Source of the DNA: an uncultured Bacilli bacterium
Lineage (GTDB): Bacteria > Bacillota_I > Bacilli_A > ML615J-28 > CAG-313
DNA length: 64,000 nt
Reading direction: 5' to 3'
Assembly (NCBI GenBank): GCA_947591495.1
Contig: CANQDG010000005.1
Location: 3,387-67,386, forward strand
The notes under the pieces are model-generated. The model saw only the letters and a program-made list of their open reading frames with translations, was not told the origin of the DNA and did not search any database. A program made the position numbers and the translations under genes. How positions within the stretch are numbered: the stretch's first letter is position 1; the number at the start of each line of letters is the position of its first letter. Shown one piece after another: positions 1 through 64,000 of this stretch.

Positions 1-797
1 ATTATGAAATTTCGCGTAGCTATGAAATTGTTGAACAAATTATAAGACCAACGGGTTTACTTGATCCCTTATTAGAAGTTCGTCCGACTAAAAATCAAAT
101 TGATAGCATCATGAGTGATCTAAAAAAACAATTAGATAAAAAAGAACGGACGCTTATTACAACTTTAACCATTAAAATGAGTGAGGATTTAACTGCTTAT
201 TTAAAAGAACATGGTATTAAAGTTGCCTACTTACATTCTGAAATAAAAGCTTTAGAAAGACTTGAAATTATTCGTAAATTAAGACAAGGTATTTTTGATG
301 TTTTAGTTGGAATTAATTTATTAAGAGAAGGATTAGATATTCCTGAGGTTAGCTTAATTTGTATTTTAGATGCTGATAAAGAAGGGTTCTTGCGTAGTGA
401 ACGTTCTTTAATTCAAACAATTGGTCGTGCAGCCCGAAATAAAAATGGTCGTGTTGTTATGTATGCTGATAATATGACCGATTCGATGGCTAAAGCAATT
501 AATGAAACTAATAGACGAAGAACTATTCAAGAAGCTTATAATAAAGAACACAACATTATACCAACAACGATTAAAAAAGAAATTGGTGAAAGTTTATCGA
601 TTGAAACAAATGCTAGTGGTGAAAACGTTAATGAAATTATTAGTATTGATAGCTTTAAGAAATTACCAAAAATCGAACAAAAACATCTTTTAGAACGTCT
701 TGAAAAACAAATGAAAGAGGCTGCCAGTGCACTCAATTTTGAAGAAGCAATGAGCCTTAGAGATATAATATTTGAACTAAAGTCAGGTGATAAATAA
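1..797 (+). CDS. uvrB: Excinuclease ABC subunit B (UvrB), C-terminal part; the 5' end lies outside the window
   Basis: Frame 3 is open from base 3. Helicase C-terminal motifs ([27 protein letters not shown]) and a C-terminal UVR motif ([18 protein letters not shown]). Stop TAA overlaps the mnmA ATG. Confidence 0.9.
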
Positions 798-1927
798 TGA
801 CAGATAAAAAAAGCAAAGTAATCGTTGGCCTTTCGGGTGGAGTTGATAGTAGTGTTGCTTTAATTAAATTATTAGAAGCAGGTTATAATGTCGAAGCAAT
901 GTATATGCGAAATTGGGATTCAGCGGTTAACAATGATGTGCTTGGTAATCCAGATTTATTAGATGATGTATGCCCTCAAGAACGTGATTATCAAGATGCC
1001 AAAATGGTGGCAAAACAATTAGGTGTTAAACTTTACCGGGTTGATTTTATTGAAGAATATTGGAATTCAGTATTTGAACATTTCCTTTCTGAATATCGAA
1101 AAAACCGAACCCCTAATCCCGATATTTTATGCAATAAAGAAATCAAATTTAAGACTTTTTTAGATAAAGCACTTGAACTTGGAGCTGATTATATTGCAAT
1201 GGGACACTATGCAAGAGTGATTCATGATGGTGATAAAAACTACTTATTACGTGGAGTTGATCAAAATAAAGACCAAAGTTACTTCTTATCGCAGCTAACA
1301 AGTAGTCAACTTGCTAAAGCATTATTTCCTATTGGAGATATGGAAAAGCCAGAAGTTCGCGAACTTGCTCGAAAATTTAATCTTGTTGTTGCGGACAAAA
1401 AAGACTCAACTGGGGTTTGTTTTATTGGTGAACGAAACTTTAAAGAATTTTTAATGAACTATCTTCCCGCATGCCCAGGTGATATCGTTTCAACATCTGG
1501 TAAAGTTGTAGGTAAGCATGATGGTGTAATGTATTATACAATTGGACAAAGAAGAGGTCTTCATATAGGTGGACCAGGTGATGCTTGGTTTGTCTGTGGT
1601 AAAGATACCCTTAAAAACCAATTAATCGTTGGTCAAGGTAGTGATACCGAATTACTTTATGCAAATCGTGTTATTTTAACCGATGTCAATATTATTAATG
1701 GCACATTTCAAAATGGTCAAGCCATGACGGCTAAATTTAGATATCGTCAACCTGATGAAGAAATAACAGTTTATTGGCTAGATGATAAAACCTTAGAAGT
1801 TCGTTGTAAAAGACCGGTTAAGGCAATTACCCCGGGCCAAGCATGTGTTTTTTATGATGGGGAGTATTGTTTAGGTGGAGGAACCATCGATCAAGTTTAT
1901 ATGAACGAAACTCGGAGAAAATATTAA
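797..1927 (+). CDS. mnmA: tRNA-specific 2-thiouridylase MnmA
   Basis: PP-loop SGGVDSSV near the N-terminus, the conserved DQSYFL and CFIGE segments, 376 aa as is typical. Confidence 0.93.
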   Translation: MTDKKSKVIVGLSGGVDSSVALIKLLEAGYNVEAMYMRNWDSAVNNDVLGNPDLLDDVCPQERDYQDAKMVAKQLGVKLYRVDFIEEYWNSVFEHFLSEYRKNRTPNPDILCNKEIKFKTFLDKALELGADYIAMGHYARVIHDGDKNYLLRGVDQNKDQSYFLSQLTSSQLAKALFPIGDMEKPEVRELARKFNLVVADKKDSTGVCFIGERNFKEFLMNYLPACPGDIVSTSGKVVGKHDGVMYYTIGQRRGLHIGGPGDAWFVCGKDTLKNQLIVGQGSDTELLYANRVILTDVNIINGTFQNGQAMTAKFRYRQPDEEITVYWLDDKTLEVRCKRPVKAITPGQACVFYDGEYCLGGGTIDQVYMNETRRKY

Positions 1928-1998
1928 AAAAGAACGTGCTTAAAAAGATTAACTTTTTAAACACGTTTATTCATTCTTTTGGAAAGGAGATTAAAACA

Positions 1999-4344
1999 AT
2001 GGATATCCTTAATGGTGTAATTAAACGCATTAACTATTATAATGATGCTAATGGTTATGCAGTCGTAATTATGGAATTAGATTATAAAAATAAAAAAGCC
2101 TCAATTCATCAAAATAAAATTATTGGAAATACGATTGCAGCCGTTGGATGTTTTGATCGAAGACCCCAAGAAAATGAAGAATATAGTTTAGAAGGTGAGT
2201 TTGTTCGTGATAAAAATTATGGTTTACAGTTTAAATTTACCAAATTTACAAGAACAATTGTCAAAACTTCTGAAGGCGTCATTAGCTATTTATCAAGTTC
2301 TATGTTTCCGGGAATCGGTCCTAAAATTGCTAAACAATTGATTGAAAAATTAGGGCCTGATTGTCTAAGTAAAATTAAAGATGATGCAAGTGTGTTAGAT
2401 AATTTAGATTTAACCGATAAACAAAAATCCACGATTAGATTAGGTATTATTAGTGATGAAGTAAGTCAAGAAAATACCATTTTTTTCCTTGATAATGGTT
2501 TAACAATGGATATGGCTCATAAAATAATTGCTACCTTTGGCGAAATGGCTAAAGAAATAGTTTTGGAAAATCCATATATCATAATGGAAAAGATTGAAAG
2601 ATTTGGCTTCAAAAAAAATGATGCTTTTGCTTTAAAAATTGGGATTGCGGAAAACAGTGTCGTCCGGCTAAAAGCTTTACTTAGTTATGTCTTACAAGAG
2701 GCTTTATATAATATTGGTAATAGTTATATTACTAAAGCTGATTTATTTGATTATACAATTAAATATTTAGGTAAAGATATTGATAGTGATACTTTTGAAG
2801 AAGTTTTGCATATTTTAGTTGATACTAAAAAAATTTTTATTGATGAAAATAAACATATTTTTGATTATAAAATGTATATTCAAGAAATTGATTTAGCAAA
2901 AGAAATCGTAAGTATTCTTAAAGGAACAAGAGATTTTGATAAAAAACCATTAGTTTATAATGATGAAGAAATTAACAAATACTATTTAAAAGTCAAAAAT
3001 AATGCTAACATTACTTTTAATCATGAACAAGAACAAGCTATTTTAAGTGCTTTTAGCGAACCTTTAATTATTATTACAGGTGGGCCTGGTACGGGAAAAA
3101 CAACCATTATTAAAGCGATTATTGAAATGTATTTAAAACTCAATAAAGAAAATAGTGCTCTTAATGACTACATTGCCTTACTTGCACCAACTGGGAAAGC
3201 GGCTAAAAGATTAAAAGAAGCAACTAATATGCAAGCGATGACCATTCATAAATTCTTAGGTTATATGGGTTCTAATATATTTACTTATTCAAAGTATAAT
3301 AAAACACAAGCTAAGTTAATTATTGTTGATGAAGCCTCAATGATGGATTTACCAATTGCCTCAAGACTAATTACATCAATGCAACCTGATGCTAGAATGA
3401 TTATTGTTGGTGATGTTGATCAGTTGCCAAGTGTTGGTCCTGGTCAAGTTTTAAAGGATTTAATTGATTCACGCGAAATTAAAACAATTCGTCTAAATAA
3501 AATTCATCGTCAATCAGAAAATTCTAGTATAATAAAATTAGCACATAATGTTAATGAAGGTATTTTACCGGAAAATATGTTAGATAAATTAAACGATCGC
3601 GTCTTTATTCAAACTGATAATTTTCATCTAGCAGATCTTTTAGTTGATATCGCTAATAAATATATTTTAAATGGTTATGATATAAAAAAGGATATTCAAA
3701 TCTTAATTCCAATGTATAAAGGCGATTGTGGTATTAATGAAATTAATGCACGTATCCAAGATATTGTTAATCCTTATATAGATGATGATCATCAAATAAA
3801 ACATTATGGACAAATTTTCCGTGAAAACGATAAAGTTATTCAATTAGTTAATCGTGCCGAAAAAGGAATTATGAATGGTGATGTTGGTTATATTGACGGC
3901 TTAATTTATAATAACTTAAAAGTTGTGGGTCTAAGAGTTGCTTTTGATAGTGTAATGGTTGAGTATAATCTTGAAGAATTAGAAGAGTTAAGCTTAGCAT
4001 ATGCAATTAGTGTTCATAAAGCCCAAGGTGGTGAATTTGATGTTGTTATAATGCCAATTACATCTAAACATTACATTATGTTAAAAAGAAAATTAATTTA
4101 TACAGCTATTACAAGAGCCAAAAAAATATTAATTTTAATAGGTGATGTTAAAATGATGCAACAAAGTATTAGAAAAATTGAAACAAATCGTAAAACCATT
4201 TTAAAAGATAAAATTTATGAATATTTGAATGCTAAAGAAAACATTCTTTTAACAAATAAACAAAACGAAGATAACCAATTAGAAGCAGATGATGAATTTG
4301 GTAGCCAGTTCACTGACTTAAATAAAGATGATTTTATGAAATAA
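1999..4344 (+). CDS. recD2: RecD2-type ATP-dependent DNA helicase (YrrC-like)
   Basis: Walker A GGPGTGKTT, Walker B IIVDEASM, C-terminal SVHKAQGGEFD motif. ATG at 1999 follows SD GGAAAGGAG. The track ORF start at 1867 overlaps mnmA and is unlikely. mnmA-recD2 adjacency as in Bacillus. Confidence 0.85.
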   Translation: MDILNGVIKRINYYNDANGYAVVIMELDYKNKKASIHQNKIIGNTIAAVGCFDRRPQENEEYSLEGEFVRDKNYGLQFKFTKFTRTIVKTSEGVISYLSSSMFPGIGPKIAKQLIEKLGPDCLSKIKDDASVLDNLDLTDKQKSTIRLGIISDEVSQENTIFFLDNGLTMDMAHKIIATFGEMAKEIVLENPYIIMEKIERFGFKKNDAFALKIGIAENSVVRLKALLSYVLQEALYNIGNSYITKADLFDYTIKYLGKDIDSDTFEEVLHILVDTKKIFIDENKHIFDYKMYIQEIDLAKEIVSILKGTRDFDKKPLVYNDEEINKYYLKVKNNANITFNHEQEQAILSAFSEPLIIITGGPGTGKTTIIKAIIEMYLKLNKENSALNDYIALLAPTGKAAKRLKEATNMQAMTIHKFLGYMGSNIFTYSKYNKTQAKLIIVDEASMMDLPIASRLITSMQPDARMIIVGDVDQLPSVGPGQVLKDLIDSREIKTIRLNKIHRQSENSSIIKLAHNVNEGILPENMLDKLNDRVFIQTDNFHLADLLVDIANKYILNGYDIKKDIQILIPMYKGDCGINEINARIQDIVNPYIDDDHQIKHYGQIFRENDKVIQLVNRAEKGIMNGDVGYIDGLIYNNLKVVGLRVAFDSVMVEYNLEELEELSLAYAISVHKAQGGEFDVVIMPITSKHYIMLKRKLIYTAITRAKKILILIGDVKMMQQSIRKIETNRKTILKDKIYEYLNAKENILLTNKQNEDNQLEADDEFGSQFTDLNKDDFMK

Positions 4345-4528
4345 TTGAAAGACAAATATTGGCAAGAAATAAATGTATTTTCAATTAATAATCTTCGCAT
4401 AATAATATTGCATAAAGAAAGTATCTTGATTCGTTATTAGGAGAACATATAATATTCCCTTTGTTTAGAACTATTAACTAGACAGATAAAATCTACTTAT
4501 GCTACTTTAGTCAAAGAGGTGACAAAAA

Positions 4529-4717
4529 ATGAAATCATCAATCGTTCCTTACGCGGCTGGAGCAATGACGGTTTTAGGAGTATGGGTTGTTGTGGCTAAC
4601 AAACAAAAAATTAATAAGCTTATGAAAGATGTTAACGAAACAATGGATCAAATGCTCCAAAAATGCAAAAAGACTATTAAAGAAGAAAGCTGTTCTTGTA
4701 ATAGTCAAGAAGGATAA
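4529..4717 (+). CDS. Small hypothetical membrane protein (62 aa)
   Basis: SD AAAGAGGTG 8 nt upstream of the ATG, one hydrophobic helix (AAGAMTVLGVWVVVA), followed by a hairpin terminator. No recognisable family. Confidence 0.45.
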   Translation: MKSSIVPYAAGAMTVLGVWVVVANKQKINKLMKDVNETMDQMLQKCKKTIKEESCSCNSQEG

Positions 4718-4729
4718 GCATAACTTATC

Positions 4730-4765
4730 AAAAAAGTATAGGTGTCAAACTTATACTTTTTTTTA
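4730..4765. terminator. Bidirectional intrinsic terminator between convergent genes
   Basis: A-run, stem AAGTATA/TATACTT, T-run. Overlaps the stop of the minus-strand ZIP gene. Confidence 0.55.
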
Positions 4766-5521
4766 TAGATAAATAATCAATAATCCGATAGTCATACCAA
4801 TAATTAAGGCAAGCGCCGCATAACGGGTTTTTTCTAAATTAAAAGCATTAGGGATAACATCTAAAAAGGTTACACAAAGCATTGCCCCACCGGCAAAACT
4901 TAAGGAAAATGAAAGGCCACTAGGACCAATATCACCAATAAAATAGCCAATTAAAGCTCCTAAAACAGTTGGCAAGCCGGCCAAAAAACAAATACCAATG
5001 GCTTTTGCTTTAGGCATCTTACCACTAATTAAAGGCACGCTAATTGCTAATCCTTCGGGAATATTATGAAGACCAATTAAAAAGACCATTCTAAGCATAT
5101 TTTCATTAAGTGGATTAACATCTGTTTTCGCCAAAGAGCCGATTGACATTCCTTCAGGTAAATTGTGTAAAGCAATTGCACAGATTAAAATAATTCCCGA
5201 AATTATTAAGGAATTAGATGAATAAGACGGAATAATTTTTTGATGAAATAAATAATCAAGTAAATAAACGACAAAAAACCCCAAAAAAAGACTTATAATA
5301 ACAAAGAAAATGTTGACTTGATGATTTGGTAAAGGATAAATGGAATGTTGTAACATATCAAAGCAAACAATACTAATCATAATACCTGAGGCAAAATTTA
5401 AAAGAAGACAAATGATACGATTAGAACTATTTTTAAAAAAAGATCCAATAATGCCACCAAGGCCAGTTCCGATAACTCCTGATGCTAAAGTAATAACAGT
5501 AATAGCTAATAAATCACGCAT
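4763..5521 (-). CDS. ZIP-family divalent metal (zinc) transporter
   Basis: Eight-TM profile and the paired ZIP signatures HNLPEGMSIG and HNIPEGLAISVPL. Confidence 0.85.
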   Translation of the reverse strand: MRDLLAITVITLASGVIGTGLGGIIGSFFKNSSNRIICLLLNFASGIMISIVCFDMLQHSIYPLPNHQVNIFFVIISLFLGFFVVYLLDYLFHQKIIPSYSSNSLIISGIILICAIALHNLPEGMSIGSLAKTDVNPLNENMLRMVFLIGLHNIPEGLAISVPLISGKMPKAKAIGICFLAGLPTVLGALIGYFIGDIGPSGLSFSLSFAGGAMLCVTFLDVIPNAFNLEKTRYAALALIIGMTIGLLIIYL

Positions 5522-5661
5522 AAAACCACCTAAAATGTTTAACTAATAAACAATATGTGTTAAATTTTAAAAATATGCTTTTAATCTATTTGACTATTAA
5601 GATAATTTTTGATATAATTTTCTCATATACATATTAATAATAAAGGAGTTGAGAATATAAT

Positions 5662-6720
5662 ATGGATCCACTGGTCCCCTTGTCGCAAATGATCTTTTTA
5701 AGTAGTGCGACTGAAAACTTGCCATTAATAATAGTCATTATTATATTATTAATAGCTAGTGCCTTTTTTTCAGCAGTTGAAACAGCCCTTACTTGTTGTA
5801 ATCGTGTTCGGCTTAAAGTTAAAGCTGAAGATGGTAGTAAAAGCGCTCGTTTGGCTTTAAAAATTTTAGAAAAATACGATCAATCACTTATTACGATTTT
5901 AATTGGTAATAATATTGTTAACATTGTAGCATCTGCGATTGCGACAGTAATTGTGATTGGTTATATTACCGAAGATAGCCTTGCAACCCTTGTTGCCACC
6001 ATTATTATGACTGTTTTGGTTTTTATTTTTGGAGAAATCATTCCGAAAAATATTGCTAAAGCAAATGCTGATAAATTGGTTCAAATCTTATGTTATCCTT
6101 TATGGCTAATATATATTATTACATATCCAATTATGCAAATTTTTAATTTTATTTTATGGTCTTTTAACAAGATTTTTAGAATAAAAGAAACCGATAATAC
6201 TTTAACAGAAGATGAATTTCAAGATATCATTGTTAATAGTGAAGAAGAAGGCGTTATGGATGAAGAAGAAAGTAATATCATCCAAGCTGCCGTTGACTTT
6301 AATGATATCACAGTCAAAAGTGTTCTAACGCCTAAAGAAAAAATGGTTATGCTTGACTATAATAAATTATCAAGAAGTGAAGTACTCAAAAATATCAATG
6401 ATATTAAATTTTCGCGAATCCCGGTCTATGCTAATAATCCTAATAAAATAATAGGCATTTTAAATATTAGAAGATTTTTAAAAATGGCGATGAATTCTAA
6501 AAAATTTGCTTTAAGGCAATCAATGAGTGAAGTAATCGATGTAACCGATGATACATCTTTAAATGTAATGGTTGAACTTTTTAAAAGTAAAAAAAGTCAT
6601 ATGGCAATTGTTTATGATCAAAATCATGAATTAGTTGGCCTTGTAACCATGGAAGATGTTTTAGAAGAATTAGTTGGTGAAACAACTAATAATGAACAAT
6701 TAAAAGGAGGTCTTAAATAA
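5662..6720 (+). CDS. CNNM/HlyC-CorC family transporter (DUF21 TM domain plus CBS pair, no CorC_HlyC tail)
   Basis: DUF21 signature FFSAVETAL...LIGNNIVNI...GEIIPK, then CBS-pair segments (SRIPVYANNPNKIIGIL, LVGLVTMEDVLEELVGE). The protein ends directly after the CBS pair. Confidence 0.8.
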   Translation: MDPLVPLSQMIFLSSATENLPLIIVIIILLIASAFFSAVETALTCCNRVRLKVKAEDGSKSARLALKILEKYDQSLITILIGNNIVNIVASAIATVIVIGYITEDSLATLVATIIMTVLVFIFGEIIPKNIAKANADKLVQILCYPLWLIYIITYPIMQIFNFILWSFNKIFRIKETDNTLTEDEFQDIIVNSEEEGVMDEEESNIIQAAVDFNDITVKSVLTPKEKMVMLDYNKLSRSEVLKNINDIKFSRIPVYANNPNKIIGILNIRRFLKMAMNSKKFALRQSMSEVIDVTDDTSLNVMVELFKSKKSHMAIVYDQNHELVGLVTMEDVLEELVGETTNNEQLKGGLK

Positions 6721-7994
6721 TGGATGCTCCTAAAATAACAATTATTACGATTGTTTTAATTGTGTTACTTGTTTGTTCGGCTTTCTTTTCTTCTTGTGAA
6801 ATTGCTTATGCAAGTGTTAATCGAATTAAATTACAAAAAAAAGCTAATGAAAATAGTAAAAAAGCATCTGCAGCTTTAAAAATTGTTGACAATTATACAA
6901 ATGCTTTATCAACGATTTTAGTGGGAAATAATTTAGTTAATATTTTAATTTCTTCAATTGCCACGATGATTGCGGTAGAATATTTGGGTGATGAAAAAGG
7001 AACGCTTATTTCTACGATTGTTGTAACGATTGTCGTTTTGATTTTAGGAGAAATTTTACCAAAAGCAGTTGCTAAAAAATATAATTTACGTTTATCATTA
7101 CTTTATGTTAGTCCTTTTAATATTTGTCGAATTTTATTTTTTCCTGTAACATGGATTGTAACTAAATTAGTTAATTTAATTAGCAAACTATGGACTCCTA
7201 AAGAAACTGAACCATCAGTTAATGATGAAGAATTAATAGCAATTACGGAAGAATTGGAAGAAGAAGGTGTCATTGATGAAGATGATGCTGAATTAATCAT
7301 TTCCGCAATCGATTTTAGAGATGTAACAGCACATGAAATTATGATTCCACGAGTTGATGTCTTTGCTATCGATATTGAAGATGATAAACAAGAAATCTTA
7401 AATAATGAAGAAATTTTCCGCTTTTCAAGAGTGCCAGTTTATGAAGATACAATTGATCATATTATTGGTATTTTAAACACAACCGAACTAATGAAAAAGA
7501 TTTTAAATGGTGATGAAATCGATTTACGATCAATGTTATCAAAACCAATGTTTGTTCATAAAACCAAAGCCATTTCTAATATTTTGACGGAGTTTAAAAC
7601 TACTAATCAACACCTTGCCATTGTTGTTGATGAATTTGGTGGTTTTATGGGAATTTTAACAATTGAGGATATTGTCGAAGAATTAGTTGGTGATATTTTT
7701 GATGAAATGGATGAAGTTGAAATAGAATATACGGAACTTGCTCCTAATGTTTATTTGGTTGATGGTGATATGAATATCTATGATTTCCTTGAATTAGTCG
7801 ATTATGATGATCGTGATTTTGATAGTGAATATACAACCGTTGGTGGTTGGTGCACCGAAGTCTTAGAAAAATTCCCTCAAGTTAACGATACTTTTACTTT
7901 TGCTAATTTAAAAATTACTATTACAGAAGCCGAAGATATGCGTGTTAGAAAATTAAAAGTGGAAGTTGACGAAACAACGAAGGAAGATGAATAA
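6720..7994 (+). CDS. CNNM/HlyC-CorC family transporter (DUF21 plus CBS pair plus CorC_HlyC domain)
   Basis: Paralogue of the upstream gene (FFSSCEIAY...VGNNLVNI...GEILPK; FMGILTIEDIVEELVGDI) with an added C-terminal transporter-associated domain. ATG overlaps the upstream stop. Confidence 0.85.
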   Translation: MDAPKITIITIVLIVLLVCSAFFSSCEIAYASVNRIKLQKKANENSKKASAALKIVDNYTNALSTILVGNNLVNILISSIATMIAVEYLGDEKGTLISTIVVTIVVLILGEILPKAVAKKYNLRLSLLYVSPFNICRILFFPVTWIVTKLVNLISKLWTPKETEPSVNDEELIAITEELEEEGVIDEDDAELIISAIDFRDVTAHEIMIPRVDVFAIDIEDDKQEILNNEEIFRFSRVPVYEDTIDHIIGILNTTELMKKILNGDEIDLRSMLSKPMFVHKTKAISNILTEFKTTNQHLAIVVDEFGGFMGILTIEDIVEELVGDIFDEMDEVEIEYTELAPNVYLVDGDMNIYDFLELVDYDDRDFDSEYTTVGGWCTEVLEKFPQVNDTFTFANLKITITEAEDMRVRKLKVEVDETTKEDE

Positions 7995-8013
7995 ATCATA
8001 AAGAGTTTTCTTT

Positions 8014-8070
8014 AAATCTTTATTTTAAACTGGTTAAGATCAAAATACTAGTTTAAATAAAGATTTTTTT
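8014..8070 (+). terminator. Intrinsic terminator of the CNNM pair
   Basis: About 18-bp stem AAATCTTTATTTTAAACTGG / CTAGTTTAAATAAAGATTT followed by T7. Confidence 0.7.
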
Positions 8071-8150
8071 ATTTAGCAACTAAAAGCAAAATAAAAGCAA
8101 AAAAGCTTAATTTTTTATATAATAATTATGAGAAAGTAGGAGGTAAAAAA

Positions 8151-10358
8151 ATGCCAAAAAGATTGATCGTTTTAATAATATTGATGTTTTCGATGAGTTT
8201 TTTAACCGCTTGTCAAAAACAAAAAACTTATTTACAACAAGTAGATACTATTAATGAAAAAATTACAAATATACCTGATGTTATTACTTTAGATGCGGAA
8301 AGCCTAATTGATGAAATTACCAAGTTATATCAAGCTTTACCAGCTAAATATCAAGCAAAAGTTTTAGGCTTTGATAAAGTTACAGATGCTAAAATGATTT
8401 TAAATAATTATCATCAACAAATTAATCAAGTTATAGCTTTAATTGAAGCACTACCGGCTTTAGCTGACTTTACTTTAGAAGATGAAGAAACTTTACAAAT
8501 AGCCAAAACCGCTTATGATGCTTTAGCCGAACACTTAAAGGTTTATATTACTAATTATCAAAAACTAGCATCTTTACTTTTAGAAGAAGAAAAATTAGTT
8601 TTAATTGAAAATGTTAATGAATTAATTAATAATTTACCTTCTGCCGAAACTCTATCTATTGAAGATAAAGACCAATTACTTCTTGCAAGAAGTGCTTATG
8701 ATGCTTTAGATGAGGATTTAAAAGGCTATGTTATCAATTATCAAAAATTAGTTGAATTAGAAGCATTAATGCAAGATAAAGAAGCTGTTGCTAACTTGAT
8801 TAGTAAAATAGAAGCTTTACCAACAGTTGAAAATTTAACGATTAATGATCAACCATTATTAGAAGAAATTCACCTTTTATATCAAGCTTTAAAACCTAGT
8901 TTAAAAGCTCTTATAACAAATTATCAAGTTTTAGAAACATTAGAAAATCAAATGAGTAATTTATTAGAAGTCCAAAACACTATTTTAGATTGTGTCAGTG
9001 ACTTTGCTACTTCTAATACCAAAGATCAATTAATATTAGAAAATGAATATGCGACATTTAGTTGGAAAAGTTGGCGACCAACTCTTTATGTAATAACAAA
9101 CGATGGTTTTGGTCAAGTATCTAAAGCTAAACAAACTCATTACAATCAATACGCTAATATTGTTGTTACAATTAACTATAAAAATGGTCCTGTTGTAGAA
9201 AAGTCAAAAGAAATTACTGTTGGCCCTGTTTTATATGATGAATTACCATCAACTCCTGTTGCAACTTATTTTTCGGTTGATGCTGTAAGTATGTATACTA
9301 ATTATAGTAATCGTTATAAAACCGAAAGAACACTTTTTTCAGATAAAGCTAAAGAAGTTTTAGATATTGTATATTATTCTTTTGCAATTCCATATGATGA
9401 TGGAACTTGCAAATTTACAAATACTAGTTACTTAGAAGAAGTTTTACAACTAAAAGAGAGTAATGTCAGAGTTGTTGCATGTATTAATGGGGTATCATCA
9501 GAAACTTGTGCTACTTTTAATAAAATTACCGCTGATGATAATTTACGTCAAACTTTTGTTACTAATTTAATGAATTTAGTTGAAAATAATAAATTAGATG
9601 GTGTTGATATCGATTGGGAAACCGTTTCTTCGTCAATTAAAGTTAATGCAACCGGTATGAATAAACTAATGCAAGATATACGTGCTGAAATGAATCGTAG
9701 ACAAGCAGCAGGAGGATCACCTTACTTTTTAAGTGCGGCTGTTCCTGCTTCAAGTTGGGGAACAACTTCTGATCGCTTTGATTTCAAAACCCTTAATAAC
9801 TATGTTGATTATATTAATCTAATGTCTTATGATATGAATAATAGTGCTAAAACAACTCATCTTTCACCACTTTATCGTTCTGAACATGATGGAGGATTTG
9901 GTTTTGGTTGTGATTATGGTGTTAACCTTTTAACATCTTTAGGCCTTTCTAAGTCTAAAATTATTATTGGTTCAGCTGGATATGGTAAAGCATATAAAGT
10001 TACGGGAAGTTTTACCTCAACGACCTATCCTGCTTTAGGCGTTAGTGGAACGCTAACTAGTCTTAATATGGAAGGCTCATATAGTAGTGGTACTGTTTTT
10101 GGTAATGTTATCGAAGAGTTAATTAAAAGTGGTGAATATCAACAATATTTAGAAGTTAATAGCCAAAATCAAGTAGTTGGTTCATATTTATATAATCCAA
10201 CCAATCGGATTTTCGTAACTTATGATAGCGAAGAAGTTATGATGGCAAAATATGAATATGCAAAAGCAATTGATGGCGTAGGATTAATGTGTTGGTGTTA
10301 TCCAGAAGACACTACTGATACGATGATTAATGGTGTATATCGAGCTATGCATCAATAA
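8151..10358 (+). CDS. Lipoprotein with four N-terminal helical repeats and a C-terminal GH18 (chitinase/spore-hydrolase-like) domain
   Basis: Lipobox FLTAC. Four ~55-aa repeats (LP..E.L...D...L..A...YDAL...LK.YI.NYQKL). GH18 catalytic motif LDGVDIDWE. Strong SD GGAGGT. Confidence 0.8.
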   Translation: MPKRLIVLIILMFSMSFLTACQKQKTYLQQVDTINEKITNIPDVITLDAESLIDEITKLYQALPAKYQAKVLGFDKVTDAKMILNNYHQQINQVIALIEALPALADFTLEDEETLQIAKTAYDALAEHLKVYITNYQKLASLLLEEEKLVLIENVNELINNLPSAETLSIEDKDQLLLARSAYDALDEDLKGYVINYQKLVELEALMQDKEAVANLISKIEALPTVENLTINDQPLLEEIHLLYQALKPSLKALITNYQVLETLENQMSNLLEVQNTILDCVSDFATSNTKDQLILENEYATFSWKSWRPTLYVITNDGFGQVSKAKQTHYNQYANIVVTINYKNGPVVEKSKEITVGPVLYDELPSTPVATYFSVDAVSMYTNYSNRYKTERTLFSDKAKEVLDIVYYSFAIPYDDGTCKFTNTSYLEEVLQLKESNVRVVACINGVSSETCATFNKITADDNLRQTFVTNLMNLVENNKLDGVDIDWETVSSSIKVNATGMNKLMQDIRAEMNRRQAAGGSPYFLSAAVPASSWGTTSDRFDFKTLNNYVDYINLMSYDMNNSAKTTHLSPLYRSEHDGGFGFGCDYGVNLLTSLGLSKSKIIIGSAGYGKAYKVTGSFTSTTYPALGVSGTLTSLNMEGSYSSGTVFGNVIEELIKSGEYQQYLEVNSQNQVVGSYLYNPTNRIFVTYDSEEVMMAKYEYAKAIDGVGLMCWCYPEDTTDTMINGVYRAMHQ

Positions 10359-10370
10359 AGGATTTAGCTA

Positions 10371-10715
10371 ATGGATAAAATCATTTTAGCAGTTGCTTTA
10401 GTTTTAGTATCGATGCTTGTTATAACAATTTTAATTATTTGTTTAACGATTAAAAAAACTTTAAAAAAATGGCAAAAAGATGCCCAATACTTAATCGATC
10501 AAAAAGATGTGGTTAAACTTTGTCAAATAGAAAGATTAACTGAGGCTAAACGGTATTACAATGCGGAATATCATTATGTAGTTACCTTTCAAAAAATTCA
10601 AACTTTGCAAAACATTTCTTTATATGTGCTTGAGATAACAAGTGATATGGTTCTAAATCAAGAATATCAAATTATTCATGATGGCGTGGTGCTTTTTGAA
10701 ATAGAGAAGTTGTAA
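10371..10715 (+). CDS. Hypothetical single-pass membrane protein (114 aa)
   Basis: N-terminal TM helix (ILAVALVLVSMLVITILIICLTI). Tightly follows the GH18 gene. No recognisable family. Confidence 0.5.
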   Translation: MDKIILAVALVLVSMLVITILIICLTIKKTLKKWQKDAQYLIDQKDVVKLCQIERLTEAKRYYNAEYHYVVTFQKIQTLQNISLYVLEITSDMVLNQEYQIIHDGVVLFEIEKL

Positions 10716-10789
10716 AATGATAATTACTAGTCTAAAGATGGCTTTGCTGAATATAATATAGTGTATCATTTAATTTAAATCTTTCTGTC

Positions 10790-10817
10790 ACAAGTTGATT
10801 GAACTTTTCATATACTT
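10790..10817 (+). promoter_or_regulatory. Candidate mother-cell sigma (sigmaK/sigmaE-type) promoter of cotE
   Basis: AC-N17-CATATACTT lies 20 nt upstream of the cotE ATG and resembles the remembered sigmaK consensus AC-N16/17-CATAnnnTA. Pattern match only. Confidence 0.3.
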
Positions 10818-10836
10818 TAATTGAGGAGGGATATAG

Positions 10837-11349
10837 ATGAGTGAAGTTCGTGAGATTGTTACTAGAGCCGTACTTGCAAAGGGTCGTAAAACATTTAAAA
10901 TCTGTGAAACGATAACTCCCGATAATCCACCATACAGTGTTTTAGGTTGTTGGGTAATTAATCATGAATTTGAGGCTACTCAAAATGAAAAACAAGTGGA
11001 TTTATTTGGAAACTTTGAAATCAATATTTGGTATGCATTTAATAATAATACCCAGACCGAAATTGCCCGCGCTAAAACTACTTATCAAGGCGTCATTAAA
11101 GTAAGAGATATTGTTTGTGATGAAACAACTGATCATAGTGATGTTATAGTTAGAATATTGCAACAACCTACTTGTACTAACGCTTGTATTAAAGATGGTA
11201 ATATTGAGGTCGAAGTTGTATTTGACGCACTTGCTGAAATTATCGGTGAAACCAAGATGATGGTGAACGTATATAATTGTAATGATACATTTGATACCAT
11301 CGATAATTTGGAAAATGAAATTAATGAAGATTTCATTAATGAAAACTAA
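10837..11349 (+). CDS. cotE: Outer spore coat morphogenetic protein CotE
   Basis: N-terminus MSEVREIVTRAVLAKGRKTF...SVLGCWVINHEF closely parallels the remembered B. subtilis CotE start (MSEYREIITKAVVAKGRKF...). VRILQQPTC and EIIGETKMMV segments plus an acidic C-tail. Confidence 0.85.
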   Translation: MSEVREIVTRAVLAKGRKTFKICETITPDNPPYSVLGCWVINHEFEATQNEKQVDLFGNFEINIWYAFNNNTQTEIARAKTTYQGVIKVRDIVCDETTDHSDVIVRILQQPTCTNACIKDGNIEVEVVFDALAEIIGETKMMVNVYNCNDTFDTIDNLENEINEDFINEN

Positions 11350-11382
11350 AAATCGTTGGTGTCCAACGATTTTTTTTAGGAA

Positions 11383-11871
11383 GTGAAAAATTTGAATACT
11401 CATATTGTTAGAGTGGATGAAAAAATTGAAAAGATTGCTAGCATTTATAATTTAACAACTGATGAAATAATCAAAATTAATCATCATATTAGAGATTGGG
11501 ATCATTTAATTCCTGGCACTAAATTAAGATTACCCGAAATTCCTGAAATAATTCAAACTGAATTAGACAATACGGAACCCTTTATTGAAGAATATTATCC
11601 TAAAATTGAACTAAATGAATACCTTCAAACGCATAATGAACAAGAAATCCTTTCTAATGTTAATCAACCATTGGAACAAAATTTAGATGATAATGCTTCG
11701 GCGAAAATGCCTAATAATGATGCTACTATTAATAAACCTAAAAAATATCCAACTTATAATCCATACTATTACAATAATATGTCTAATCCCTATTATGGTT
11801 ATCATCCTAATTATTATTATAATTATTACCAAAGGCTTCGGAAAAAAAATAATAAAAAGCCCAAAGTTTAA
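11383..11871 (+). CDS. LysM-domain protein with a Tyr/Asn/Pro-rich tail (SafA-like spore coat assembly candidate)
   Basis: GTG start. N-terminal LysM (HIVRVDEKIEKIASIYNLTTDEIIKINH...GTKLRLPE). C-terminal YNPYYYNNMSNPYYGYHPNYYYNYY low-complexity tail. Adjacent to cotE. Confidence 0.7.
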   Translation: MKNLNTHIVRVDEKIEKIASIYNLTTDEIIKINHHIRDWDHLIPGTKLRLPEIPEIIQTELDNTEPFIEEYYPKIELNEYLQTHNEQEILSNVNQPLEQNLDDNASAKMPNNDATINKPKKYPTYNPYYYNNMSNPYYGYHPNYYYNYYQRLRKKNNKKPKV

Positions 11872-11988
11872 ATTATTTAATCATTAGCCCTAAATTAGTA
11901 AAAGTAAAATTATTAATTTAGGACTTTTTTATTTACCAACAATTCAACTTATGATATAATTTTAATGTAAAATTGAGAGGTAAAAAAG

Positions 11989-12882
11989 ATGTATAATGAT
12001 TTTCGTGAATTAAAAACTGATAATTTAAAAGACGCAAACGTTCTTTTAGGCAGTGCTATTTATGATCTTGGTTGCTCATGTGGTAGTGGTACAAGTTTAG
12101 CCCCTAAAAAGTTAAAAGACCTTTCAAAATATTTACCACCTTTTGATGCTAATTTTCATAATCTTGAAAAAGTTAAAATCTATGATTATTGTGAGGTTAA
12201 GCCAACTAAACAGAGGGACTTTTATGATGATTTAGAAAAGCAAGCAACTTCAATGTTACAACATAATAAATTTATGCTTTTTTTGGGTGGTGATCATTCC
12301 ATCAGTATTCCCCTTGAAAAAGCTTTCTATCATAAATATCATAATTTAGGTTTAACCCCTGTTATTATTCATATTGATGCTCATATGGATATTTTAGATG
12401 AATATATGGGTAGCAACATGAGCCATGCTTGTCCTAATCGGCGCGCGATTGATCATGGTTATTTAGCTAAAGACATTCATATGGTAGGAATTCGTAGTTA
12501 TGAAAAAGGTGAAGTAGAATTCAAAGAAAAACATCCGGAATTAGATGTTTTTACGGCTGATCTATTTAGAGAGTTAGGTCCTAAAGAAATTGTTAAAAGA
12601 ATTAAAGAAGCCCATGATGAAAAGGCCGTTTATTATGTATCATTTGATATTGATGCGATTGATCCTGCTTATGCACCAGGCACAGGAACTCCTGAAAGTT
12701 TTGGCCTTACTCCACTTGAAATGCGCTCCTTTTTAAAAGAAGTCTTTCTTAATTTAAATGTTCAAGCAATGGATTTAGTTGAAATATCACCTAGCCTTGA
12801 TATCAATGATATTACTTCTTGGTTAGGATTAAAATTATTATATGAAGTATTTTATTATAAATTTGTGAGGAATGAAAAATAA
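11989..12882 (+). CDS. speB: Agmatinase / ureohydrolase-family enzyme
   Basis: Mn-binding motifs of the arginase family: GGDHSISIP, IHIDAHMDI, SFDIDAIDPAYAPGTGTPE. Confidence 0.85.
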   Translation: MYNDFRELKTDNLKDANVLLGSAIYDLGCSCGSGTSLAPKKLKDLSKYLPPFDANFHNLEKVKIYDYCEVKPTKQRDFYDDLEKQATSMLQHNKFMLFLGGDHSISIPLEKAFYHKYHNLGLTPVIIHIDAHMDILDEYMGSNMSHACPNRRAIDHGYLAKDIHMVGIRSYEKGEVEFKEKHPELDVFTADLFRELGPKEIVKRIKEAHDEKAVYYVSFDIDAIDPAYAPGTGTPESFGLTPLEMRSFLKEVFLNLNVQAMDLVEISPSLDINDITSWLGLKLLYEVFYYKFVRNEK

Positions 12883-13679
12883 TGAGACATGCAATGATTG
12901 ATTGTTATGGCTGTAAAAACCATAATTTAGAAAATTTAGTTTATATTAACGATACCTTAAATAAATTAGCATATCATTTAGGTCTAGAACCAATTGCTAA
13001 TCCCTATTTAATTCCTTATTATTATGGAAGAGTTAAAGAAGATATTGGTGTAAGTGCTTTTTTACTTTTAAAAGGCGGACATATTACCATTCATACTTTT
13101 CCTTTAAGAGAGTGTTATTTCTTAGATGCTTTTTCCACAACTAATTTTGATGAAAAACTCTTAGCCGATATGCTTGAAGCATTACTACCATATAATCGTA
13201 AAATGTCAACTTTTTCTTGTAGTTCTAGACGTAAATTTACTAATATTGAGTTACCATTTGATCCTAATAACAATTTTGGTCCTCACTGTCTTGCTACAAT
13301 TAAAATGAACAAAGAGTTAACAATGGATGAATGCTATAACTTCTTAGATGAATTTGTGTATCGAATTAATATGGATCCGATTACAAGACCATATGTTATT
13401 AAAAATAAAGTTCAAGATGCTAATTATTTATCAGGCATTATCATTATTGCGCAAAGCCACATTTCAATTCATTATGATTATAAGAGTAAACTTGCTTACT
13501 TTGATATTTTCTCTTGTGCTGCTTTTGATTATTCTAAAGTGGAAGAATTACTAAAAAGTTTAGGTTCAGTTATTTCCAATGAATTAGTAGTAAGAGGAAC
13601 TAAACATAAATCAAATACAATGATTGAACCAGAACCGCTTAAAGAAATATCATCATTGTGGCAAAAACATATTAAATAA
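12882..13679 (+). CDS. Tandem-duplicated AdoMetDC-fold (SpeD/SpeH-like) pyruvoyl-enzyme homologue
   Basis: Two ~130-aa halves each match the class-1 AdoMetDC layout. Half 1 is LLLKGGHITIHTFP...FLDAFS (Glu-Ser site replaced by Gly-Gly). Half 2 is IIIAQSHISIHY...FDIFSC (Gln-Ser). ATG overlaps the agmatinase stop (TAATG). Confidence 0.7.
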   Translation: MRHAMIDCYGCKNHNLENLVYINDTLNKLAYHLGLEPIANPYLIPYYYGRVKEDIGVSAFLLLKGGHITIHTFPLRECYFLDAFSTTNFDEKLLADMLEALLPYNRKMSTFSCSSRRKFTNIELPFDPNNNFGPHCLATIKMNKELTMDECYNFLDEFVYRINMDPITRPYVIKNKVQDANYLSGIIIIAQSHISIHYDYKSKLAYFDIFSCAAFDYSKVEELLKSLGSVISNELVVRGTKHKSNTMIEPEPLKEISSLWQKHIK

Positions 13680-13755
13680 GAGTAGAATAATTAAACGTAA
13701 AAGATGTTATAATAAAAGAAGAGATTGAAATTATAAAAGAAATTAGGTGATAATT

Positions 13756-15195
13756 ATGAGAAAAAGTTATTTGTTACTCATTTCCTTAATAATGCTTTTT
13801 AGTTTTACAGGATGCAAAAAAAAGCAAGGTCAATTTAAAACGTTAGAACAAATTAGAGAAGATGTTAATTCCTTTGATGTCATTATGGATTATAATGGAA
13901 TCGTCTTTGAATTAATTAAAACGTCTCAAGGCTATTATTATGCTTTTGATGAAAAAAAGCTTGCTATTTATTATGATCAAAAGACTAATCAATCATATCA
14001 AATTGACAATTCCCAAAAACAAAAATTATTATTAATGGATAACTATGATTTTAGTGATCCCCTAGAAGATGTTTATTATGTTTTAACAAGACATTTAAGT
14101 GATCCTAAAATTGCCTATTTTAAGACGCGTAAATCAACTTATTTAAATCGTGATATTACGGAATATTATGATGAAAAAAATAATCTTAAACAATATTATT
14201 ATCTTGATGATGAAACCGGTGCTTGTCTTTATTTTCACATTGTAAATGATAGTAGTGATATCGTTTGTAAAGTTAATCAATTTAAGTTAGGAAACAATTT
14301 CCTTGATCAATTTGCTACCTACACCGCTGTTGAAACGGCTAATAAGGCTAATTTAAAATCAACTACTGAGGTAAGAAAACATTTTACAACATATGATTTA
14401 ACCATTAAGTATAATAAACAAAACATTCATTTAATTAAAGATCAACAAGGCCTATTCTTATCAACTGATAGTAATGATCAAACTTTGCTATATAGTATTA
14501 CGGAAGACAAATGGTATACGGTTGATTTAGTTAATCAAACAAGAAGTTTATATGAAACAAATGGCAATGATCCAAGTGCTTTAGAACAACAAATTTTAGA
14601 TTTAATTACTAATTATCAAGCCAATATTGATGAAAACTTTTATGAAATAAAAAATCAAACTTATTTAGATTATCAAGATGTTAGTTTATACACGAAAAGA
14701 TTTTTGATTAAGAATGATTTATATATGCAAAATTATCTAATTGATAACCAAACAGGTATTTGTTTAAGCATTGAAATAAGCAATCCTACTGCGAGCATAT
14801 CTTTAAATATTATTGATTTTAAACAAGTAGGTGATGTAAGTTTATACTTAAATTATCCAGTTAAAAAGTTGCCTTATACTAGTTGGCCTAAGGATCATCC
14901 TTATTTAGAAGGACTTGAAGAAATTAGAGGTGGAAGTTTTTACGTAGCCTATGAAGATAATGATAATTTAATCATTGAATATCGTAATTTTACAAGTTCT
15001 TTATTTGATCAAGCCCTTAATCAATTTAAAAGGGCAGGATTTACCAATGATGTTAGTGAAAATAAAGATGTTCAAAGTGGCGGCCGTATTTATACTTATT
15101 ATATTTATAATGCCACAAGTAGTAATGGTTTAATGCTCAAAATGGAATATTATAGTGATGGCGTTTTTCGCATAACTTTAGGATATTCATTATAA
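13756..15195 (+). CDS. Hypothetical lipoprotein with internal duplication
   Basis: ATG at 13756 after SD AGGTGA. Lipobox FSFTGC. Two related ~170-aa halves (..YYLDDETGACLYFHIVN.. versus ..NYLIDNQTGICLSIEISN..). Confidence 0.6.
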   Translation: MRKSYLLLISLIMLFSFTGCKKKQGQFKTLEQIREDVNSFDVIMDYNGIVFELIKTSQGYYYAFDEKKLAIYYDQKTNQSYQIDNSQKQKLLLMDNYDFSDPLEDVYYVLTRHLSDPKIAYFKTRKSTYLNRDITEYYDEKNNLKQYYYLDDETGACLYFHIVNDSSDIVCKVNQFKLGNNFLDQFATYTAVETANKANLKSTTEVRKHFTTYDLTIKYNKQNIHLIKDQQGLFLSTDSNDQTLLYSITEDKWYTVDLVNQTRSLYETNGNDPSALEQQILDLITNYQANIDENFYEIKNQTYLDYQDVSLYTKRFLIKNDLYMQNYLIDNQTGICLSIEISNPTASISLNIIDFKQVGDVSLYLNYPVKKLPYTSWPKDHPYLEGLEEIRGGSFYVAYEDNDNLIIEYRNFTSSLFDQALNQFKRAGFTNDVSENKDVQSGGRIYTYYIYNATSSNGLMLKMEYYSDGVFRITLGYSL

Positions 15196-15207
15196 AAGAT
15201 GTTTGTT

Positions 15208-15275
15208 AAAATGAACCCCAATTGTTAAACAAAACTTTGATATGCCAAAGTTTAACAAAGAGGGTTCATTTTTTA
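15208..15275 (+). terminator. Long hairpin terminator
   Basis: AATGAACCC..TTGTTAAAC..ACTTTG pairs with CAAAGTTTAACAA..GGGTTCATT, followed by T5. Confidence 0.6.
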
Positions 15276-15324
15276 TGATTTATTGCAAAAGATAACAAGA
15301 AATATGACAATCTTTTTTATTTGC

Positions 15325-15353
15325 TTGAAAGAAAAAAAAGGATATGATAAAAT
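15325..15353 (+). promoter_or_regulatory. SigmaA-like promoter of the methyltransferase gene
   Basis: TTGAAA-17 nt-TAAAAT, 22 nt upstream of the ATG at 15376. Confidence 0.45.
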
Positions 15354-15375
15354 ATCAAATAGATGAGGTAAAATT

Positions 15376-18018
15376 ATGAGTGTAATGGATCATGATACAT
15401 TTATTGCTAAACTTCGAAGTAAATTATGTCAATCATTAAAACAAAAAAAGTTAGTAACTAAGTGGTTTGAAAGAATTATTACAATTGAATATTTAATTGC
15501 AAGAAAACTAGTTGAACAAGTTGATTATCGTAAAGATACGATATTAAAACTTTGCAAGTGGGAAAATCAAGTATTTAAAGGTATTTTCGAAAATAATCTT
15601 GATGAGCTAGCAAGTAATTATCCGACTAATTTTTATGATGAAGAAATGATTACGTTACTAAAAACATATATCAACGAAAAAACTCCAATTGAAGAAATTA
15701 GTAATTTTCAAGAAGATTTTAAAGATCATGAACGTTATACAGATTTAACTTATGATAATCGCAATTTACAAACAATTATTACAAAAGATAATATTGGAGC
15801 TGTTACCCAAATCTTTACACCCCCTTTTGTTGCTAAATGGATGGTTAGCCATGCTATGGATAGTAATAGCCAAGCTTTTTTGCATTATAAAGTTTTAGAT
15901 CCATGCCTTGGAACAGGCCAATTATTACTAGAAGTAACAGACCTCTTATTAGCAAAATATCAACTAGATAAAAAGATTAATCTAAAAAAAACAATTCAAA
16001 AAATTTACCATGAACAGCTTTATGGCTTTGATATAGATGAAAGCGTAATTGTTTTTGCTAAATTCTTGTTTGTAATGAAAGCTTGGGAAAAATGTCCAAC
16101 TTATTTAGATGATGAAGTTATCATTCCTAATTTTATTTGTTTAAAAAAACAACCAACAATTAAACAATTAGAAGATGTTTTTAGCAATATTGAGTTAGTT
16201 GGAAGTTTAGTGCGGGTGCCTGATCTTGATTATGATGCTATTTTAAAAAGCGTCCAAGATGAGGTAAAGCCATCAATCATAACTTGTCAAATGCTTAAGC
16301 AAAAATATGATTTAGTCATAACTAACCCACCTTATATGGGAAGAAAAGTGTTACCTGATTTTTTATTACAATATTTGAATCAACATTTTATTTATGGCAA
16401 ATCAGAGCTCTATACCGCTTTTATTGAAAGATGTTTAGAATATTTAGCACCAAATGGTAAATTAGCAATGCTAACTTTACATACTTGGATGTTTATTAAA
16501 TCTTTTTCTGCTTTAAGAAAGCATCTACTTACTGCTTTTCAAATCAAAGAAGTATTACATTTAGGGAAAAATACTTTTGCAAACTTAAATGCTTATAATG
16601 CACTAGCTTGTAGCTTTATTATTGAAAATAAGGCTAAAACTACGTTAAGTAGATTTGTTCGCTTAACTGAATATGATGATATTAATCAAAAAGAAGTAGG
16701 TTATCAAGATTTAAAAAATCATTATCTAATTGATCAAAAACAGTTCTTATACCTTGATAATTGTCCATTTATTTATTGGTTAAATGATCATGAAATGACC
16801 ATTTTACAAAAAAGTCCAAAACTTGGCTCATTGGCCAATATTAGGCAAGGTCTAGCAACCGGCAATAATAAAGAATATTTACGTTTATGGTATGAAGTTG
16901 ATCCAAGCGAGATTAGTTTTCATAGTAAGTCGCTGGCGGAATTTTTTCAAACAAAGAAAAAATATGCCCCATATAATAAAGGTGGTAGTCAAACTAAATG
17001 GTATAAAACGAGTAAAACTGTAATTAAATTTGATCAAACATCATTTAATCAATTACAAAAGCAAGGTAATCACTTACCATCTAAAGAATATTATTTTCAA
17101 GAAGGCATAACATGGTCACTTTTTGGTTTTAATAGTTTTAATGTGTGCTATAAAGAAAATGGTTATGTTTTTGATGTTTCAGGTTCAACAATGTTTGTTA
17201 AAAAACCTTGGGAAAAATATATTCTTGCTTATTTATCAAGTAATGTCGCTTTTTTCTTCTTATCCGCCATAGCCCCTACAGTAAATTTCCAAGTAGGTAA
17301 TCTTGCTAGCCTACCGGTTATTATTGATGAAAAGAAAGTGGTTGAAATTAACAAAATTGTCGATAGTTTAATTGATACATCACGCTATTTAGATGCCCAA
17401 GATGAATTATCTTGGAATTATCAAGCTAATGAAATTTATCAAAATTATCAAAGCAGTTTAACATTAGCCAAAAATTGTCAAATTTATTTAACAAAAAGGC
17501 AAAATCTTGCCCAATTAATTTATACAAATGAACAAACTATTAATCAAATTTTTCAAGAAATTTATCAAATTAATTTACCAAGTGCCACGCCTAAATTAAT
17601 TAAAACGCCAACTTATAAAGAATTAGTTACTGACCTTTTATCTTATTTAGTCGGTGTTGTCTTTGGTCGCTATCCTTTAGATAATTATCAAATAGGAATA
17701 AACAATGAAGAATTTATTGATGTTGCCCTATTAACTAGTAAAGTTGAAGAATTAATCGTGACTAAAATGAATTATCAAGCCCTTGAAGAAATGGAAAAAC
17801 TTTTACAAATGAATTTAAAGAGTTATTTTACTAATCATTTTGGTCGCTTACACATTAAACACTATCATGATGTGCCAATTTATTGGTATAAAGAAATCCA
17901 ACATAAAATGTTTATCGGTTATTATCATACATTAAAAAAAGATGTTATAATTGATAAAAACCAAACCATCAAAGAAAATTATTTAAAAAATAATTTATTT
18001 TATCATCTAAAGCGTTAA
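15376..18018 (+). CDS. Large stand-alone N6-adenine DNA methyltransferase, PglX/Eco57I-like (gamma class)
   Basis: QIFTPPFVAKWMV, SAM motif VLDPCLGTGQLL, LYGFDIDE, catalytic LVITNPPYMG. C-terminal IRQGLATGNNKEYLRLWYEV resembles the PglX/MmeI-family region. 880 aa. Confidence 0.85.
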   Translation: MSVMDHDTFIAKLRSKLCQSLKQKKLVTKWFERIITIEYLIARKLVEQVDYRKDTILKLCKWENQVFKGIFENNLDELASNYPTNFYDEEMITLLKTYINEKTPIEEISNFQEDFKDHERYTDLTYDNRNLQTIITKDNIGAVTQIFTPPFVAKWMVSHAMDSNSQAFLHYKVLDPCLGTGQLLLEVTDLLLAKYQLDKKINLKKTIQKIYHEQLYGFDIDESVIVFAKFLFVMKAWEKCPTYLDDEVIIPNFICLKKQPTIKQLEDVFSNIELVGSLVRVPDLDYDAILKSVQDEVKPSIITCQMLKQKYDLVITNPPYMGRKVLPDFLLQYLNQHFIYGKSELYTAFIERCLEYLAPNGKLAMLTLHTWMFIKSFSALRKHLLTAFQIKEVLHLGKNTFANLNAYNALACSFIIENKAKTTLSRFVRLTEYDDINQKEVGYQDLKNHYLIDQKQFLYLDNCPFIYWLNDHEMTILQKSPKLGSLANIRQGLATGNNKEYLRLWYEVDPSEISFHSKSLAEFFQTKKKYAPYNKGGSQTKWYKTSKTVIKFDQTSFNQLQKQGNHLPSKEYYFQEGITWSLFGFNSFNVCYKENGYVFDVSGSTMFVKKPWEKYILAYLSSNVAFFFLSAIAPTVNFQVGNLASLPVIIDEKKVVEINKIVDSLIDTSRYLDAQDELSWNYQANEIYQNYQSSLTLAKNCQIYLTKRQNLAQLIYTNEQTINQIFQEIYQINLPSATPKLIKTPTYKELVTDLLSYLVGVVFGRYPLDNYQIGINNEEFIDVALLTSKVEELIVTKMNYQALEEMEKLLQMNLKSYFTNHFGRLHIKHYHDVPIYWYKEIQHKMFIGYYHTLKKDVIIDKNQTIKENYLKNNLFYHLKR

Positions 18019-18052
18019 AAAAGGCAGTTTTTATTTTGAAACTGTCTTTTTT
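18019..18052 (+). terminator. Intrinsic terminator after the methyltransferase
   Basis: AAAAGGCAGTTT / AAACTGTCTTTT stem followed by a T-run. Confidence 0.65.
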
Positions 18053-18090
18053 ATTTGATTGCACAAAAAAGTATTTAATAATTTAAAACT

Positions 18091-18115
18091 AAAAAAAAGC
18101 GTCAAGACGCTTTTT
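18091..18115. terminator. Bidirectional terminator (serves the minus-strand Pro/Tyr-rich gene)
   Basis: A8, AGCGTC-AA-GACGCT, T5. Confidence 0.6.
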
Positions 18116-18149
18116 ACTAATCAAAAATGATTTAATTTATCAATATATA

Positions 18150-18392
18150 TTATGTAAACTTTGTTACAGGATAGGGGTATGGATAAGGATACGGATATGG
18201 TTGGGGATAAGGTTGAGGGTAAGGCTGAGGATATGGTTGGATATATTGTGGAGGATAATTTTGATTATTGCAACAATTGTTATTGCGGCCGCCTAACCAA
18301 AAAGGGGCAGTAATAATGACAGCTCCTGCTAATAAGGGAATCCAAAGTCTAGCTTGATTTTGATATGGTAAATAGCGATAATACATACGCAC
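18150..18392 (-). CDS. Small membrane-anchored Pro/Tyr-repeat protein (80 aa)
   Basis: SD GGAAGGAG 8 nt before the ATG. One TM helix (LWIPLLAGAVIITAPFWLGG), CCNN, then (PYPQ)n(PY)n: QPYPQPYPQPYPQPYPYPYPYPYP. Confidence 0.6.
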   Translation of the reverse strand: MRMYYRYLPYQNQARLWIPLLAGAVIITAPFWLGGRNNNCCNNQNYPPQYIQPYPQPYPQPYPQPYPYPYPYPYPVTKFT

Positions 18393-18436
18393 GGCTCCTT
18401 CCTAATGTATAATATGAAAAAAGTCACTAAGATGTG

Positions 18437-19240
18437 CTATTTTAATTCAACATACATATAAATATATTCTTCTAAACTTAAATGATTTTGATAAATGGTA
18501 GTAGCTATTTCTTGACCGACATAACGATAATGCCACCCTTCAGCAGGATAATGGGTTAATGCTTCTTTATCGCTTTGATAGCGCTCAATAAAACCATATT
18601 CATGTGCATGCTGCTTTAAAAAAAGGTATTCTTTCGTTTCCATAAAATAAGATGTTAATCCCGTATCAAGGGTAGCAATATCTAAAGCATCACCAGTTTG
18701 ATGTTCAGAATAACCAGCTGGTGCTACGAAACTAGGATCTTTAGCATTATTGTAAAGGGCTTTTTGTTTAGTAAAACTGCGATAAGCCGAAAATACCACA
18801 AGATTTAAACCTTGCTTACTGGCATCATCAAACATTTTGGTCGCCATTTTAAGTACATTTTTGTTAATTAACATTGTTTCATTTTTACGATTAATTTTAT
18901 TAATTGTTACGGGAACTAAATCTTGGGGAATATAAGTTTTTTCTAAATAGTAATTTTTATTAACAAAATATCCTTCGCCAAAATTAAAACTTTTGATACT
19001 TGATGTTAATTCAAAAAAAGTAGGATAATTAACCTTATTTAAAGATAAAATAACATTATGGTTAATTTGATATTCTTGATAATATAAATCATATAAATCA
19101 TCATTATAACTTTGATAATTACTAATTAAATTTTTAAAATCTTCATCCATAATTTTAAGGGTGCTTTGCGTTTTTTTACAAGCTGAAACCAAAAAAAGTA
19201 GACTCAAAAATTCGCCTAGGAAAAATAATTTTTTAAACAT
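18437..19240 (-). CDS. D-alanyl-D-alanine carboxypeptidase, VanY/peptidase M15B family lipoprotein
   Basis: Lipobox LVSAC. Zn-peptidase motifs SEHQTGDALD and EGWHYRYVG. Confidence 0.85.
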   Translation of the reverse strand: MFKKLFFLGEFLSLLFLVSACKKTQSTLKIMDEDFKNLISNYQSYNDDLYDLYYQEYQINHNVILSLNKVNYPTFFELTSSIKSFNFGEGYFVNKNYYLEKTYIPQDLVPVTINKINRKNETMLINKNVLKMATKMFDDASKQGLNLVVFSAYRSFTKQKALYNNAKDPSFVAPAGYSEHQTGDALDIATLDTGLTSYFMETKEYLFLKQHAHEYGFIERYQSDKEALTHYPAEGWHYRYVGQEIATTIYQNHLSLEEYIYMYVELK

Positions 19241-19348
19241 TTAATCACCAAAAATATTATGGATGAAAAAAAATACTAATATTCGATATTTTTTTATCAA
19301 TTTGTGGTAAAATAAAAATAGAAAAAACAATTATATGAGGTATTTGCA

Positions 19349-22009
19349 ATGAAAAAAATAATTCTTTTAGATGGAAATAGTATTATGTTTAGAGCCTATT
19401 ATGCAACAGCTTATACAGGTAATTTAATGAAAACATCAGATAATCTTTATACCAATGCGATTTATGCTTTTGTTAATATGATAAATAAGCTTTTAACAAC
19501 CGAGGGCTTAACTAATATTTTTGTTGCCTTTGATAAGGGTAAAAAAACTTTTCGCCATCAAGCATATAGTGAATATAAAGGAACAAGAAAACCAATGCCA
19601 GAAGAATTTGCTATGCAAATCCCTTTTATTAAAGAATATTTAGACATTTTAAAAATTTATCACTTAGAAACCGATGATTATGAAGCCGATGACTTAATAG
19701 GCACAATGGCTAAACGTCTAGCAAAAGAATTTGATGAAGTAATTGTTATTTCGGGTGATCATGATTTATTACAACTTGTAAAAGGTAATGTTAAAGTTTT
19801 ATTAACGAAAAAAGGCATCAGTGATTTAGAAGAATATAATGAAAACAATTTTAAAACTTTAATGGGAATAAATCCTGAACAATTAATAGATTATAAAGGT
19901 TTAATTGGTGATAGTTCGGATAATTTATTAGGTGTTAGTGGGATTGGACCTAAAACAGCTATCAAGTTATTAGAAGAATATCAAACATTAGAAAACATTA
20001 TCGCAAATATTCCGGCCTTAAAAGGTAAAATTGCTGAAAATATAACCAAAGATCAAGCGCAAGCTTTGATGACTAAAAAACTTGCAACGATTGAACAAGA
20101 TGCATCAATCGATGTTAAACTAGAAGATACCCGTTTACAAAAACCTAATCTTAGCCTTTTACATCAATTTTTAGAAAGGTTAGAATTTACCAGTCTTATC
20201 AAACGTATTAACTTTGATCAATTTAAAGATCCAGCCTCAACTGAGACAATCAAAAAACCAACCGATCAACCATTTACATATGTTTATAATGATTTAGAAA
20301 AAACCTTAGATGCACTTAATACGCATGAAACTTTAGCAATCGAAGTGGAATTAGATGGTGATAATTACCATAAAGCGTCCCTTTTAGGAATAGCGCTTGC
20401 AACTAAAGATCAAGCCTTTTATTTAGACCGTAAATATCTTACTGATGAAGCGTTAAAAAAGGCAATAAATGCTTCTCATACTTATTATACGATTGATGCT
20501 AAAAAGACTTATGTTAGTTTAAAATATTTAGGAATTAATTTAGCGAAGATTGGATTTGATGTTACTTTAGCTAGTTATGTGATTAATCCATCTTATGTAA
20601 CTAGTGATATTAAAACAATAATTGAACATTTTATTCAAACATCTTTACCTTATTTTGAAGAAGTATATGGCAAAAAAAGCACCTATACGATTCCAAGCGA
20701 AGATGTTTATGCTAAATATGCCCAAGATAAAAGTCATTTGATTTTTGCTTTGAAAACGATTATGGATGATCTTTTAGACGAGGCTCAGCAAAAGGTGCTT
20801 TTATATGAAATTGAATTACCACTTGCTAAAATTCTTGGCCAAGTTGAAATGAACGGCTTTAAAGTAAATGAAGAAAAATTAACTGAAGTTGGCAATTATT
20901 TTAACGATTTAATGAAAAAAACGGAAAAAGAAATTTTTGACTTAGTAGGATTTTCCTTTAATATTGCCTCACCCAAACAATTAGGAACGGTTTTATTTGA
21001 AAATCTTAAATTAGGTAAAGGCAAAAAAACGAAAACCGGTTATTCAACGAGTGCTGAAGTATTAGAAGAATTAGCGAGATATCATGAAGTTCCGAAACTT
21101 GTTTTAGACTATCGTAAATATGCTAAACTATATTCAACTTATGTAGTAGGTCTTCTTTCGGAAGTAAGCCCTCAAGACCATAAAGTTCATACTATTTTTA
21201 AACAAGCTTTAACCCAAACCGGACGCTTGTCATCAACCGAACCTAATATTCAAAATATTCCTGTTAGAACCGAAGAAGGACGAATTATTCGCAGCGTTTT
21301 TATTCCTTCTACAACCGATGGTTATTTAGTAAGTGCTGATTATTCCCAAATTGAATTACGTATTCTTGCAAGTCTTGCTAGTTGCCAAGCAATGATTGAA
21401 ACCTTTAATCAAAATGTTGATCTTCATGCTAGCACCGCCGCGAAAATCTATAATGTTAGTTTAGATATGGTTACCAAAGAAATGCGAAGAATGGCTAAGG
21501 CGGTTAATTTCGGGATTGTTTATGGCATGAGTGATTGGGGCTTGTCGGAAGAATTACATATATCACCGAAAGAAGCAAGCATTTTTAGTCAAAAATATTT
21601 TGAAGTTTTCCCAGAGGTTAAACCATATCTTGATCGATGCATTAAAGAAGCCAAAGAGAAAGGATATACAACGACTATTTATCAAAGAAGAAGATATATG
21701 CCAGAAATTAATAGCACGAATGCAACTTTACGTAAGTTCTCCGAAAGAGCTAGTATGAATGCACCTATTCAAGGTAGTGCAGCTGATATTATGAAAATTG
21801 CCATGATTAAAGTGCAAAAAGCTTTTGATGATCATCATCTAAAGGCTAAAATTGTTGCGCAAGTCCATGATGAATTAATTGTCGATGTTGAAAAAAATGA
21901 ATTAGAAATAGTTAAAAAATTACTAAAGGAAACAATGGAAAATGCTGTATCGCTCAAAGTTAAGCTTGATGTTGATGTTGAATATGGCAAAACATGGGAT
22001 TTAAAATAG
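19349..22009 (+). CDS. polA: DNA polymerase I
   Basis: 886 aa. 5'-nuclease N-terminus (ILLDGNSIMFRAYYA), polymerase motifs DYSQIELRILA, RRMAKAVNFGIVYG, QVHDELIVD. Confidence 0.95.
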   Translation: MKKIILLDGNSIMFRAYYATAYTGNLMKTSDNLYTNAIYAFVNMINKLLTTEGLTNIFVAFDKGKKTFRHQAYSEYKGTRKPMPEEFAMQIPFIKEYLDILKIYHLETDDYEADDLIGTMAKRLAKEFDEVIVISGDHDLLQLVKGNVKVLLTKKGISDLEEYNENNFKTLMGINPEQLIDYKGLIGDSSDNLLGVSGIGPKTAIKLLEEYQTLENIIANIPALKGKIAENITKDQAQALMTKKLATIEQDASIDVKLEDTRLQKPNLSLLHQFLERLEFTSLIKRINFDQFKDPASTETIKKPTDQPFTYVYNDLEKTLDALNTHETLAIEVELDGDNYHKASLLGIALATKDQAFYLDRKYLTDEALKKAINASHTYYTIDAKKTYVSLKYLGINLAKIGFDVTLASYVINPSYVTSDIKTIIEHFIQTSLPYFEEVYGKKSTYTIPSEDVYAKYAQDKSHLIFALKTIMDDLLDEAQQKVLLYEIELPLAKILGQVEMNGFKVNEEKLTEVGNYFNDLMKKTEKEIFDLVGFSFNIASPKQLGTVLFENLKLGKGKKTKTGYSTSAEVLEELARYHEVPKLVLDYRKYAKLYSTYVVGLLSEVSPQDHKVHTIFKQALTQTGRLSSTEPNIQNIPVRTEEGRIIRSVFIPSTTDGYLVSADYSQIELRILASLASCQAMIETFNQNVDLHASTAAKIYNVSLDMVTKEMRRMAKAVNFGIVYGMSDWGLSEELHISPKEASIFSQKYFEVFPEVKPYLDRCIKEAKEKGYTTTIYQRRRYMPEINSTNATLRKFSERASMNAPIQGSAADIMKIAMIKVQKAFDDHHLKAKIVAQVHDELIVDVEKNELEIVKKLLKETMENAVSLKVKLDVDVEYGKTWDLK

Positions 22010-22018
22010 GAGATTATT

Positions 22019-23437
22019 ATGCCAGAATTACCAGAAGTCGAAACCGTCAGAAGAACGTTAGAAACCCAAATTCTTCATAAAAAGATTACCGATGTAGCTA
22101 TATATTATGATAAAATTTTAGAAAATGTGGACGAGGCAACGTTTAAAAATAGTTTAATTAATCAAACATTTCGTCAAATTGATCGTTATGGCAAATATTT
22201 ATTATTTATTTTAGATGATTATACGATTATTAGTCATTTAAGAATGGAAGGTAAATTTTTTCTCAAAGGTTTAAATGATGAACTTTCCAAACACGAACAT
22301 CTTGTTTTTACGCTTGATAACCAAATTAGTTTTCGTTATCATGACACACGTAAATTCGGAAAAATGGTTTTATTAAATACGACTGACAAACAAACGATTA
22401 TGCAATATCCCGCGCTTGCTAAACTCGGCAAAGAAGCAAACGATCCAACTTTTACCAAAGAAGAATTATACGAAAAAATTCATAAAAAAACCATGCCTAT
22501 TAAAGGCGTGCTCTTAGATCAAGAAGTTATTTGTGGACTTGGTAATATTTATGTTGATGAAGTATGTTTTATGAGCCATTTGAATCCTAAAACCCCGGCT
22601 AATCATTTAACAATCGAAGATGCTGATCATATTTTACAATCATCACGAATGGTTTTAGCTAAAGCTATCAAAGCAGGTGGCACCACGATTCGGAGTTATA
22701 CCTCTAGTTTAGGGGTAACAGGTTTATTTCAATTAGAACTTTTAGTCCACACCAAAGCGCAAGAACCTTGCCCTATTTGTGGCACCATTATTCAAAAAGA
22801 AGTTGTTTGTGGCAGAGGCACATATTATTGCAAAAAATGTCAACCCTTTGAAAAAGTAGTAATAGGCATTACCGGTTCTATTGCTACTGGTAAATCAACA
22901 ATTACTGAGTATTTAAAAACGAAAGGTTATATGGTTTTAGATGCTGATGAAATAGTTTGTGCCTTAAAAACTAAGGGTAGTAAGGTTTATCAACAATTAG
23001 TTAAACTTTTAGGTTTAAATATTTTAGATAATGATGGTAATATTGATAATCAAGTTTTAGCTAATATAGTTTTTACAAACGATGAAATGCGCAAAAAAAT
23101 TAATAAAATTATTCATCCTGCCGTTTATGAAGAATGTCAAAAACAAATCAATATAACGAAAAATAAATTAATTTTTATTAGTGTGCCGCTTTTATTTGAA
23201 GCAGGCTTTGATAAATTATGTGATGAGGTTATTTGTGTTACCACTGATGAACAAACCCAATTAGCAAGATTAATGAAGCGTAATCATTTAACCCTTGAAG
23301 ATGCAAAAAAGCGAATTGCCTCGCAAATGTCCCAAAAAGAAAAATGTCAAAAAGCAACGTTTATAATTGATAATTCGCAAGAAATATGTTATACTATAGA
23401 ACAAGTAGATAAAATTTTAGAAAGGTTAGGAAAATAA
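22019..23437 (+). CDS. mutM: Fusion protein: formamidopyrimidine-DNA glycosylase (MutM/Fpg) plus dephospho-CoA kinase (CoaE)
   Basis: N-terminus MPELPEVETVRR and zinc finger CPICG...CGRGTYYCKKCQ. It is followed immediately by the CoaE P-loop VIGITGSIATGKST in the same ORF (472 aa). Confidence 0.9.
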   Translation: MPELPEVETVRRTLETQILHKKITDVAIYYDKILENVDEATFKNSLINQTFRQIDRYGKYLLFILDDYTIISHLRMEGKFFLKGLNDELSKHEHLVFTLDNQISFRYHDTRKFGKMVLLNTTDKQTIMQYPALAKLGKEANDPTFTKEELYEKIHKKTMPIKGVLLDQEVICGLGNIYVDEVCFMSHLNPKTPANHLTIEDADHILQSSRMVLAKAIKAGGTTIRSYTSSLGVTGLFQLELLVHTKAQEPCPICGTIIQKEVVCGRGTYYCKKCQPFEKVVIGITGSIATGKSTITEYLKTKGYMVLDADEIVCALKTKGSKVYQQLVKLLGLNILDNDGNIDNQVLANIVFTNDEMRKKINKIIHPAVYEECQKQINITKNKLIFISVPLLFEAGFDKLCDEVICVTTDEQTQLARLMKRNHLTLEDAKKRIASQMSQKEKCQKATFIIDNSQEICYTIEQVDKILERLGK

Positions 23438-23440
23438 ACG

Positions 23441-23809
23441 ATGGGATTGGCTGAGTATTTCTTAAATGATTTTGAAACAAGCCCTGTTGCTAAAGATCAA
23501 CGCTTATTATCACATACTTATAGTAATGATTATAATACAGTTCAGAATGCAGCATCAGATGCTTTTAAACAAGTAGGAATTAAACTTATTAATGTTGATA
23601 ATAATTATCATGAAATGCTTTTTGAATATAAAAAAAGTATGATTATTTTAACATTAATAGAGCTTAGTTTATATGAAGTTAGAGTTGATATTAAAGTTAA
23701 TACTAAATATTTATTAGCTTTTAAAAGACCAATTAAATTAATTGAAAAACTTTATGAATTATTAGATAAAAGATTAACCTTAAAACATAAAGGTGGATCA
23801 AATGAATAG
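23441..23809 (+). CDS. Hypothetical protein (122 aa)
   Basis: Operon position between coaE and dnaB, where many Firmicutes carry nrdR. It has no zinc ribbon or ATP-cone, so it is not NrdR. Confidence 0.5.
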   Translation: MGLAEYFLNDFETSPVAKDQRLLSHTYSNDYNTVQNAASDAFKQVGIKLINVDNNYHEMLFEYKKSMIILTLIELSLYEVRVDIKVNTKYLLAFKRPIKLIEKLYELLDKRLTLKHKGGSNE

Positions 23810-25103
23810 TTCTTATCCACTTGCTAATAATAGTGATTATGAAGTAATGATAACAGCTAACCTTTCAACTTATGATCAAAAAACTCTTTTAACCTTTTAT
23901 ATGCCTATTATTGGTAATAAGGTGCTTCTTTTATATCAAACCCTTTATTCTCTTGTTAAAGAAGGGGCTTTTGAGTCTGATATTGCTAAACACGAACACT
24001 TAGTTCGGTTAATGCACTTAAAGTCAATTGAAAAATTTTATGAAATGCGTATCAAATTAGAAGCAGTTAGGTTGTTAGAGGTTTTTTATAAAGATGGTTT
24101 CTATGTTTATCTTTTACAAAGACCATTAACAGCTCAAGCTTTTTTAGAAAATCGTGAACTAGCAACTTTATTAGAATATCAACTTGGACATGATGAATAT
24201 GAAAAGATTTATCTAGAGACAATGATGCGAAAACTTGATATTAATAAGTTCAATCAGATAACTTTAGCCTTTGATGATGTTTACCAAATCGAAGCATCAG
24301 ATACCATTTATTTAACTAATAATGATCCAATGGTTAATAATGGAATTGTTATTACAAATAAAGATTTTGATTTTGAGCAATTTATGATTTTAACTTCTGC
24401 TCATGAAATTATTCATAATGAGTATTTTAGTGATCAAAATTTTATTAATACCATCAAAAGATATAGCTTTTTATATAAATTAAATCCCGAAGAAATGAAA
24501 GATGTTATTATCTTATCTTGTGATGAAAATAAAAAAGTTAATTATGATGATATTAGAATTAATGCTAAAAAAATGTATGAAAAGAAAAATCAAAAATTAG
24601 GTCTAACAACAAAAAATATGATTAAGCCTAATGCTAGTAGTAATAATAAATTGATTAGATATTTAGAATCAGCTAGTCCAAGTGATTTTGTAAAAAATAA
24701 AACCGGCGTGGCTTTAATTAGTAGTGAAATTGATATGTTTGACCGTTTATTAAAAGATACCAATATCAGTCTAGGCGTTTTAAATGTTTTAATTGGTAAA
24801 GTCCTTGATTTTGAAAATTTAAATGGTGAAATCCCCCCTTATAATTATTTCCTAAAAATTATTAATACTTGGAAACGGGCTGGAGTCAAAACGACGGTTG
24901 ATGCTATTAATTATGTTAGTAATAAAAATAAAACTTCCAATAGTAAAAATAGCCCTAATAAAAAACAAAAAGGTGTACCAGATTGGTATGATGATTACAT
25001 AAAAGATTTAAGTCAAAAAACTAACCAAGAACAAACCTCATCAAATGATGATGACGACTTAGAAGAATTAAAGAAATATTTTCGCCCAGATAGCAAGGAG
25101 TAA
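23793..25103 (+). CDS. dnaB: Replication initiation and membrane attachment protein (Firmicute DnaB, DnaD-domain family)
   Basis: Position directly upstream of dnaI. DnaD-like C-terminal segment NYFLKIINTWKRAGVKTTVDAINY. Lys/Asn-rich tail. Confidence 0.75.
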   Translation: MDQMNSSYPLANNSDYEVMITANLSTYDQKTLLTFYMPIIGNKVLLLYQTLYSLVKEGAFESDIAKHEHLVRLMHLKSIEKFYEMRIKLEAVRLLEVFYKDGFYVYLLQRPLTAQAFLENRELATLLEYQLGHDEYEKIYLETMMRKLDINKFNQITLAFDDVYQIEASDTIYLTNNDPMVNNGIVITNKDFDFEQFMILTSAHEIIHNEYFSDQNFINTIKRYSFLYKLNPEEMKDVIILSCDENKKVNYDDIRINAKKMYEKKNQKLGLTTKNMIKPNASSNNKLIRYLESASPSDFVKNKTGVALISSEIDMFDRLLKDTNISLGVLNVLIGKVLDFENLNGEIPPYNYFLKIINTWKRAGVKTTVDAINYVSNKNKTSNSKNSPNKKQKGVPDWYDDYIKDLSQKTNQEQTSSNDDDDLEELKKYFRPDSKE

Positions 25104-25106
25104 CAT

Positions 25107-25979
25107 ATGGAACCTAATATGCAAAGAAAGCAATTACTTGATAAAGTTTTAAACGATCAAGATGTTCAAAAACTTATCAAAGCACATCACTTATCAGTAA
25201 ATTTTGTGGATCAAAATCTTAATCCGGCTTTAGCTTTTGTTTTTCGTAAAGCAAAATGTCAAAATTGTCCAGGATTAGAAAAGTGTCAACAAGCAACCAC
25301 AGGATATAGTCCTCTTTTAAATTATGATGGCATTAAATTAGAACTTAGTTATCAACCTTGTGCTTATTTAAAAACCGTGCAAGCTTATCAACAAAAACAA
25401 AATAATTTACATTTGATTGCTTGTAATTTAAATAATATGAATTTAGAAGATATTTATGTTAATGACGCACGTAAAGAAGTTCTAAAAAAAATAAAGAATT
25501 GCCTTGCTAATTATGAAAAAAATTTATCACCCAAAGGTCTTTATATTCATGGCAATTATGGTTGTGGTAAGACTTATTTATTAGCATATCTTGCTCATAC
25601 ATTAGCGGAAAATAATCATCAAGTTATTTTTGCTTACTATCCAGCACTGGCTCGAATGTTTCGAAGTGCTATTACTGATGGATCTTTAGAAAGTTTAATT
25701 GATGAATTAAAAGAAGTTGAAGTTTTGATTCTTGATGATTTTGGGGGAGAAACATTATCAAGTTATATTCGCGATGAAGTCTTAGGTGCTATTTTACAAG
25801 AACGAATGAGCAATAAACGTTTAACTTTTATGAGTTCTAATTTAGATGAACAACTCTTATTTGCCCATTTAAAAGAATCTAATCGGGATATTGATGATTT
25901 ACGAGCATCAAGAATATATGAAAGAATAAGAACTTTGATGGAATTTGTCAAATTGTCAGATCAAAATTATCGCAATTAA
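25107..25979 (+). CDS. dnaI: Primosomal helicase loader DnaI
   Basis: N-terminal Cys cluster (CQNCPGLEKCQ), AAA+ Walker A GNYGCGKTYL, Walker B LILDDFGGE. Confidence 0.85.
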   Translation: MEPNMQRKQLLDKVLNDQDVQKLIKAHHLSVNFVDQNLNPALAFVFRKAKCQNCPGLEKCQQATTGYSPLLNYDGIKLELSYQPCAYLKTVQAYQQKQNNLHLIACNLNNMNLEDIYVNDARKEVLKKIKNCLANYEKNLSPKGLYIHGNYGCGKTYLLAYLAHTLAENNHQVIFAYYPALARMFRSAITDGSLESLIDELKEVEVLILDDFGGETLSSYIRDEVLGAILQERMSNKRLTFMSSNLDEQLLFAHLKESNRDIDDLRASRIYERIRTLMEFVKLSDQNYRN

Positions 25980-25998
25980 AATCCTTTAAGTTTTATAT

Positions 25999-26027
25999 TT
26001 GAAATTATTAAAAAAAAGTATTATAAT
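25999..26027 (+). promoter_or_regulatory. SigmaA-like promoter of the thrS leader
   Basis: TTGAAA-17 nt-TATAAT. Confidence 0.55.
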
Positions 26028-26044
26028 ATTGTTAATCATATTAA

Positions 26045-26317
26045 TAACTTTGAACAGGATATGGTAATTAAAGACTAGTTTATTAGTGAGGCTAGATAGT
26101 GAAAATAGCTAAACCAAGTTTAATTATTACTCCCTGGGAGTTGCTTATAGAAATATAAGCCGTAATGGTTTCTTGCGTTAAAAGATTCAAGTTGCAAAGA
26201 TGATAAATCTTTGAACTAAGGTGGTACCGCGGAAAATTAAATAAAAAAGCCGTTTGATTATTTCGTCCTTAGAAAGTTAATAGTAAAAAACTATTGATTT
26301 TTCTAAGGCTTTTATTT
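26045..26317 (+). promoter_or_regulatory. T-box riboswitch leader (threonine candidate) with terminator
   Basis: Conserved T-box sequence AAGGTGGTACCGCGG at 26217-26231. Terminator CCTTAGAAA...TTTCTAAGG plus a T-run at 26266-26317. ACU at 26128-26130 is a possible specifier (inference). Lies upstream of thrS. Confidence 0.85.
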
Positions 26318-26335
26318 TGAAAGGAGATATTTTCA

Positions 26336-28243
26336 ATGATTAAAATTACATTTCCCGATTTATCGGTTAAGGAATTTAAAGCAGGAATAACTCCTGCTGA
26401 GATTGCAACCACTATTTCTAGTAGTTTATTAAAAAAATGTATGGTTGCTAAATTTAATGATCAACTAATTGATTTAACCAAACCCCTTCATGAAGATGGT
26501 TCGATTGAACTCATTTTAGGTGGAACGCTAGGCTACGAAAACTTATTAAACCATTCTTGTGCTCATTTATTAGCTCAAGCTTTAAAAGAATTATATCCGC
26601 TTGCAATGTTTGGGGTAGGACCTGCTATTGAAGAAGGTTTCTATTATGATGTTGATTTAGGTGGCGTTAAATTAACCGAAGAAGACTTACCTAAAATTGA
26701 AAAAAAGATGCAAGCTTTAGTTGCTTCAGGAGAAAATATTATTCGTAAAGAAGTTACTAAAGAAGAAGCTTTAAAACTTTTTGCCAAAGATGTTTATAAA
26801 ACTGAATTAATTAATGAATTAGAAGATGGTACAATTACCATTTATGAACAAGGTAATTTCTTTGATTTATGCCGTGGGCCACATGTTTCTAGTACCAAAT
26901 GGCTTAAAAATTTTAAATTATTAAGTGTTAGTGGGGCATATTGGCGTGGTGATGCTAAAAGGGCTCAATTACAAAGAATTTATGGCACTTGCTTTGCTAC
27001 GGAAGAAGCTTTAAAAAATCATCTTAACCTTCTTGAAGAACGTAAAAAAAGAGATCATCGTAAAATAGGTAAAGAATTAGGTCTATTTATGATTAGTGAA
27101 TATGGCCCAGGATTTCCTTTCTGGCTTCCAAATGGTATGATTCTACGTCGTAATTTAGAAAATTTCTGGTATAAAATACATACTGATGCTGGATATCAAT
27201 TTGTTCAAACCCCTATTATGTTAAATAAAGAATTATGGGAAATTTCTGGCCATTGGTATAATTATAAAGAAAATATGTATACTTCCGTAATCGATGAAAA
27301 AGAATTTGCCATTAAACCGATGAATTGCCCAGGAGGAATGCTTGTCTATAAAAATGATATTCATTCTTATCGTGATTTTCCTTTACGAATAGGTGAATTA
27401 GGTCTTGTTCATCGTCATGAGGCAAGTGGTGCTTTAAATGGCTTATTTAGAGTTCGTAATTTTACCCAAGATGATGCGCATATCTTTATTACCGAAGATC
27501 AAATTGAAGAAGAAATCGGTCGTTTAATTGATTTATATGATGAAGTTTATCGAGTGTTTAATTTATCATATCATATTGAATTATCAACTAGACCACTTGA
27601 TAAATATATTGGATCAATTGCAACTTGGGATAAAGCAGAAAAAGCTCTCGCTAGTGCCATGGAAAAGAAAAATATCAAATATATTTTAAATCCAGGTGAT
27701 GGTGCCTTCTATGGACCAAAACTTGATTTCAAATTACGTGACTCAATGAATCGTATTTGGCAATGTGGTACAATTCAATTAGATATGAATTTACCAGAAC
27801 GTTTCGATTTAACTTATGTTGATGAACAAGGTGAAAAACGTCGCCCGATTATGTTACATCGCGCTCTTTTTGGTTCAATTGAAAGATTTATTGGAATCTT
27901 AATCGAACATTATGCGGGGGCCTTCCCACTTTGGCTTGCGCCAAAACAAGTTGTAATTATTCCTGTTAATAATGATGCTCACTATGAATATGCTAAAATG
28001 CTTGCTAGTAAGTTGAAAGATGCCAATATTAGAGTTTCAATTGATACGCGTAACGAAAAGATGAATTACAAAATTAGAGAAAGTCAAACTCAAAAAATCC
28101 CTTATACGGTTGTTTTAGGTGATAATGAAGCAAACTCTAATCTTGTAACTTATCGTCATCATGGTTCAACCGAATCAATAAGTATGCCATTAGATGAATT
28201 TATTAATAAATTAACGCAAGAAATTGCAACATTAGGTAAATAA
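26336..28243 (+). CDS. thrS: Threonine--tRNA ligase
   Basis: TGS N-terminus, class II motifs (FRVRNFTQDDAHIF, GTIQLD), 635 aa. Confidence 0.97.
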   Translation: MIKITFPDLSVKEFKAGITPAEIATTISSSLLKKCMVAKFNDQLIDLTKPLHEDGSIELILGGTLGYENLLNHSCAHLLAQALKELYPLAMFGVGPAIEEGFYYDVDLGGVKLTEEDLPKIEKKMQALVASGENIIRKEVTKEEALKLFAKDVYKTELINELEDGTITIYEQGNFFDLCRGPHVSSTKWLKNFKLLSVSGAYWRGDAKRAQLQRIYGTCFATEEALKNHLNLLEERKKRDHRKIGKELGLFMISEYGPGFPFWLPNGMILRRNLENFWYKIHTDAGYQFVQTPIMLNKELWEISGHWYNYKENMYTSVIDEKEFAIKPMNCPGGMLVYKNDIHSYRDFPLRIGELGLVHRHEASGALNGLFRVRNFTQDDAHIFITEDQIEEEIGRLIDLYDEVYRVFNLSYHIELSTRPLDKYIGSIATWDKAEKALASAMEKKNIKYILNPGDGAFYGPKLDFKLRDSMNRIWQCGTIQLDMNLPERFDLTYVDEQGEKRRPIMLHRALFGSIERFIGILIEHYAGAFPLWLAPKQVVIIPVNNDAHYEYAKMLASKLKDANIRVSIDTRNEKMNYKIRESQTQKIPYTVVLGDNEANSNLVTYRHHGSTESISMPLDEFINKLTQEIATLGK

Positions 28244-28281
28244 AAAAGCATCTCCCGAATTAAAATTCGGGAGATGCTTTT
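28244..28281. terminator. Bidirectional intrinsic terminator (thrS / XRE gene)
   Basis: A-run, 14-bp stem GCATCTCCCGAATT / AATTCGGGAGATGC, T-run. Confidence 0.8.
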
Positions 28282-28314
28282 ATCCCCGAATTAAAATTCG
28301 GGAGATGCTTTTAT
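28254..28314. repeat. Tandem direct duplication (two 30-nt copies, period 31) of the terminator 3' half
   Basis: CCCGAATTAAAATTCGGGAGATGCTTTTAT occurs at 28254-28283 and again at 28285-28314. The XRE stop codon (28311-28313) lies inside copy 2. Confidence 0.85.
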
Positions 28315-28601
28315 AATAACTTTTTGATTTTTTCGATTTGTTTAATAACTTCATTAAGCTCATCTTCCATACTTGCTTCATCAATTTCGGTGGTATCTTT
28401 AATACCTGCTAGATAATCAATACTAACATTAAACAATAATGATAAAGAAATTAAAATACTTATTGTTGGTTCAGATACACCTGATTCATAGCGAAGAAGA
28501 GTTCTTTTACTAATGCCTAGTTTGTTAGCAAGTTCTTCTTGATTCATATCATGATCCTCACGTAAATCACGGAGGCGTTTACACCATTTCATTACTATCA
28601 C
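28311..28601 (-). CDS. XRE-family helix-turn-helix transcriptional regulator (96 aa)
   Basis: HTH_3 signature MNQEELANKLGISKRTLLRYESGVSEPTISILISLSLLFNVSIDYLAG. Confidence 0.85.
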   Translation of the reverse strand: MIVMKWCKRLRDLREDHDMNQEELANKLGISKRTLLRYESGVSEPTISILISLSLLFNVSIDYLAGIKDTTEIDEASMEDELNEVIKQIEKIKKLL

Positions 28602-28635
28602 CTAGACAAATTATAACCTTTTTTGTCCAATTTCC

Positions 28636-28664
28636 TTGATTTGTGGACAAAATTGTGCTATAAT
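28636..28664 (+). promoter_or_regulatory. SigmaA-like promoter with an embedded operator-like half-palindrome
   Basis: TTGATT-17 nt-TATAAT with extended TGc. The spacer contains GGACAAAATTGTGC. Confidence 0.5.
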
Positions 28665-28672
28665 CTAACCAA

Positions 28673-28690
28673 TAGGACAAAATTGTCCTA
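28673..28690. promoter_or_regulatory. Operator-like inverted repeat (candidate XRE binding site)
   Basis: TAGGACAA-AA-TTGTCCTA (8-bp arms) about 9 nt downstream of the -10. Related copies are GGACAAAATTGTGC (28645-28658) and TTGTCCAA (28623-28630). Confidence 0.5.
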
Positions 28691-28707
28691 TTATAAAAAA
28701 AGAAGGT

Positions 28708-28791
28708 AAAAATAGTCCTTTTGTGAATAACTAGGTAGGCCCCCCGCCTTAAATACACTTATACCTAGTTATTCACCAAGGGATTATTTTT
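28708..28791. other. Near-perfect 30-bp-stem inverted repeat with a GC-rich loop; candidate small-RNA 3' end or leader element
   Basis: AAAAATAGTCCTTTTGTGAATAACTAGGTA pairs with TACCTAGTTATTCACCAAGGGATTATTTTT (27 Watson-Crick pairs, 2 G-U, 1 mismatch). 24-nt loop GGCCCCCCGCC... A-tract on the 5' side and T-tract on the 3' side. Located between divergent genes. Confidence 0.5.
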
Positions 28792-28841
28792 TTGTAACGA
28801 TTCTTTTTAATTTTCATATATTAATCTTGAGGAGGGATAAA

Positions 28842-29315
28842 ATGAATTATGATGATTTTGGTTTAAGAATCGAATATGTTGAATACACCGTTAAAAAAGG
28901 CGATAGTCTTTATACCATTGCTCAAAAGTATAATACCACAGTTTCGGCTTTAACTGATATTAACATGTTAACTAGTAATACGATATTCCCTGGTCAAGTG
29001 TTATTAATACCTAAATATAGTAATTTAGAAGATGACTACATATTCGAAAATTATGTTACCCAACCAGGTGATACCATTGAAATCATTGCAACCAAACAAG
29101 GTGTAGATCCAATCTTAATTGGCCTTTATAATGATTTTGCAAATTATAAATTATTAAATGGTCAAACGATTAAAATACCACGTAATAATACTTATACGAT
29201 GAAAGATAGCGACACAGTTGATACACTTCTTGCTAGCACAAACCGCACTGCTGATGAAATTTTACGCGCAAATGCAAGCAATTGGCTAAAAAGTGGTAGT
29301 CGCGTAAATCTTTAA
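28842..29315 (+). CDS. Cytoplasmic protein with three LysM domains
   Basis: ATG at 28842 after SD GGAGGG. Three LysM units (YTVKKGDSLYTIAQKY..., YVTQPGDTIEIIA..., YTMKDSDTVDTLLA...). No signal peptide. Confidence 0.8.
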   Translation: MNYDDFGLRIEYVEYTVKKGDSLYTIAQKYNTTVSALTDINMLTSNTIFPGQVLLIPKYSNLEDDYIFENYVTQPGDTIEIIATKQGVDPILIGLYNDFANYKLLNGQTIKIPRNNTYTMKDSDTVDTLLASTNRTADEILRANASNWLKSGSRVNL

Positions 29316-29346
29316 TAAAAAAATTCGTCATTGACGAATTTTTTAT
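29316..29346. terminator. Bidirectional terminator between convergent genes
   Basis: A-run, AATTCGTCA-T-TGACGAATT, T-run. Overlaps the stop of the minus-strand repressor gene. Confidence 0.7.
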
Positions 29347-29708
29347 TTCTTATTTATATGGTTAATAATAGCCTTAAAGGTTTCTTCACTTAAATCATGC
29401 TCTATTTTACAAGCATCGTTTATTGCAATTTCTTCAGGGACACCAATTTTAATAAAAAAATCACTTAAAATAAGATGACGATTATAAATCTTCTGGGCAA
29501 TTTTTAATCCTTCATCGGTTAGCACGATGGTGCCATTTTCATGAATTTCAATTAGTTGATCTTTTTTTAAATTATTGATTGCACGGGAAATACTAGCTCT
29601 TGAGTAATTAAAACTTTGGGCAATATCAATAGAGCGAACGCTAATACCTTTTTTTTGTAACATTAAGATTCTTTCTAGGTAATCTTCGGCTGATTCGTAA
29701 ATTGCCAT
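29343..29708 (-). CDS. DtxR/MntR-family metal-dependent transcriptional repressor (121 aa, no SH3-like domain)
   Basis: N-terminal winged HTH (SAEDYLERILML...VRSIDIAQSFNYSRASISRAINNLKK) and metal/dimerisation helix (IYNRHLILSDFF...CKIEHDLSEE). Confidence 0.88.
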   Translation of the reverse strand: MAIYESAEDYLERILMLQKKGISVRSIDIAQSFNYSRASISRAINNLKKDQLIEIHENGTIVLTDEGLKIAQKIYNRHLILSDFFIKIGVPEEIAINDACKIEHDLSEETFKAIINHINKK

Positions 29709-29803
29709 GTTAGCACCTCCTAACTAAAGATATTTTTATTATCTATCATTTTAGTTTAAAATGCAATTTTTTTGCTTAAAATATAAGAAATAAAGCATAT
29801 TGG

Positions 29804-29832
29804 TTGCGATAAAAAACTATTTTAAATATAAT
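29804..29832 (+). promoter_or_regulatory. SigmaA-like promoter (distal, upstream of box 1)
   Basis: TTGCGA-17 nt-TATAAT. Confidence 0.5.
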
Positions 29833-29840
29833 AAAAGTGT

Positions 29841-29858
29841 TGTTAGCCAATGCTAACA
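29841..29858. promoter_or_regulatory. Palindromic metal-box 1 (candidate DtxR-family operator)
   Basis: TGTTAGC-CAAT-GCTAACA, 8 nt downstream of the -10 at 29827-29832. Confidence 0.6.
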
Positions 29859-29960
29859 ATATGCAAAATAAACTTTTCTCCTTTAGATAAATGATATCTT
29901 AAGATATTATTTTATCATTTCTATTTGAATTGTTTTTGTATAATTAATTCCTTTCAAAAA

Positions 29961-30001
29961 AAATATCAAGTTCTTACTTGGAAATATCAAGTTCTTACTT
30001 G
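29961..30001. repeat. Tandem 20-nt direct repeat covering a terminator stem
   Basis: AAATATCAAGTTCTTACTTG at 29961-29980 and at 29982-30001. Confidence 0.8.
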
Positions 30002-30012
30002 ATATTTTTTTT
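29982..30012 (+). terminator. Intrinsic terminator inside the repressor-feoA intergenic region
   Basis: AAATATCAAGT-TCTT-ACTTGATATTT followed by a T-run. Confidence 0.6.
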
Positions 30013-30028
30013 AAGTAAGTCTTTTTCC

Positions 30029-30057
30029 TTGACTTTAGATATTTAAATTGATATAAT
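30029..30057 (+). promoter_or_regulatory. SigmaA-like promoter of the feoA-feoA-feoB operon
   Basis: TTGACT-17 nt-TATAAT. Confidence 0.6.
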
Positions 30058-30065
30058 GGTTGTAG

Positions 30066-30083
30066 TGTTAGCGGTGGCTAACA
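30066..30083. promoter_or_regulatory. Palindromic metal-box 2
   Basis: TGTTAGC-GGTG-GCTAACA, 8 nt downstream of the feo -10. Confidence 0.6.
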
Positions 30084-30099
30084 TAAAAAAATATATTAA

Positions 30100-30117
30100 A
30101 GTTAGCAATTGCTAACA
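30100..30117. promoter_or_regulatory. Palindromic metal-box 3
   Basis: GTTAGCAATTGCTAAC is a perfect 16-bp palindrome just upstream of the feoA SD. Confidence 0.6.
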
Positions 30118-30130
30118 AAAGGAGAAAAAA

Positions 30131-30346
30131 ATGGTTCCACTAATATTTGCAACGAAAGATACAACATTAAAAATTATTAAAGTAACAACTGATGAAAAAA
30201 CCAAAAGGCATTTAGAAAACTTAGGGATTCTTGCGGGGGTCGAAGTTAGTGTTATTTCTATTAATAGTGGAAATGTTATTTTAAAAGTTAAAGATAGTCG
30301 TTTAGCTTTAAGTCAAACAGTTGCGACCAAAATTTTTGTAGAATAG
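30131..30346 (+). CDS. feoA: FeoA-family ferrous iron transport protein
   Basis: 71-aa SH3-like FeoA (LENLGILAGVEVSVIS...). First of two copies. Confidence 0.85.
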   Translation: MVPLIFATKDTTLKIIKVTTDEKTKRHLENLGILAGVEVSVISINSGNVILKVKDSRLALSQTVATKIFVE

Positions 30347-30361
30347 GAAAGAGGTGTTATA

Positions 30362-30595
30362 ATGACAAAAATGTTAAATGAAATGAAACCATCTGAAAGT
30401 GGTACAGTCAAAAAAATTATATCAGAAGGAAAAATTAAACGACGTTTATATGATATGGGAGTAACGCCTGGTGCTAGTATTATTGTTAAGAAACTTGCGC
30501 CTTTAGGTGATCCAATTGAAATTACAATTAGAGGATACGAATTAACTTTGCGGAAAAGTGAAGCTGAATGTGTTGAAATGGAGGTTAATGAATAA
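30362..30595 (+). CDS. feoA: FeoA-family ferrous iron transport protein (second copy)
   Basis: 77 aa. RRLYDMGVTPGASIIVKKLAPLGDPIEI is the typical FeoA core. Confidence 0.85.
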   Translation: MTKMLNEMKPSESGTVKKIISEGKIKRRLYDMGVTPGASIIVKKLAPLGDPIEITIRGYELTLRKSEAECVEMEVNE

Positions 30596-32838
30596 TGAAG
30601 TTTGCCTTAGTTGGTAATCCTAATAGCGGTAAAACGACCCTTTTTAATAGTTTAACTGGTGCTACTGCGCATGTTGGTAATTGGCCAGGGGTTACGGTTG
30701 ATAAACGTGAAGGAACTTATAAAAAATTAAAAGAAAACATTAGTATTGTTGATTTACCGGGTATTTATTCTTTATCACCTTATACACCTGAAGAGGTAGT
30801 TTCTAGAAACTTTATTATTGATGAAAAACCTGATTGTGTTATTAATATTGTTGATGCAACTAATTTAGAACGTAATCTATATTTAACAACGCAATTATTA
30901 GAAATTGATGTTCCAATTATCATCGCTTTAAATATGATGGATTCGGTTAAAAAAAGTGGTGATGAAATTGACACAAAAGAACTTGCTAAAAATTTAGCCA
31001 TTCCTGTTTGTGAAATTTCCGCCCTTAAGGGTGATGGAATTAAAGAATTAATGGAAAAAGCTTATGAAGTTGCCCAAACTAAACGTGCAGGCACAACGGT
31101 TTTAGTTCATTCTGATTTAGGTAATTTAGTAAAGGTTACAGCGGAAAAATTAAACGATAAACAAGTTTCAAGTCCTTTATTTCATGCTATTAAATTAATC
31201 GAAGAAGATAGTATCGAAGTATCAATGCATCAAGATGTTTTAACCGAAATTGAACCACTCCGTGCGACATATACTAAAAATGAATTTGATGGTGATTTTG
31301 AAGGAATGGTGGCTGATGCTCGATATAAATATATAACGATGCATTTTAATAAAATAATAAAAAAAGCTAATCGAAATAGTAATGAAACAACCTCAGATAA
31401 AATTGATAAAGTTTTAACGCATAAAATTTGGGGTATTCCGATTTTTATTGTTTTGATGTTTATTGTTTTCCACTTGGTTTTTAGTGAAGATTTATTATTC
31501 TTAAATAGTCTTTTTGGTTTAGAAATTAGAAACAGTGGTTGGATTAATTTCTTTACAGGTATGGGCTATGATGGTATTTTAGAAGAGGCCATTCTAAATG
31601 GTGAAGATGCTGTCTTAGCTGGTATTCCTTCCCTTGGCGTCTTTCTTCAAAGTTGGATGGGATGGTTAACCGGATCAATTATTGATTTAGTTCGGGGTTG
31701 GTTTGCAAATGGTGGTGTTGACGAAACTTGGTATGCTGGACTTATTTGCGATGGCCTACTTACGGGTATTGATTCTATTTTTAGTTTCTTGCCTCAAATC
31801 CTTTTACTTTTCTTATTTATTTCGATTTTAGAAGATTCAGGATATATGGCCAGGGTTGCTTTTATTATGGACCGCGCATTCCGTAAATTTGGTTTATCAG
31901 GTAAAGCCTTTATTCCGCTTTTAATGGGCTTTGGTTGTAGTGTTCCAGCTATGATGGCGACTAAAACTTTAGAAGATGAAAAAGAACGCGATATGACAAT
32001 TAGACTTGCACCATTTTTTAGTTGTGGGGCTAAAGCACCTATTTGGGCAATGCTTGCTACAGTTGTTGCGGGAAGCTTCTTAGGCGATATTTTTGTCTTC
32101 TCCATTTATTTACTTGGAATTGTGATAGCTATTTTATCAGCTCTTATTATTAAAGCATTTAGTAAGAAAAAAGATGTTCCTCCTTTCATTATGGAATTGC
32201 CCGCATATCATATGCCACAATTTAAAAATTTAGTTGCGCATCTTTGGGAAAAATTAAAACACTTCTTATATAAAGCCTCAACTATTATCACCGCCGCTAT
32301 TATTCTTATTTGGTTTTTATCTAATTTCGAATGGGCTTTCTGGCGTGGTATGGTTGATGATATAAGTGAAAGTATTTTAGCTGACTTAGGTCATGTTTTA
32401 CAATATGTCTTTTATCCTCTTGGTTGGAGTATGGGTAGTGAAGGCTGGAAATATACCGTTGCTTCCATTACCGGATTAATTGCTAAAGAAGATGTTGTTG
32501 CCACAATGAGTCAACTAGGGTTAGAAGAAGGCACCATTGCTTTATCTAATGCCCAAATTTATGCTTTTGCGGCATACAATTTATTTACTCTTCCTTGCTT
32601 TGCGGCCGTTGCTACGGCGAAAGGTGAAAGCACTAAAAAAGGCTTTTTAGTAACGATTCTTTGGTGGCTTTTAGCATCTTATGTTGTTTCAATGGTTATT
32701 TATTGGATCGGTTATAGCTTTGAACTCTTTTGGTGGCTTGGTTTAATTGTAGTTATCATCTTAATTAGTTTAATTATTGGCCTTGGCTTTATTGTTGCAA
32801 ATAAACGTAAAAATAAACAAGAAAAGCGGGTTGCCTAA
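30595..32838 (+). CDS. feoB: Ferrous iron transporter FeoB
   Basis: N-terminal G domain (GNPNSGKTTLFN, DLPGIYS, NMMD) followed by the polytopic permease. 747 aa. Confidence 0.95.
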   Translation: MKFALVGNPNSGKTTLFNSLTGATAHVGNWPGVTVDKREGTYKKLKENISIVDLPGIYSLSPYTPEEVVSRNFIIDEKPDCVINIVDATNLERNLYLTTQLLEIDVPIIIALNMMDSVKKSGDEIDTKELAKNLAIPVCEISALKGDGIKELMEKAYEVAQTKRAGTTVLVHSDLGNLVKVTAEKLNDKQVSSPLFHAIKLIEEDSIEVSMHQDVLTEIEPLRATYTKNEFDGDFEGMVADARYKYITMHFNKIIKKANRNSNETTSDKIDKVLTHKIWGIPIFIVLMFIVFHLVFSEDLLFLNSLFGLEIRNSGWINFFTGMGYDGILEEAILNGEDAVLAGIPSLGVFLQSWMGWLTGSIIDLVRGWFANGGVDETWYAGLICDGLLTGIDSIFSFLPQILLLFLFISILEDSGYMARVAFIMDRAFRKFGLSGKAFIPLLMGFGCSVPAMMATKTLEDEKERDMTIRLAPFFSCGAKAPIWAMLATVVAGSFLGDIFVFSIYLLGIVIAILSALIIKAFSKKKDVPPFIMELPAYHMPQFKNLVAHLWEKLKHFLYKASTIITAAIILIWFLSNFEWAFWRGMVDDISESILADLGHVLQYVFYPLGWSMGSEGWKYTVASITGLIAKEDVVATMSQLGLEEGTIALSNAQIYAFAAYNLFTLPCFAAVATAKGESTKKGFLVTILWWLLASYVVSMVIYWIGYSFELFWWLGLIVVIILISLIIGLGFIVANKRKNKQEKRVA

Positions 32839-33023
32839 TGAAATGGTATGAATATATTATTATGATTATTGCCATTGGCCTTGTTATTCTACCTTTTGTT
32901 TTAAATCATCTTAACAAGAAAAAAGGTAAATCAACTTGTGGATGTGGTTGCGATAAATGTAGTGCTAATTGTCCAATGCACAAAAGAATAGATGATAAAG
33001 AAAATTAAATTGCAACATACTTA
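32838..33023 (+). CDS. FeoB-associated Cys-rich small membrane protein (61 aa; not in the supplied ORF track)
   Basis: Hand translation gives MKWYEYIIMIIAIGLVILPFVLNHLNKKKGKSTCGCGCDKCSANCPMHKRIDDKEIKLQHT. ATG overlaps the feoB stop (TAATG). The TM helix plus CGCGC..C..C pattern is typical of this family. Confidence 0.65.
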
Positions 33024-33032
33024 ACTCAAAAC

Positions 33033-33073
33033 AAAAAAATGTTAATAGCCTAAATTCTATTAGCATTTTTTTT
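33033..33073 (+). terminator. Intrinsic terminator of the feo operon
   Basis: AAATGTTAATAG / CTATTAGCATTT stem followed by T8. Confidence 0.65.
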
Positions 33074-33100
33074 GTTTGCAAAAATAAAAAACGAAAACGC

Positions 33101-33128
33101 TTGCAAAAAAAATCTTATTTCATATAAT
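33101..33128 (+). promoter_or_regulatory. SigmaA-like promoter of the surface protein gene
   Basis: TTGCAA-16 nt-TATAAT. Its position argues for the ATG at 33151 rather than 33133. Confidence 0.5.
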
Positions 33129-33150
33129 ATTTATGAAAGGAAAAGAAAAT

Positions 33151-36072
33151 ATGCAAAAGAAATTATTATTAATTAGTTTTATTTTATTTATTATTTGCCT
33201 TTTACCTAGTTGTAAAAAGGCTGCTAGTTTAAAATATGATCTTGAAAGTGATGAACAAGTTGTTAATCCTTATGAGGGAAAAATTAAAGTGGGGGATAAT
33301 TTGAAAAATTTATTAGAAAACGCCACTGCTACTAAAACAGGATATCATTTTTTGGGGTGGTCATTAGATGGCCAAAACTTAATTAGTGATAACCAAAAAG
33401 TTGAAAACCAAGAAGTAATAGTTAAACCGCTTTTTGAAAAAGCAACTTATACGATAACTTATAAAATTAATGATAAAGTTTGGATGGAACAATCTTATAA
33501 ATATGAAGAAACAATTTCTAAACCAAATGACCCTGTATTAGATGATTATGATTTTGTTAATTGGGATATGGAAATTCCTGATATAATGCCAGCTAAAAAT
33601 CTTGTTGTAAATGCTATCTTGAATGAAAAAATTTATACAGTAACTTTTATTATTGATGAAAATACCCAATTTATTCAAAAATATAATTATCAAGATGAAA
33701 TTGTGCCACCGACAGATTTTGCTAAAGAAGGGTATACTTTTACAAGTTGGGATCACGACGTGCCTGAAACAATGCCAAAAGAAAATCTAACCTTTAGAGC
33801 TGTTTTTAGTGCTAATACTTATACGATTACTTATGTAGTAGAAGGTGTTGAAGAAGATGTTACTTATCACTATGGTGATCCAATAAATAAAAAACAATCA
33901 CCAGAAAAGGTTGGTCATACTTTTATCGGTTGGGACGCTCTTGAACCTGATACAATGCCAGCTCATAATTTACGTTTAGTTGCTCAATTTAGAATAAATA
34001 GTTATACCATTACTTATATAGTAGATGGCACTGAAGAAAAGGTAACATATGAATATGGTCAAAAAATTGTAAAACCATCTTCTCCAGTAAAAGTCGGATA
34101 TACATTTACTGGTTGGAGTGTCACAATCCCTGATACAATGCCAGACCATAATATTACTGCTAGAGCACAATTTAGCATTAAAAGTTATCAAGTAACCTTT
34201 AAAATAGAAGGTAAACCTGATATTGTTTTAACTGTTCCTTATAATAGTGAAATTAAAGCACCAGATAGACCACTTAAAGATGGATATCGTTTTGTAGGAT
34301 GGGATCAACCAATTCCATCTAAAATGCCTGCGGAAGATCTTGTTTTTAATGCTCTTTTTGAAGAATTTTTAACGGCTCAAGATGCAAGTGGTAGTAAAGT
34401 ATTGTTCATTGGACATGCAGGAAGCGCTTTGGGTATTATGAATACAGAAGAGGCATTTCTTAATGCGGTTAAAGTTAAAGGCTATAATGCTTTAGAATGT
34501 GATCTTAAACAAACTAAAGATGGCGTTTTTGTGCTTTGTCATGATGATACTTTTGGTGGATTAGATCTTGCTAGTACAAATTGGGCTAATTTAAAAGATG
34601 TTGAGATTACTCAAACTAGAAATAATGTTAGTTACAAAACGAAAATTTGTACTTTAGAGCGTTATCTTGAAATTTGTCAAGAATATGGCGTTTATCCTGT
34701 CATTGAATTAAAATGGTCAAATGGTATTAATAATAATGATACTTCAAGAATGGCGGCTTTAATGCAACAAATTGCTAATCAAAATATGTTAGATAAGGTT
34801 ATTTTCTTAGGCTCACAATATAAATGCTTAGAATGGGTTAGAAATAATGGTTATGATTACATCCCTTGTCAATATTTAGTTAATTCAGCTGATAGTGAAA
34901 GTGTTTTAAATCGTTGTATTGAATGGAATTTTGATGTTAGTTTTAATATTTCATCAACTAATACCAAAGAATGGATTGACCGTTACCATGAGGCCGGTAT
35001 TAACGTAGCTTGTTATACCTTTAGTGTTTACCAAAGTGCAAGCGATTTGCAAAAATGGCTTGATATGGAAGTTGATTTTGTAACTTGTGATGCTTTAACA
35101 AGAGATGATGTTAATGTTCCAGTTCGCCCTGATGATAGTAAATTGCCAACCTATACAGTTACTTTTACAGATGGAAATGGTAATACGATTAAACAATCTA
35201 AAGTTAAACAAGGTCGAAATGCTGTTTCACCAGTTGAACCAGAAAGACTTGGCTATCATTTTACGGGATGGGATGGCAATTATCAAAATGTACAAAGCGA
35301 TTTAACCATTAATGCCCTTTGGGAAATTGATGAATATAATATTATTTATGATGCTAATTTATCAACCATTGATATTGTTAAATGGAATAGTAAAGCTGAA
35401 TTTATTGATGAATTTTATACTGATTGGTTTAATTGGTTAGCAGCTAATGTTGGTAAAATTAATGGTTTAACCAAAAGCGGTGATACTTATACTTTAATAA
35501 CTAATCCTAGTAATGCAAAGGCTAAAGCGCAATGGACAGATGTTGAAAGCCTTAAAGCCCTTGATATATATGTGGTTGAATTAACTATTGGAACCCTTGT
35601 TTATCAACCAATAAAAGGTGAAAATAGTAAAGATTATATACCGGTTGTAGCTGATGGATATTTCTTAAATACAGAACCATATCGAACAAAATATATTGAA
35701 TTAAATGCTTATTTTTTAAATGTTATGGAAAAAGCATATACTGGTTATAGTAGAACTTATAATCAAAATGGTGGTAAAGTTCAAATCTTCTTTAGATTCC
35801 ATCAATGGCAACAAGGCACGTCGATTCCTACTTTTGATACTTTACCAAATAAACATAATATTAATGAAGTAGTAGATCCAAGTGTTGTTTTACCAACGAC
35901 TCATTCTAAATATACAGTTGAAGATGAGTTTACCCTCGAAGCAGCTACAAGAGATGGTTATACTTTTGAGGGTTGGTATAAAGATCAAGCTTGTAGTGAA
36001 AAAATCGAAAAAATTACCAAAGGTATGACGGGTCAACTCGTATTATATGCTAAATGGGTTAAAAACGAATAA
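33151..36072 (+). CDS. Large surface lipoprotein: Listeria-Bacteroides (Flg_new) repeats flanking a GDPD-like phosphodiesterase domain
   Basis: Lipobox LLPSC. At least six ~65-aa repeats of the type YTITY....Y.YG..I..P..P.K.GYTF.GW.....MP..NL. Central FIGHAGS..MNTEEAF..ECDLKQTKDGVFVLCHDDT. Repeats resume near the C-terminus (GYHFTGWDG, GYTFEGWY). Confidence 0.8.
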   Translation: MQKKLLLISFILFIICLLPSCKKAASLKYDLESDEQVVNPYEGKIKVGDNLKNLLENATATKTGYHFLGWSLDGQNLISDNQKVENQEVIVKPLFEKATYTITYKINDKVWMEQSYKYEETISKPNDPVLDDYDFVNWDMEIPDIMPAKNLVVNAILNEKIYTVTFIIDENTQFIQKYNYQDEIVPPTDFAKEGYTFTSWDHDVPETMPKENLTFRAVFSANTYTITYVVEGVEEDVTYHYGDPINKKQSPEKVGHTFIGWDALEPDTMPAHNLRLVAQFRINSYTITYIVDGTEEKVTYEYGQKIVKPSSPVKVGYTFTGWSVTIPDTMPDHNITARAQFSIKSYQVTFKIEGKPDIVLTVPYNSEIKAPDRPLKDGYRFVGWDQPIPSKMPAEDLVFNALFEEFLTAQDASGSKVLFIGHAGSALGIMNTEEAFLNAVKVKGYNALECDLKQTKDGVFVLCHDDTFGGLDLASTNWANLKDVEITQTRNNVSYKTKICTLERYLEICQEYGVYPVIELKWSNGINNNDTSRMAALMQQIANQNMLDKVIFLGSQYKCLEWVRNNGYDYIPCQYLVNSADSESVLNRCIEWNFDVSFNISSTNTKEWIDRYHEAGINVACYTFSVYQSASDLQKWLDMEVDFVTCDALTRDDVNVPVRPDDSKLPTYTVTFTDGNGNTIKQSKVKQGRNAVSPVEPERLGYHFTGWDGNYQNVQSDLTINALWEIDEYNIIYDANLSTIDIVKWNSKAEFIDEFYTDWFNWLAANVGKINGLTKSGDTYTLITNPSNAKAKAQWTDVESLKALDIYVVELTIGTLVYQPIKGENSKDYIPVVADGYFLNTEPYRTKYIELNAYFLNVMEKAYTGYSRTYNQNGGKVQIFFRFHQWQQGTSIPTFDTLPNKHNINEVVDPSVVLPTTHSKYTVEDEFTLEAATRDGYTFEGWYKDQACSEKIEKITKGMTGQLVLYAKWVKNE

Positions 36073-36093
36073 ACCATAATGATTTATTAATTA

Positions 36094-36134
36094 AAAAGGT
36101 TAAAGTATTAAATGATACTTTAGCCTTCTTTTAC
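36094..36134 (+). terminator. Hairpin terminator after the surface protein gene
   Basis: AAGGTTAAAGTAT / ATACTTTAGCCTT stem, then a T-rich tail (CTTTTACTTTT). Confidence 0.5.
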
Positions 36135-36179
36135 TTTTCATAATAGTAACAATCTTAATAAAGGAAAGATAATAATTGT

Positions 36180-36208
36180 TTGCAAAAACCGCTAGATAAT
36201 GTTATAAT
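36180..36208 (+). promoter_or_regulatory. SigmaA-like promoter of the TIR-like operon
   Basis: TTGCAA-17 nt-TATAAT, 36 nt upstream of the ATG at 36245, which has SD GAGGAGG. Confidence 0.55.
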
Positions 36209-36244
36209 AAGAATAAGAAAAAAAGATAAAACGAGGAGGTTTTT

Positions 36245-37336
36245 ATGCTTTTAGTTGAAAAAAGTCGAATGTCTGAACAATTATTCGACTCAAATGTAAT
36301 AATCACATCATTAGAAGAAGATAAAATAGCAGTTACCGAATTAATGCTAGAATTTAATATTGTAGGATTAAATTACGTCTTTTTAGCCAAAAGTAAAAAT
36401 ATCATTAATGATTATTGGTATTGGCGCGCATGTGAAGATAGTTTAAAAAGAGCAAGTTGTTTGGTTTTAGTTATGTCGAAACGCTTCTTTTTAGAAGAAA
36501 ACAAAATTAGACGTGAATCATTTTGGTATGAAGTAGGGGTAATGGAAGCAAGAGGCCAAAATGTAATTCCTTATATTATTGATATTGAAAAAAATGAATG
36601 GGATAATTACTTAAATAAGACTCCCATTAGACAAAAACAAGCAACTAATAATATCAATGATCTTATTAAAATTATCGAAACCACTCGTGCTTTTAAAAAG
36701 AGTTTTTATGCTGAGCGAGATATTGCTTTATATGCTAACTCACGTATTTTTTATTCTAAAATATCAGTTTTATTTAATATAAAAAAAGAAGTCTTAGAAT
36801 TTATCTATGATCGTCTTAAACGACTTGATGATGATGATATACAAACCAAAAATGATATTTTAAATCTATTACATCGCGAAGTTAATTTTGGCATTAAATT
36901 ACATCGCTTTGGAAGATATTGCTTTATTCAACATCCATATTATTCAACTTATCTTGCGGAAGCCCAAGTTCTTAATCTTGATTGCAACCCAACTAATATT
37001 GTTAATCATTTTACGATTTTATCTCAAAATGTTAATAATGGTGTATGTGCGGTTAAAGTTGATTTTATTTTGCCTAACCATGAAATTTTAGGCGTTGCTT
37101 TTAAGCCATATATGGAAATTAACAAAAATTCAGTTATCAAAAAAGGTGATTTAGTTAAATTATTACAATTAGAAAATAATGAGCAACTATGTGAAGAAAA
37201 AATGGATATTATAATGGCTAAAACCGACAAAACTGAACGAGTTTATTTTAATTTATATTTTGATGATGATAATCAAATTGTTGAATGTAATGATGAAGAA
37301 ATTGGTAAAACTTGTAATTTCTTCTATGCAAAATAG
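36245..37336 (+). CDS. ThsB/TIR-like N-terminal domain protein with an unknown C-terminal domain (paralogue A, 363 aa)
   Basis: CLVLVMSKRFF...ESFWYEVGVMEARGQNVIPYII fits the TIR/DUF1863 pattern (buried strand, S-x-W-x-x-E helix, G-x-x-[IV]-I-P strand). The betaA strand is degenerate (VIITSLEED). The C-terminal ~200 aa is unrecognised. Confidence 0.6.
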   Translation: MLLVEKSRMSEQLFDSNVIITSLEEDKIAVTELMLEFNIVGLNYVFLAKSKNIINDYWYWRACEDSLKRASCLVLVMSKRFFLEENKIRRESFWYEVGVMEARGQNVIPYIIDIEKNEWDNYLNKTPIRQKQATNNINDLIKIIETTRAFKKSFYAERDIALYANSRIFYSKISVLFNIKKEVLEFIYDRLKRLDDDDIQTKNDILNLLHREVNFGIKLHRFGRYCFIQHPYYSTYLAEAQVLNLDCNPTNIVNHFTILSQNVNNGVCAVKVDFILPNHEILGVAFKPYMEINKNSVIKKGDLVKLLQLENNEQLCEEKMDIIMAKTDKTERVYFNLYFDDDNQIVECNDEEIGKTCNFFYAK

Positions 37337-37345
37337 GGTGATTTT

Positions 37346-38371
37346 ATGAAAATTAAATATAGTATACAAAAATTAAATAATGGTGATAGTAATTATTCTA
37401 TTTTTTTAAGCCATAGTAATGCGGATGATAGTTGGCATGAAATAGAAGAAGTACTAAAATTAAATGATATTAATGTTGTATCAGATGTGGAAATTGAACC
37501 TGGTAATCCCGATTTTTCTCAATGTATAAAAAATATGATAAAAAATAATGAAATTGTTGTATCAATCATTCATAATAAAAAACTTACTTCATGGATGGTT
37601 TATGAATTAGGGATTGCTGCAGGGTTAGGGAAAAAAATTATAATGTATAGCAAAGAATATGTTGATGAAAATGATAATCATCTTTTTGGTCAATATGGAC
37701 CAGTTATTACAGATTTAAAGGTTCTAGTTCATGAAATTAAAAATGGTTTTTTCTTTGCGGACTTATTCCAGTATGAAACTAATAATTTAAGTAAAAAACA
37801 CTTCCTTGCAGATTGCATGACTAACATTAATATTTGTAAACTATCGTTTAAAATACCAGGAATTGAAGATATTCCAAGACAGGTTTATAAGTTTGGTTAT
37901 ATTTTATTATCGGTTTCGCGCTATGAAAAAATGGGCAATAATAATCGTTCAACTGATATATGTAATATGACAGCCGAAGAAATTATTGATTGTAAATGTA
38001 ATATTGATAATGAAATTTGTAGCCTTTATTCTAAACAAGTATTTAATAGCCCCACGGATGTTATTCTCAATAAAATATTATATAATTGTAATGTTGATTT
38101 ATTTAATCAAACCATTTATTTTGCAATACCTTATAATGCTAAACGAGGAGTAACTTTTAAATGCTTTGTGGATGTTGAAAATATGGATTATGTTCAAAAT
38201 ATTATGACAACTTTAGAAAAGGCAGGCTTACAAGATATTGGTGTTTCCCATTCCGTTTTAGGCAATCGTATTTATTTTATTTTACCTCAAAGTGTTATGC
38301 AAGGCTTATTTATAGTTGAAGCTCCTGATGGATTCATTAATAATTATCTTTGTAAGGGAGCTATCTTATGA
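37346..38371 (+). CDS. ThsB/TIR-like N-terminal domain protein with an unknown C-terminal domain (paralogue B, 341 aa)
   Basis: YSIFLSHSNADD (TIR betaA-type) and IVVSIIHNKKLTSWMVYELGIAAGLGKKIIMY (W-x-x-Y-E-L...G-K-K-I-I). The C-terminal domain resembles that of paralogue A (IYFAIPYNAKRGVTFKCFVDV versus VDFILPNHEILGVAFKPYMEI). Confidence 0.65.
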   Translation: MKIKYSIQKLNNGDSNYSIFLSHSNADDSWHEIEEVLKLNDINVVSDVEIEPGNPDFSQCIKNMIKNNEIVVSIIHNKKLTSWMVYELGIAAGLGKKIIMYSKEYVDENDNHLFGQYGPVITDLKVLVHEIKNGFFFADLFQYETNNLSKKHFLADCMTNINICKLSFKIPGIEDIPRQVYKFGYILLSVSRYEKMGNNNRSTDICNMTAEEIIDCKCNIDNEICSLYSKQVFNSPTDVILNKILYNCNVDLFNQTIYFAIPYNAKRGVTFKCFVDVENMDYVQNIMTTLEKAGLQDIGVSHSVLGNRIYFILPQSVMQGLFIVEAPDGFINNYLCKGAIL

Positions 38372-40278
38372 GAAATTTATTAAGAACTCCAACTTTAATG
38401 AAGGTTAAATTAACAAGTTGGGCACAAAATTATTTAGATACTATGCTAGAAGGATTAACTGGTAATTTACCAAAGTTATTTTATCCTTTTAATACTAATT
38501 GTTGGTTAAATAAAAGTTTCCAAGATGGAGGTCTAGAAGGCTGGTGGCCTTATGAACAAGTTGCTTATTGGTTAGATGGATATCTAAAATGTGCTTATTT
38601 TGCAAATAACGAATATCATTTAAAAAAAGCTAAAGAAATGATTGATAATGCTTTAGAAGTTTGTGATGAAAGTGGTTTTATAGGGGCTCAAGAGTTGAAA
38701 GCCCAAGGTCAAGGAAATCAATGGGTTCATGCCGTTTTTTTCAGAGCTGTTTTATTTTTATATGAAATAACCGAAGATTCTAAATATCTTAATAAAATAA
38801 CTAATCATTATTTAAGTCATACTTCTGATTATGCAAGCTGGCGTGAATCAGTTAATATTGAAAATATGATTATGTGTTATTTATATAATAATGATGAGCG
38901 CTTAAAAAACTTAGCGCTTGATGCCTATCAAAAACATTGTAAAATAGCAACTAATCAAGAAACAAAAATGCAAGATTTTTTATTGTCAAAACCGATTAAA
39001 TTACATGCGGTAACATATAATGAAATGGTCAAAATTCCGGCATTACTTTATGCTGTTACGAATGATAAAAACTATTTAAATGCATCAATTAAAGGCTTAA
39101 AGCGAATTGAAAAAAATCATATGCTTCCAATTGGTATTCATAGTTGTTGTGAAAACTTTGCGGGGCAAGATGCTTTAGCGGGAATTGAAACTTGTGATAT
39201 TAGTGATTATTGTTGGACTCTAGGATATATGGCTCAAATAACCGGTGATGCCAAATATTTAGATAAAATCGAAAAAATTATGTATAATATTGCCCCAGGA
39301 GTAGTTGATCAAGATTTTAAATCATTACAATATTTTTCTGCACCTAATCAAGTTATTAGTACCCATTATAGCAATCACACGCAAAGTTTTACCCAAACCC
39401 CAAGAATGGCTTATCAAGCTAATCATTATCCAGAATGTTGTAGTGGTAATGTTAATCGTAGTATGCCTAATTTTATCTATCGTGCCTTAATGAAAGATGA
39501 TGAGGCATATTATATTAATTTTTATATTCCTGGTCATTATGAAGTAGATAATATAGCATTTGATATTGTTACTAATTATCCCTATGATGAAAAAATTGAA
39601 ATTATTTATCAAGGAACAAATCAAGTTTTAAATTTAAATTTACGAATACCTCATTGGTGTAAAAATTTCACATATCATAGTAATCATCAAGGTAAAATTG
39701 TTAATCATCGTTTAAACCTAAAGGGTTTATTTGAAAAAGGTGAAAAAATAGTTTTAACTATTAAAAGTGAAGTTGAAGTTAAAAAAACTAGTGAAGGCTT
39801 TTTGGTTACCAAAGAACCCCTTATTTTTACGCTTGACATAGAATATCAAAAAACAATTGATTAAACCGAACCACGTCAAACGAAAGATTATCCAGCCTAT
39901 GATATTATTCCCCTTTCTAAGTGGCAAATTGCATTGGATAAAAAAATGTTTGAAAAAACTTACTGTTTACACAAAACTGATGTTAATAATATTTTACAAA
40001 ATGACTATTATCTTTTGGCTAAAGGTTTTTATATGAATGGTGTTGATTTAATTAATGTTGATTCAGCCGATGTCCCTATTTCTGATTATGATCAAGTTGA
40101 ACTAGTGAAGTTAAAAAGAATGGGGCAAATTATTTATGATGGACCAATGAAGTTTACGCCAGCTATTAAGGATTTACATCCAACATCAATCAAAAGTTTA
40201 GATATTAAATTAATTCCCTATGCTAGAGCTACTTTACGATGGACAATCTTTCCTAATGTAAAAAAATTAGCTTTATAA
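38368..40278 (+). pseudogene. GH127/DUF1680-family (beta-L-arabinofuranosidase-like) gene interrupted by one in-frame TAA at 39862-39864
   Basis: Track ORFs 38368-39864 and 39934-40278 share a frame, and the 23 codons between them are open. GH127 signatures GIETCDISD (E-x-C), HYPECCSGN (CC), LRIPHW, LIPY. ATG overlaps the upstream TGA (ATGA). SD AAGGGAG. Confidence 0.8.
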
Positions 40279-40387
40279 TTATCAAATTAAACTGATAAAT
40301 AAAAGATTTTAATAATGATAAAAGAGTGTTTAATTTTTATCAAAAAAAGAAAAAATATGATATACTAATATTTATGAGGAAAAAAAT

Positions 40388-41704
40388 ATGAAACCAACTA
40401 TTACTATTATTGGTGCAGGGCTTGCGGGGAGCGAAGCAACCTATCAACTTGCCAAAAGAGGATATCTTGTAACCTTATATGAAATGCGGCCAACGAAATT
40501 TACTTCAGCACATAAGACAGCTAATTTTGCCGAATTAATTTGTAGCAATTCTTTAAGAGCAGCAGGTATTGAAAATGCGGTAGGCCTTTTAAAAGAAGAA
40601 ATGCGTCAAATGGATTCTTTAATTATTAAGGCAGCGGATGCTACTAAAGTAGAAGCAGGTGGAGCATTAGCTGTTGATCGGGAATTATTTTCCCAATATG
40701 TTACTAATACAATTAAAAATTTACCTAATGTCCATATTATTAATGAAGAAGTAACTAAAATTCCGCAAGGTCCATTAATTATTGCAACCGGTCCGCTTAC
40801 ATCAGAGGCCTTACAACAAGAAATTGCGACCTTATTAGGCGAAAAATATTTATATTTCTTTGATGCGATCGCTCCCATTGTAACAGCTGATTCGCTTAAT
40901 ATGGATAAAATCTTTTTAGCTTCTCGTTATAATAAAGGGGAGGCTGCATATCTTAATTGCCCAATGAATGAAGAAGAATTTAATCGCTTTTATGAATTTT
41001 TAATTAGTGCTGAAAAAGTAACACCGCATGATTTTGAAATGAAAGTCTTTGAAGGATGTATGCCAATTGAAGAAATGGCTTTAAGAGGTAAGAAAACATT
41101 ATTATTTGGACCGATGAAACCAGTAGGTTTAGATAATCCAAGAACAGGTAAAAGACCATATGCCGTTGTTCAATTACGCCAAGATAATTTAATTAAAAGT
41201 TTATATAATTTAGTTGGCTTTCAAACTCATTTAAAATTTCCTGAACAAAAGAAATTGTTATCACTTATTCCTGGCCTTGAACATGCTCAGATTGTGCGCT
41301 ATGGTGTAATGCATAGAAACACTTATATTAATTCAAAAAAGCTTTTAAATAATGGTTATCAACTATTAACAAATCCCGACATCTTTTTTGCGGGGCAAAT
41401 GACAGGCGTTGAAGGATATGTTGAATCGGCTGCAAGTGGCTTGATAGCTGGCATTAATATGGCAAGACATTTAGAAGGAAAACCAAATCTTAATTTAGAT
41501 ACTACAACAGCCATCGGAGCGCTGAGTAATTATATTGCTTATCATGAAGCAAGCGACTACTTAGAGCGGTTTGATCCGATGAATGTTAATTTTGGTCTTT
41601 TTGCTGAACTTTTGGTTAATCCCCCTAAAAAAGAAAAAAAGATAACTTTGGCCAACCGCGCTTTAACTAATTTAAACAAAATATTACAAGAAATAAATGA
41701 ATAA
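40388..41704 (+). CDS. trmFO: Methylenetetrahydrofolate--tRNA-(uracil-5-)-methyltransferase TrmFO
   Basis: FAD-binding N-terminus [39 protein letters not shown]. Confidence 0.95.
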
Positions 41705-41722
41705 ATAAAAGAAGGAATCACA

Positions 41723-42730
41723 ATGGCATTAAAAAAAACAGTCCGTGGTAATCAACGTTCGGTTAATCGACACAATGTCGTTACGAAGGATAATTCTAAA
41801 AGTAAAGAAGATTTAGTTCAAGAGGCTTTAACGAAATATCATAATTATTTAGAAGTAGAAAAAAATTATTCCATTTATACCGTTCAAAATTATTTAAAAG
41901 ATATTGATGAATTTAAAATGTTTCTTACGAAAGAAAATTATGGTGATTTATTAAATATTAAATCGGATAATATTGCAAGATATTATGTATCAAATTTAGT
42001 AACTAGTGGTTATTCAAGAAAAAGTATAGCACGCAAAATTTCAAGTTTACGCGCCTTTTATCGTTATTTAACCGTAGAAAATCTTATTAATAAATCATAT
42101 TTTGATAATGTTGAAACCCCTAAAATTGAAAAAAGATTACCGAAATTTTTGTATCAAAATGAAATAGAAATGATGTTTAATGCAATTGATACATCACAGC
42201 CACTTGGTATGAGAGATTGTGCTTTATTAGAATTATTATATGGATCAGGTTTACGGGTTAGTGAAATATGTTCTATTACAGAAAAAAATTTAGATTTTCC
42301 AAATGAAATGATTAAAGTATTTGGAAAAGGTCATAAAGAAAGATATGTTCCTATGAATATTAGAACTATTGAAGCATTAAAGAAATATATTCATGTAGGA
42401 CGTCCTAGTTTGATTCATAATGTAGAATTAGATCCGCCACTTGAGTTGTTTGTTAATCATCATGGTGGACCATTAACCCCTCGAGGTGTTAGAGTAATAT
42501 TAGATAATATTATTGAAAAAACGGGTGAACTTGGGCATGTTTATCCACATATGATTCGGCATACTTTTGCGACTCATCTTTTAGATGGAGGCGCTGATTT
42601 AAGAAGTGTTCAAGCAATGCTAGGTCATGAGAATTTATCGACCACCCAAATTTACACCCATGTTTCAAAAGAGCAAATAAAAGAAAGCTATATGTTAAAT
42701 CATCCTAGACAAACTAGGAAAAATTCATAA
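41723..42730 (+). CDS. xerC: Tyrosine recombinase XerC (CodV-like)
   Basis: Catalytic residues in context (GLRVSE, HMIRHTFATHLL, LGHENLSTTQIYTH). Sits immediately after trmFO, as in Bacillus. Confidence 0.85.
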   Translation: MALKKTVRGNQRSVNRHNVVTKDNSKSKEDLVQEALTKYHNYLEVEKNYSIYTVQNYLKDIDEFKMFLTKENYGDLLNIKSDNIARYYVSNLVTSGYSRKSIARKISSLRAFYRYLTVENLINKSYFDNVETPKIEKRLPKFLYQNEIEMMFNAIDTSQPLGMRDCALLELLYGSGLRVSEICSITEKNLDFPNEMIKVFGKGHKERYVPMNIRTIEALKKYIHVGRPSLIHNVELDPPLELFVNHHGGPLTPRGVRVILDNIIEKTGELGHVYPHMIRHTFATHLLDGGADLRSVQAMLGHENLSTTQIYTHVSKEQIKESYMLNHPRQTRKNS

Positions 42731-42755
42731 AGTAAAAAATGAGGAGAAGGACTAA

Positions 42756-43229
42756 ATGGTAAAAATATTAAAGGCTACGCTTGAGGATGCTTTGACCTTA
42801 TTGCAAATTCAAAAAGAGGCTTTTTTAGTATATTCAGAAAAATATGGCGATTTTGATAGCAATCCATATCATATGGATTTACATCGAATGGAGTTTAATA
42901 TTAAATATCGTTTTGGACAATATTATAAAATCATTGATGAAGAAAATAACCAAATTGTTGGCGGCATCTTTTGCTTTGAACTTGATGAACAACCAATTAT
43001 GAAAATTGCCCAATTTTATTTTAAGAAAGAATATCAACATTTAGGATATGGCACTTTTGTTTTGAAAGAATTATTTGCTAAAAATCCTGATGTCCATAAA
43101 TGGTATGTAGATACAATTATGCAAGAAGAATATAATGTTCAATTTTATAAACATATGGGCTTTATAGAAATTGATTCCGAAGAAGAACATGAAGGATTAA
43201 CTTTTGTAACATTAATGAAAAATAATTAA
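42756..43229 (+). CDS. GNAT-family N-acetyltransferase
   Basis: 157 aa. Acetyl-CoA binding segment YQHLGYGTFVLKELF. Confidence 0.8.
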   Translation: MVKILKATLEDALTLLQIQKEAFLVYSEKYGDFDSNPYHMDLHRMEFNIKYRFGQYYKIIDEENNQIVGGIFCFELDEQPIMKIAQFYFKKEYQHLGYGTFVLKELFAKNPDVHKWYVDTIMQEEYNVQFYKHMGFIEIDSEEEHEGLTFVTLMKNN

Positions 43230-43239
43230 AAAACAGATG

Positions 43240-43286
43240 ACTTTCTAGATTTTTATAAGCGTAAAAATTTAGAAAGTTTTAATTTT
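43240..43286 (+). terminator. Intrinsic terminator
   Basis: ACTTTCTAGATTTTT / AAAAATTTAGAAAGT (one mismatch) followed by a T-rich tail. Confidence 0.6.
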
Positions 43287-43307
43287 AAAAATAAAAATTT
43301 ATATTAT

Positions 43308-43336
43308 TTGATAAGATAAAAAAAATATGTTATAAT
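43308..43336 (+). promoter_or_regulatory. SigmaA-like promoter of rpsB-tsf
   Basis: TTGATA-17 nt-TATAAT. Confidence 0.6.
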
Positions 43337-43343
43337 AAACAAT

Positions 43344-43428
43344 GGCCTAAGAGGCAAAAATACACATAAGAAAGTAGCAAGCCGTCGCGTTTATTAATGG
43401 CGTGCTTGTGTAGATCTTCTTAGAGGCC
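43344..43428 (+). promoter_or_regulatory. Structured rpsB 5' leader (long irregular hairpin)
   Basis: GGCCT.AAGA...TACACA...AGCAAGCC pairs with GGCGTGCT.TGTGTA...TCTTAGAGGCC. Relatively GC-rich for this window. Confidence 0.4.
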
Positions 43429-43456
43429 AAAACAAAATAAAATGGAGGAAAAAAAT

Positions 43457-44395
43457 ATGGCTGTAATTACAATGAAGCAATTACTAGAAGCTGGCGTTCA
43501 TTTCGGTCATCATACTCGCCGTTGGAACCCTAAAATGAAAGAGTATATTTTTAATGAAAGAAATGGTGTGTACATCATTGACTTACAAAAAACTGCTGAT
43601 AAGATTGAAGAAGCTTATGCAGCAATGGTTGAAATTGTTCGAAACAACAATAAAGTATTATTTGTTGGTACAAGAAAACAAATTCAAGACATAATTAAAG
43701 AAGAAGCTATTCGTGCAGGTCAATATTATGTTGATCAAAGATGGCTTGGCGGAACAATGACTAACTTTAAAACTCTTCGTAAATCAATTGCAAAACTTCA
43801 TAAATACGAAGAAATGGAAGAAAGTGGAACATTTGAATTATTACCAAAAAAAGAAGTAAGTGCTATTAAAAAAGAAATGGCTAAACTTGAATCTTTCTTT
43901 GGTGGTATTAAAGATATGCAACAACTTCCAGGAGCATTATTCGTAGTTGACCCTAAAACAGAACATAATGCGGTTGCCGAAGCACGTAAATTACATATTC
44001 CTGTTTTTGGTCTTGTTGATACAAACTGTGATCCTGATGAAGTAGATTATGTTATTCCAGCTAATGATGATGGTGTTAGAGCCGTTCGTTTAATTGTTGG
44101 TGTAATGGCAAACGCTGTTTTAGAAGGAAATGGTGTTGCGGTAGAACCTTATACCCTTCCTGAAGAAGAAAAACCTGAAGAAGCACCACGCCCTGTTAAG
44201 CAACCAAAAGAACCACGTCCTGAAAAGAAACCTAATAAAAAAGTTCGTGCACCAAAAGAAGAAACAGCTGAAAAAGCCGATGTTGAAACACCTGCTGAAA
44301 GTGCTGAACAAGTAGTAGAAGAAACCCCTGTTGATCCAGTTAGCGAACAACCTGAAGAAATCGCAAAAGAAGCTTCAAAAGAAGAAGCTGAATAA
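43457..44395 (+). CDS. rpsB: 30S ribosomal protein S2 with a ~80-aa acidic/Lys-Pro-rich C-terminal extension
   Basis: [18 protein letters not shown] start, 8 nt after SD GGAGG. The conserved core runs to about VLEGNG, then [27 protein letters not shown]...EEAE. Confidence 0.95.
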
Positions 44396-44422
44396 TAATT
44401 AATCATAAGGAGAAAATAAAAA

Positions 44423-45319
44423 ATGATTAGTGCATCTTTAGTAAAAGAATTAAGAGAAAAAACGGGTGCTGGTATGATGGATTGCAAAAAAGCCCTTACT
44501 GAATGTAATGGTGATATTAATGCAGCTGCCGACTGGCTTCGTGAAAAAGGTATAGCTAAAGCCGCTAAAAAAGCAACAAGAATTGCGGCTGAAGGTTTAT
44601 GTGATGTTGCTATTAATGGCAATAAAGCATATTTAGTTGAATTAAATTCTGAAACTGACTTTGTGGCAAAAAATGAAAAATTTTTAGAACTACTTCATCA
44701 AGTATGTGAAGCTTGCGTTCAAAATGATACCGCATGTGAAAAATGCACCCTTGCTTCAACTTTAAATGGCACAACTATTGAAGAATTAATTGTTAACGCA
44801 ACTGCTACAATTGGTGAAAAAATTAGTTTACGTCGTGTCTTAAAAGTCGAAAAGAATGATGATGAAGTTTTCGGTGTTTATAAACACAATGGTGGTAAAA
44901 TTGTTGTTTTATCAGTTATTAAAGGAACTGATGCAATGGTTGCCAAAGATGTTTGTATGCATGTTGCAATGTATAATCCACGCTATTTAAATGAATCTGC
45001 TATTGATCCTAAAGATTTAGAACATGAAGCAGAAGTAATTAAAGCTGAAATTGCAAATGATCCTGCTAATGCATCAAAACCTGAAAACATTATTGAAAAA
45101 ATGGTGATGGGTCGTCTTAATAAATTCAAAAAAGAAATTTGTTTAGTTGACCAAGCATTTGTTAAAGATCCTAATGTTACAGTAGGTCAATATTTGAAAA
45201 ATCATAATACTGAAGCTGTTAATTATGCTCGTTTCGAAGTAGGCGAAGGCATGGAAAAACGTAATGATGATTTTGCAGCCGAAGTTGCAGCCGCAGCTGC
45301 AGCCGCTAGCAAACACTAA
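44423..45319 (+). CDS. tsf: Elongation factor Ts
   Basis: UBA-like N-terminus LVKELREKTGAGMMDCKKAL. 298 aa. Confidence 0.95.
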   Translation: MISASLVKELREKTGAGMMDCKKALTECNGDINAAADWLREKGIAKAAKKATRIAAEGLCDVAINGNKAYLVELNSETDFVAKNEKFLELLHQVCEACVQNDTACEKCTLASTLNGTTIEELIVNATATIGEKISLRRVLKVEKNDDEVFGVYKHNGGKIVVLSVIKGTDAMVAKDVCMHVAMYNPRYLNESAIDPKDLEHEAEVIKAEIANDPANASKPENIIEKMVMGRLNKFKKEICLVDQAFVKDPNVTVGQYLKNHNTEAVNYARFEVGEGMEKRNDDFAAEVAAAAAAASKH

Positions 45320-45337
45320 TTACGCTAGGAGGTAATA

Positions 45338-46045
45338 ATGAAACACATAGTACTACTAAAACTTTCTGGTGAAGCATTAGCCAAAAACGATGGTTTTGGT
45401 ATAAAGATGGAAAAAGTCAAAGCAATTGCTGAGGAAATAAAAAAACTAAAAGATACTGGTGTTTCAATGGGAATTGTTACAGGAGCTGGCAATATTTGGC
45501 GAGGTCGTGATGCAGTAGAAATTGGTATGGATCGCATTTCAGCTGATTATATGGGAATGATGGGAACAATCTTAAATTCAATGGCTTTAGCATCTTCGTT
45601 AGAATCAATTGGCGTTAAAGCCCGTGTAGTAAGTTCACTTCCTGTTGGTTCTATTGTTGAGCCTTATAATCAAAAAGAGGCGAAAAAGTGCCTTGAAAAT
45701 GGTGAAATCGTCTTGTTTGCCGGCGGAACGGGAATGCCATTTTTTAGCACCGATACAAATGCAGCACTTCGCGCATGTGAAATGGGAATAGATTTAATTT
45801 TAATGGCTAAGAATGGTACAGATGGCGTATATGATAGTGATCCAAGAAAAAACCCTAAGGCCAAAAAATTTACTCAAATTACTTATGAAGAAATCATAAA
45901 TAATCATTTAGGAGTAATGGATTTAACCGCTGCGAGCCTTTGTGATGAAAACAATTTAAAAGTAATTGTTTTTGATATGGCAGTTAGTGGTAATATAAAA
46001 AATGTTATAGAACATCCAGAAATTGGAACAATTATAACTAAATAA
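45338..46045 (+). CDS. pyrH: UMP kinase
   Basis: LLKLSGEAL, GAGNIWRG, FAGGTGMPFFSTDT. Confidence 0.95.
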   Translation: MKHIVLLKLSGEALAKNDGFGIKMEKVKAIAEEIKKLKDTGVSMGIVTGAGNIWRGRDAVEIGMDRISADYMGMMGTILNSMALASSLESIGVKARVVSSLPVGSIVEPYNQKEAKKCLENGEIVLFAGGTGMPFFSTDTNAALRACEMGIDLILMAKNGTDGVYDSDPRKNPKAKKFTQITYEEIINNHLGVMDLTAASLCDENNLKVIVFDMAVSGNIKNVIEHPEIGTIITK

Positions 46046-46059
46046 TATGGAGGGAAAAT

Positions 46060-46617
46060 ATGCCAAAAGAAGTTATTAATCAATGTCAAGAAAAAATGGA
46101 AAAAACCATTGAGGCAGTTAAAAAAGATTTTAACAAAATTCGGACAGGAAAAGCAAATCCAAGTGTTTTAAACGGATTAATGGTGGAATATTATGGTGTT
46201 CCAACGCCAATTAATAACATTAGTAGTATTTCGGCACCAGAACCACAAATGATTGTCATAAAGCCTTATGACAAATCAATTTTAAAAGGAATTGAAAAAG
46301 TTATTCAAACATCAGATTTAGGTTTTAATCCTCAAAATGATGGTGATATTATTAGAATTCCGGTTCCATCACTAACCGAACAAACAAGAAAAGAACTTGT
46401 CAAAGAAGCTAAAAAACTTGCTGAAGAAAATAAAGTTGCCATTCGTAATATTAGACGTGATGCCATTGAACAACTTAAGAAAATGGAAAAAGATGCAATT
46501 ATTTCTGAAGATGAATTAAAACGTTATATGGATGAAACCCAAAAAGTTACTGATCGTCATATTGAAATGATTGATAAATTATTAAAAGACAAAGAACAAG
46601 ATATTATGGCAATTTAA
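46060..46617 (+). CDS. frr: Ribosome recycling factor
   Basis: 185 aa. IRTGKANPSVLNGLMVEYYG, IRNIRRDA. Confidence 0.95.
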   Translation: MPKEVINQCQEKMEKTIEAVKKDFNKIRTGKANPSVLNGLMVEYYGVPTPINNISSISAPEPQMIVIKPYDKSILKGIEKVIQTSDLGFNPQNDGDIIRIPVPSLTEQTRKELVKEAKKLAEENKVAIRNIRRDAIEQLKKMEKDAIISEDELKRYMDETQKVTDRHIEMIDKLLKDKEQDIMAI

Positions 46618-46627
46618 CAAATCAACC

Positions 46628-46659
46628 AAAACATCTACTTTTAGAAGTAGATGTTTTTT
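46628..46659 (+). terminator. Intrinsic terminator after frr
   Basis: AAAACATCTACTT-TTAG-AAGTAGATGTTTT followed by T. Confidence 0.8.
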
Positions 46660-46748
46660 GATAGAAAACGACATAATTCGTAAAATGCTTGCTAATCCTT
46701 AATATTTTATGCTATACTAAGAATATAATATGTTAAAGGATTGATAAA

Positions 46749-47528
46749 ATGCATTACATAACAAACATTTTCTCTTGGCAATCAGATAAAATATATGCTT
46801 TTAGCTTATTTCATTTATCAATTATTTTTTTAGTTATCGTTTTTAGCATAATTTTTATTTTTATTGGCAAAAAACAAAATCAAAAACAGATATCTTTAAC
46901 GGTATTCTTTTTTGGCCTTTTCTTTTTATTTTTAGAGATTTATAAACAATTATTTGTCAATGTTTTTGAAGGTGCTGATAGTTATCGTTGGTATGTTTTT
47001 CCTTTTCAACTTTGTTCAACACCTTTATATTTATGCTTGATTTATCCCCTATTAAAAGGGAAAGCTAAAAAATGTGTTTCTAACTATCTATCGCTATATG
47101 CAACGCTTGCGGGAATATCGGTAATGATTTGTGCTGATACTGTTTTATCAAGAGAAGTAACCATTTCCTTACAAACAATGCTTTGGCATGGCTCAATGAT
47201 TGTTTTAGGATTATATTTACTTACAACTAACAATTTAGGTAAAGATATCAATGAAATAAAATCTGCTATTTTTATTTTTAGTATCGTTTTTTGTATAGCA
47301 ATGCTTTTAAATGTAACGATAAAAAAGGTTAATCTACTTTACTTAAGCCCTTATTTTGATAACCCAATGGATTTCTTAAATAAAATAAGAGCAAAAACTA
47401 ATTGGTTTGTTTATGCGATGTCTTATGCGGTGGGTGTATCAATAGGAGCCTTTCTTGTTTGGTTAGTAGCTTATTTAATTCAAAAAATTAAAATAAAAAA
47501 AGAAAAGACTGTTAAAAACTTAGAATAG
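46749..47528 (+). CDS. Polytopic integral membrane protein (possibly YwaF/TIGR02206-like)
   Basis: About seven predicted TM helices. The family assignment is a weak recollection only. Confidence 0.55.
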   Translation: MHYITNIFSWQSDKIYAFSLFHLSIIFLVIVFSIIFIFIGKKQNQKQISLTVFFFGLFFLFLEIYKQLFVNVFEGADSYRWYVFPFQLCSTPLYLCLIYPLLKGKAKKCVSNYLSLYATLAGISVMICADTVLSREVTISLQTMLWHGSMIVLGLYLLTTNNLGKDINEIKSAIFIFSIVFCIAMLLNVTIKKVNLLYLSPYFDNPMDFLNKIRAKTNWFVYAMSYAVGVSIGAFLVWLVAYLIQKIKIKKEKTVKNLE

Positions 47529-47548
47529 TTTTTAACAGCCATTTTTTT
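47509..47548. terminator. Hairpin terminator overlapping the 3' end of the membrane protein gene
   Basis: Perfect 12-bp stem CTGTTAAAAACT / AGTTTTTAACAG, then CCATTTTTTT. Confidence 0.6.
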
Positions 47549-48197
47549 ATATTTTTTTGGTTATATTATCGATATCTTCACTTTTTGCAACAACGATAAT
47601 ATGATCATTTTCATTAAAAATATAATCAGGACCAGGTGATGAAATTAATTGACCATTATTTTTAATGGCAACAATATTAACATTATATTTTTTTCGCACA
47701 TTAACATCAATAATTGATTTATTTATCCAATCTTCTAAAATTGGAATTTCATAAATAGCATATTCTTGACCAATTTCGATATAATCAAAAACATTAGTAG
47801 CATTATGTTTAATCGCAAGCCGAATCGCCATATCATGTTCAGGATAAACGACTTCATCAGCCCCGATTTGTTTTAAAAATTTTGCTTGCATATCAACTGT
47901 TGCTTTAGAAACAATATATTTAGCTCCATACTCTTTTAATAAAGAGGTAATTTCTAAAGAAGATTGAAAATTATCACCAATTGTAACAAAGCATATATCA
48001 AAATTATTAATACCAAGTGATTTAATAACAGCGGGATTAGTACAATCACCAACAAAAGCATCAGTAAAATTACTCGACAAAGAATTGATAATGTCTTCAT
48101 TTCGATCAATAATCATTACATCATTACCTAGTTCAACTAATTTATTAGCAAGATGACGTCCAAAGCGTCCCATTCCAATAACTAATATTGATTTCAT
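47547..48197 (-). CDS. ktrA: K+ uptake system peripheral subunit KtrA (TrkA-N/TrkA-C)
   Basis: Rossmann motif ILVIGMGRFGRHLA. 216 aa. Directly downstream of ktrB. Confidence 0.85.
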   Translation of the reverse strand: MKSILVIGMGRFGRHLANKLVELGNDVMIIDRNEDIINSLSSNFTDAFVGDCTNPAVIKSLGINNFDICFVTIGDNFQSSLEITSLLKEYGAKYIVSKATVDMQAKFLKQIGADEVVYPEHDMAIRLAIKHNATNVFDYIEIGQEYAIYEIPILEDWINKSIIDVNVRKKYNVNIVAIKNNGQLISSPGPDYIFNENDHIIVVAKSEDIDNITKKI

Positions 48198-48210
48198 ATT
48201 TGTTTTCTCC

Positions 48211-49573
48211 TTAACCTATTAAAATTTTTTCTGTTGGACGTTTTAACAATTCATCATCTTTTTTATTAAAGATAAAGACAATCGAAATTACCCCAATTCG
48301 TCCAATATACATAAGCATAATTAAAATTAATCTTGATAAAATACTTAAAGAACTAACATCAATGCCATTAGACATCCCAACAGTTGCCATCGCAGAAGTC
48401 GTTTCATAAAGAGCTTGACTTAAAGTTACATCCTTTTCAACCGCTAAAATAATAATAGAAGAAAAAATAATGGCAAATAAAAATAAAGTAATAATGGCAC
48501 TAGCTTGTTTAATTAAATTATTTTCTAATTGTTTTTTACCAATAACAATAGTAGTTCGTTCTTTACTAGCAAAAATAATACTTAAGATGGCAACGACAAA
48601 AGTAGTTGTTTTAATTCCTCCGGCAGTCGATCCAGGACTTCCTCCAATTGCCATCAAAAAGATGGTTAAAATTGTGCTAGAAGCAGTTATTTGAGAATTA
48701 TCAATTGTATTAAAGCCGGCTGTTCTAGTCGTAACGCTTTGGAAGAAACTTGCTAAAATCTTTTGATCAAGAGAAAGTGGACCTAAAGTATTAGGATTAT
48801 CTTTTTCAAAAAGAAAGAATAAGAAAGCTGGAATAACAATTAATAATAAAGTAGTAGATAAAACAATTTTTGTATGAAGATGCATCTTTTTAAAAGAAAG
48901 CTTAACATCGATAATATTAGACCAGACAAGAAAGCCAAGCCCTCCGGCAATAATTAGTAACATAATAGTAAGATTAACAACATAATCACCGACAAAAGGT
49001 GTTAATGAAGCAAAATCACCAAAGCCTCCCATTAAATCAAATCCAGCATTACAAAAAGCCGAAATAGCATGAAAGATGGAAAAATAAATACCTTTGCCAA
49101 AGCCAAACACTGGAATAAAGCGGGTAGCTAGTAATAAAGCGCCAATCCCTTCGAAAAGTAGGGTTGTTTTAATGATTCTTCGCATTAGATTTAAAATCCC
49201 ACTTTTACTAATCGATCCTGATGCTTGCATGAGAATCTTTCGTTCATAAAGGTTAATTTTTCGTTTAAGAAAAATTCCAATATTACTTAAGATTGTCATA
49301 AAACCAATTCCACCGATTTGAATTAATATAAGAATAATAATTTGACCAAATAGATTGAAATGATTAAAAGTGTCATAAGCAACTAAACCAGTAACACAAG
49401 TTGCAGAAGTTGCCGTAAATAAGGCATTAATATAATCTGTGGAGTTAAGGTCTTTACTTGCTATAGGAAGTGATAAAAAAATACTACCGATAATGATAAC
49501 AATAAAAAAACTTAAAGCAATTAATTGAGTAGGATTGATTTTTTTTATTAATCTTTTCGTAAAATATCACCAC
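48211..49573 (-). CDS. ktrB: K+ transporter membrane subunit KtrB; the 5' end needs a frameshift or a non-canonical start
   Basis: TrkH-family P-loops (ATCVTG, IQIGGIGF, TAGFN, GGSPGSTAGGIKT). Homology continues 87 codons upstream of the track ATG (49299) with no ATG/GTG/TTG in frame. A GTG at 49573 is one base out of frame across a homopolymer at 49539-49546. Confidence 0.8.
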
Positions 49574-49756
49574 TTTTCTTATCAATCATTATATCATATT
49601 TAGGAATAAAATTCAATTAATAGATTAATGTTAAAGAATAATCTCTAAAATCTTAAATATAATGTTAAGATAGAATGAAATTAAGGCAAGTATTATTAAG
49701 GTTTAATAATTGGTAAAAAAATGGAAGATGTAGTATAATAATAATAGGGTGGAACA

Positions 49757-50497
49757 ATGCGTAAAGATGAATTATATAATTTAATAAAAAATAAAAAAAT
49801 GCCTACTCATATTGCTTTTATTTTAGATGGTAATGGCAGGTGGGCTAAAAAGCGGGGTCTTCCTCGTAATGTTGGCCATCAAAAAGGGGCCGCAACTTTA
49901 CAAGAAATTGCCAAAAGCTGTAATAAACTGGGAATACCATATATGAGTGCTTATGTTTTTAGCACAGAAAATTGGAAAAGGCCCCAAGAAGAAGTCAACT
50001 ATTTAATGGAGGCCGTTAAAAAACTTTGTTTAGATGCTGAAAAATTAGTTAAAGAAAATATTAAATTAAAAATTATCGGAACGCATGATAATTTAACTAA
50101 TGATCTTATTGAAGCAATCGATTTAGCTGTTGCTAAAACATCTAATTGTAGCGGAATGACATTAATTTTAGCTTTTAATTATGGGGGAAAGCAAGAAATG
50201 ATTGATTGTGTGAAAAAAATTGCTCAAAAAGTTGAAAACAAGCAAGTTGCAATTGATGATATTGATGAAAAGATAATTGAAGATAATCTTTATACGAAAA
50301 ATATTCCACCAGTTGATTTTTTAATTAGAACTAGTGGCGAGGCAAGAATTAGTAATTTTTTACTTTGGCAAATTGCTTATGCTGAACTTTATTTTCCTAA
50401 AATATATTGGCCAGATTTTCATACTAAAGAGTTGTATGAGGCCATTAATGAATTTCAAAATCGACATCGCCGCTTTGGTGGATTGGAGGAACAATAA
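49757..50497 (+). CDS. uppS: Undecaprenyl diphosphate synthase (isoprenyl transferase)
   Basis: HIAFILDGNGRWAKKRGLPR, RTSGEARISNFLLWQIAYAELYF. Confidence 0.93.
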   Translation: MRKDELYNLIKNKKMPTHIAFILDGNGRWAKKRGLPRNVGHQKGAATLQEIAKSCNKLGIPYMSAYVFSTENWKRPQEEVNYLMEAVKKLCLDAEKLVKENIKLKIIGTHDNLTNDLIEAIDLAVAKTSNCSGMTLILAFNYGGKQEMIDCVKKIAQKVENKQVAIDDIDEKIIEDNLYTKNIPPVDFLIRTSGEARISNFLLWQIAYAELYFPKIYWPDFHTKELYEAINEFQNRHRRFGGLEEQ

Positions 50498-51405
50498 TGA
50501 AACAACGTGTTATCACAGCTATTTTTATGGGAATTATTTTTATACCATTTTTCTTTTTAGGTGGATGGTTTGCGACTATTTTCTTTAGTGTTTTAGCATA
50601 CATTGGTACATATGAATTATTATCAATGTATCATACAAAAAATCTAATACCTAAAGTATGTAAGTATGTTTTACCACTTTTTGCGGTTATGGTTGTGCTT
50701 TTTGGATCTATTAGTGAAACTTATGATATTGCCTATTTATTATTAGTTGAACTTGCTTTCTTACTTATCATGCCAATCTTTAATAAAAATATTAAAGCAA
50801 AAGATGTAATGTTTTTCATCTTTGCTATTATTTATAGTGGACTTTCTTTCTTACTTATTTTAAAAGTTCGTAATATTGAAACTCTTTATTCAGATCAAGT
50901 AAAAGTGCAAGTTTTTCCTAACTTTGATATTTATTTTACTGGTTTAATTTTATTTGCCTTTGTGCTTATTACGACAATGCTAACAGATATTGGGGCATAT
51001 CAAATAGGAGTTAAATTTGGTAAACATAAATTATGTCCAACAATTAGTCCTAAAAAAAGTATTGAAGGTTCGATTGCGGGAACAATTATTGGTGCTTTAA
51101 GTGGAACTCTTTTTATGAGTATTTTAAATTTAACTTTAAAGGAACCATATCAAAGTGCAATTAAGCTTTTTAAGATAGAAAATAACTATCTTTATGCTTT
51201 AGCAGTCTTTGGTATTGCGCTTTTACTTAGTATTGCTGGTCAACTTGGTGATTTAATAGCTTCTAAAATTAAAAGAGAATACGATATTAAAGATTATGGT
51301 AAAATTTTTCCTGGTCATGGTGGCGTATTAGATCGCTTTGATAGTAGCATTTATAGCTTTTTAATTTTTGTGATAATTTTAATGATAATGGGAGTGAATA
51401 TTTAA
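50497..51405 (+). CDS. cdsA: Phosphatidate cytidylyltransferase
   Basis: SPKKSIEGSIAGT and GHGGVLDRFDS signature. Overlapping start/stop with uppS. Confidence 0.9.
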   Translation: MKQRVITAIFMGIIFIPFFFLGGWFATIFFSVLAYIGTYELLSMYHTKNLIPKVCKYVLPLFAVMVVLFGSISETYDIAYLLLVELAFLLIMPIFNKNIKAKDVMFFIFAIIYSGLSFLLILKVRNIETLYSDQVKVQVFPNFDIYFTGLILFAFVLITTMLTDIGAYQIGVKFGKHKLCPTISPKKSIEGSIAGTIIGALSGTLFMSILNLTLKEPYQSAIKLFKIENNYLYALAVFGIALLLSIAGQLGDLIASKIKREYDIKDYGKIFPGHGGVLDRFDSSIYSFLIFVIILMIMGVNI

Positions 51406-52562
51406 TGAAGAATGTTTTATTGCTTGGGGCGACAGGTTCAATCGGCACTCAAGTTTTAGATGTTATTCGGACGAATGCTGAATATTGTTTAAAAGCTTTT
51501 AGTTTTGGAAACAATATAGAAAAAGCTAAAAAAATTATTGAAGAATTTAAGCCAACAATGGTATGTGCTTCTCATAGTTATGATATTGATACACTAGAAG
51601 AAGAATATCCTGATATTGAATATGTCATTGGTGATATAGGTTTACAAACGCTTGTCAGTTATGATGTTGAAAATCCCGTTGTTATTAATGCATTAGTTGG
51701 TGCGGTTGGGCTAATGCCTACGGCTGTTGCTATTGATAATGGTCGAGATGTCATTTTAGCTAATAAAGAAGCTTTAGTTATTGGTGGCGAAATCATTATG
51801 CAAAAAGCTCAAGAAAAACATGTAAAAATTATTCCAATTGATAGTGAGCATAGTGGTTTATTTCAATTATTAGAAGGAAAGAATAAAGAAGATATTAATA
51901 AATTAATTATTACAGCTAGTGGTGGGGCATTTCGCGATAAAACCAAAGAAGAATTAGCAACTGTTACAAAAGAAGAAGCTCTAAATCATCCTAACTGGCA
52001 AATGGGTGATAAAATTACCATTGATTGTGCCACTATGATGAATAAAGGTTTTGAATTAATTGAAGCTCATTATTTATTTGATCTTGATATCGATAAGATT
52101 GAACCAATTCTTCATCGTGAAAGTATCGTTCATGCTATGGTTGAATTTAAGGATGGATCAGTTTTTGCGCAAATGGCAACATCAGATATGCATTTGCCTA
52201 TTCAATATGCTTTAGAATATCCGCATCATTTAAAAAATGACTTAATTCAAAAACTAGACTTAACTAAAGTGGGCAATTTACATTTTGAAGAATTATCATA
52301 CGAAAGATATCCTTTAGTAAAAGTTGCCAAGGATGCTTTAAAAGCCGGCGGATTACAATGTACAATTTTAAATGCGGCTAATGAAGCGGCAGTTAAATTG
52401 TTTTTAGAAGAAAAAATTAGTTTTGTTGAAATTGAAAAAATTATTATAAATGCTTTAAAAAATCCAAAATATCAAGGATTTAATGAAGGAGCAGTTAATT
52501 TGATGAAAATTATGACTCTTCATGAAATGGTTTATAATGATCTTTATTATCAATATTCTTAA
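51405..52562 (+). CDS. dxr: 1-deoxy-D-xylulose 5-phosphate reductoisomerase
   Basis: LLGATGSIGTQ, LANKEAL, PIDSEHS, NHPNWQMG. Confidence 0.95.
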   Translation: MKNVLLLGATGSIGTQVLDVIRTNAEYCLKAFSFGNNIEKAKKIIEEFKPTMVCASHSYDIDTLEEEYPDIEYVIGDIGLQTLVSYDVENPVVINALVGAVGLMPTAVAIDNGRDVILANKEALVIGGEIIMQKAQEKHVKIIPIDSEHSGLFQLLEGKNKEDINKLIITASGGAFRDKTKEELATVTKEEALNHPNWQMGDKITIDCATMMNKGFELIEAHYLFDLDIDKIEPILHRESIVHAMVEFKDGSVFAQMATSDMHLPIQYALEYPHHLKNDLIQKLDLTKVGNLHFEELSYERYPLVKVAKDALKAGGLQCTILNAANEAAVKLFLEEKISFVEIEKIIINALKNPKYQGFNEGAVNLMKIMTLHEMVYNDLYYQYS

Positions 52563-52574
52563 AAGGAGAGTTAT

Positions 52575-54203
52575 ATGACTAATGTATTATGGATAATTTT
52601 AGGAATTATTGTTTTTATCATTGTAATGGGAATTTTGGTTTTGGTTCACGAGGCAGGTCACTTTCTTGTAGCCAAAAAAGCTGGTATTTTATGCCATGAA
52701 TTTTCCATTGGAATGGGACCAGTTATTTTCCAAAAGAAAAAAGGTGAAACAGTTTACTCAATTAGATTATTTCCCATCGGTGGTTATGTTTCAATGGCTG
52801 GTGAAGAAGTTGAAGACAATATATTAAAAGGTGTTCAAAAAGTTAAATTAGTAATAAATGAACAAAATATTGTCGAAAAAATTATTGTTAATTTAGAAAA
52901 TCCTAAATATGCTGATTTACCAATCTATGATGTAGTTAGTTATGATTTAATTGGAACTAAAGATACTTTAGAAGATGAACTATTCATTGAAGTTAAAAAT
53001 GAAGAACAAGCAATTAAATATGTTGTTAAAAGAGATTGCTTAATCAACTTTGAAAAAAAGGTTGAAATCCAAATAGCTCCATATGATCGTAATTTTGTTA
53101 ATAAACCATGGGCTAATCGTTTCTTAAGTGTTCTTGCTGGACCATTAATGAATATTGTTTTAGCTATTGTTATTTTCTTTTTATTGGGACTTTTTGTTGG
53201 ATATGCTGATACTAAACATACCGAAATTGGGGAAGTATCTATTGTTGAAAACTCGGGCAATGATCAATTAAAAGAAGGCGATCGGTTAACTTCCATTAAT
53301 GGTATCCCATTAACTGATTGGAATAGTATTGGTGATGCTTTAGCCCAAGTTGATTTAGCTAAAACTCCTCAAATTGCCTTAAAGGTTGAAGGAAGAGAAG
53401 AAACAATTTACATTAATCCAAGTGTTTTTGTTTACTCAATTGAAATGGCCTTTAAAGTTGATGGCACTGATGAACCAATTGTTGGGGAATATTCTGCTAG
53501 CAATGAAAAAACAAAAAGTTATAAAAGTGGCCTTCGTAAAGGTGATAAAATTATTAAAATTGAAGCAGGTCAAAAGATTTTAGATACTAATATTACCAAA
53601 TCAAGTATTTTAGCTTTTTTCAATAGTCCAGAGCTTGAAGAAGGTCAAGATGTAAAAATTACATATGAAAGACTTGATGAAAATAACGAACTTAAAGAAG
53701 GTAATGCAACGATTGAAGTTTATAGTAAACAATTACTTGAAACCCAAGATATCCCCGCAACCAAAATTCAAATAGGAATCGTTTGTGCTAATGGCTTTAA
53801 CTTTGGTAAACTTTTATATATGCCTTTTGTTCAAACTGGTGAATCATTTACAATGATTTTTAAAACCCTTGGCGCTTTATTTACGGATAAATCAGTCGGC
53901 ATTGATGATTTAAGTGGACCAGTTGGTATTTTTAATTTATTGACCGAAGCTACTAAATCAGGTATTCCAACTATTCTTAATTGGATGGCTATTCTTAGTG
54001 TTAATTTAGGCTTTATGAATATTATTCCCCTTCCAGCACTTGATGGTGGACGTCTTGCTTTCATGTTATATGAAAAAATTGCTCGCAAAAAACCAAATGC
54101 TAAAGTCGAAAATATTATTCATACAATTGGCTTTTTATTATTAATGTTATTAATGATTTTTGTTAGTTTTAATGATGTCTTAAGGTGTATGGGTTGTAAA
54201 TAA
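52575..54203 (+). CDS. rseP: Site-2 intramembrane zinc metalloprotease RseP/RasP
   Basis: HEAGHFLVAKK (HExxH), PDZ-like segments (KEGDRLTSINGIPL, RKGDKIIKIE), C-terminal NIIPLPALDGG. Confidence 0.88.
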   Translation: MTNVLWIILGIIVFIIVMGILVLVHEAGHFLVAKKAGILCHEFSIGMGPVIFQKKKGETVYSIRLFPIGGYVSMAGEEVEDNILKGVQKVKLVINEQNIVEKIIVNLENPKYADLPIYDVVSYDLIGTKDTLEDELFIEVKNEEQAIKYVVKRDCLINFEKKVEIQIAPYDRNFVNKPWANRFLSVLAGPLMNIVLAIVIFFLLGLFVGYADTKHTEIGEVSIVENSGNDQLKEGDRLTSINGIPLTDWNSIGDALAQVDLAKTPQIALKVEGREETIYINPSVFVYSIEMAFKVDGTDEPIVGEYSASNEKTKSYKSGLRKGDKIIKIEAGQKILDTNITKSSILAFFNSPELEEGQDVKITYERLDENNELKEGNATIEVYSKQLLETQDIPATKIQIGIVCANGFNFGKLLYMPFVQTGESFTMIFKTLGALFTDKSVGIDDLSGPVGIFNLLTEATKSGIPTILNWMAILSVNLGFMNIIPLPALDGGRLAFMLYEKIARKKPNAKVENIIHTIGFLLLMLLMIFVSFNDVLRCMGCK

Positions 54204-54688
54204 TGAAAAAATTACTTTTATTATTAGTTTTCATTTTCTTAAGTTTTATGACATTAGGTTGTAAAAGGAGCCTTAAATATCAATATGTTGGGGCCTATGT
54301 TAATTTAGTCGAAAATAACAGTCCTAATATTGATGATGAAAATATTAAAATATATTATGATTTTAATACTAATACAGTAACCGAATATGATCGAATATGG
54401 CAATATGGCATTAGAAATAAAACGACTTATCGTAATATTAATGATGTAACTCATGTTTATGATTTTACTCTATCGTTTGATTTATATGGTGATTTGGATT
54501 CTTTGCGGATTTATCCCATTATATATAAAGCTAAAGATGATAAATATCAAATTATTACTGATGAATATATTGATTTAGAATTACAATTAGATGTAGCAAA
54601 AGTTGCCGTTATTAGTAGACAATATCGTTATAATAAACAAGATTATACCGTAAATGCTCGAATAAGAGTAACAAAGAAAGAAGGGTAA
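54203..54688 (+). CDS. Hypothetical lipoprotein (161 aa)
   Basis: Lipobox MTLGC. Start overlaps the rseP stop. Confidence 0.55.
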   Translation: MKKLLLLLVFIFLSFMTLGCKRSLKYQYVGAYVNLVENNSPNIDDENIKIYYDFNTNTVTEYDRIWQYGIRNKTTYRNINDVTHVYDFTLSFDLYGDLDSLRIYPIIYKAKDDKYQIITDEYIDLELQLDVAKVAVISRQYRYNKQDYTVNARIRVTKKEG

Positions 54689-54691
54689 AAA

Positions 54692-55828
54692 ATGAAAGGA
54701 TTTAAAAATACTTGGATTATAACAGAAGAAGGTTTAGTAAAAACAAGCCTAACTTATGATGATAAATTTCAAACTATTGGTCAAAATGAAGAAGGACTAG
54801 AAGAATTACCAGAAGATTATATTGTTGTTCCAGGCTTTATTGATGAACATATTCATGGGGCAGCTGGAAGTGATGCGATGGATGGCACTAAAGAAGATTT
54901 AGCTAAAATTGCGAAAGCTCTTGCAAGTGAAGGTACCACCGCTTTCTTAGCAACTACAATGACACAAAGTCCTGAAAATATTATTTCAGCTTTAAAAGCC
55001 GTTAAAGATTATATGGAAGAAGCACCTACTAATGGGGCTGAAATCTTAGGTGTTCATCTTGAAGGACCATTTATTTCCAAAGATTTTGTGGGTGCACAAC
55101 CAATTGAATATGTAGCCGCACCTCAAGTTGAAACTTTTAAAAAATATCAAGCGGCATCAGGTAATCATATTAAGATTGTTACGCTTGCTCCAGAAGTTGA
55201 ACATGCCGAGGTTTTAATTAAATATTTAAAAGATAATCATATTATTGCTTCAATTGGCCATACTAATGCTAAATATGAAGATGTATTAAGAGCTGTTAAA
55301 GCAGGAGCAACAAATGCTACTCATACCTATAATGCAATGAAACCACTTCATCATCGTGAAATAGGTACGGTTGGTTCCGCTTTCCTTTTCGATGAACTTA
55401 CCTGTGAATGTATTTGTGATGGTATTCATGTAAGTGCACCAGCCATTAAATTATTATATAAAAATAAACCAGTTGGTAAAATGGTTTTAATTACTGATGC
55501 AATGCGAGCTAAACATATGCCTGATGGTATATCCGAATTAGGTGGTCAAGTTGTTATTGTTAAAAATGGTGAGGCACGCTTAGAAAATGGCACTTTAGCT
55601 GGTAGCGTTTTGAAAATGAATAAAGCTGTAGCTAATGTTGTGAAGTTTTTAGATTTACCACTCGCTGAAGTAGTTAAAATGGCATCATTATATGTTGCTA
55701 AAAATTTAGGTGTTGATGATACTTTAGGTAGTATTAAAGAAGGTAAAAGAGCCGATTTTGTTATTCTTGATAAAGAATACAATGTTGTTAAAACCGTTCG
55801 TGCTGGCCAAGTGATTTTTGAAAGATAA
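54692..55828 (+). CDS. nagA: N-acetylglucosamine-6-phosphate deacetylase
   Basis: VPGFIDEHIHGAAG, HLEGPFIS, IGHTNA, THTYNAM. Confidence 0.92.
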   Translation: MKGFKNTWIITEEGLVKTSLTYDDKFQTIGQNEEGLEELPEDYIVVPGFIDEHIHGAAGSDAMDGTKEDLAKIAKALASEGTTAFLATTMTQSPENIISALKAVKDYMEEAPTNGAEILGVHLEGPFISKDFVGAQPIEYVAAPQVETFKKYQAASGNHIKIVTLAPEVEHAEVLIKYLKDNHIIASIGHTNAKYEDVLRAVKAGATNATHTYNAMKPLHHREIGTVGSAFLFDELTCECICDGIHVSAPAIKLLYKNKPVGKMVLITDAMRAKHMPDGISELGGQVVIVKNGEARLENGTLAGSVLKMNKAVANVVKFLDLPLAEVVKMASLYVAKNLGVDDTLGSIKEGKRADFVILDKEYNVVKTVRAGQVIFER

Positions 55829-55833
55829 TTAAT

Positions 55834-55877
55834 AAAAGACACATTAATTGAAACCAATTTGATTAATGTGTCTTTTT
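55834..55877 (+). terminator. Intrinsic terminator after nagA
   Basis: 15-bp stem AAAAGACACATTAAT / ATTAATGTGTCTTTT followed by T. Confidence 0.75.
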
Positions 55878-55948
55878 AGAATAAATTAACAAAAAATATT
55901 TGCTTTTTAAAAAAAGATGATATATAATAAAAGAAAAGGAGTTAATCT

Positions 55949-56656
55949 ATGAAAATGAATTTTAAAAAAATGTTTGCCATTATTTGGGCAATTATCTTAG
56001 TAACTTATAATGCTTTATTATTTTTAATAGTTAGTTTAGTTCATAAAGATTTTTTGACTAATAATCATTTTTGGCTAATTTATAGTTGTATGATGATTGC
56101 CTTTCTAGTTCAAATCTTTATTGTTATGTTTAGTAAACAAACAGCATCAGGTGGACTTAATTTTTCAATTATAATTGCTAATTTATATTGGCTAATTGTT
56201 TTTGTTGTTACAACGATAATGTTTTGCTTTGTTAGTAAAATAAATAATACAATTATTTTTATCGCCTTTATTTTAATAACTTCAATATGTGCTATTTTTG
56301 GTATTTTTTTCGAAAGCAATAGACGACAAATTAATGCTAATACGATAGGTGCTGAAGAAGTATTTAAAATTGAAGATTTAAAAGATTATTTAACTAAATC
56401 AAATGAAAATTATAGTGAATATGCTCATAAAATTATTGATGATATTATTTTAGAAGTTAGGGATATTACTTCTGTTGAAACATCTGAAGAAATTAAAAGT
56501 TTAGATAGAAGAATTATAGAATATGCAAAATTTATCAAAAATGATGCTTTAAATGGTAAAGATTTAGATATTGAATACAATTTAAACCAACTAAATAAGT
56601 TGTTAAGAGAAAGGAAAGCATTAATTGCGAAATTAGATAATGCTGAAAATAATTGA
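55949..56656 (+). CDS. Hypothetical membrane protein (4 TM plus cytoplasmic helical tail)
   Basis: Hydrophobic N-terminal half and a charged coiled C-terminal half. Its stop overlaps the ABC ATPase start. Confidence 0.55.
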   Translation: MKMNFKKMFAIIWAIILVTYNALLFLIVSLVHKDFLTNNHFWLIYSCMMIAFLVQIFIVMFSKQTASGGLNFSIIIANLYWLIVFVVTTIMFCFVSKINNTIIFIAFILITSICAIFGIFFESNRRQINANTIGAEEVFKIEDLKDYLTKSNENYSEYAHKIIDDIILEVRDITSVETSEEIKSLDRRIIEYAKFIKNDALNGKDLDIEYNLNQLNKLLRERKALIAKLDNAENN

Positions 56657-57353
56657 TTATTCTAAAACTTATAATAAAAATCAATATGCGGTAAGACATT
56701 TGAATCTAGAAGTTGAAAAAGGTGATTTGTTTGCTTTTATTGGCCATAATGGTGCTGGAAAAAGTACGACCATTAAATCGATTGTTGGAATCTTACCATT
56801 TGATGAAGGTGACATTTATATTGATGGTATGTCCATTAAAACAAATCCCGTAGAATGCAAAAAAAAGATTGCCTATATTCCCGATAATCCTGATTTATAT
56901 GATTCTTTAACAGGCATTCAATATCTTAACTTTATAGCCGATGTCTTTAAAGTAGATATTGAAAAACGTCAAGAAATTATTAATAAGTATAGTAAAGAGT
57001 TTGAAATATATAATGACTTAAATAATATGATTAGCACTTATTCTCATGGTATGAAACAAAAACTAGCTATTATTTCAGCCTTTATTCATGAACCTAAATT
57101 ACTTATTTTAGATGAGCCTTTTGTTGGGCTTGATCCTAAAGCAAGTTTTTTAGTAAAAAAAGCAATGATTGATTTTTGTGAAAAAGGTGGAGCTATTTTC
57201 TTTTCCACCCATGTTTTAGAAGTAGCTGAAAAACTATGTAATAAAATTGCGATTATCAAAAAAGGTGAGTTGATTGTTAGCGGTAAAATGGAAGATATAA
57301 CTAAATCAGCTAGTTTAGAAGAAGTCTTTATGGAGCAATTAAACAATGAATAA
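56640..57353 (+). CDS. ABC transporter ATP-binding protein (ABC-2 type)
   Basis: Walker A GHNGAGKST, signature YSHGMKQKL, Walker B LLILDEPFVGLD. Confidence 0.88.
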   Translation: MLKIIDYSKTYNKNQYAVRHLNLEVEKGDLFAFIGHNGAGKSTTIKSIVGILPFDEGDIYIDGMSIKTNPVECKKKIAYIPDNPDLYDSLTGIQYLNFIADVFKVDIEKRQEIINKYSKEFEIYNDLNNMISTYSHGMKQKLAIISAFIHEPKLLILDEPFVGLDPKASFLVKKAMIDFCEKGGAIFFSTHVLEVAEKLCNKIAIIKKGELIVSGKMEDITKSASLEEVFMEQLNNE

Positions 57354-58935
57354 TGTTTTTTTGTTAATTAAAAATTATTATAAAATGTTTTTCAGCAAAT
57401 TATTAAAACGTCATGAAATAAAAATCTTGCCTATGATTGGGCTTTTAATAATCAGTTTATTATTTGTTTTGATGTTTGCGGGAATATCATATAATACCAT
57501 TCAAATGGCCAAGCAAATTGATGAACCTGAAATGGCTTTATCATCTTTTTCAATAACGATCTTAATGTTTGTTTTAATGCTCATCATTACTGAAAGTAGT
57601 CCAATGCGAAAAAATACCGATGATGAACTATTACTAGCTTTACCATTTGAAAAAAGACAAATCGTAACGGCCAAAGTCCTCTATTTTTTGAGCTTTGATG
57701 TAATTGTCATTGCTTTATTAATTATGCCATCATATATTTTATATAATATCTTAATTGATGGTAGTTCTAAAATGATTAGCTTAAGAGCATGTTATGTCAT
57801 TATTTTGGGTGTCTTTTTGGCCAATGGTATTTCAGGCTTAATTAGTGTTTTCTTTGCTAAAATTACTCAAAATTTTCGCCATAGTGAAATCATTAAATCG
57901 ATTTTTAGTGTTTTTCTAATTATCAGTTTTGCGATATTTTATTTGTTATTTGTCTTTATTAGTCAAGACTTAACCAAAGTTAATGTTATTTATGACATAT
58001 ATTTAGTAAAAGTAATTACAACAGCGATTGCTAAGGGGAAGTTTACTTATTTAATTTTCTTAACAATGATTAGCATGGCTTTGTTTATCATTTCAATTGT
58101 TTTAAAAAGTCATTATTTAGGAAAAAATATCAATCATTATCATGCTAAAACAACTAAATTAACTTTTAAAAAGCAAAAGCCCTTATATTCACTTTATAAA
58201 AAAGAAATTAACAAATATTTTTCTTTACCTATTTATGTTACTAATACGATATTTGGTCCGTTATTTGCCATTGTTTTAGGTATTGTAATTGCAGTAATAG
58301 GCAAAAATTATTTTATTGAACTTTTAAAGACTGTTCTTTCGGTCGGATATGTTGACGGGAATGTTCCTAATAATGTAATGGAAGTTATAAATAGTTATTT
58401 TAATTTTGGCACAATTGCCATTATTGCTTTACTAATTTCTGTAGCGCCAACAACCGCTAGTTCAATTTCCTTAGAAGGCAAACAATTATGGATTTTACAA
58501 GCCCATCCTATTAAATATCGTGATGTTTTAATTGCCAAACTTTTATTAAATATTACTATTATGGAAATTCCTATTATCATTGCAAGTATTTTGATTTCAA
58601 CAAGTATTGGCTTACGATATTTACCATTTATTTTAATTATCTTAACTTTAGTTGTCGTTATTAGTTCTATTATTGGTCTTTATGTTAATCTTTTATATCC
58701 TAAAATTGTATGGGAATCCGAACAAGAAGTTATTAAACAATCAGTAGCAGTTTTGGTTAGTATGCTTCTTAATGTTTTAGTTATTATTGGATCAATTATT
58801 TTATATTGTATAATACCATTAAATGAATATATGAAATTGTTAATGGTTAGCGGTTATAATTTATTAGTTATGCTTTTGGTTCTTTGGCTTCTTTTAAAGA
58901 AAGGGCCTAAATTATATATGCGTTTAGCAAATTAA
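57346..58935 (+). CDS. Putative ABC exporter permease (about 12 TM, 529 aa)
   Basis: Highly hydrophobic and translationally coupled to the ATPase. No recognisable motif. Confidence 0.6.
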   Translation: MNNVFLLIKNYYKMFFSKLLKRHEIKILPMIGLLIISLLFVLMFAGISYNTIQMAKQIDEPEMALSSFSITILMFVLMLIITESSPMRKNTDDELLLALPFEKRQIVTAKVLYFLSFDVIVIALLIMPSYILYNILIDGSSKMISLRACYVIILGVFLANGISGLISVFFAKITQNFRHSEIIKSIFSVFLIISFAIFYLLFVFISQDLTKVNVIYDIYLVKVITTAIAKGKFTYLIFLTMISMALFIISIVLKSHYLGKNINHYHAKTTKLTFKKQKPLYSLYKKEINKYFSLPIYVTNTIFGPLFAIVLGIVIAVIGKNYFIELLKTVLSVGYVDGNVPNNVMEVINSYFNFGTIAIIALLISVAPTTASSISLEGKQLWILQAHPIKYRDVLIAKLLLNITIMEIPIIIASILISTSIGLRYLPFILIILTLVVVISSIIGLYVNLLYPKIVWESEQEVIKQSVAVLVSMLLNVLVIIGSIILYCIIPLNEYMKLLMVSGYNLLVMLLVLWLLLKKGPKLYMRLAN

Positions 58936-58952
58936 TCAAAGAAAAACGTAAA

Positions 58953-58993
58953 AAAACTCCTTCCAACGTATTTATATAGTTGAAAGGAGTTTT
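58953..58993 (+). other. Hairpin whose 3' arm is the SD of the next gene (terminator / RBS-sequestering element)
   Basis: AAAACTCCTT (58953-58962) pairs with AAGGAGTTTT (58984-58993). The ATG of the next gene is at 58998. Confidence 0.5.
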
Positions 58994-58997
58994 TAAA

Positions 58998-59645
58998 ATG
59001 AAAAAAATTTTTAAATTTAATTTAATTTTAATGATGATAGGTCTTATTAGTGGTTTATTAATACCGTCTGAAGCATCAAGTTCAACCGGCCATAAAGATT
59101 ATAATAAAATTACTTTTTTATATAATCCTGAAAGTAAATTATTAGTTAATAATACCACGGGTGAATTAAACATTATGATGAGTAAAGTTAAGAAAAAAGC
59201 TTTTGGTTGGTCGGTGTATTCTAATATTGCTAATAATATAGTTATGTATGAGGCAGGAACAATTTTTTCCCGTTCTAACAATACTTCACAGACCATAGAT
59301 TTTAAATATAATACAACTTATACGACTAAAAAACAATTAAGTTATGGGGGCAGTGGAACAATTGGCATGAAGGCATCGGGTAAAATAGGATCTGTAAGTG
59401 CTTCGCTTGATTCGAGCATTAGAGCAGAAATAGGGGTTAAAAATGATGTAACCTTTGAGGAAGAAATGGATTTTTCCATTAAGATATTACCTAACAAACG
59501 GGTTTCCCTTTTAGTCAAAGGTCTTGCGACATTATCTAATGGTGCATCTAAATATTTCTTTTTAGGCATATGTACGAAAAAGAGCTATTGGGAATGTATA
59601 GATATTATGAATGAGTATTATGAATTGTATGAAGAAGAAATTTAA
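58998..59645 (+). CDS. Small secreted beta-rich protein with an amphipathic Ser/Gly-rich hairpin-like segment (215 aa)
   Basis: Signal peptide MKKIFKFNLILMMIGLISGLLIPSEASS. Alternating-polarity stretch GTIGMKASGKIGSVSASLDSSIRAEIGVK. ATG at 58998 follows SD AAAGGAG. Confidence 0.6.
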   Translation: MKKIFKFNLILMMIGLISGLLIPSEASSSTGHKDYNKITFLYNPESKLLVNNTTGELNIMMSKVKKKAFGWSVYSNIANNIVMYEAGTIFSRSNNTSQTIDFKYNTTYTTKKQLSYGGSGTIGMKASGKIGSVSASLDSSIRAEIGVKNDVTFEEEMDFSIKILPNKRVSLLVKGLATLSNGASKYFFLGICTKKSYWECIDIMNEYYELYEEEI

Positions 59646-60561
59646 AATTATTTTACCATTTGTTATAACTAGCATTTTAGGTCTTGCGATTATTGCTTTT
59701 ATTGTTTTTTCGTTTGTTCGGAAAAAAGATTATAATTATTATCTTGTAAGTGAAGAAAATTATTATTTAGATGCTAATAATCCAACCTTTAATATTGGAA
59801 TTTATAGTAATCACCAACATGATTATTATTTAAATAGTAAGACGATTAATAATGTCAAAATAAAAAATGAGTTAAATGATGAATTTTATACAGTTAAGTT
59901 AAATCAAATTGTCGAAGAAGACAGTATTAAAGTTTATCAAGAAAAAGAATATTATAAATATCGACTTAATATTACTCTTCCCCTTAAGGAAATAGATAAA
60001 TTTCAAATAAATGAGACTTTATTAGAATTTACATATCATTCAGAAGAAAAAATGACCTTAAAAATTGGAAGTCTTATTATTTATAAACCTAGTGATAATT
60101 TGCATTTGAATATTAGTGCGATGAAAGGAATTGTTAATCCGCTTAATAATTTACAAATTCTTTGTGGTATTGGCATTAGCCTTAAAAGCAACGTTGATTT
60201 AATTATGAAAAAGATAATTATTTTAGATGATCGAGTAAGCCTAAAGATGGATGAAATTAAGATTTTAGATAAAACTGATTATCAAAATTCTACTAATCTT
60301 GAAGAACTATTAGAAGGTGGTCGTTTACCTGATTTTGTTTTTAATGATCCATCGCAAGCGATTAAAATTAGTAAAAATACTAATTATCATTATGTCTTAC
60401 CACTTACATATCAGAAATTAACAACAATTAATACACTAGCTTTCAAAATAATTTATGAATACCAAAATGTTGAATATGAATATTTGATTAATCCGTTTAA
60501 ATTTTTTTCAACAACTGCACAAGATTATCAGGTTATAAAATATGTTGCAACTAATAGTTGA
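59611..60561 (+). CDS. Single-pass membrane-anchored protein with a large extracytoplasmic domain
   Basis: TM helix IILPFVITSILGLAIIAFIVFSFV. The true start may be the ATG at 59620 or 59629. Overlaps both neighbouring genes. Confidence 0.55.
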   Translation: MSIMNCMKKKFKIILPFVITSILGLAIIAFIVFSFVRKKDYNYYLVSEENYYLDANNPTFNIGIYSNHQHDYYLNSKTINNVKIKNELNDEFYTVKLNQIVEEDSIKVYQEKEYYKYRLNITLPLKEIDKFQINETLLEFTYHSEEKMTLKIGSLIIYKPSDNLHLNISAMKGIVNPLNNLQILCGIGISLKSNVDLIMKKIIILDDRVSLKMDEIKILDKTDYQNSTNLEELLEGGRLPDFVFNDPSQAIKISKNTNYHYVLPLTYQKLTTINTLAFKIIYEYQNVEYEYLINPFKFFSTTAQDYQVIKYVATNS

Positions 60562-61147
60562 TAATTTAACCAAAAAATATAAAAATAAAACAATTATCCA
60601 AAATGCTTCTTTTATCTTAACCTCAGAAAAATATAACTTCTTTATTGGCGAAAATGGAACAGGTAAATCAACTATGATAAAATGCATTTTAGGTGAAGTT
60701 AAATACGAAGGATTAATTGATAAAAATAATCTAAATATTGCTTATGCACCAGAACAACTAATTTTACCGGAGTATATCACAGTTTATAATTTTTTAAAAT
60801 TATTAGGCTTAACGAAGAATCATCAAAAGCAAAATATTGATGATGATATTAATTATTATTTAAAATGTTTTGATATTTTAGAATATCGAAATCGGCTAAT
60901 TCATCAATTATCAAAAGGAACAAAACAAAAAATACTTTTAATTCAAACCTTTATGAGTGAGGCTGATATTTATTTATTTGATGAACCATTAGGTGGTCTT
61001 GATGAAGAATCACGTAAGCATTTTTTAAATGAATTAAGAAGACTAAAACGTAAAAATAAATTAATTATTATCTGTACTCATTATTTAGAAGAATATCATT
61101 TTAAAGCAAAGACCATTATTAATTTTCCCATTCGAGGTAATATATGA
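60542..61147 (+). CDS. Compact ABC transporter ATP-binding protein (201 aa)
   Basis: Walker A GENGTGKST, signature LSKGTKQK, Walker B YLFDEPLGGLD. Confidence 0.8.
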   Translation: MLQLIVDNLTKKYKNKTIIQNASFILTSEKYNFFIGENGTGKSTMIKCILGEVKYEGLIDKNNLNIAYAPEQLILPEYITVYNFLKLLGLTKNHQKQNIDDDINYYLKCFDILEYRNRLIHQLSKGTKQKILLIQTFMSEADIYLFDEPLGGLDEESRKHFLNELRRLKRKNKLIIICTHYLEEYHFKAKTIINFPIRGNI

Positions 61148-61857
61148 GATTAATAACATTACATAGGAAATATTTGTTAAATAAGATTAATATAATAGTT
61201 ATAATTTTTTTATTGTTAATGGCCATTTTTTTGGCATTTAGTGTTATTGAACCATTTACCGATCAATATAGTCGGTGGACTAATCGCCTTGCAATTGAAG
61301 AAAATTATGAACAATCGTATTTAACTTTTACGAAAATTATTCTTGTTATTTTTTCTTGCTATTTATTTGGGATTGCTTTTGGCAAAAATGGTGATAGCTA
61401 TGCCATTATTATTACTTGTACTATTAATAAAACAAAATATTTTATTACGAAAATCATTTCACTTTGGTTAATATTCACTTTTATAAGCCTATATTTTTTA
61501 GTAAATTATCATATAATCGGTTTTATTTTTAATGATTGGCATATCATCAAAATGGCCACTATTAAAAAATTTGTTGATCTTTATTTAGTAAGTCTTATAT
61601 ATGGTTTTTTAAGTATTATTTTAATGCGGCTTTTTAACAGCCCTTATACGATTATTTTAACAATTGGCCTTTATTTAGCCAGTGAAATTATTTTAGAAGC
61701 AAGTCCTTCAATGCTTGCAAAAGGAATAAATATCTTTTTTCCAACTACATATAATGCAAAAGATGGATTGACATTATTATATGGTAAGTTACATTTAATA
61801 GTTCTTGGATTATCATATCTTTTATTAAGTTATGCTACATACTTGAAAAAAGAATAA
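61144..61857 (+). CDS. ABC-2-like membrane permease (6 TM)
   Basis: ATGA overlap with the ATPase. Six hydrophobic helices. Confidence 0.6.
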   Translation: MRLITLHRKYLLNKINIIVIIFLLLMAIFLAFSVIEPFTDQYSRWTNRLAIEENYEQSYLTFTKIILVIFSCYLFGIAFGKNGDSYAIIITCTINKTKYFITKIISLWLIFTFISLYFLVNYHIIGFIFNDWHIIKMATIKKFVDLYLVSLIYGFLSIILMRLFNSPYTIILTIGLYLASEIILEASPSMLAKGINIFFPTTYNAKDGLTLLYGKLHLIVLGLSYLLLSYATYLKKE

Positions 61858-61881
61858 TAAGACAAAAAAAAGACAAAAGAT

Positions 61882-61910
61882 TTGACGATAGAATAATTTT
61901 TTGATATAAT
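61882..61910 (+). promoter_or_regulatory. SigmaA-like promoter of infC-rpmI-rplT
   Basis: TTGACG-17 nt-TATAAT. Confidence 0.6.
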
Positions 61911-61914
61911 ATAA

Positions 61915-62053
61915 CCGAATTTAATATTGTAGTGAAAAGAAGAAGTCCCACTTCTCACCTGATTGATATTAGTCGATAGGTAAAGAGTCATTAAATAAAA
62001 TCATTTTTAGATAATGAGTAATTATACAGTGGGCATAATACCACTGTTTTTTT
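61915..62053 (+). promoter_or_regulatory. L20-type ribosomal protein leader with attenuator terminator
   Basis: Structured leader (GTGAAAAGAAGAAGTCCCACTTCTCAC...) ending in hairpin ACAGTGG-GCATAATA-CCACTGT plus T7 at 62026-62053, upstream of infC. L20-mediated attenuation is known in Bacillus. Confidence 0.55.
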
Positions 62054-62100
62054 CATATAATATTGATTCCTTGTTACTATTAAATGTGGAGGTGAAATTT

Positions 62101-62640
62101 ATTAGTAAATCAGGCGATAAAAAAGAAAATTTGGTTAATGAAGAAATTGAAGCATCATTTGTTCTTGTTATTTCTGAAGATGGTGAACAATTAGGAAAAA
62201 TGGCTTTAGAAGATGCATTAAAAGAAGCAGAAAATCGTGGCTATGATTTAGTTTGTGTAGCACCTAATGCTCCAGTTCCAGTTTGTAAATTAATGGACTA
62301 CAGCAAATATCGTTATGAACAAGCTAAAAAAGCTAAAGAAGCCAAAAAGAATCAAAAAATTATTTCAATTAAAGAAGTTAGATTAAGTCCAACAATTGAT
62401 GTTGGTGACTTTGAAACAAAATCAAGGGCCGCCAGAAAATTTTTAACTAATGGTGATAAAGTAAAAGTTAGTTGCCGTTTTCGTGGTCGAATGATTGAAC
62501 AAGCAAATAACACAAAAGAATTATTTAATAAATTTGCGATGGGGTTAGAAGACATTGCCCAAATTGAACAAGCACCTTTCCTTGATGGAAGAAATATGTT
62601 CATGTCGCTTGCACCTAAATTGCAAAAGAAGAAAAATTAA
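62101..62640 (+). CDS. infC: Translation initiation factor IF-3 (ATT start)
   Basis: SD GGAGGTG, then ATT at 62101 (the classic infC non-canonical start). ISKSGDKKENLVNEEI... matches the IF-3 N-terminus. The track's ATG at 62014 lies inside the leader/terminator. Confidence 0.88.
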   Translation: MSKSGDKKENLVNEEIEASFVLVISEDGEQLGKMALEDALKEAENRGYDLVCVAPNAPVPVCKLMDYSKYRYEQAKKAKEAKKNQKIISIKEVRLSPTIDVGDFETKSRAARKFLTNGDKVKVSCRFRGRMIEQANNTKELFNKFAMGLEDIAQIEQAPFLDGRNMFMSLAPKLQKKKN

Positions 62641-62660
62641 TTTTAAGGAGATTTTTAATT

Positions 62661-62861
62661 ATGCCAAAAATGAGAACACATAGTGGTGCAAAAAAACGTT
62701 TTGTCATCACTGCATCTGGTAAAGTTAGACGTGGCCAAGCCGGCAATAGACATCTTGCACCAGGAAAAACACATAAACAAACTAGACAAACTCGCAAATT
62801 TGCTCTTGTATCTTCAAGTGATAGAAGACATTTAAGACAAATTTTGTCTAATATTAAGTAG
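62661..62861 (+). CDS. rpmI: 50S ribosomal protein L35
   Basis: MPKMRTHSGAKKRF. Confidence 0.97.
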   Translation: MPKMRTHSGAKKRFVITASGKVRRGQAGNRHLAPGKTHKQTRQTRKFALVSSSDRRHLRQILSNIK

Positions 62862-62874
62862 GAGGTAAAAATTT

Positions 62875-63234
62875 ATGCCACGTACTAAAGGCGGAGTCGT
62901 TTCAAGAAGAAGACGTAATAAAGTATTAAAACAAGCTAAAGGATACTTTGGCTCTAAACATTGTTTATTTAAAGTTGCTAATCAACAAGTAATGAAGTCC
63001 CTTGCTTATGCATATCGCGATCGTAAAAATAACAAACGTAATTTCCGTAAATTATGGATTGTTAGAATTAATATCGCAAGTCGTGCCCTTGGACTTAGTT
63101 ATAATCAATTAATGCATGGTTTAAAATTAGCTAATATCGATATCAATCGTAAAATGTTAGCTGACCTTGCGGTAAATGATGCAACAATGTTTGCTAATCT
63201 TTGTGAAACAGCAAAACAAGCACTTGCAAAATAA
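62875..63234 (+). CDS. rplT: 50S ribosomal protein L20
   Basis: [26 protein letters not shown]. Confidence 0.97.
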
Positions 63235-63240
63235 TAAAAT

Positions 63241-63278
63241 AAAAGACCAATTAGACATTTAATCTAATTGGTCTTTTT
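63241..63278. terminator. Bidirectional intrinsic terminator
   Basis: 14-bp stem AAAAGACCAATTAG / CTAATTGGTCTTTT with flanking A and T runs. Confidence 0.8.
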
Positions 63279-63288
63279 AGTTATTATA

Positions 63289-64000
63289 TTAATGTTTTTT
63301 TCTTAAGATTAAGATTGCTCCAGCAAGTAAAGTAATTTCACCTATCATAGGGATGATTGCACTTTTTTTGCAACCCTTACGGCCTTTTTCATTAGAACTA
63401 TTAGGTGATTCCCAAATTGCAGTTAAAGTAATATCATGATTAGTTCCTGCAGGAATACTAGTAATAATTGTTCCATCTAAACTCCAACCAACAAATTTAG
63501 ATCCCTCTTTGGTTGGTGCAAACAGACGTTTTGGTAAGTCTTTATCATAAAATTCAGTAGGGTTATAAGAATTATTAGTGCCACCATCTAGTTCATAAGT
63601 GATTTTATAAGGAGCTTTTTCCCAAGTAGCTGTCAAAGTAATATCATGATAAGTTTCATCAGGGATAGTTGTAGTTACTTTTCGGCCACCATCTAATTTC
63701 CAACCTGTAAAAAGATAGCCAGCCTTTGTTGGTGCTTTTAAGAAAGTGGTTAAATCAATAGGCAACATGGTTCCAGTAAATGAAGTTGGATTAGTAGGAT
63801 CATTTTGTCCTCCTTCTAATTCATAATTAATCTGATATTCTAAAAGCGCTTCATTTAAAATTAGCGGTATTTCTTTCGTTAATGTAGTATTATCAGCTTT
63901 TAAAATTTCAACAGTAAAATTGTAATTATAATTTGTAAAAAAGCCAAACCAAGTTTTAGAAGTAATTTTATTGGTATTAATTGTTAAACTTTCGTTAATT
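63289..64000 (-). CDS. C-terminal part of a large Listeria-Bacteroides-repeat surface protein with a C-terminal TM anchor; the 5' end lies outside the window
   Basis: The minus-strand frame stays open to base 64000 (...INYELEGGQNDPTNPTSFTGTMLPI...). Repeats YELDGG.NN..NP..F...LP.....PTK.G..F.GW. Tail IIPMIGEITLLAGAILILRKKH. Confidence 0.75.
   Translation of the reverse strand, partial: INESLTINTNKITSKTWFGFFTNYNYNFTVEILKADNTTLTKEIPLILNEALLEYQINYELEGGQNDPTNPTSFTGTMLPIDLTTFLKAPTKAGYLFTGWKLDGGRKVTTTIPDETYHDITLTATWEKAPYKITYELDGGTNNSYNPTEFYDKDLPKRLFAPTKEGSKFVGWSLDGTIITSIPAGTNHDITLTAIWESPNSSNEKGRKGCKKSAIIPMIGEITLLAGAILILRKKH

Follow-up and report, generated by a model that had tools for sequence, protein, structure and literature searches.

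A TIR-type protein pair coupled to a glycoside hydrolase-like gene in an uncultured Bacilli bacterium, a candidate conflict cassette

Three forward-strand genes in the window analysed here (the whole 64,000-nucleotide stretch), A, B and C, form a cassette whose core, as comparison with its relatives shows, is two paralogous soluble proteins (A and B), each combining a TIR-type domain with a novel C-terminal domain, here called X. The third gene encodes a divergent glycoside hydrolase coupled to the pair. We put at about even chances the reading that A-B-C is a member of an undescribed TIR-based conflict cassette, probably an anti-phage one. No prior description of the cassette was found in the literature searched.

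Results

Layout of the locus

Gene A occupies 36245..37336 (+ strand, 363 aa), with an N-terminal TIR-like domain at residues ~17-125 and the X domain at ~158-363; its candidate Glu, E96, is encoded at 36530-36532 (+). Gene B (37346..38371, +, 341 aa) has a TIR domain from residue 17 to ~135 and an X domain with a Cys-rich insert. Its marked residues are SHS 22-24, W83, E87 (37604-37606), C206 (37961-37963), C218, C225 and C336 (38351-38353). The boundaries of both reading frames and the 9-nt gap between them, as given in an earlier note on this DNA, were recovered, and all the peptide motifs that it cited are present in the translations. A Shine-Dalgarno-like sequence, which the note had claimed for each gene, was found upstream of both: GAGGAGG at 36233-36239 for A and AGGGTGA at 37335-37341 for B. 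The promoter proposed to follow a terminator was located together with that terminator. A terminator-like hairpin at 36096..36127 (+; 14-bp stem, then a T-run) closes the upstream surface-protein gene and is the sole such site within 35800-40600, and the promoter-like site TTGCAA-17-TATAAT lies at 36180..36208 (+), with a TG-extended -10 box and 10/12 matches. Such sites are common in AT-rich DNA, and this 29% GC sequence contains 48 of them where 32.5 are expected; taken by itself, the match is weak, suggestive evidence.

The locus had been described as a self-contained two-gene operon with an unrelated GH127 gene beside it, a description that has to be revised. The TGA of B overlaps the ATG of gene C (ATGA, 38368-38371), which runs from 38368 to 40278 (+), encodes a GH127/DUF1680-like six-hairpin glycosidase and carries an in-frame stop in this genome (TAA, 39862..39864, +). 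The A-B-C order is kept in related loci, and C, whose translation is coupled to that of B, is conserved along with the pair. In all ten distinct main-clade loci with enough sequence after B, the start of C overlaps or abuts the stop of B, and the ATGA overlap is maintained among sequences only 52-86% identical. The idea of a two-component system gives way for the same reason, as a third gene is coupled and distant relatives add other glycoside hydrolases and an effector-like membrane protein. Reading TGA as Trp under an alternative genetic code was rejected because all B orthologues stop at the same position.

The cassette is flanked upstream by the surface-protein gene and feoB, and downstream by trmFO, a xerC-like gene, rpsB, tsf and pyrH. 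As had been noted, no Thoeris effector is present: the adjacent genes examined encode no SIR2/SLOG or Macro ThsA, and the genes next to the pair are those for the surface protein and the GH127-like protein, trmFO and xerC.

Protein B is a TIR protein and A resembles one in predicted fold

The assignment of B as a TIR protein was borne out by several searches. B matches Pfam TIR_2 (PF13676) over residues 19-100 with 30.1 bits (cut-off 28), its orthologues carry PF13676 as a precomputed assignment, and distant B-type partners reach 29.4 and 31.5 bits against the same model. A profile search of the PDB with B retrieves bacterial TIRs. The likeness to ThsB is fainter: PADLOC ThsB models match B weakly (1.8e-7 and 1e-5) and A not at all, and Pfam ThsB_TIR gives 0.02-0.03 at best, in distant B-type proteins only. 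The strand motif of B is the canonical [VI]F[IL]S[HY]. Its S-x-W-x3-E motif is invariant; W83 and E87 are constant in 23 orthologues and kept in every alignable distant B-type or solo relative except P0067 (Ala). In Foldseek searches, the best match of the B N-terminal domain is nucleoside 2'-deoxyribosyltransferase (NDT)/DNPH1 (E = 8e-6), slightly better than TIR domains, with SPARTA, RPS4 and SARM1 TIR domains as further matches. B scores 20.0 bits against Pfam Nuc_deoxyrib_tr (PF05014), below the cut-off of 28.8. Judged on the predicted model, the similarity to the NDT fold is real but common to TIR domains.

For protein A, the TIR-type assignment survives in fold and not in sequence family. 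A has no meaningful family match in Pfam, NCBIfam or PADLOC and no match in a PDB profile search, and its distant relatives give only weak TIR_2 matches; an RNase HI hit to A was dismissed (16 bits against a cut-off of 140). The AlphaFold2 model of A (pLDDT 86) matches RRS1, BtpA, PdTIR and SPARTA TIRs in Foldseek (E about 5e-4, target-normalised TM-score 0.6-0.69; over the RRS1, BtpA and PdTIR matches, E 5e-4 to 3e-3 and TM-score 0.54-0.69), and the A profile also picks up canonical TIR-X proteins. A is thus TIR-like by predicted fold only. The models of both N-terminal domains match TIR/flavodoxin-like structures, as the earlier note had anticipated. Among 38 A-type representatives, 20 keep Glu at the candidate position, 17 have replaced it and one is gapped. 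The catalytic Glu has been lost by A-type partners in about half of the lineages and is invariant in B-type partners, a pattern that fits the proposal of A as the degenerate, probably regulatory partner.

Kinship of A and B and the X domain

Aligning A directly with B gave a divided answer: BLASTP and full-length hhalign are each non-significant, while domain-wise hhalign, run with controls, and intermediate sequences connect the two. Proteins of ~300 aa serve as such intermediates, with significant matches to both the A and the B profiles. By sequence comparison, then, A and B are homologous across both domains, in line with the suggestion of paralogues sharing a C-terminal domain. The C-terminal ~200 aa had been said to belong to no recognised family, and the X domain indeed finds no match in Pfam, the PDB or BFVD. 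In fold searches to E of ~1e-2 (PDB) and ~8e-2 (BFVD), the named matches in the top 50 are all TIR, NDT or other Rossmann-type structures, which leaves X without an assignment. The Cys cluster read in B as C-x9-C-x-C-x6-C is present, with one of its members, C216, not conserved; C206, C218, C225 and C336 are invariant, and these four X-domain cysteines probably bind metal.

Gene C encodes a divergent GH127-like protein

C contains the GH127 catalytic and middle domains, scoring 51.6 bits against PF07944 (cut-off 24.9) and 27.4 bits against PF20736 (cut-off 24.2). It is very divergent, with a phmmer E of 1.8e-4 to 4qjy and a score far under the NCBIfam aceric-acid-hydrolase cut-off. It is also cytoplasmic and coupled in every case to a TIR pair. 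The ten C sequences share 204 invariant residues, including E262, E274-x-C276 and C357-C358. E274-x-C276 and C357-C358 align to the ETC and CC motifs of 4qjy, which we take to be catalytic residues in HypBA1 (Cys nucleophile and Glu/Cys3 metal site). The C orthologues are intact (628-641 aa). The internal stop occurs in one of the ten copies, that of this genome, and the nine others read through. In the L002 orthologue, the sole one read at that position, the codon corresponding to TAA 39862-39864 is Lys (D-K-T-E-P-R), and past the TAA the C frame stays open and conserved for 137 further codons.

Distant relatives and the membrane protein D

In the main clade A and B are adjacent at every locus, 7-15 nt apart, and six additional clades of other Firmicutes contain distant pairs of an A-type and a B-type gene. 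Several distant pairs are linked to other glycoside hydrolases. A GH13 (TreC-like) gene stops 1 nt short of A or shares 1 nt with it, and in another pair a GH77 (MalQ-like) gene ends 2 nt before A. A GH77::A fusion is found on three contigs from at least two assemblies. The GH13 and GH77 partners look like ordinary full-length enzymes. Other arrangements are simpler: one locus (L032) comprises GH13-A-B only, another (L022) has no glycoside hydrolase within its contig and carries, 257 nt downstream of B, a gene for a YjjG-type non-canonical pyrimidine nucleotidase, and solo TIR-X members exist without any glycoside hydrolase.

In four clades the recurrent partner is a protein, D, with three N-terminal hydrophobic (transmembrane) segments and a Rossmann-like domain. 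D has no Pfam, NCBIfam, PADLOC or PDB assignment, with TrkA_N seen only below threshold; the X domain and D are new families. D weakly resembles polyprenyl glycosylphosphotransferases in their N-terminal part. Two candidates for D were set aside, a 724-aa gene after C in L009, which is PriA, and an upstream fragment in L022, for which no tie to D was established. D is absent from the window's own cassette. Because D is absent and C has a premature TAA, the cassette here may be partly inactivated.

Genomic settings

The family is rare and patchy (~67 clusters at 50% identity among 1.84 billion). Only three short contigs of the main clade were gained from a metagenome scan. Searches of viral contigs for relatives of the A, A6 and A8 groups came back empty, and tblastn gave no matches to relatives on plasmids; the A5 and A7 alignments are too diverse for locus searching. 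Insertion sites differ between genomes, and several main-clade sites lie inside defence islands. Defence or mobile neighbours at individual loci include AbiD with PDC-M22A/B, a type II restriction-modification system with PDC-M41A, an RT fragment, JetC (Wadjet), and WYL with a recombinase, PDC-M22 and PDC-M41 being PADLOC candidate systems. About half of the contexts consist solely of housekeeping or sugar-metabolism genes; the surroundings of L020 are of the latter kind (SIS, GFO_IDH_MocA, AraC and a BadFG-type kinase).

Discussion

TIR domains are a common enzymatic core of immune signalling across bacteria, plants and animals. Our data suggest that in this cassette B may be the catalytically competent partner, as its canonical strand and its S-x-W-x3-E motif with an invariant Glu indicate. 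A would be the divergent partner, probably hetero-oligomerising with B to regulate or scaffold it. A trigger may be sensed via the X domains, upon which the TIR domain of B would target the N-glycosidic bond in NAD+ or in a related nucleotide, leading either to NAD+/nucleotide depletion or to an ADP-ribose-derived product. The coupling of C to B points to C as an integral component, possibly acting in the same small-molecule pathway or as the output enzyme. In sister clades the slot of C is taken by GH13 or GH77, once fused to A, and D has the look of a ligand-gated membrane effector.

The comparison with known systems places the cassette near several of them. Like Thoeris, it has a small bacterial TIR protein with a conserved catalytic Glu and weak PADLOC ThsB matches, several of its copies adjoin other defence systems, and D, sometimes in the operon, recalls type II ThsA with its Macro domain and transmembrane segments. 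Unlike Thoeris, it lacks an effector of the SIR2/SLOG or Macro type, no similarity links D to ThsA, its two TIR paralogues are obligately paired, each with a novel ~200-aa X domain, and its partners are glycoside hydrolases. In plant RPS4/RRS1 (PDB 4c6t) a catalytic TIR is likewise paired with a degenerate one, and the RRS1 TIR (4c6t_A) is rank 2 for A and the RPS4 TIR (4c6t_B) rank 21 for B; the cassette has no NB-ARC or LRR domains, and the analogy is architectural only. In SPARTA TIR-APAZ, whose TIR domains match those of A and B structurally, a TIR domain is also fused to a non-catalytic C-terminal module. However, the cassette has no Argonaute partner, and X is not APAZ, because alignments beyond the TIR domain have an rmsd >10 Å. 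C resembles the GH127 β-L-arabinofuranosidase HypBA1 (4qjy) and DUF1680 proteins in passing the Pfam cut-offs and keeping E-x-C and C-C, but it is highly divergent, cytoplasmic and tied to a TIR pair.

The defence reading draws on the chemistry expected of a TIR homologue, on insertion sites that vary between genomes and on the defence neighbours at some loci. It is held in check by the housekeeping or sugar-metabolism contexts that make up about half of the total, by the finding of no relatives on viral contigs or plasmids, by the fold of B, which is slightly closer to NDT than to TIR, and by the window's own copy, in which C is broken and D absent. We know of no defence system that employs a glycoside hydrolase, so the role of C is without precedent.

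The linkage to glycoside hydrolases is explained at least as naturally by a metabolic or regulatory module, which we consider fairly unlikely overall. Here the domains of TIR/NDT fold would serve as N-glycosidases or bind ligands and, with the glycosidase, either process a glycosylated nucleoside, nucleotide-sugar or oligosaccharide or sense it, with D as a transporter or channel for the substrate. Members of three glycoside hydrolase families (GH127, GH13 and GH77) stand in tight linkage with the pair or are fused to it, and the latter two appear ordinary and full-length. The neighbourhood of L020 is one of sugar metabolism, many loci sit among housekeeping genes, and B is structurally closest to NDTs and DNPH1, with which it shares the flavodoxin-like fold and a Glu acting on an N-glycosidic bond. 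Yet the sequence signature is TIR and not NDT: B fails the Nuc_deoxyrib_tr cut-off and passes that of TIR_2, and its strand-A S-H/Y and S-x-W-x3-E are TIR-type. In addition, the substrates of GH127 and of the alpha-glucan enzymes are unrelated and therefore suggest no single pathway. The family's great rarity and patchiness, the varying main-clade chromosomal sites, several in defence islands, and the solo members that have no glycoside hydrolase also argue against a metabolic role.

Two further possibilities strike us as improbable. In the first, A and B on their own would make up the whole of a two-component TIR NADase system, acting as both sensor and effector, and the GH127-like and other glycoside hydrolases would be operon passengers. 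Nothing but the A+B pair is universally conserved, and the GH13-A-B locus L032, the L022 contig lacking a glycoside hydrolase, the solo TIR-X genes and the window's truncated C beside intact A and B also speak for it. Against passengers stand the ATGA overlap kept at 52-86% identity, the strong conservation of C, and the independent coupling and fusion of GH13 and GH77, which is unlikely by chance: three associations are seen where our own rough estimate (~3% of genes being glycoside hydrolases, 14 flanking positions) expects ~0.4 neighbours. In the second, with a similarly slim chance, the TIR pair would join with a glycoside hydrolase or transglycosylase to synthesise or modify an NAD-derived molecule that bears a sugar, the TIR partner by transglycosidation and GH13/GH77/GH127 by adding or trimming a sugar, and the product would gate D. 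Very improbable is a defence against phages with sugar-decorated DNA or nucleotides, in which NDT/DNPH1-like domains would hydrolyse modified (e.g. hydroxymethylated or glycosylated) deoxynucleotides or bases and glycosidases strip glucosyl or arabinosyl groups, since the B fold likeness to DNPH1 (which hydrolyses hydroxymethyl-dUMP) and NDT, the alpha-glucoside and beta-L-arabinofuranoside affinities of the glycosidase families and the YjjG-type nucleotidase 257 nt 3' of B in L022 are wholly circumstantial, the motifs are TIR-like, no DNA-binding domain was detected and D is left without a role.

In this study, we describe two obligately paired TIR proteins, one presumably catalytic and one degenerate, that are wired to three unrelated glycoside hydrolase families and a novel membrane protein. 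Literature searches on TIR with GH127, DUF1680, glycoside hydrolase or 4-alpha-glucanotransferase returned nothing relevant, and the literature searched holds no report of glycoside hydrolases of the three families, or of D, as TIR partners. Clear mutational targets are E87, C206, C218, C225 and C336 in B, and C357 and C358 in C. To our knowledge, each new set of TIR partners has so far led to new NAD-derived chemistry. If the TIR pair and its glycosidase do make a sugar-decorated NAD-derived signal, that signal would represent a chemically new class among the second messengers of bacterial immunity, and the cassette would be the first defence system to rely on a glycoside hydrolase as core enzyme. 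More generally, a role in defence would mean that the cassette adds a new effector or signal-processing class and supplies a counterpart, in bacteria, to paired TIR receptors. A metabolic role would make it a rare example of a bacterial TIR domain at work outside immunity.

Results

The A-B-C operon

As the earlier note described them, the genes for the TIR-like protein A (ORF-A, 36245-37336, 363 aa) and the TIR protein B (ORF-B, 37346-38371, 341 aa) lie 9 nt apart on the forward strand, each preceded by a Shine-Dalgarno-like sequence (GAGGAGG, 5 nt upstream of A's ATG; AGGGTGA before B's ATG). Both the terminator and the promoter that the earlier note places ahead of A have a counterpart on the same strand: a terminator-like hairpin (36096-36127) and, by motif scan, TTGCAA-17-TATAAT (36180-36208), whose -10 box is TG-extended. 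The latter is suggestive at most, because such matches are frequent in this 29% GC DNA (48 observed against 32.5 expected). Upstream of the cassette lie feoB and a gene for a surface protein; the genes downstream are trmFO, one resembling xerC, rpsB, tsf and pyrH. In a 979-aa protein encoded at 33133-36072, a glycerophosphodiester phosphodiesterase (GDPD) domain is surrounded by eight Listeria-Bacteroides (Flg_new) repeats. Loci L002-L006 likewise have Flg_new proteins upstream of the cassette.

The claim of a self-contained two-gene unit ending at 38371 did not hold. At 38368-38371, within the sequence ATGA, the TGA of B overlaps the ATG of a third gene, C, and the order A-B-C is conserved. 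In every main-clade locus recovered (L001-L014, L017-L019 and L024-L026, mostly from gut MAGs labelled Christensenellaceae, Christensenella or Clostridia), B starts 7-15 nt after A, and C follows B wherever the sequence continues, its start overlapping or abutting the B stop, usually through the identical 4-nt ATGA (1 nt in L009, at the nearest candidate start of C). C therefore belongs to the operon with A and B. Among 5.8 billion proteins, A and B are each represented by only ~22-26 clusters (90% identity), with every member full-length, equal in length and 42-77% identical. A sequence scan found no hydrophobic segment in A, B or C, which suggests that all three are probably cytoplasmic.

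C scores above the Pfam cut-offs for both GH127 domains, catalytic and middle. Its frame contains a TAA at 39862-39864 and then runs to 40278; read through, it encodes 636 residues, as compared with 628-641 aa in orthologues. The L002 orthologue, the only one read at this site, has Lys there (DKTEPR against D-stop-TEPR), and the 137 codons downstream of the TAA are open and conserved, which points to either a recent nonsense mutation (pseudogenisation) or a sequencing or assembly error. Ten C proteins, 52-86% identical, share 204 invariant residues including E262, E274-x-C276 and C357-C358. The latter two align to E-T-C and C-C in 4qjy, a GH127 structure, which we take to be the zinc ligands and cysteine nucleophile in HypBA1. 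C is thus a conserved, very divergent GH127-type enzyme and is probably active.

TIR domains and the shared X domain

The TIR domain proposed for B was borne out. For Pfam TIR_2, B scores 30.1, above the threshold of 28; nucleoside deoxyribosyltransferase (NDT) matches more weakly and below its threshold, and the PADLOC ThsB models give weak matches. Searched against the PDB, the B-family profile matches the bacterial TIR structures 8btn and AbTir (E = 2e-3 to 9e-3), and the S-x-W-x3-E glutamate is aligned. The AF2 model of B (pLDDT 74) matches the folds of NDT and DNPH1 (8e-6) and of the SPARTA, RPS4 and SARM1 TIR domains (6e-5 to 5e-4). For A, the TIR assignment stands by predicted fold and not by sequence: no family match was found in Pfam, NCBIfam, PADLOC or the PDB profile search, but its AF2 model (pLDDT 86) matches the RRS1, BtpA, PdTIR and SPARTA TIR domains (E = 5e-4 to 3e-3; target-normalised TM-score up to 0.69). 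Among the top 50 fold matches of the A and B models in the PDB and in BFVD, every named one was TIR, NDT or Rossmann-type, and the C-terminal ~200 residues, the X domain common to A and B, had no match among the top 50 of either search.

Direct comparisons of A with B are weak tests of paralogy (BLASTP E = 0.12; hhalign 8e-4 between C-terminal and 0.014 between N-terminal domains, against 0.34-0.64 for mismatched-domain controls), and we regard the transitive evidence as decisive. An A-family profile search of 1.84 billion representatives found 67 proteins, about a dozen of them intermediates of 300-320 aa. At that database size, each profile matches these intermediates (A down to 2.5e-18, B down to 2.3e-22), colinearly in the N-terminal and C-terminal domains. 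Such intermediates, which can occur as solo genes (L021), show that A and B are paralogues along their whole length within a single TIR-X superfamily, in agreement with the C-terminal relationship noticed earlier. Motifs common to the two X domains are P-x-[HN]-x3-G-[VT]-x-F-K, R-x-Y-F-x-L and, at the C-terminus, N-[YF]-x-[YC]-[PK]. The cysteine cluster reported in B is present and not wholly conserved, since C216 varies; C206, C218, C225 and C336 are invariant across three clades. The invariant cysteines fall in the two low-confidence segments of the B model, residues 194-233 (Cys-rich) and 327-337 (C-terminal), which would fit an unmodelled metal site.

All B-type partners and almost all solo proteins retain both W-x3-E and the strand motif [VI]F[IL]S[HY]. 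Of 38 A-type representatives, 20 keep the Glu, 17 have Q, F, I, V, H, A or R instead and one is gapped; A of the window's clade keeps E96 and lacks the S-H/Y strand motif. This pattern fits A being a non-catalytic or regulatory paralogue.

Distant pairs and their partners

Distant A-type and B-type relatives (A' and B') occur as pairs in other Firmicutes. In Erysipelotrichaceae (L015/L016), a GH13 gene ends 1 nt before A'-B', and a gene for a 685-aa membrane protein overlaps B'; in Haloplasmataceae (L032-L034), GH13 overlaps A'-B' by 1 nt. GH77 precedes A'-B' by 2 nt in L020. In L035/L036, a 701-aa membrane protein is followed by a GH77::A' fusion and B', the fusion being a single 853-aa ORF that encodes a GH77 4-alpha-glucanotransferase and an A-type TIR-X protein together (L035 8001-10562; three contigs, at least two assemblies). 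Acholeplasmataceae/Bacilli loci (L027-L031) have A'-B' and a 612-aa protein. In L022/L023, A'-B' is followed 257 nt downstream by a YjjG-type nucleotidase, an unknown gene and a Ser/Thr kinase; in L022 (2629-5904) these are a YjjG-type non-canonical pyrimidine nucleotidase, a 531-aa protein and the kinase.

The large partner proteins of L015 (10918-12975), L027 (10107-11945) and L035 (5838-7943) are mutually homologous (E = 2e-42 full length; 4e-12), and a homologous 725-aa gene lies directly downstream of C in main-clade L008 (12954-15131). This family, D, has three N-terminal hydrophobic, predicted transmembrane segments, and a G-x-G-x2-N Rossmann-like region with a sub-threshold TrkA_N match; the motifs E-H-x-R-W-N-A and Y-D-Y are conserved. 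Searches of Pfam, NCBIfam, PADLOC and the PDB gave no match to D (in Pfam, none above threshold). By these comparisons, the A-type and B-type pair is the conserved core of the family, and D and glycoside hydrolases of three families are recurrent, tightly coupled partners. Assuming that ~3% of genes are glycoside hydrolases, a rough estimate gives ~0.4 chance neighbours over 14 flanking positions against three associations (GH13, GH77 and GH127, taken as independent), so the linkage is unlikely to be accidental.

Genomic context

Insertion sites of the main-clade cassette differ between genomes. It adjoins AbiD (8e-96) and PDC-M22A/B in L017 (14149-17763), and phage XkdX with a reverse-transcriptase fragment in L001. 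In L019 its neighbours are PDC-M41A and restriction-modification genes of FokI type (2070-8638), together with a Mob gene. It lies between glyA and a Clp-type ATPase in L008 and between ligA/yicC and priA in L009, where a second, unrelated TIR_2 and LRR_5 protein (587 aa, 15615-17378) is encoded ~2.7 kb downstream of A-B-C, beyond priA. Among the distant loci, Wadjet JetC (PADLOC 1147 bits) and a DUF3137 membrane protein (L015 2876-7249) are encoded directly upstream of the GH13-A'-B'-D block, JetC two genes away, and a recombinase and a WYL protein flank the cassette in L035. Searches of viral contigs and plasmids found no relatives. The trmFO, xerC-like, rpsB, tsf, pyrH synteny is common to the window (40388-46045) and L027 (5530-15390). 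In the window, trmFO comes directly after A-B-C, and in L027 A'-B'-D lies between the xerC-like gene and rpsB; two variants thus occupy the same conserved neighbourhood at different junctions, which may be a hotspot for the TIR-X family.

Discussion

A TIR protein, its TIR-like paralogue and a GH127-like enzyme form a conserved operon, within a wider family that has the TIR pair as its core and recurrent glycoside hydrolase and membrane-protein partners. The distribution of this family is patchy and rare, with several defence-island contexts. A TIR-based conflict system is, in our judgement, the leading reading of A-B-C, at about even odds. In such a system, B would be a TIR enzyme cleaving NAD+ or a nucleotide, with A as its regulatory hetero-oligomeric partner and X as a sensor or assembly domain. 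D may be a ligand-gated membrane effector, and the glycoside hydrolase may be the output enzyme or act on the same small molecule.

The cassette could instead serve metabolism or regulation, a less probable but serious alternative that would account for the glycoside hydrolases at least as well; the defence genes beside several cassettes count against it. That A and B work as a self-contained two-gene system, as the earlier note held, is improbable: the pair is the part that recurs throughout, but C overlaps B and further partners recur. The observations of that note largely stand, and its unit boundaries and its two-component reading with no effector do not. Defence against glycosylated phage nucleotides or DNA would give the glycosidase a role and is highly improbable; a small remainder of the probability goes to none of these readings.

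The window copy lacks D and has the stop codon in C. Our literature search found no paper tying TIR proteins to GH127/DUF1680, glycoside hydrolases or 4-alpha-glucanotransferase. X and D are two new protein families, and the cassette represents an undescribed multi-gene TIR-based system with an unprecedented glycosidase partner.
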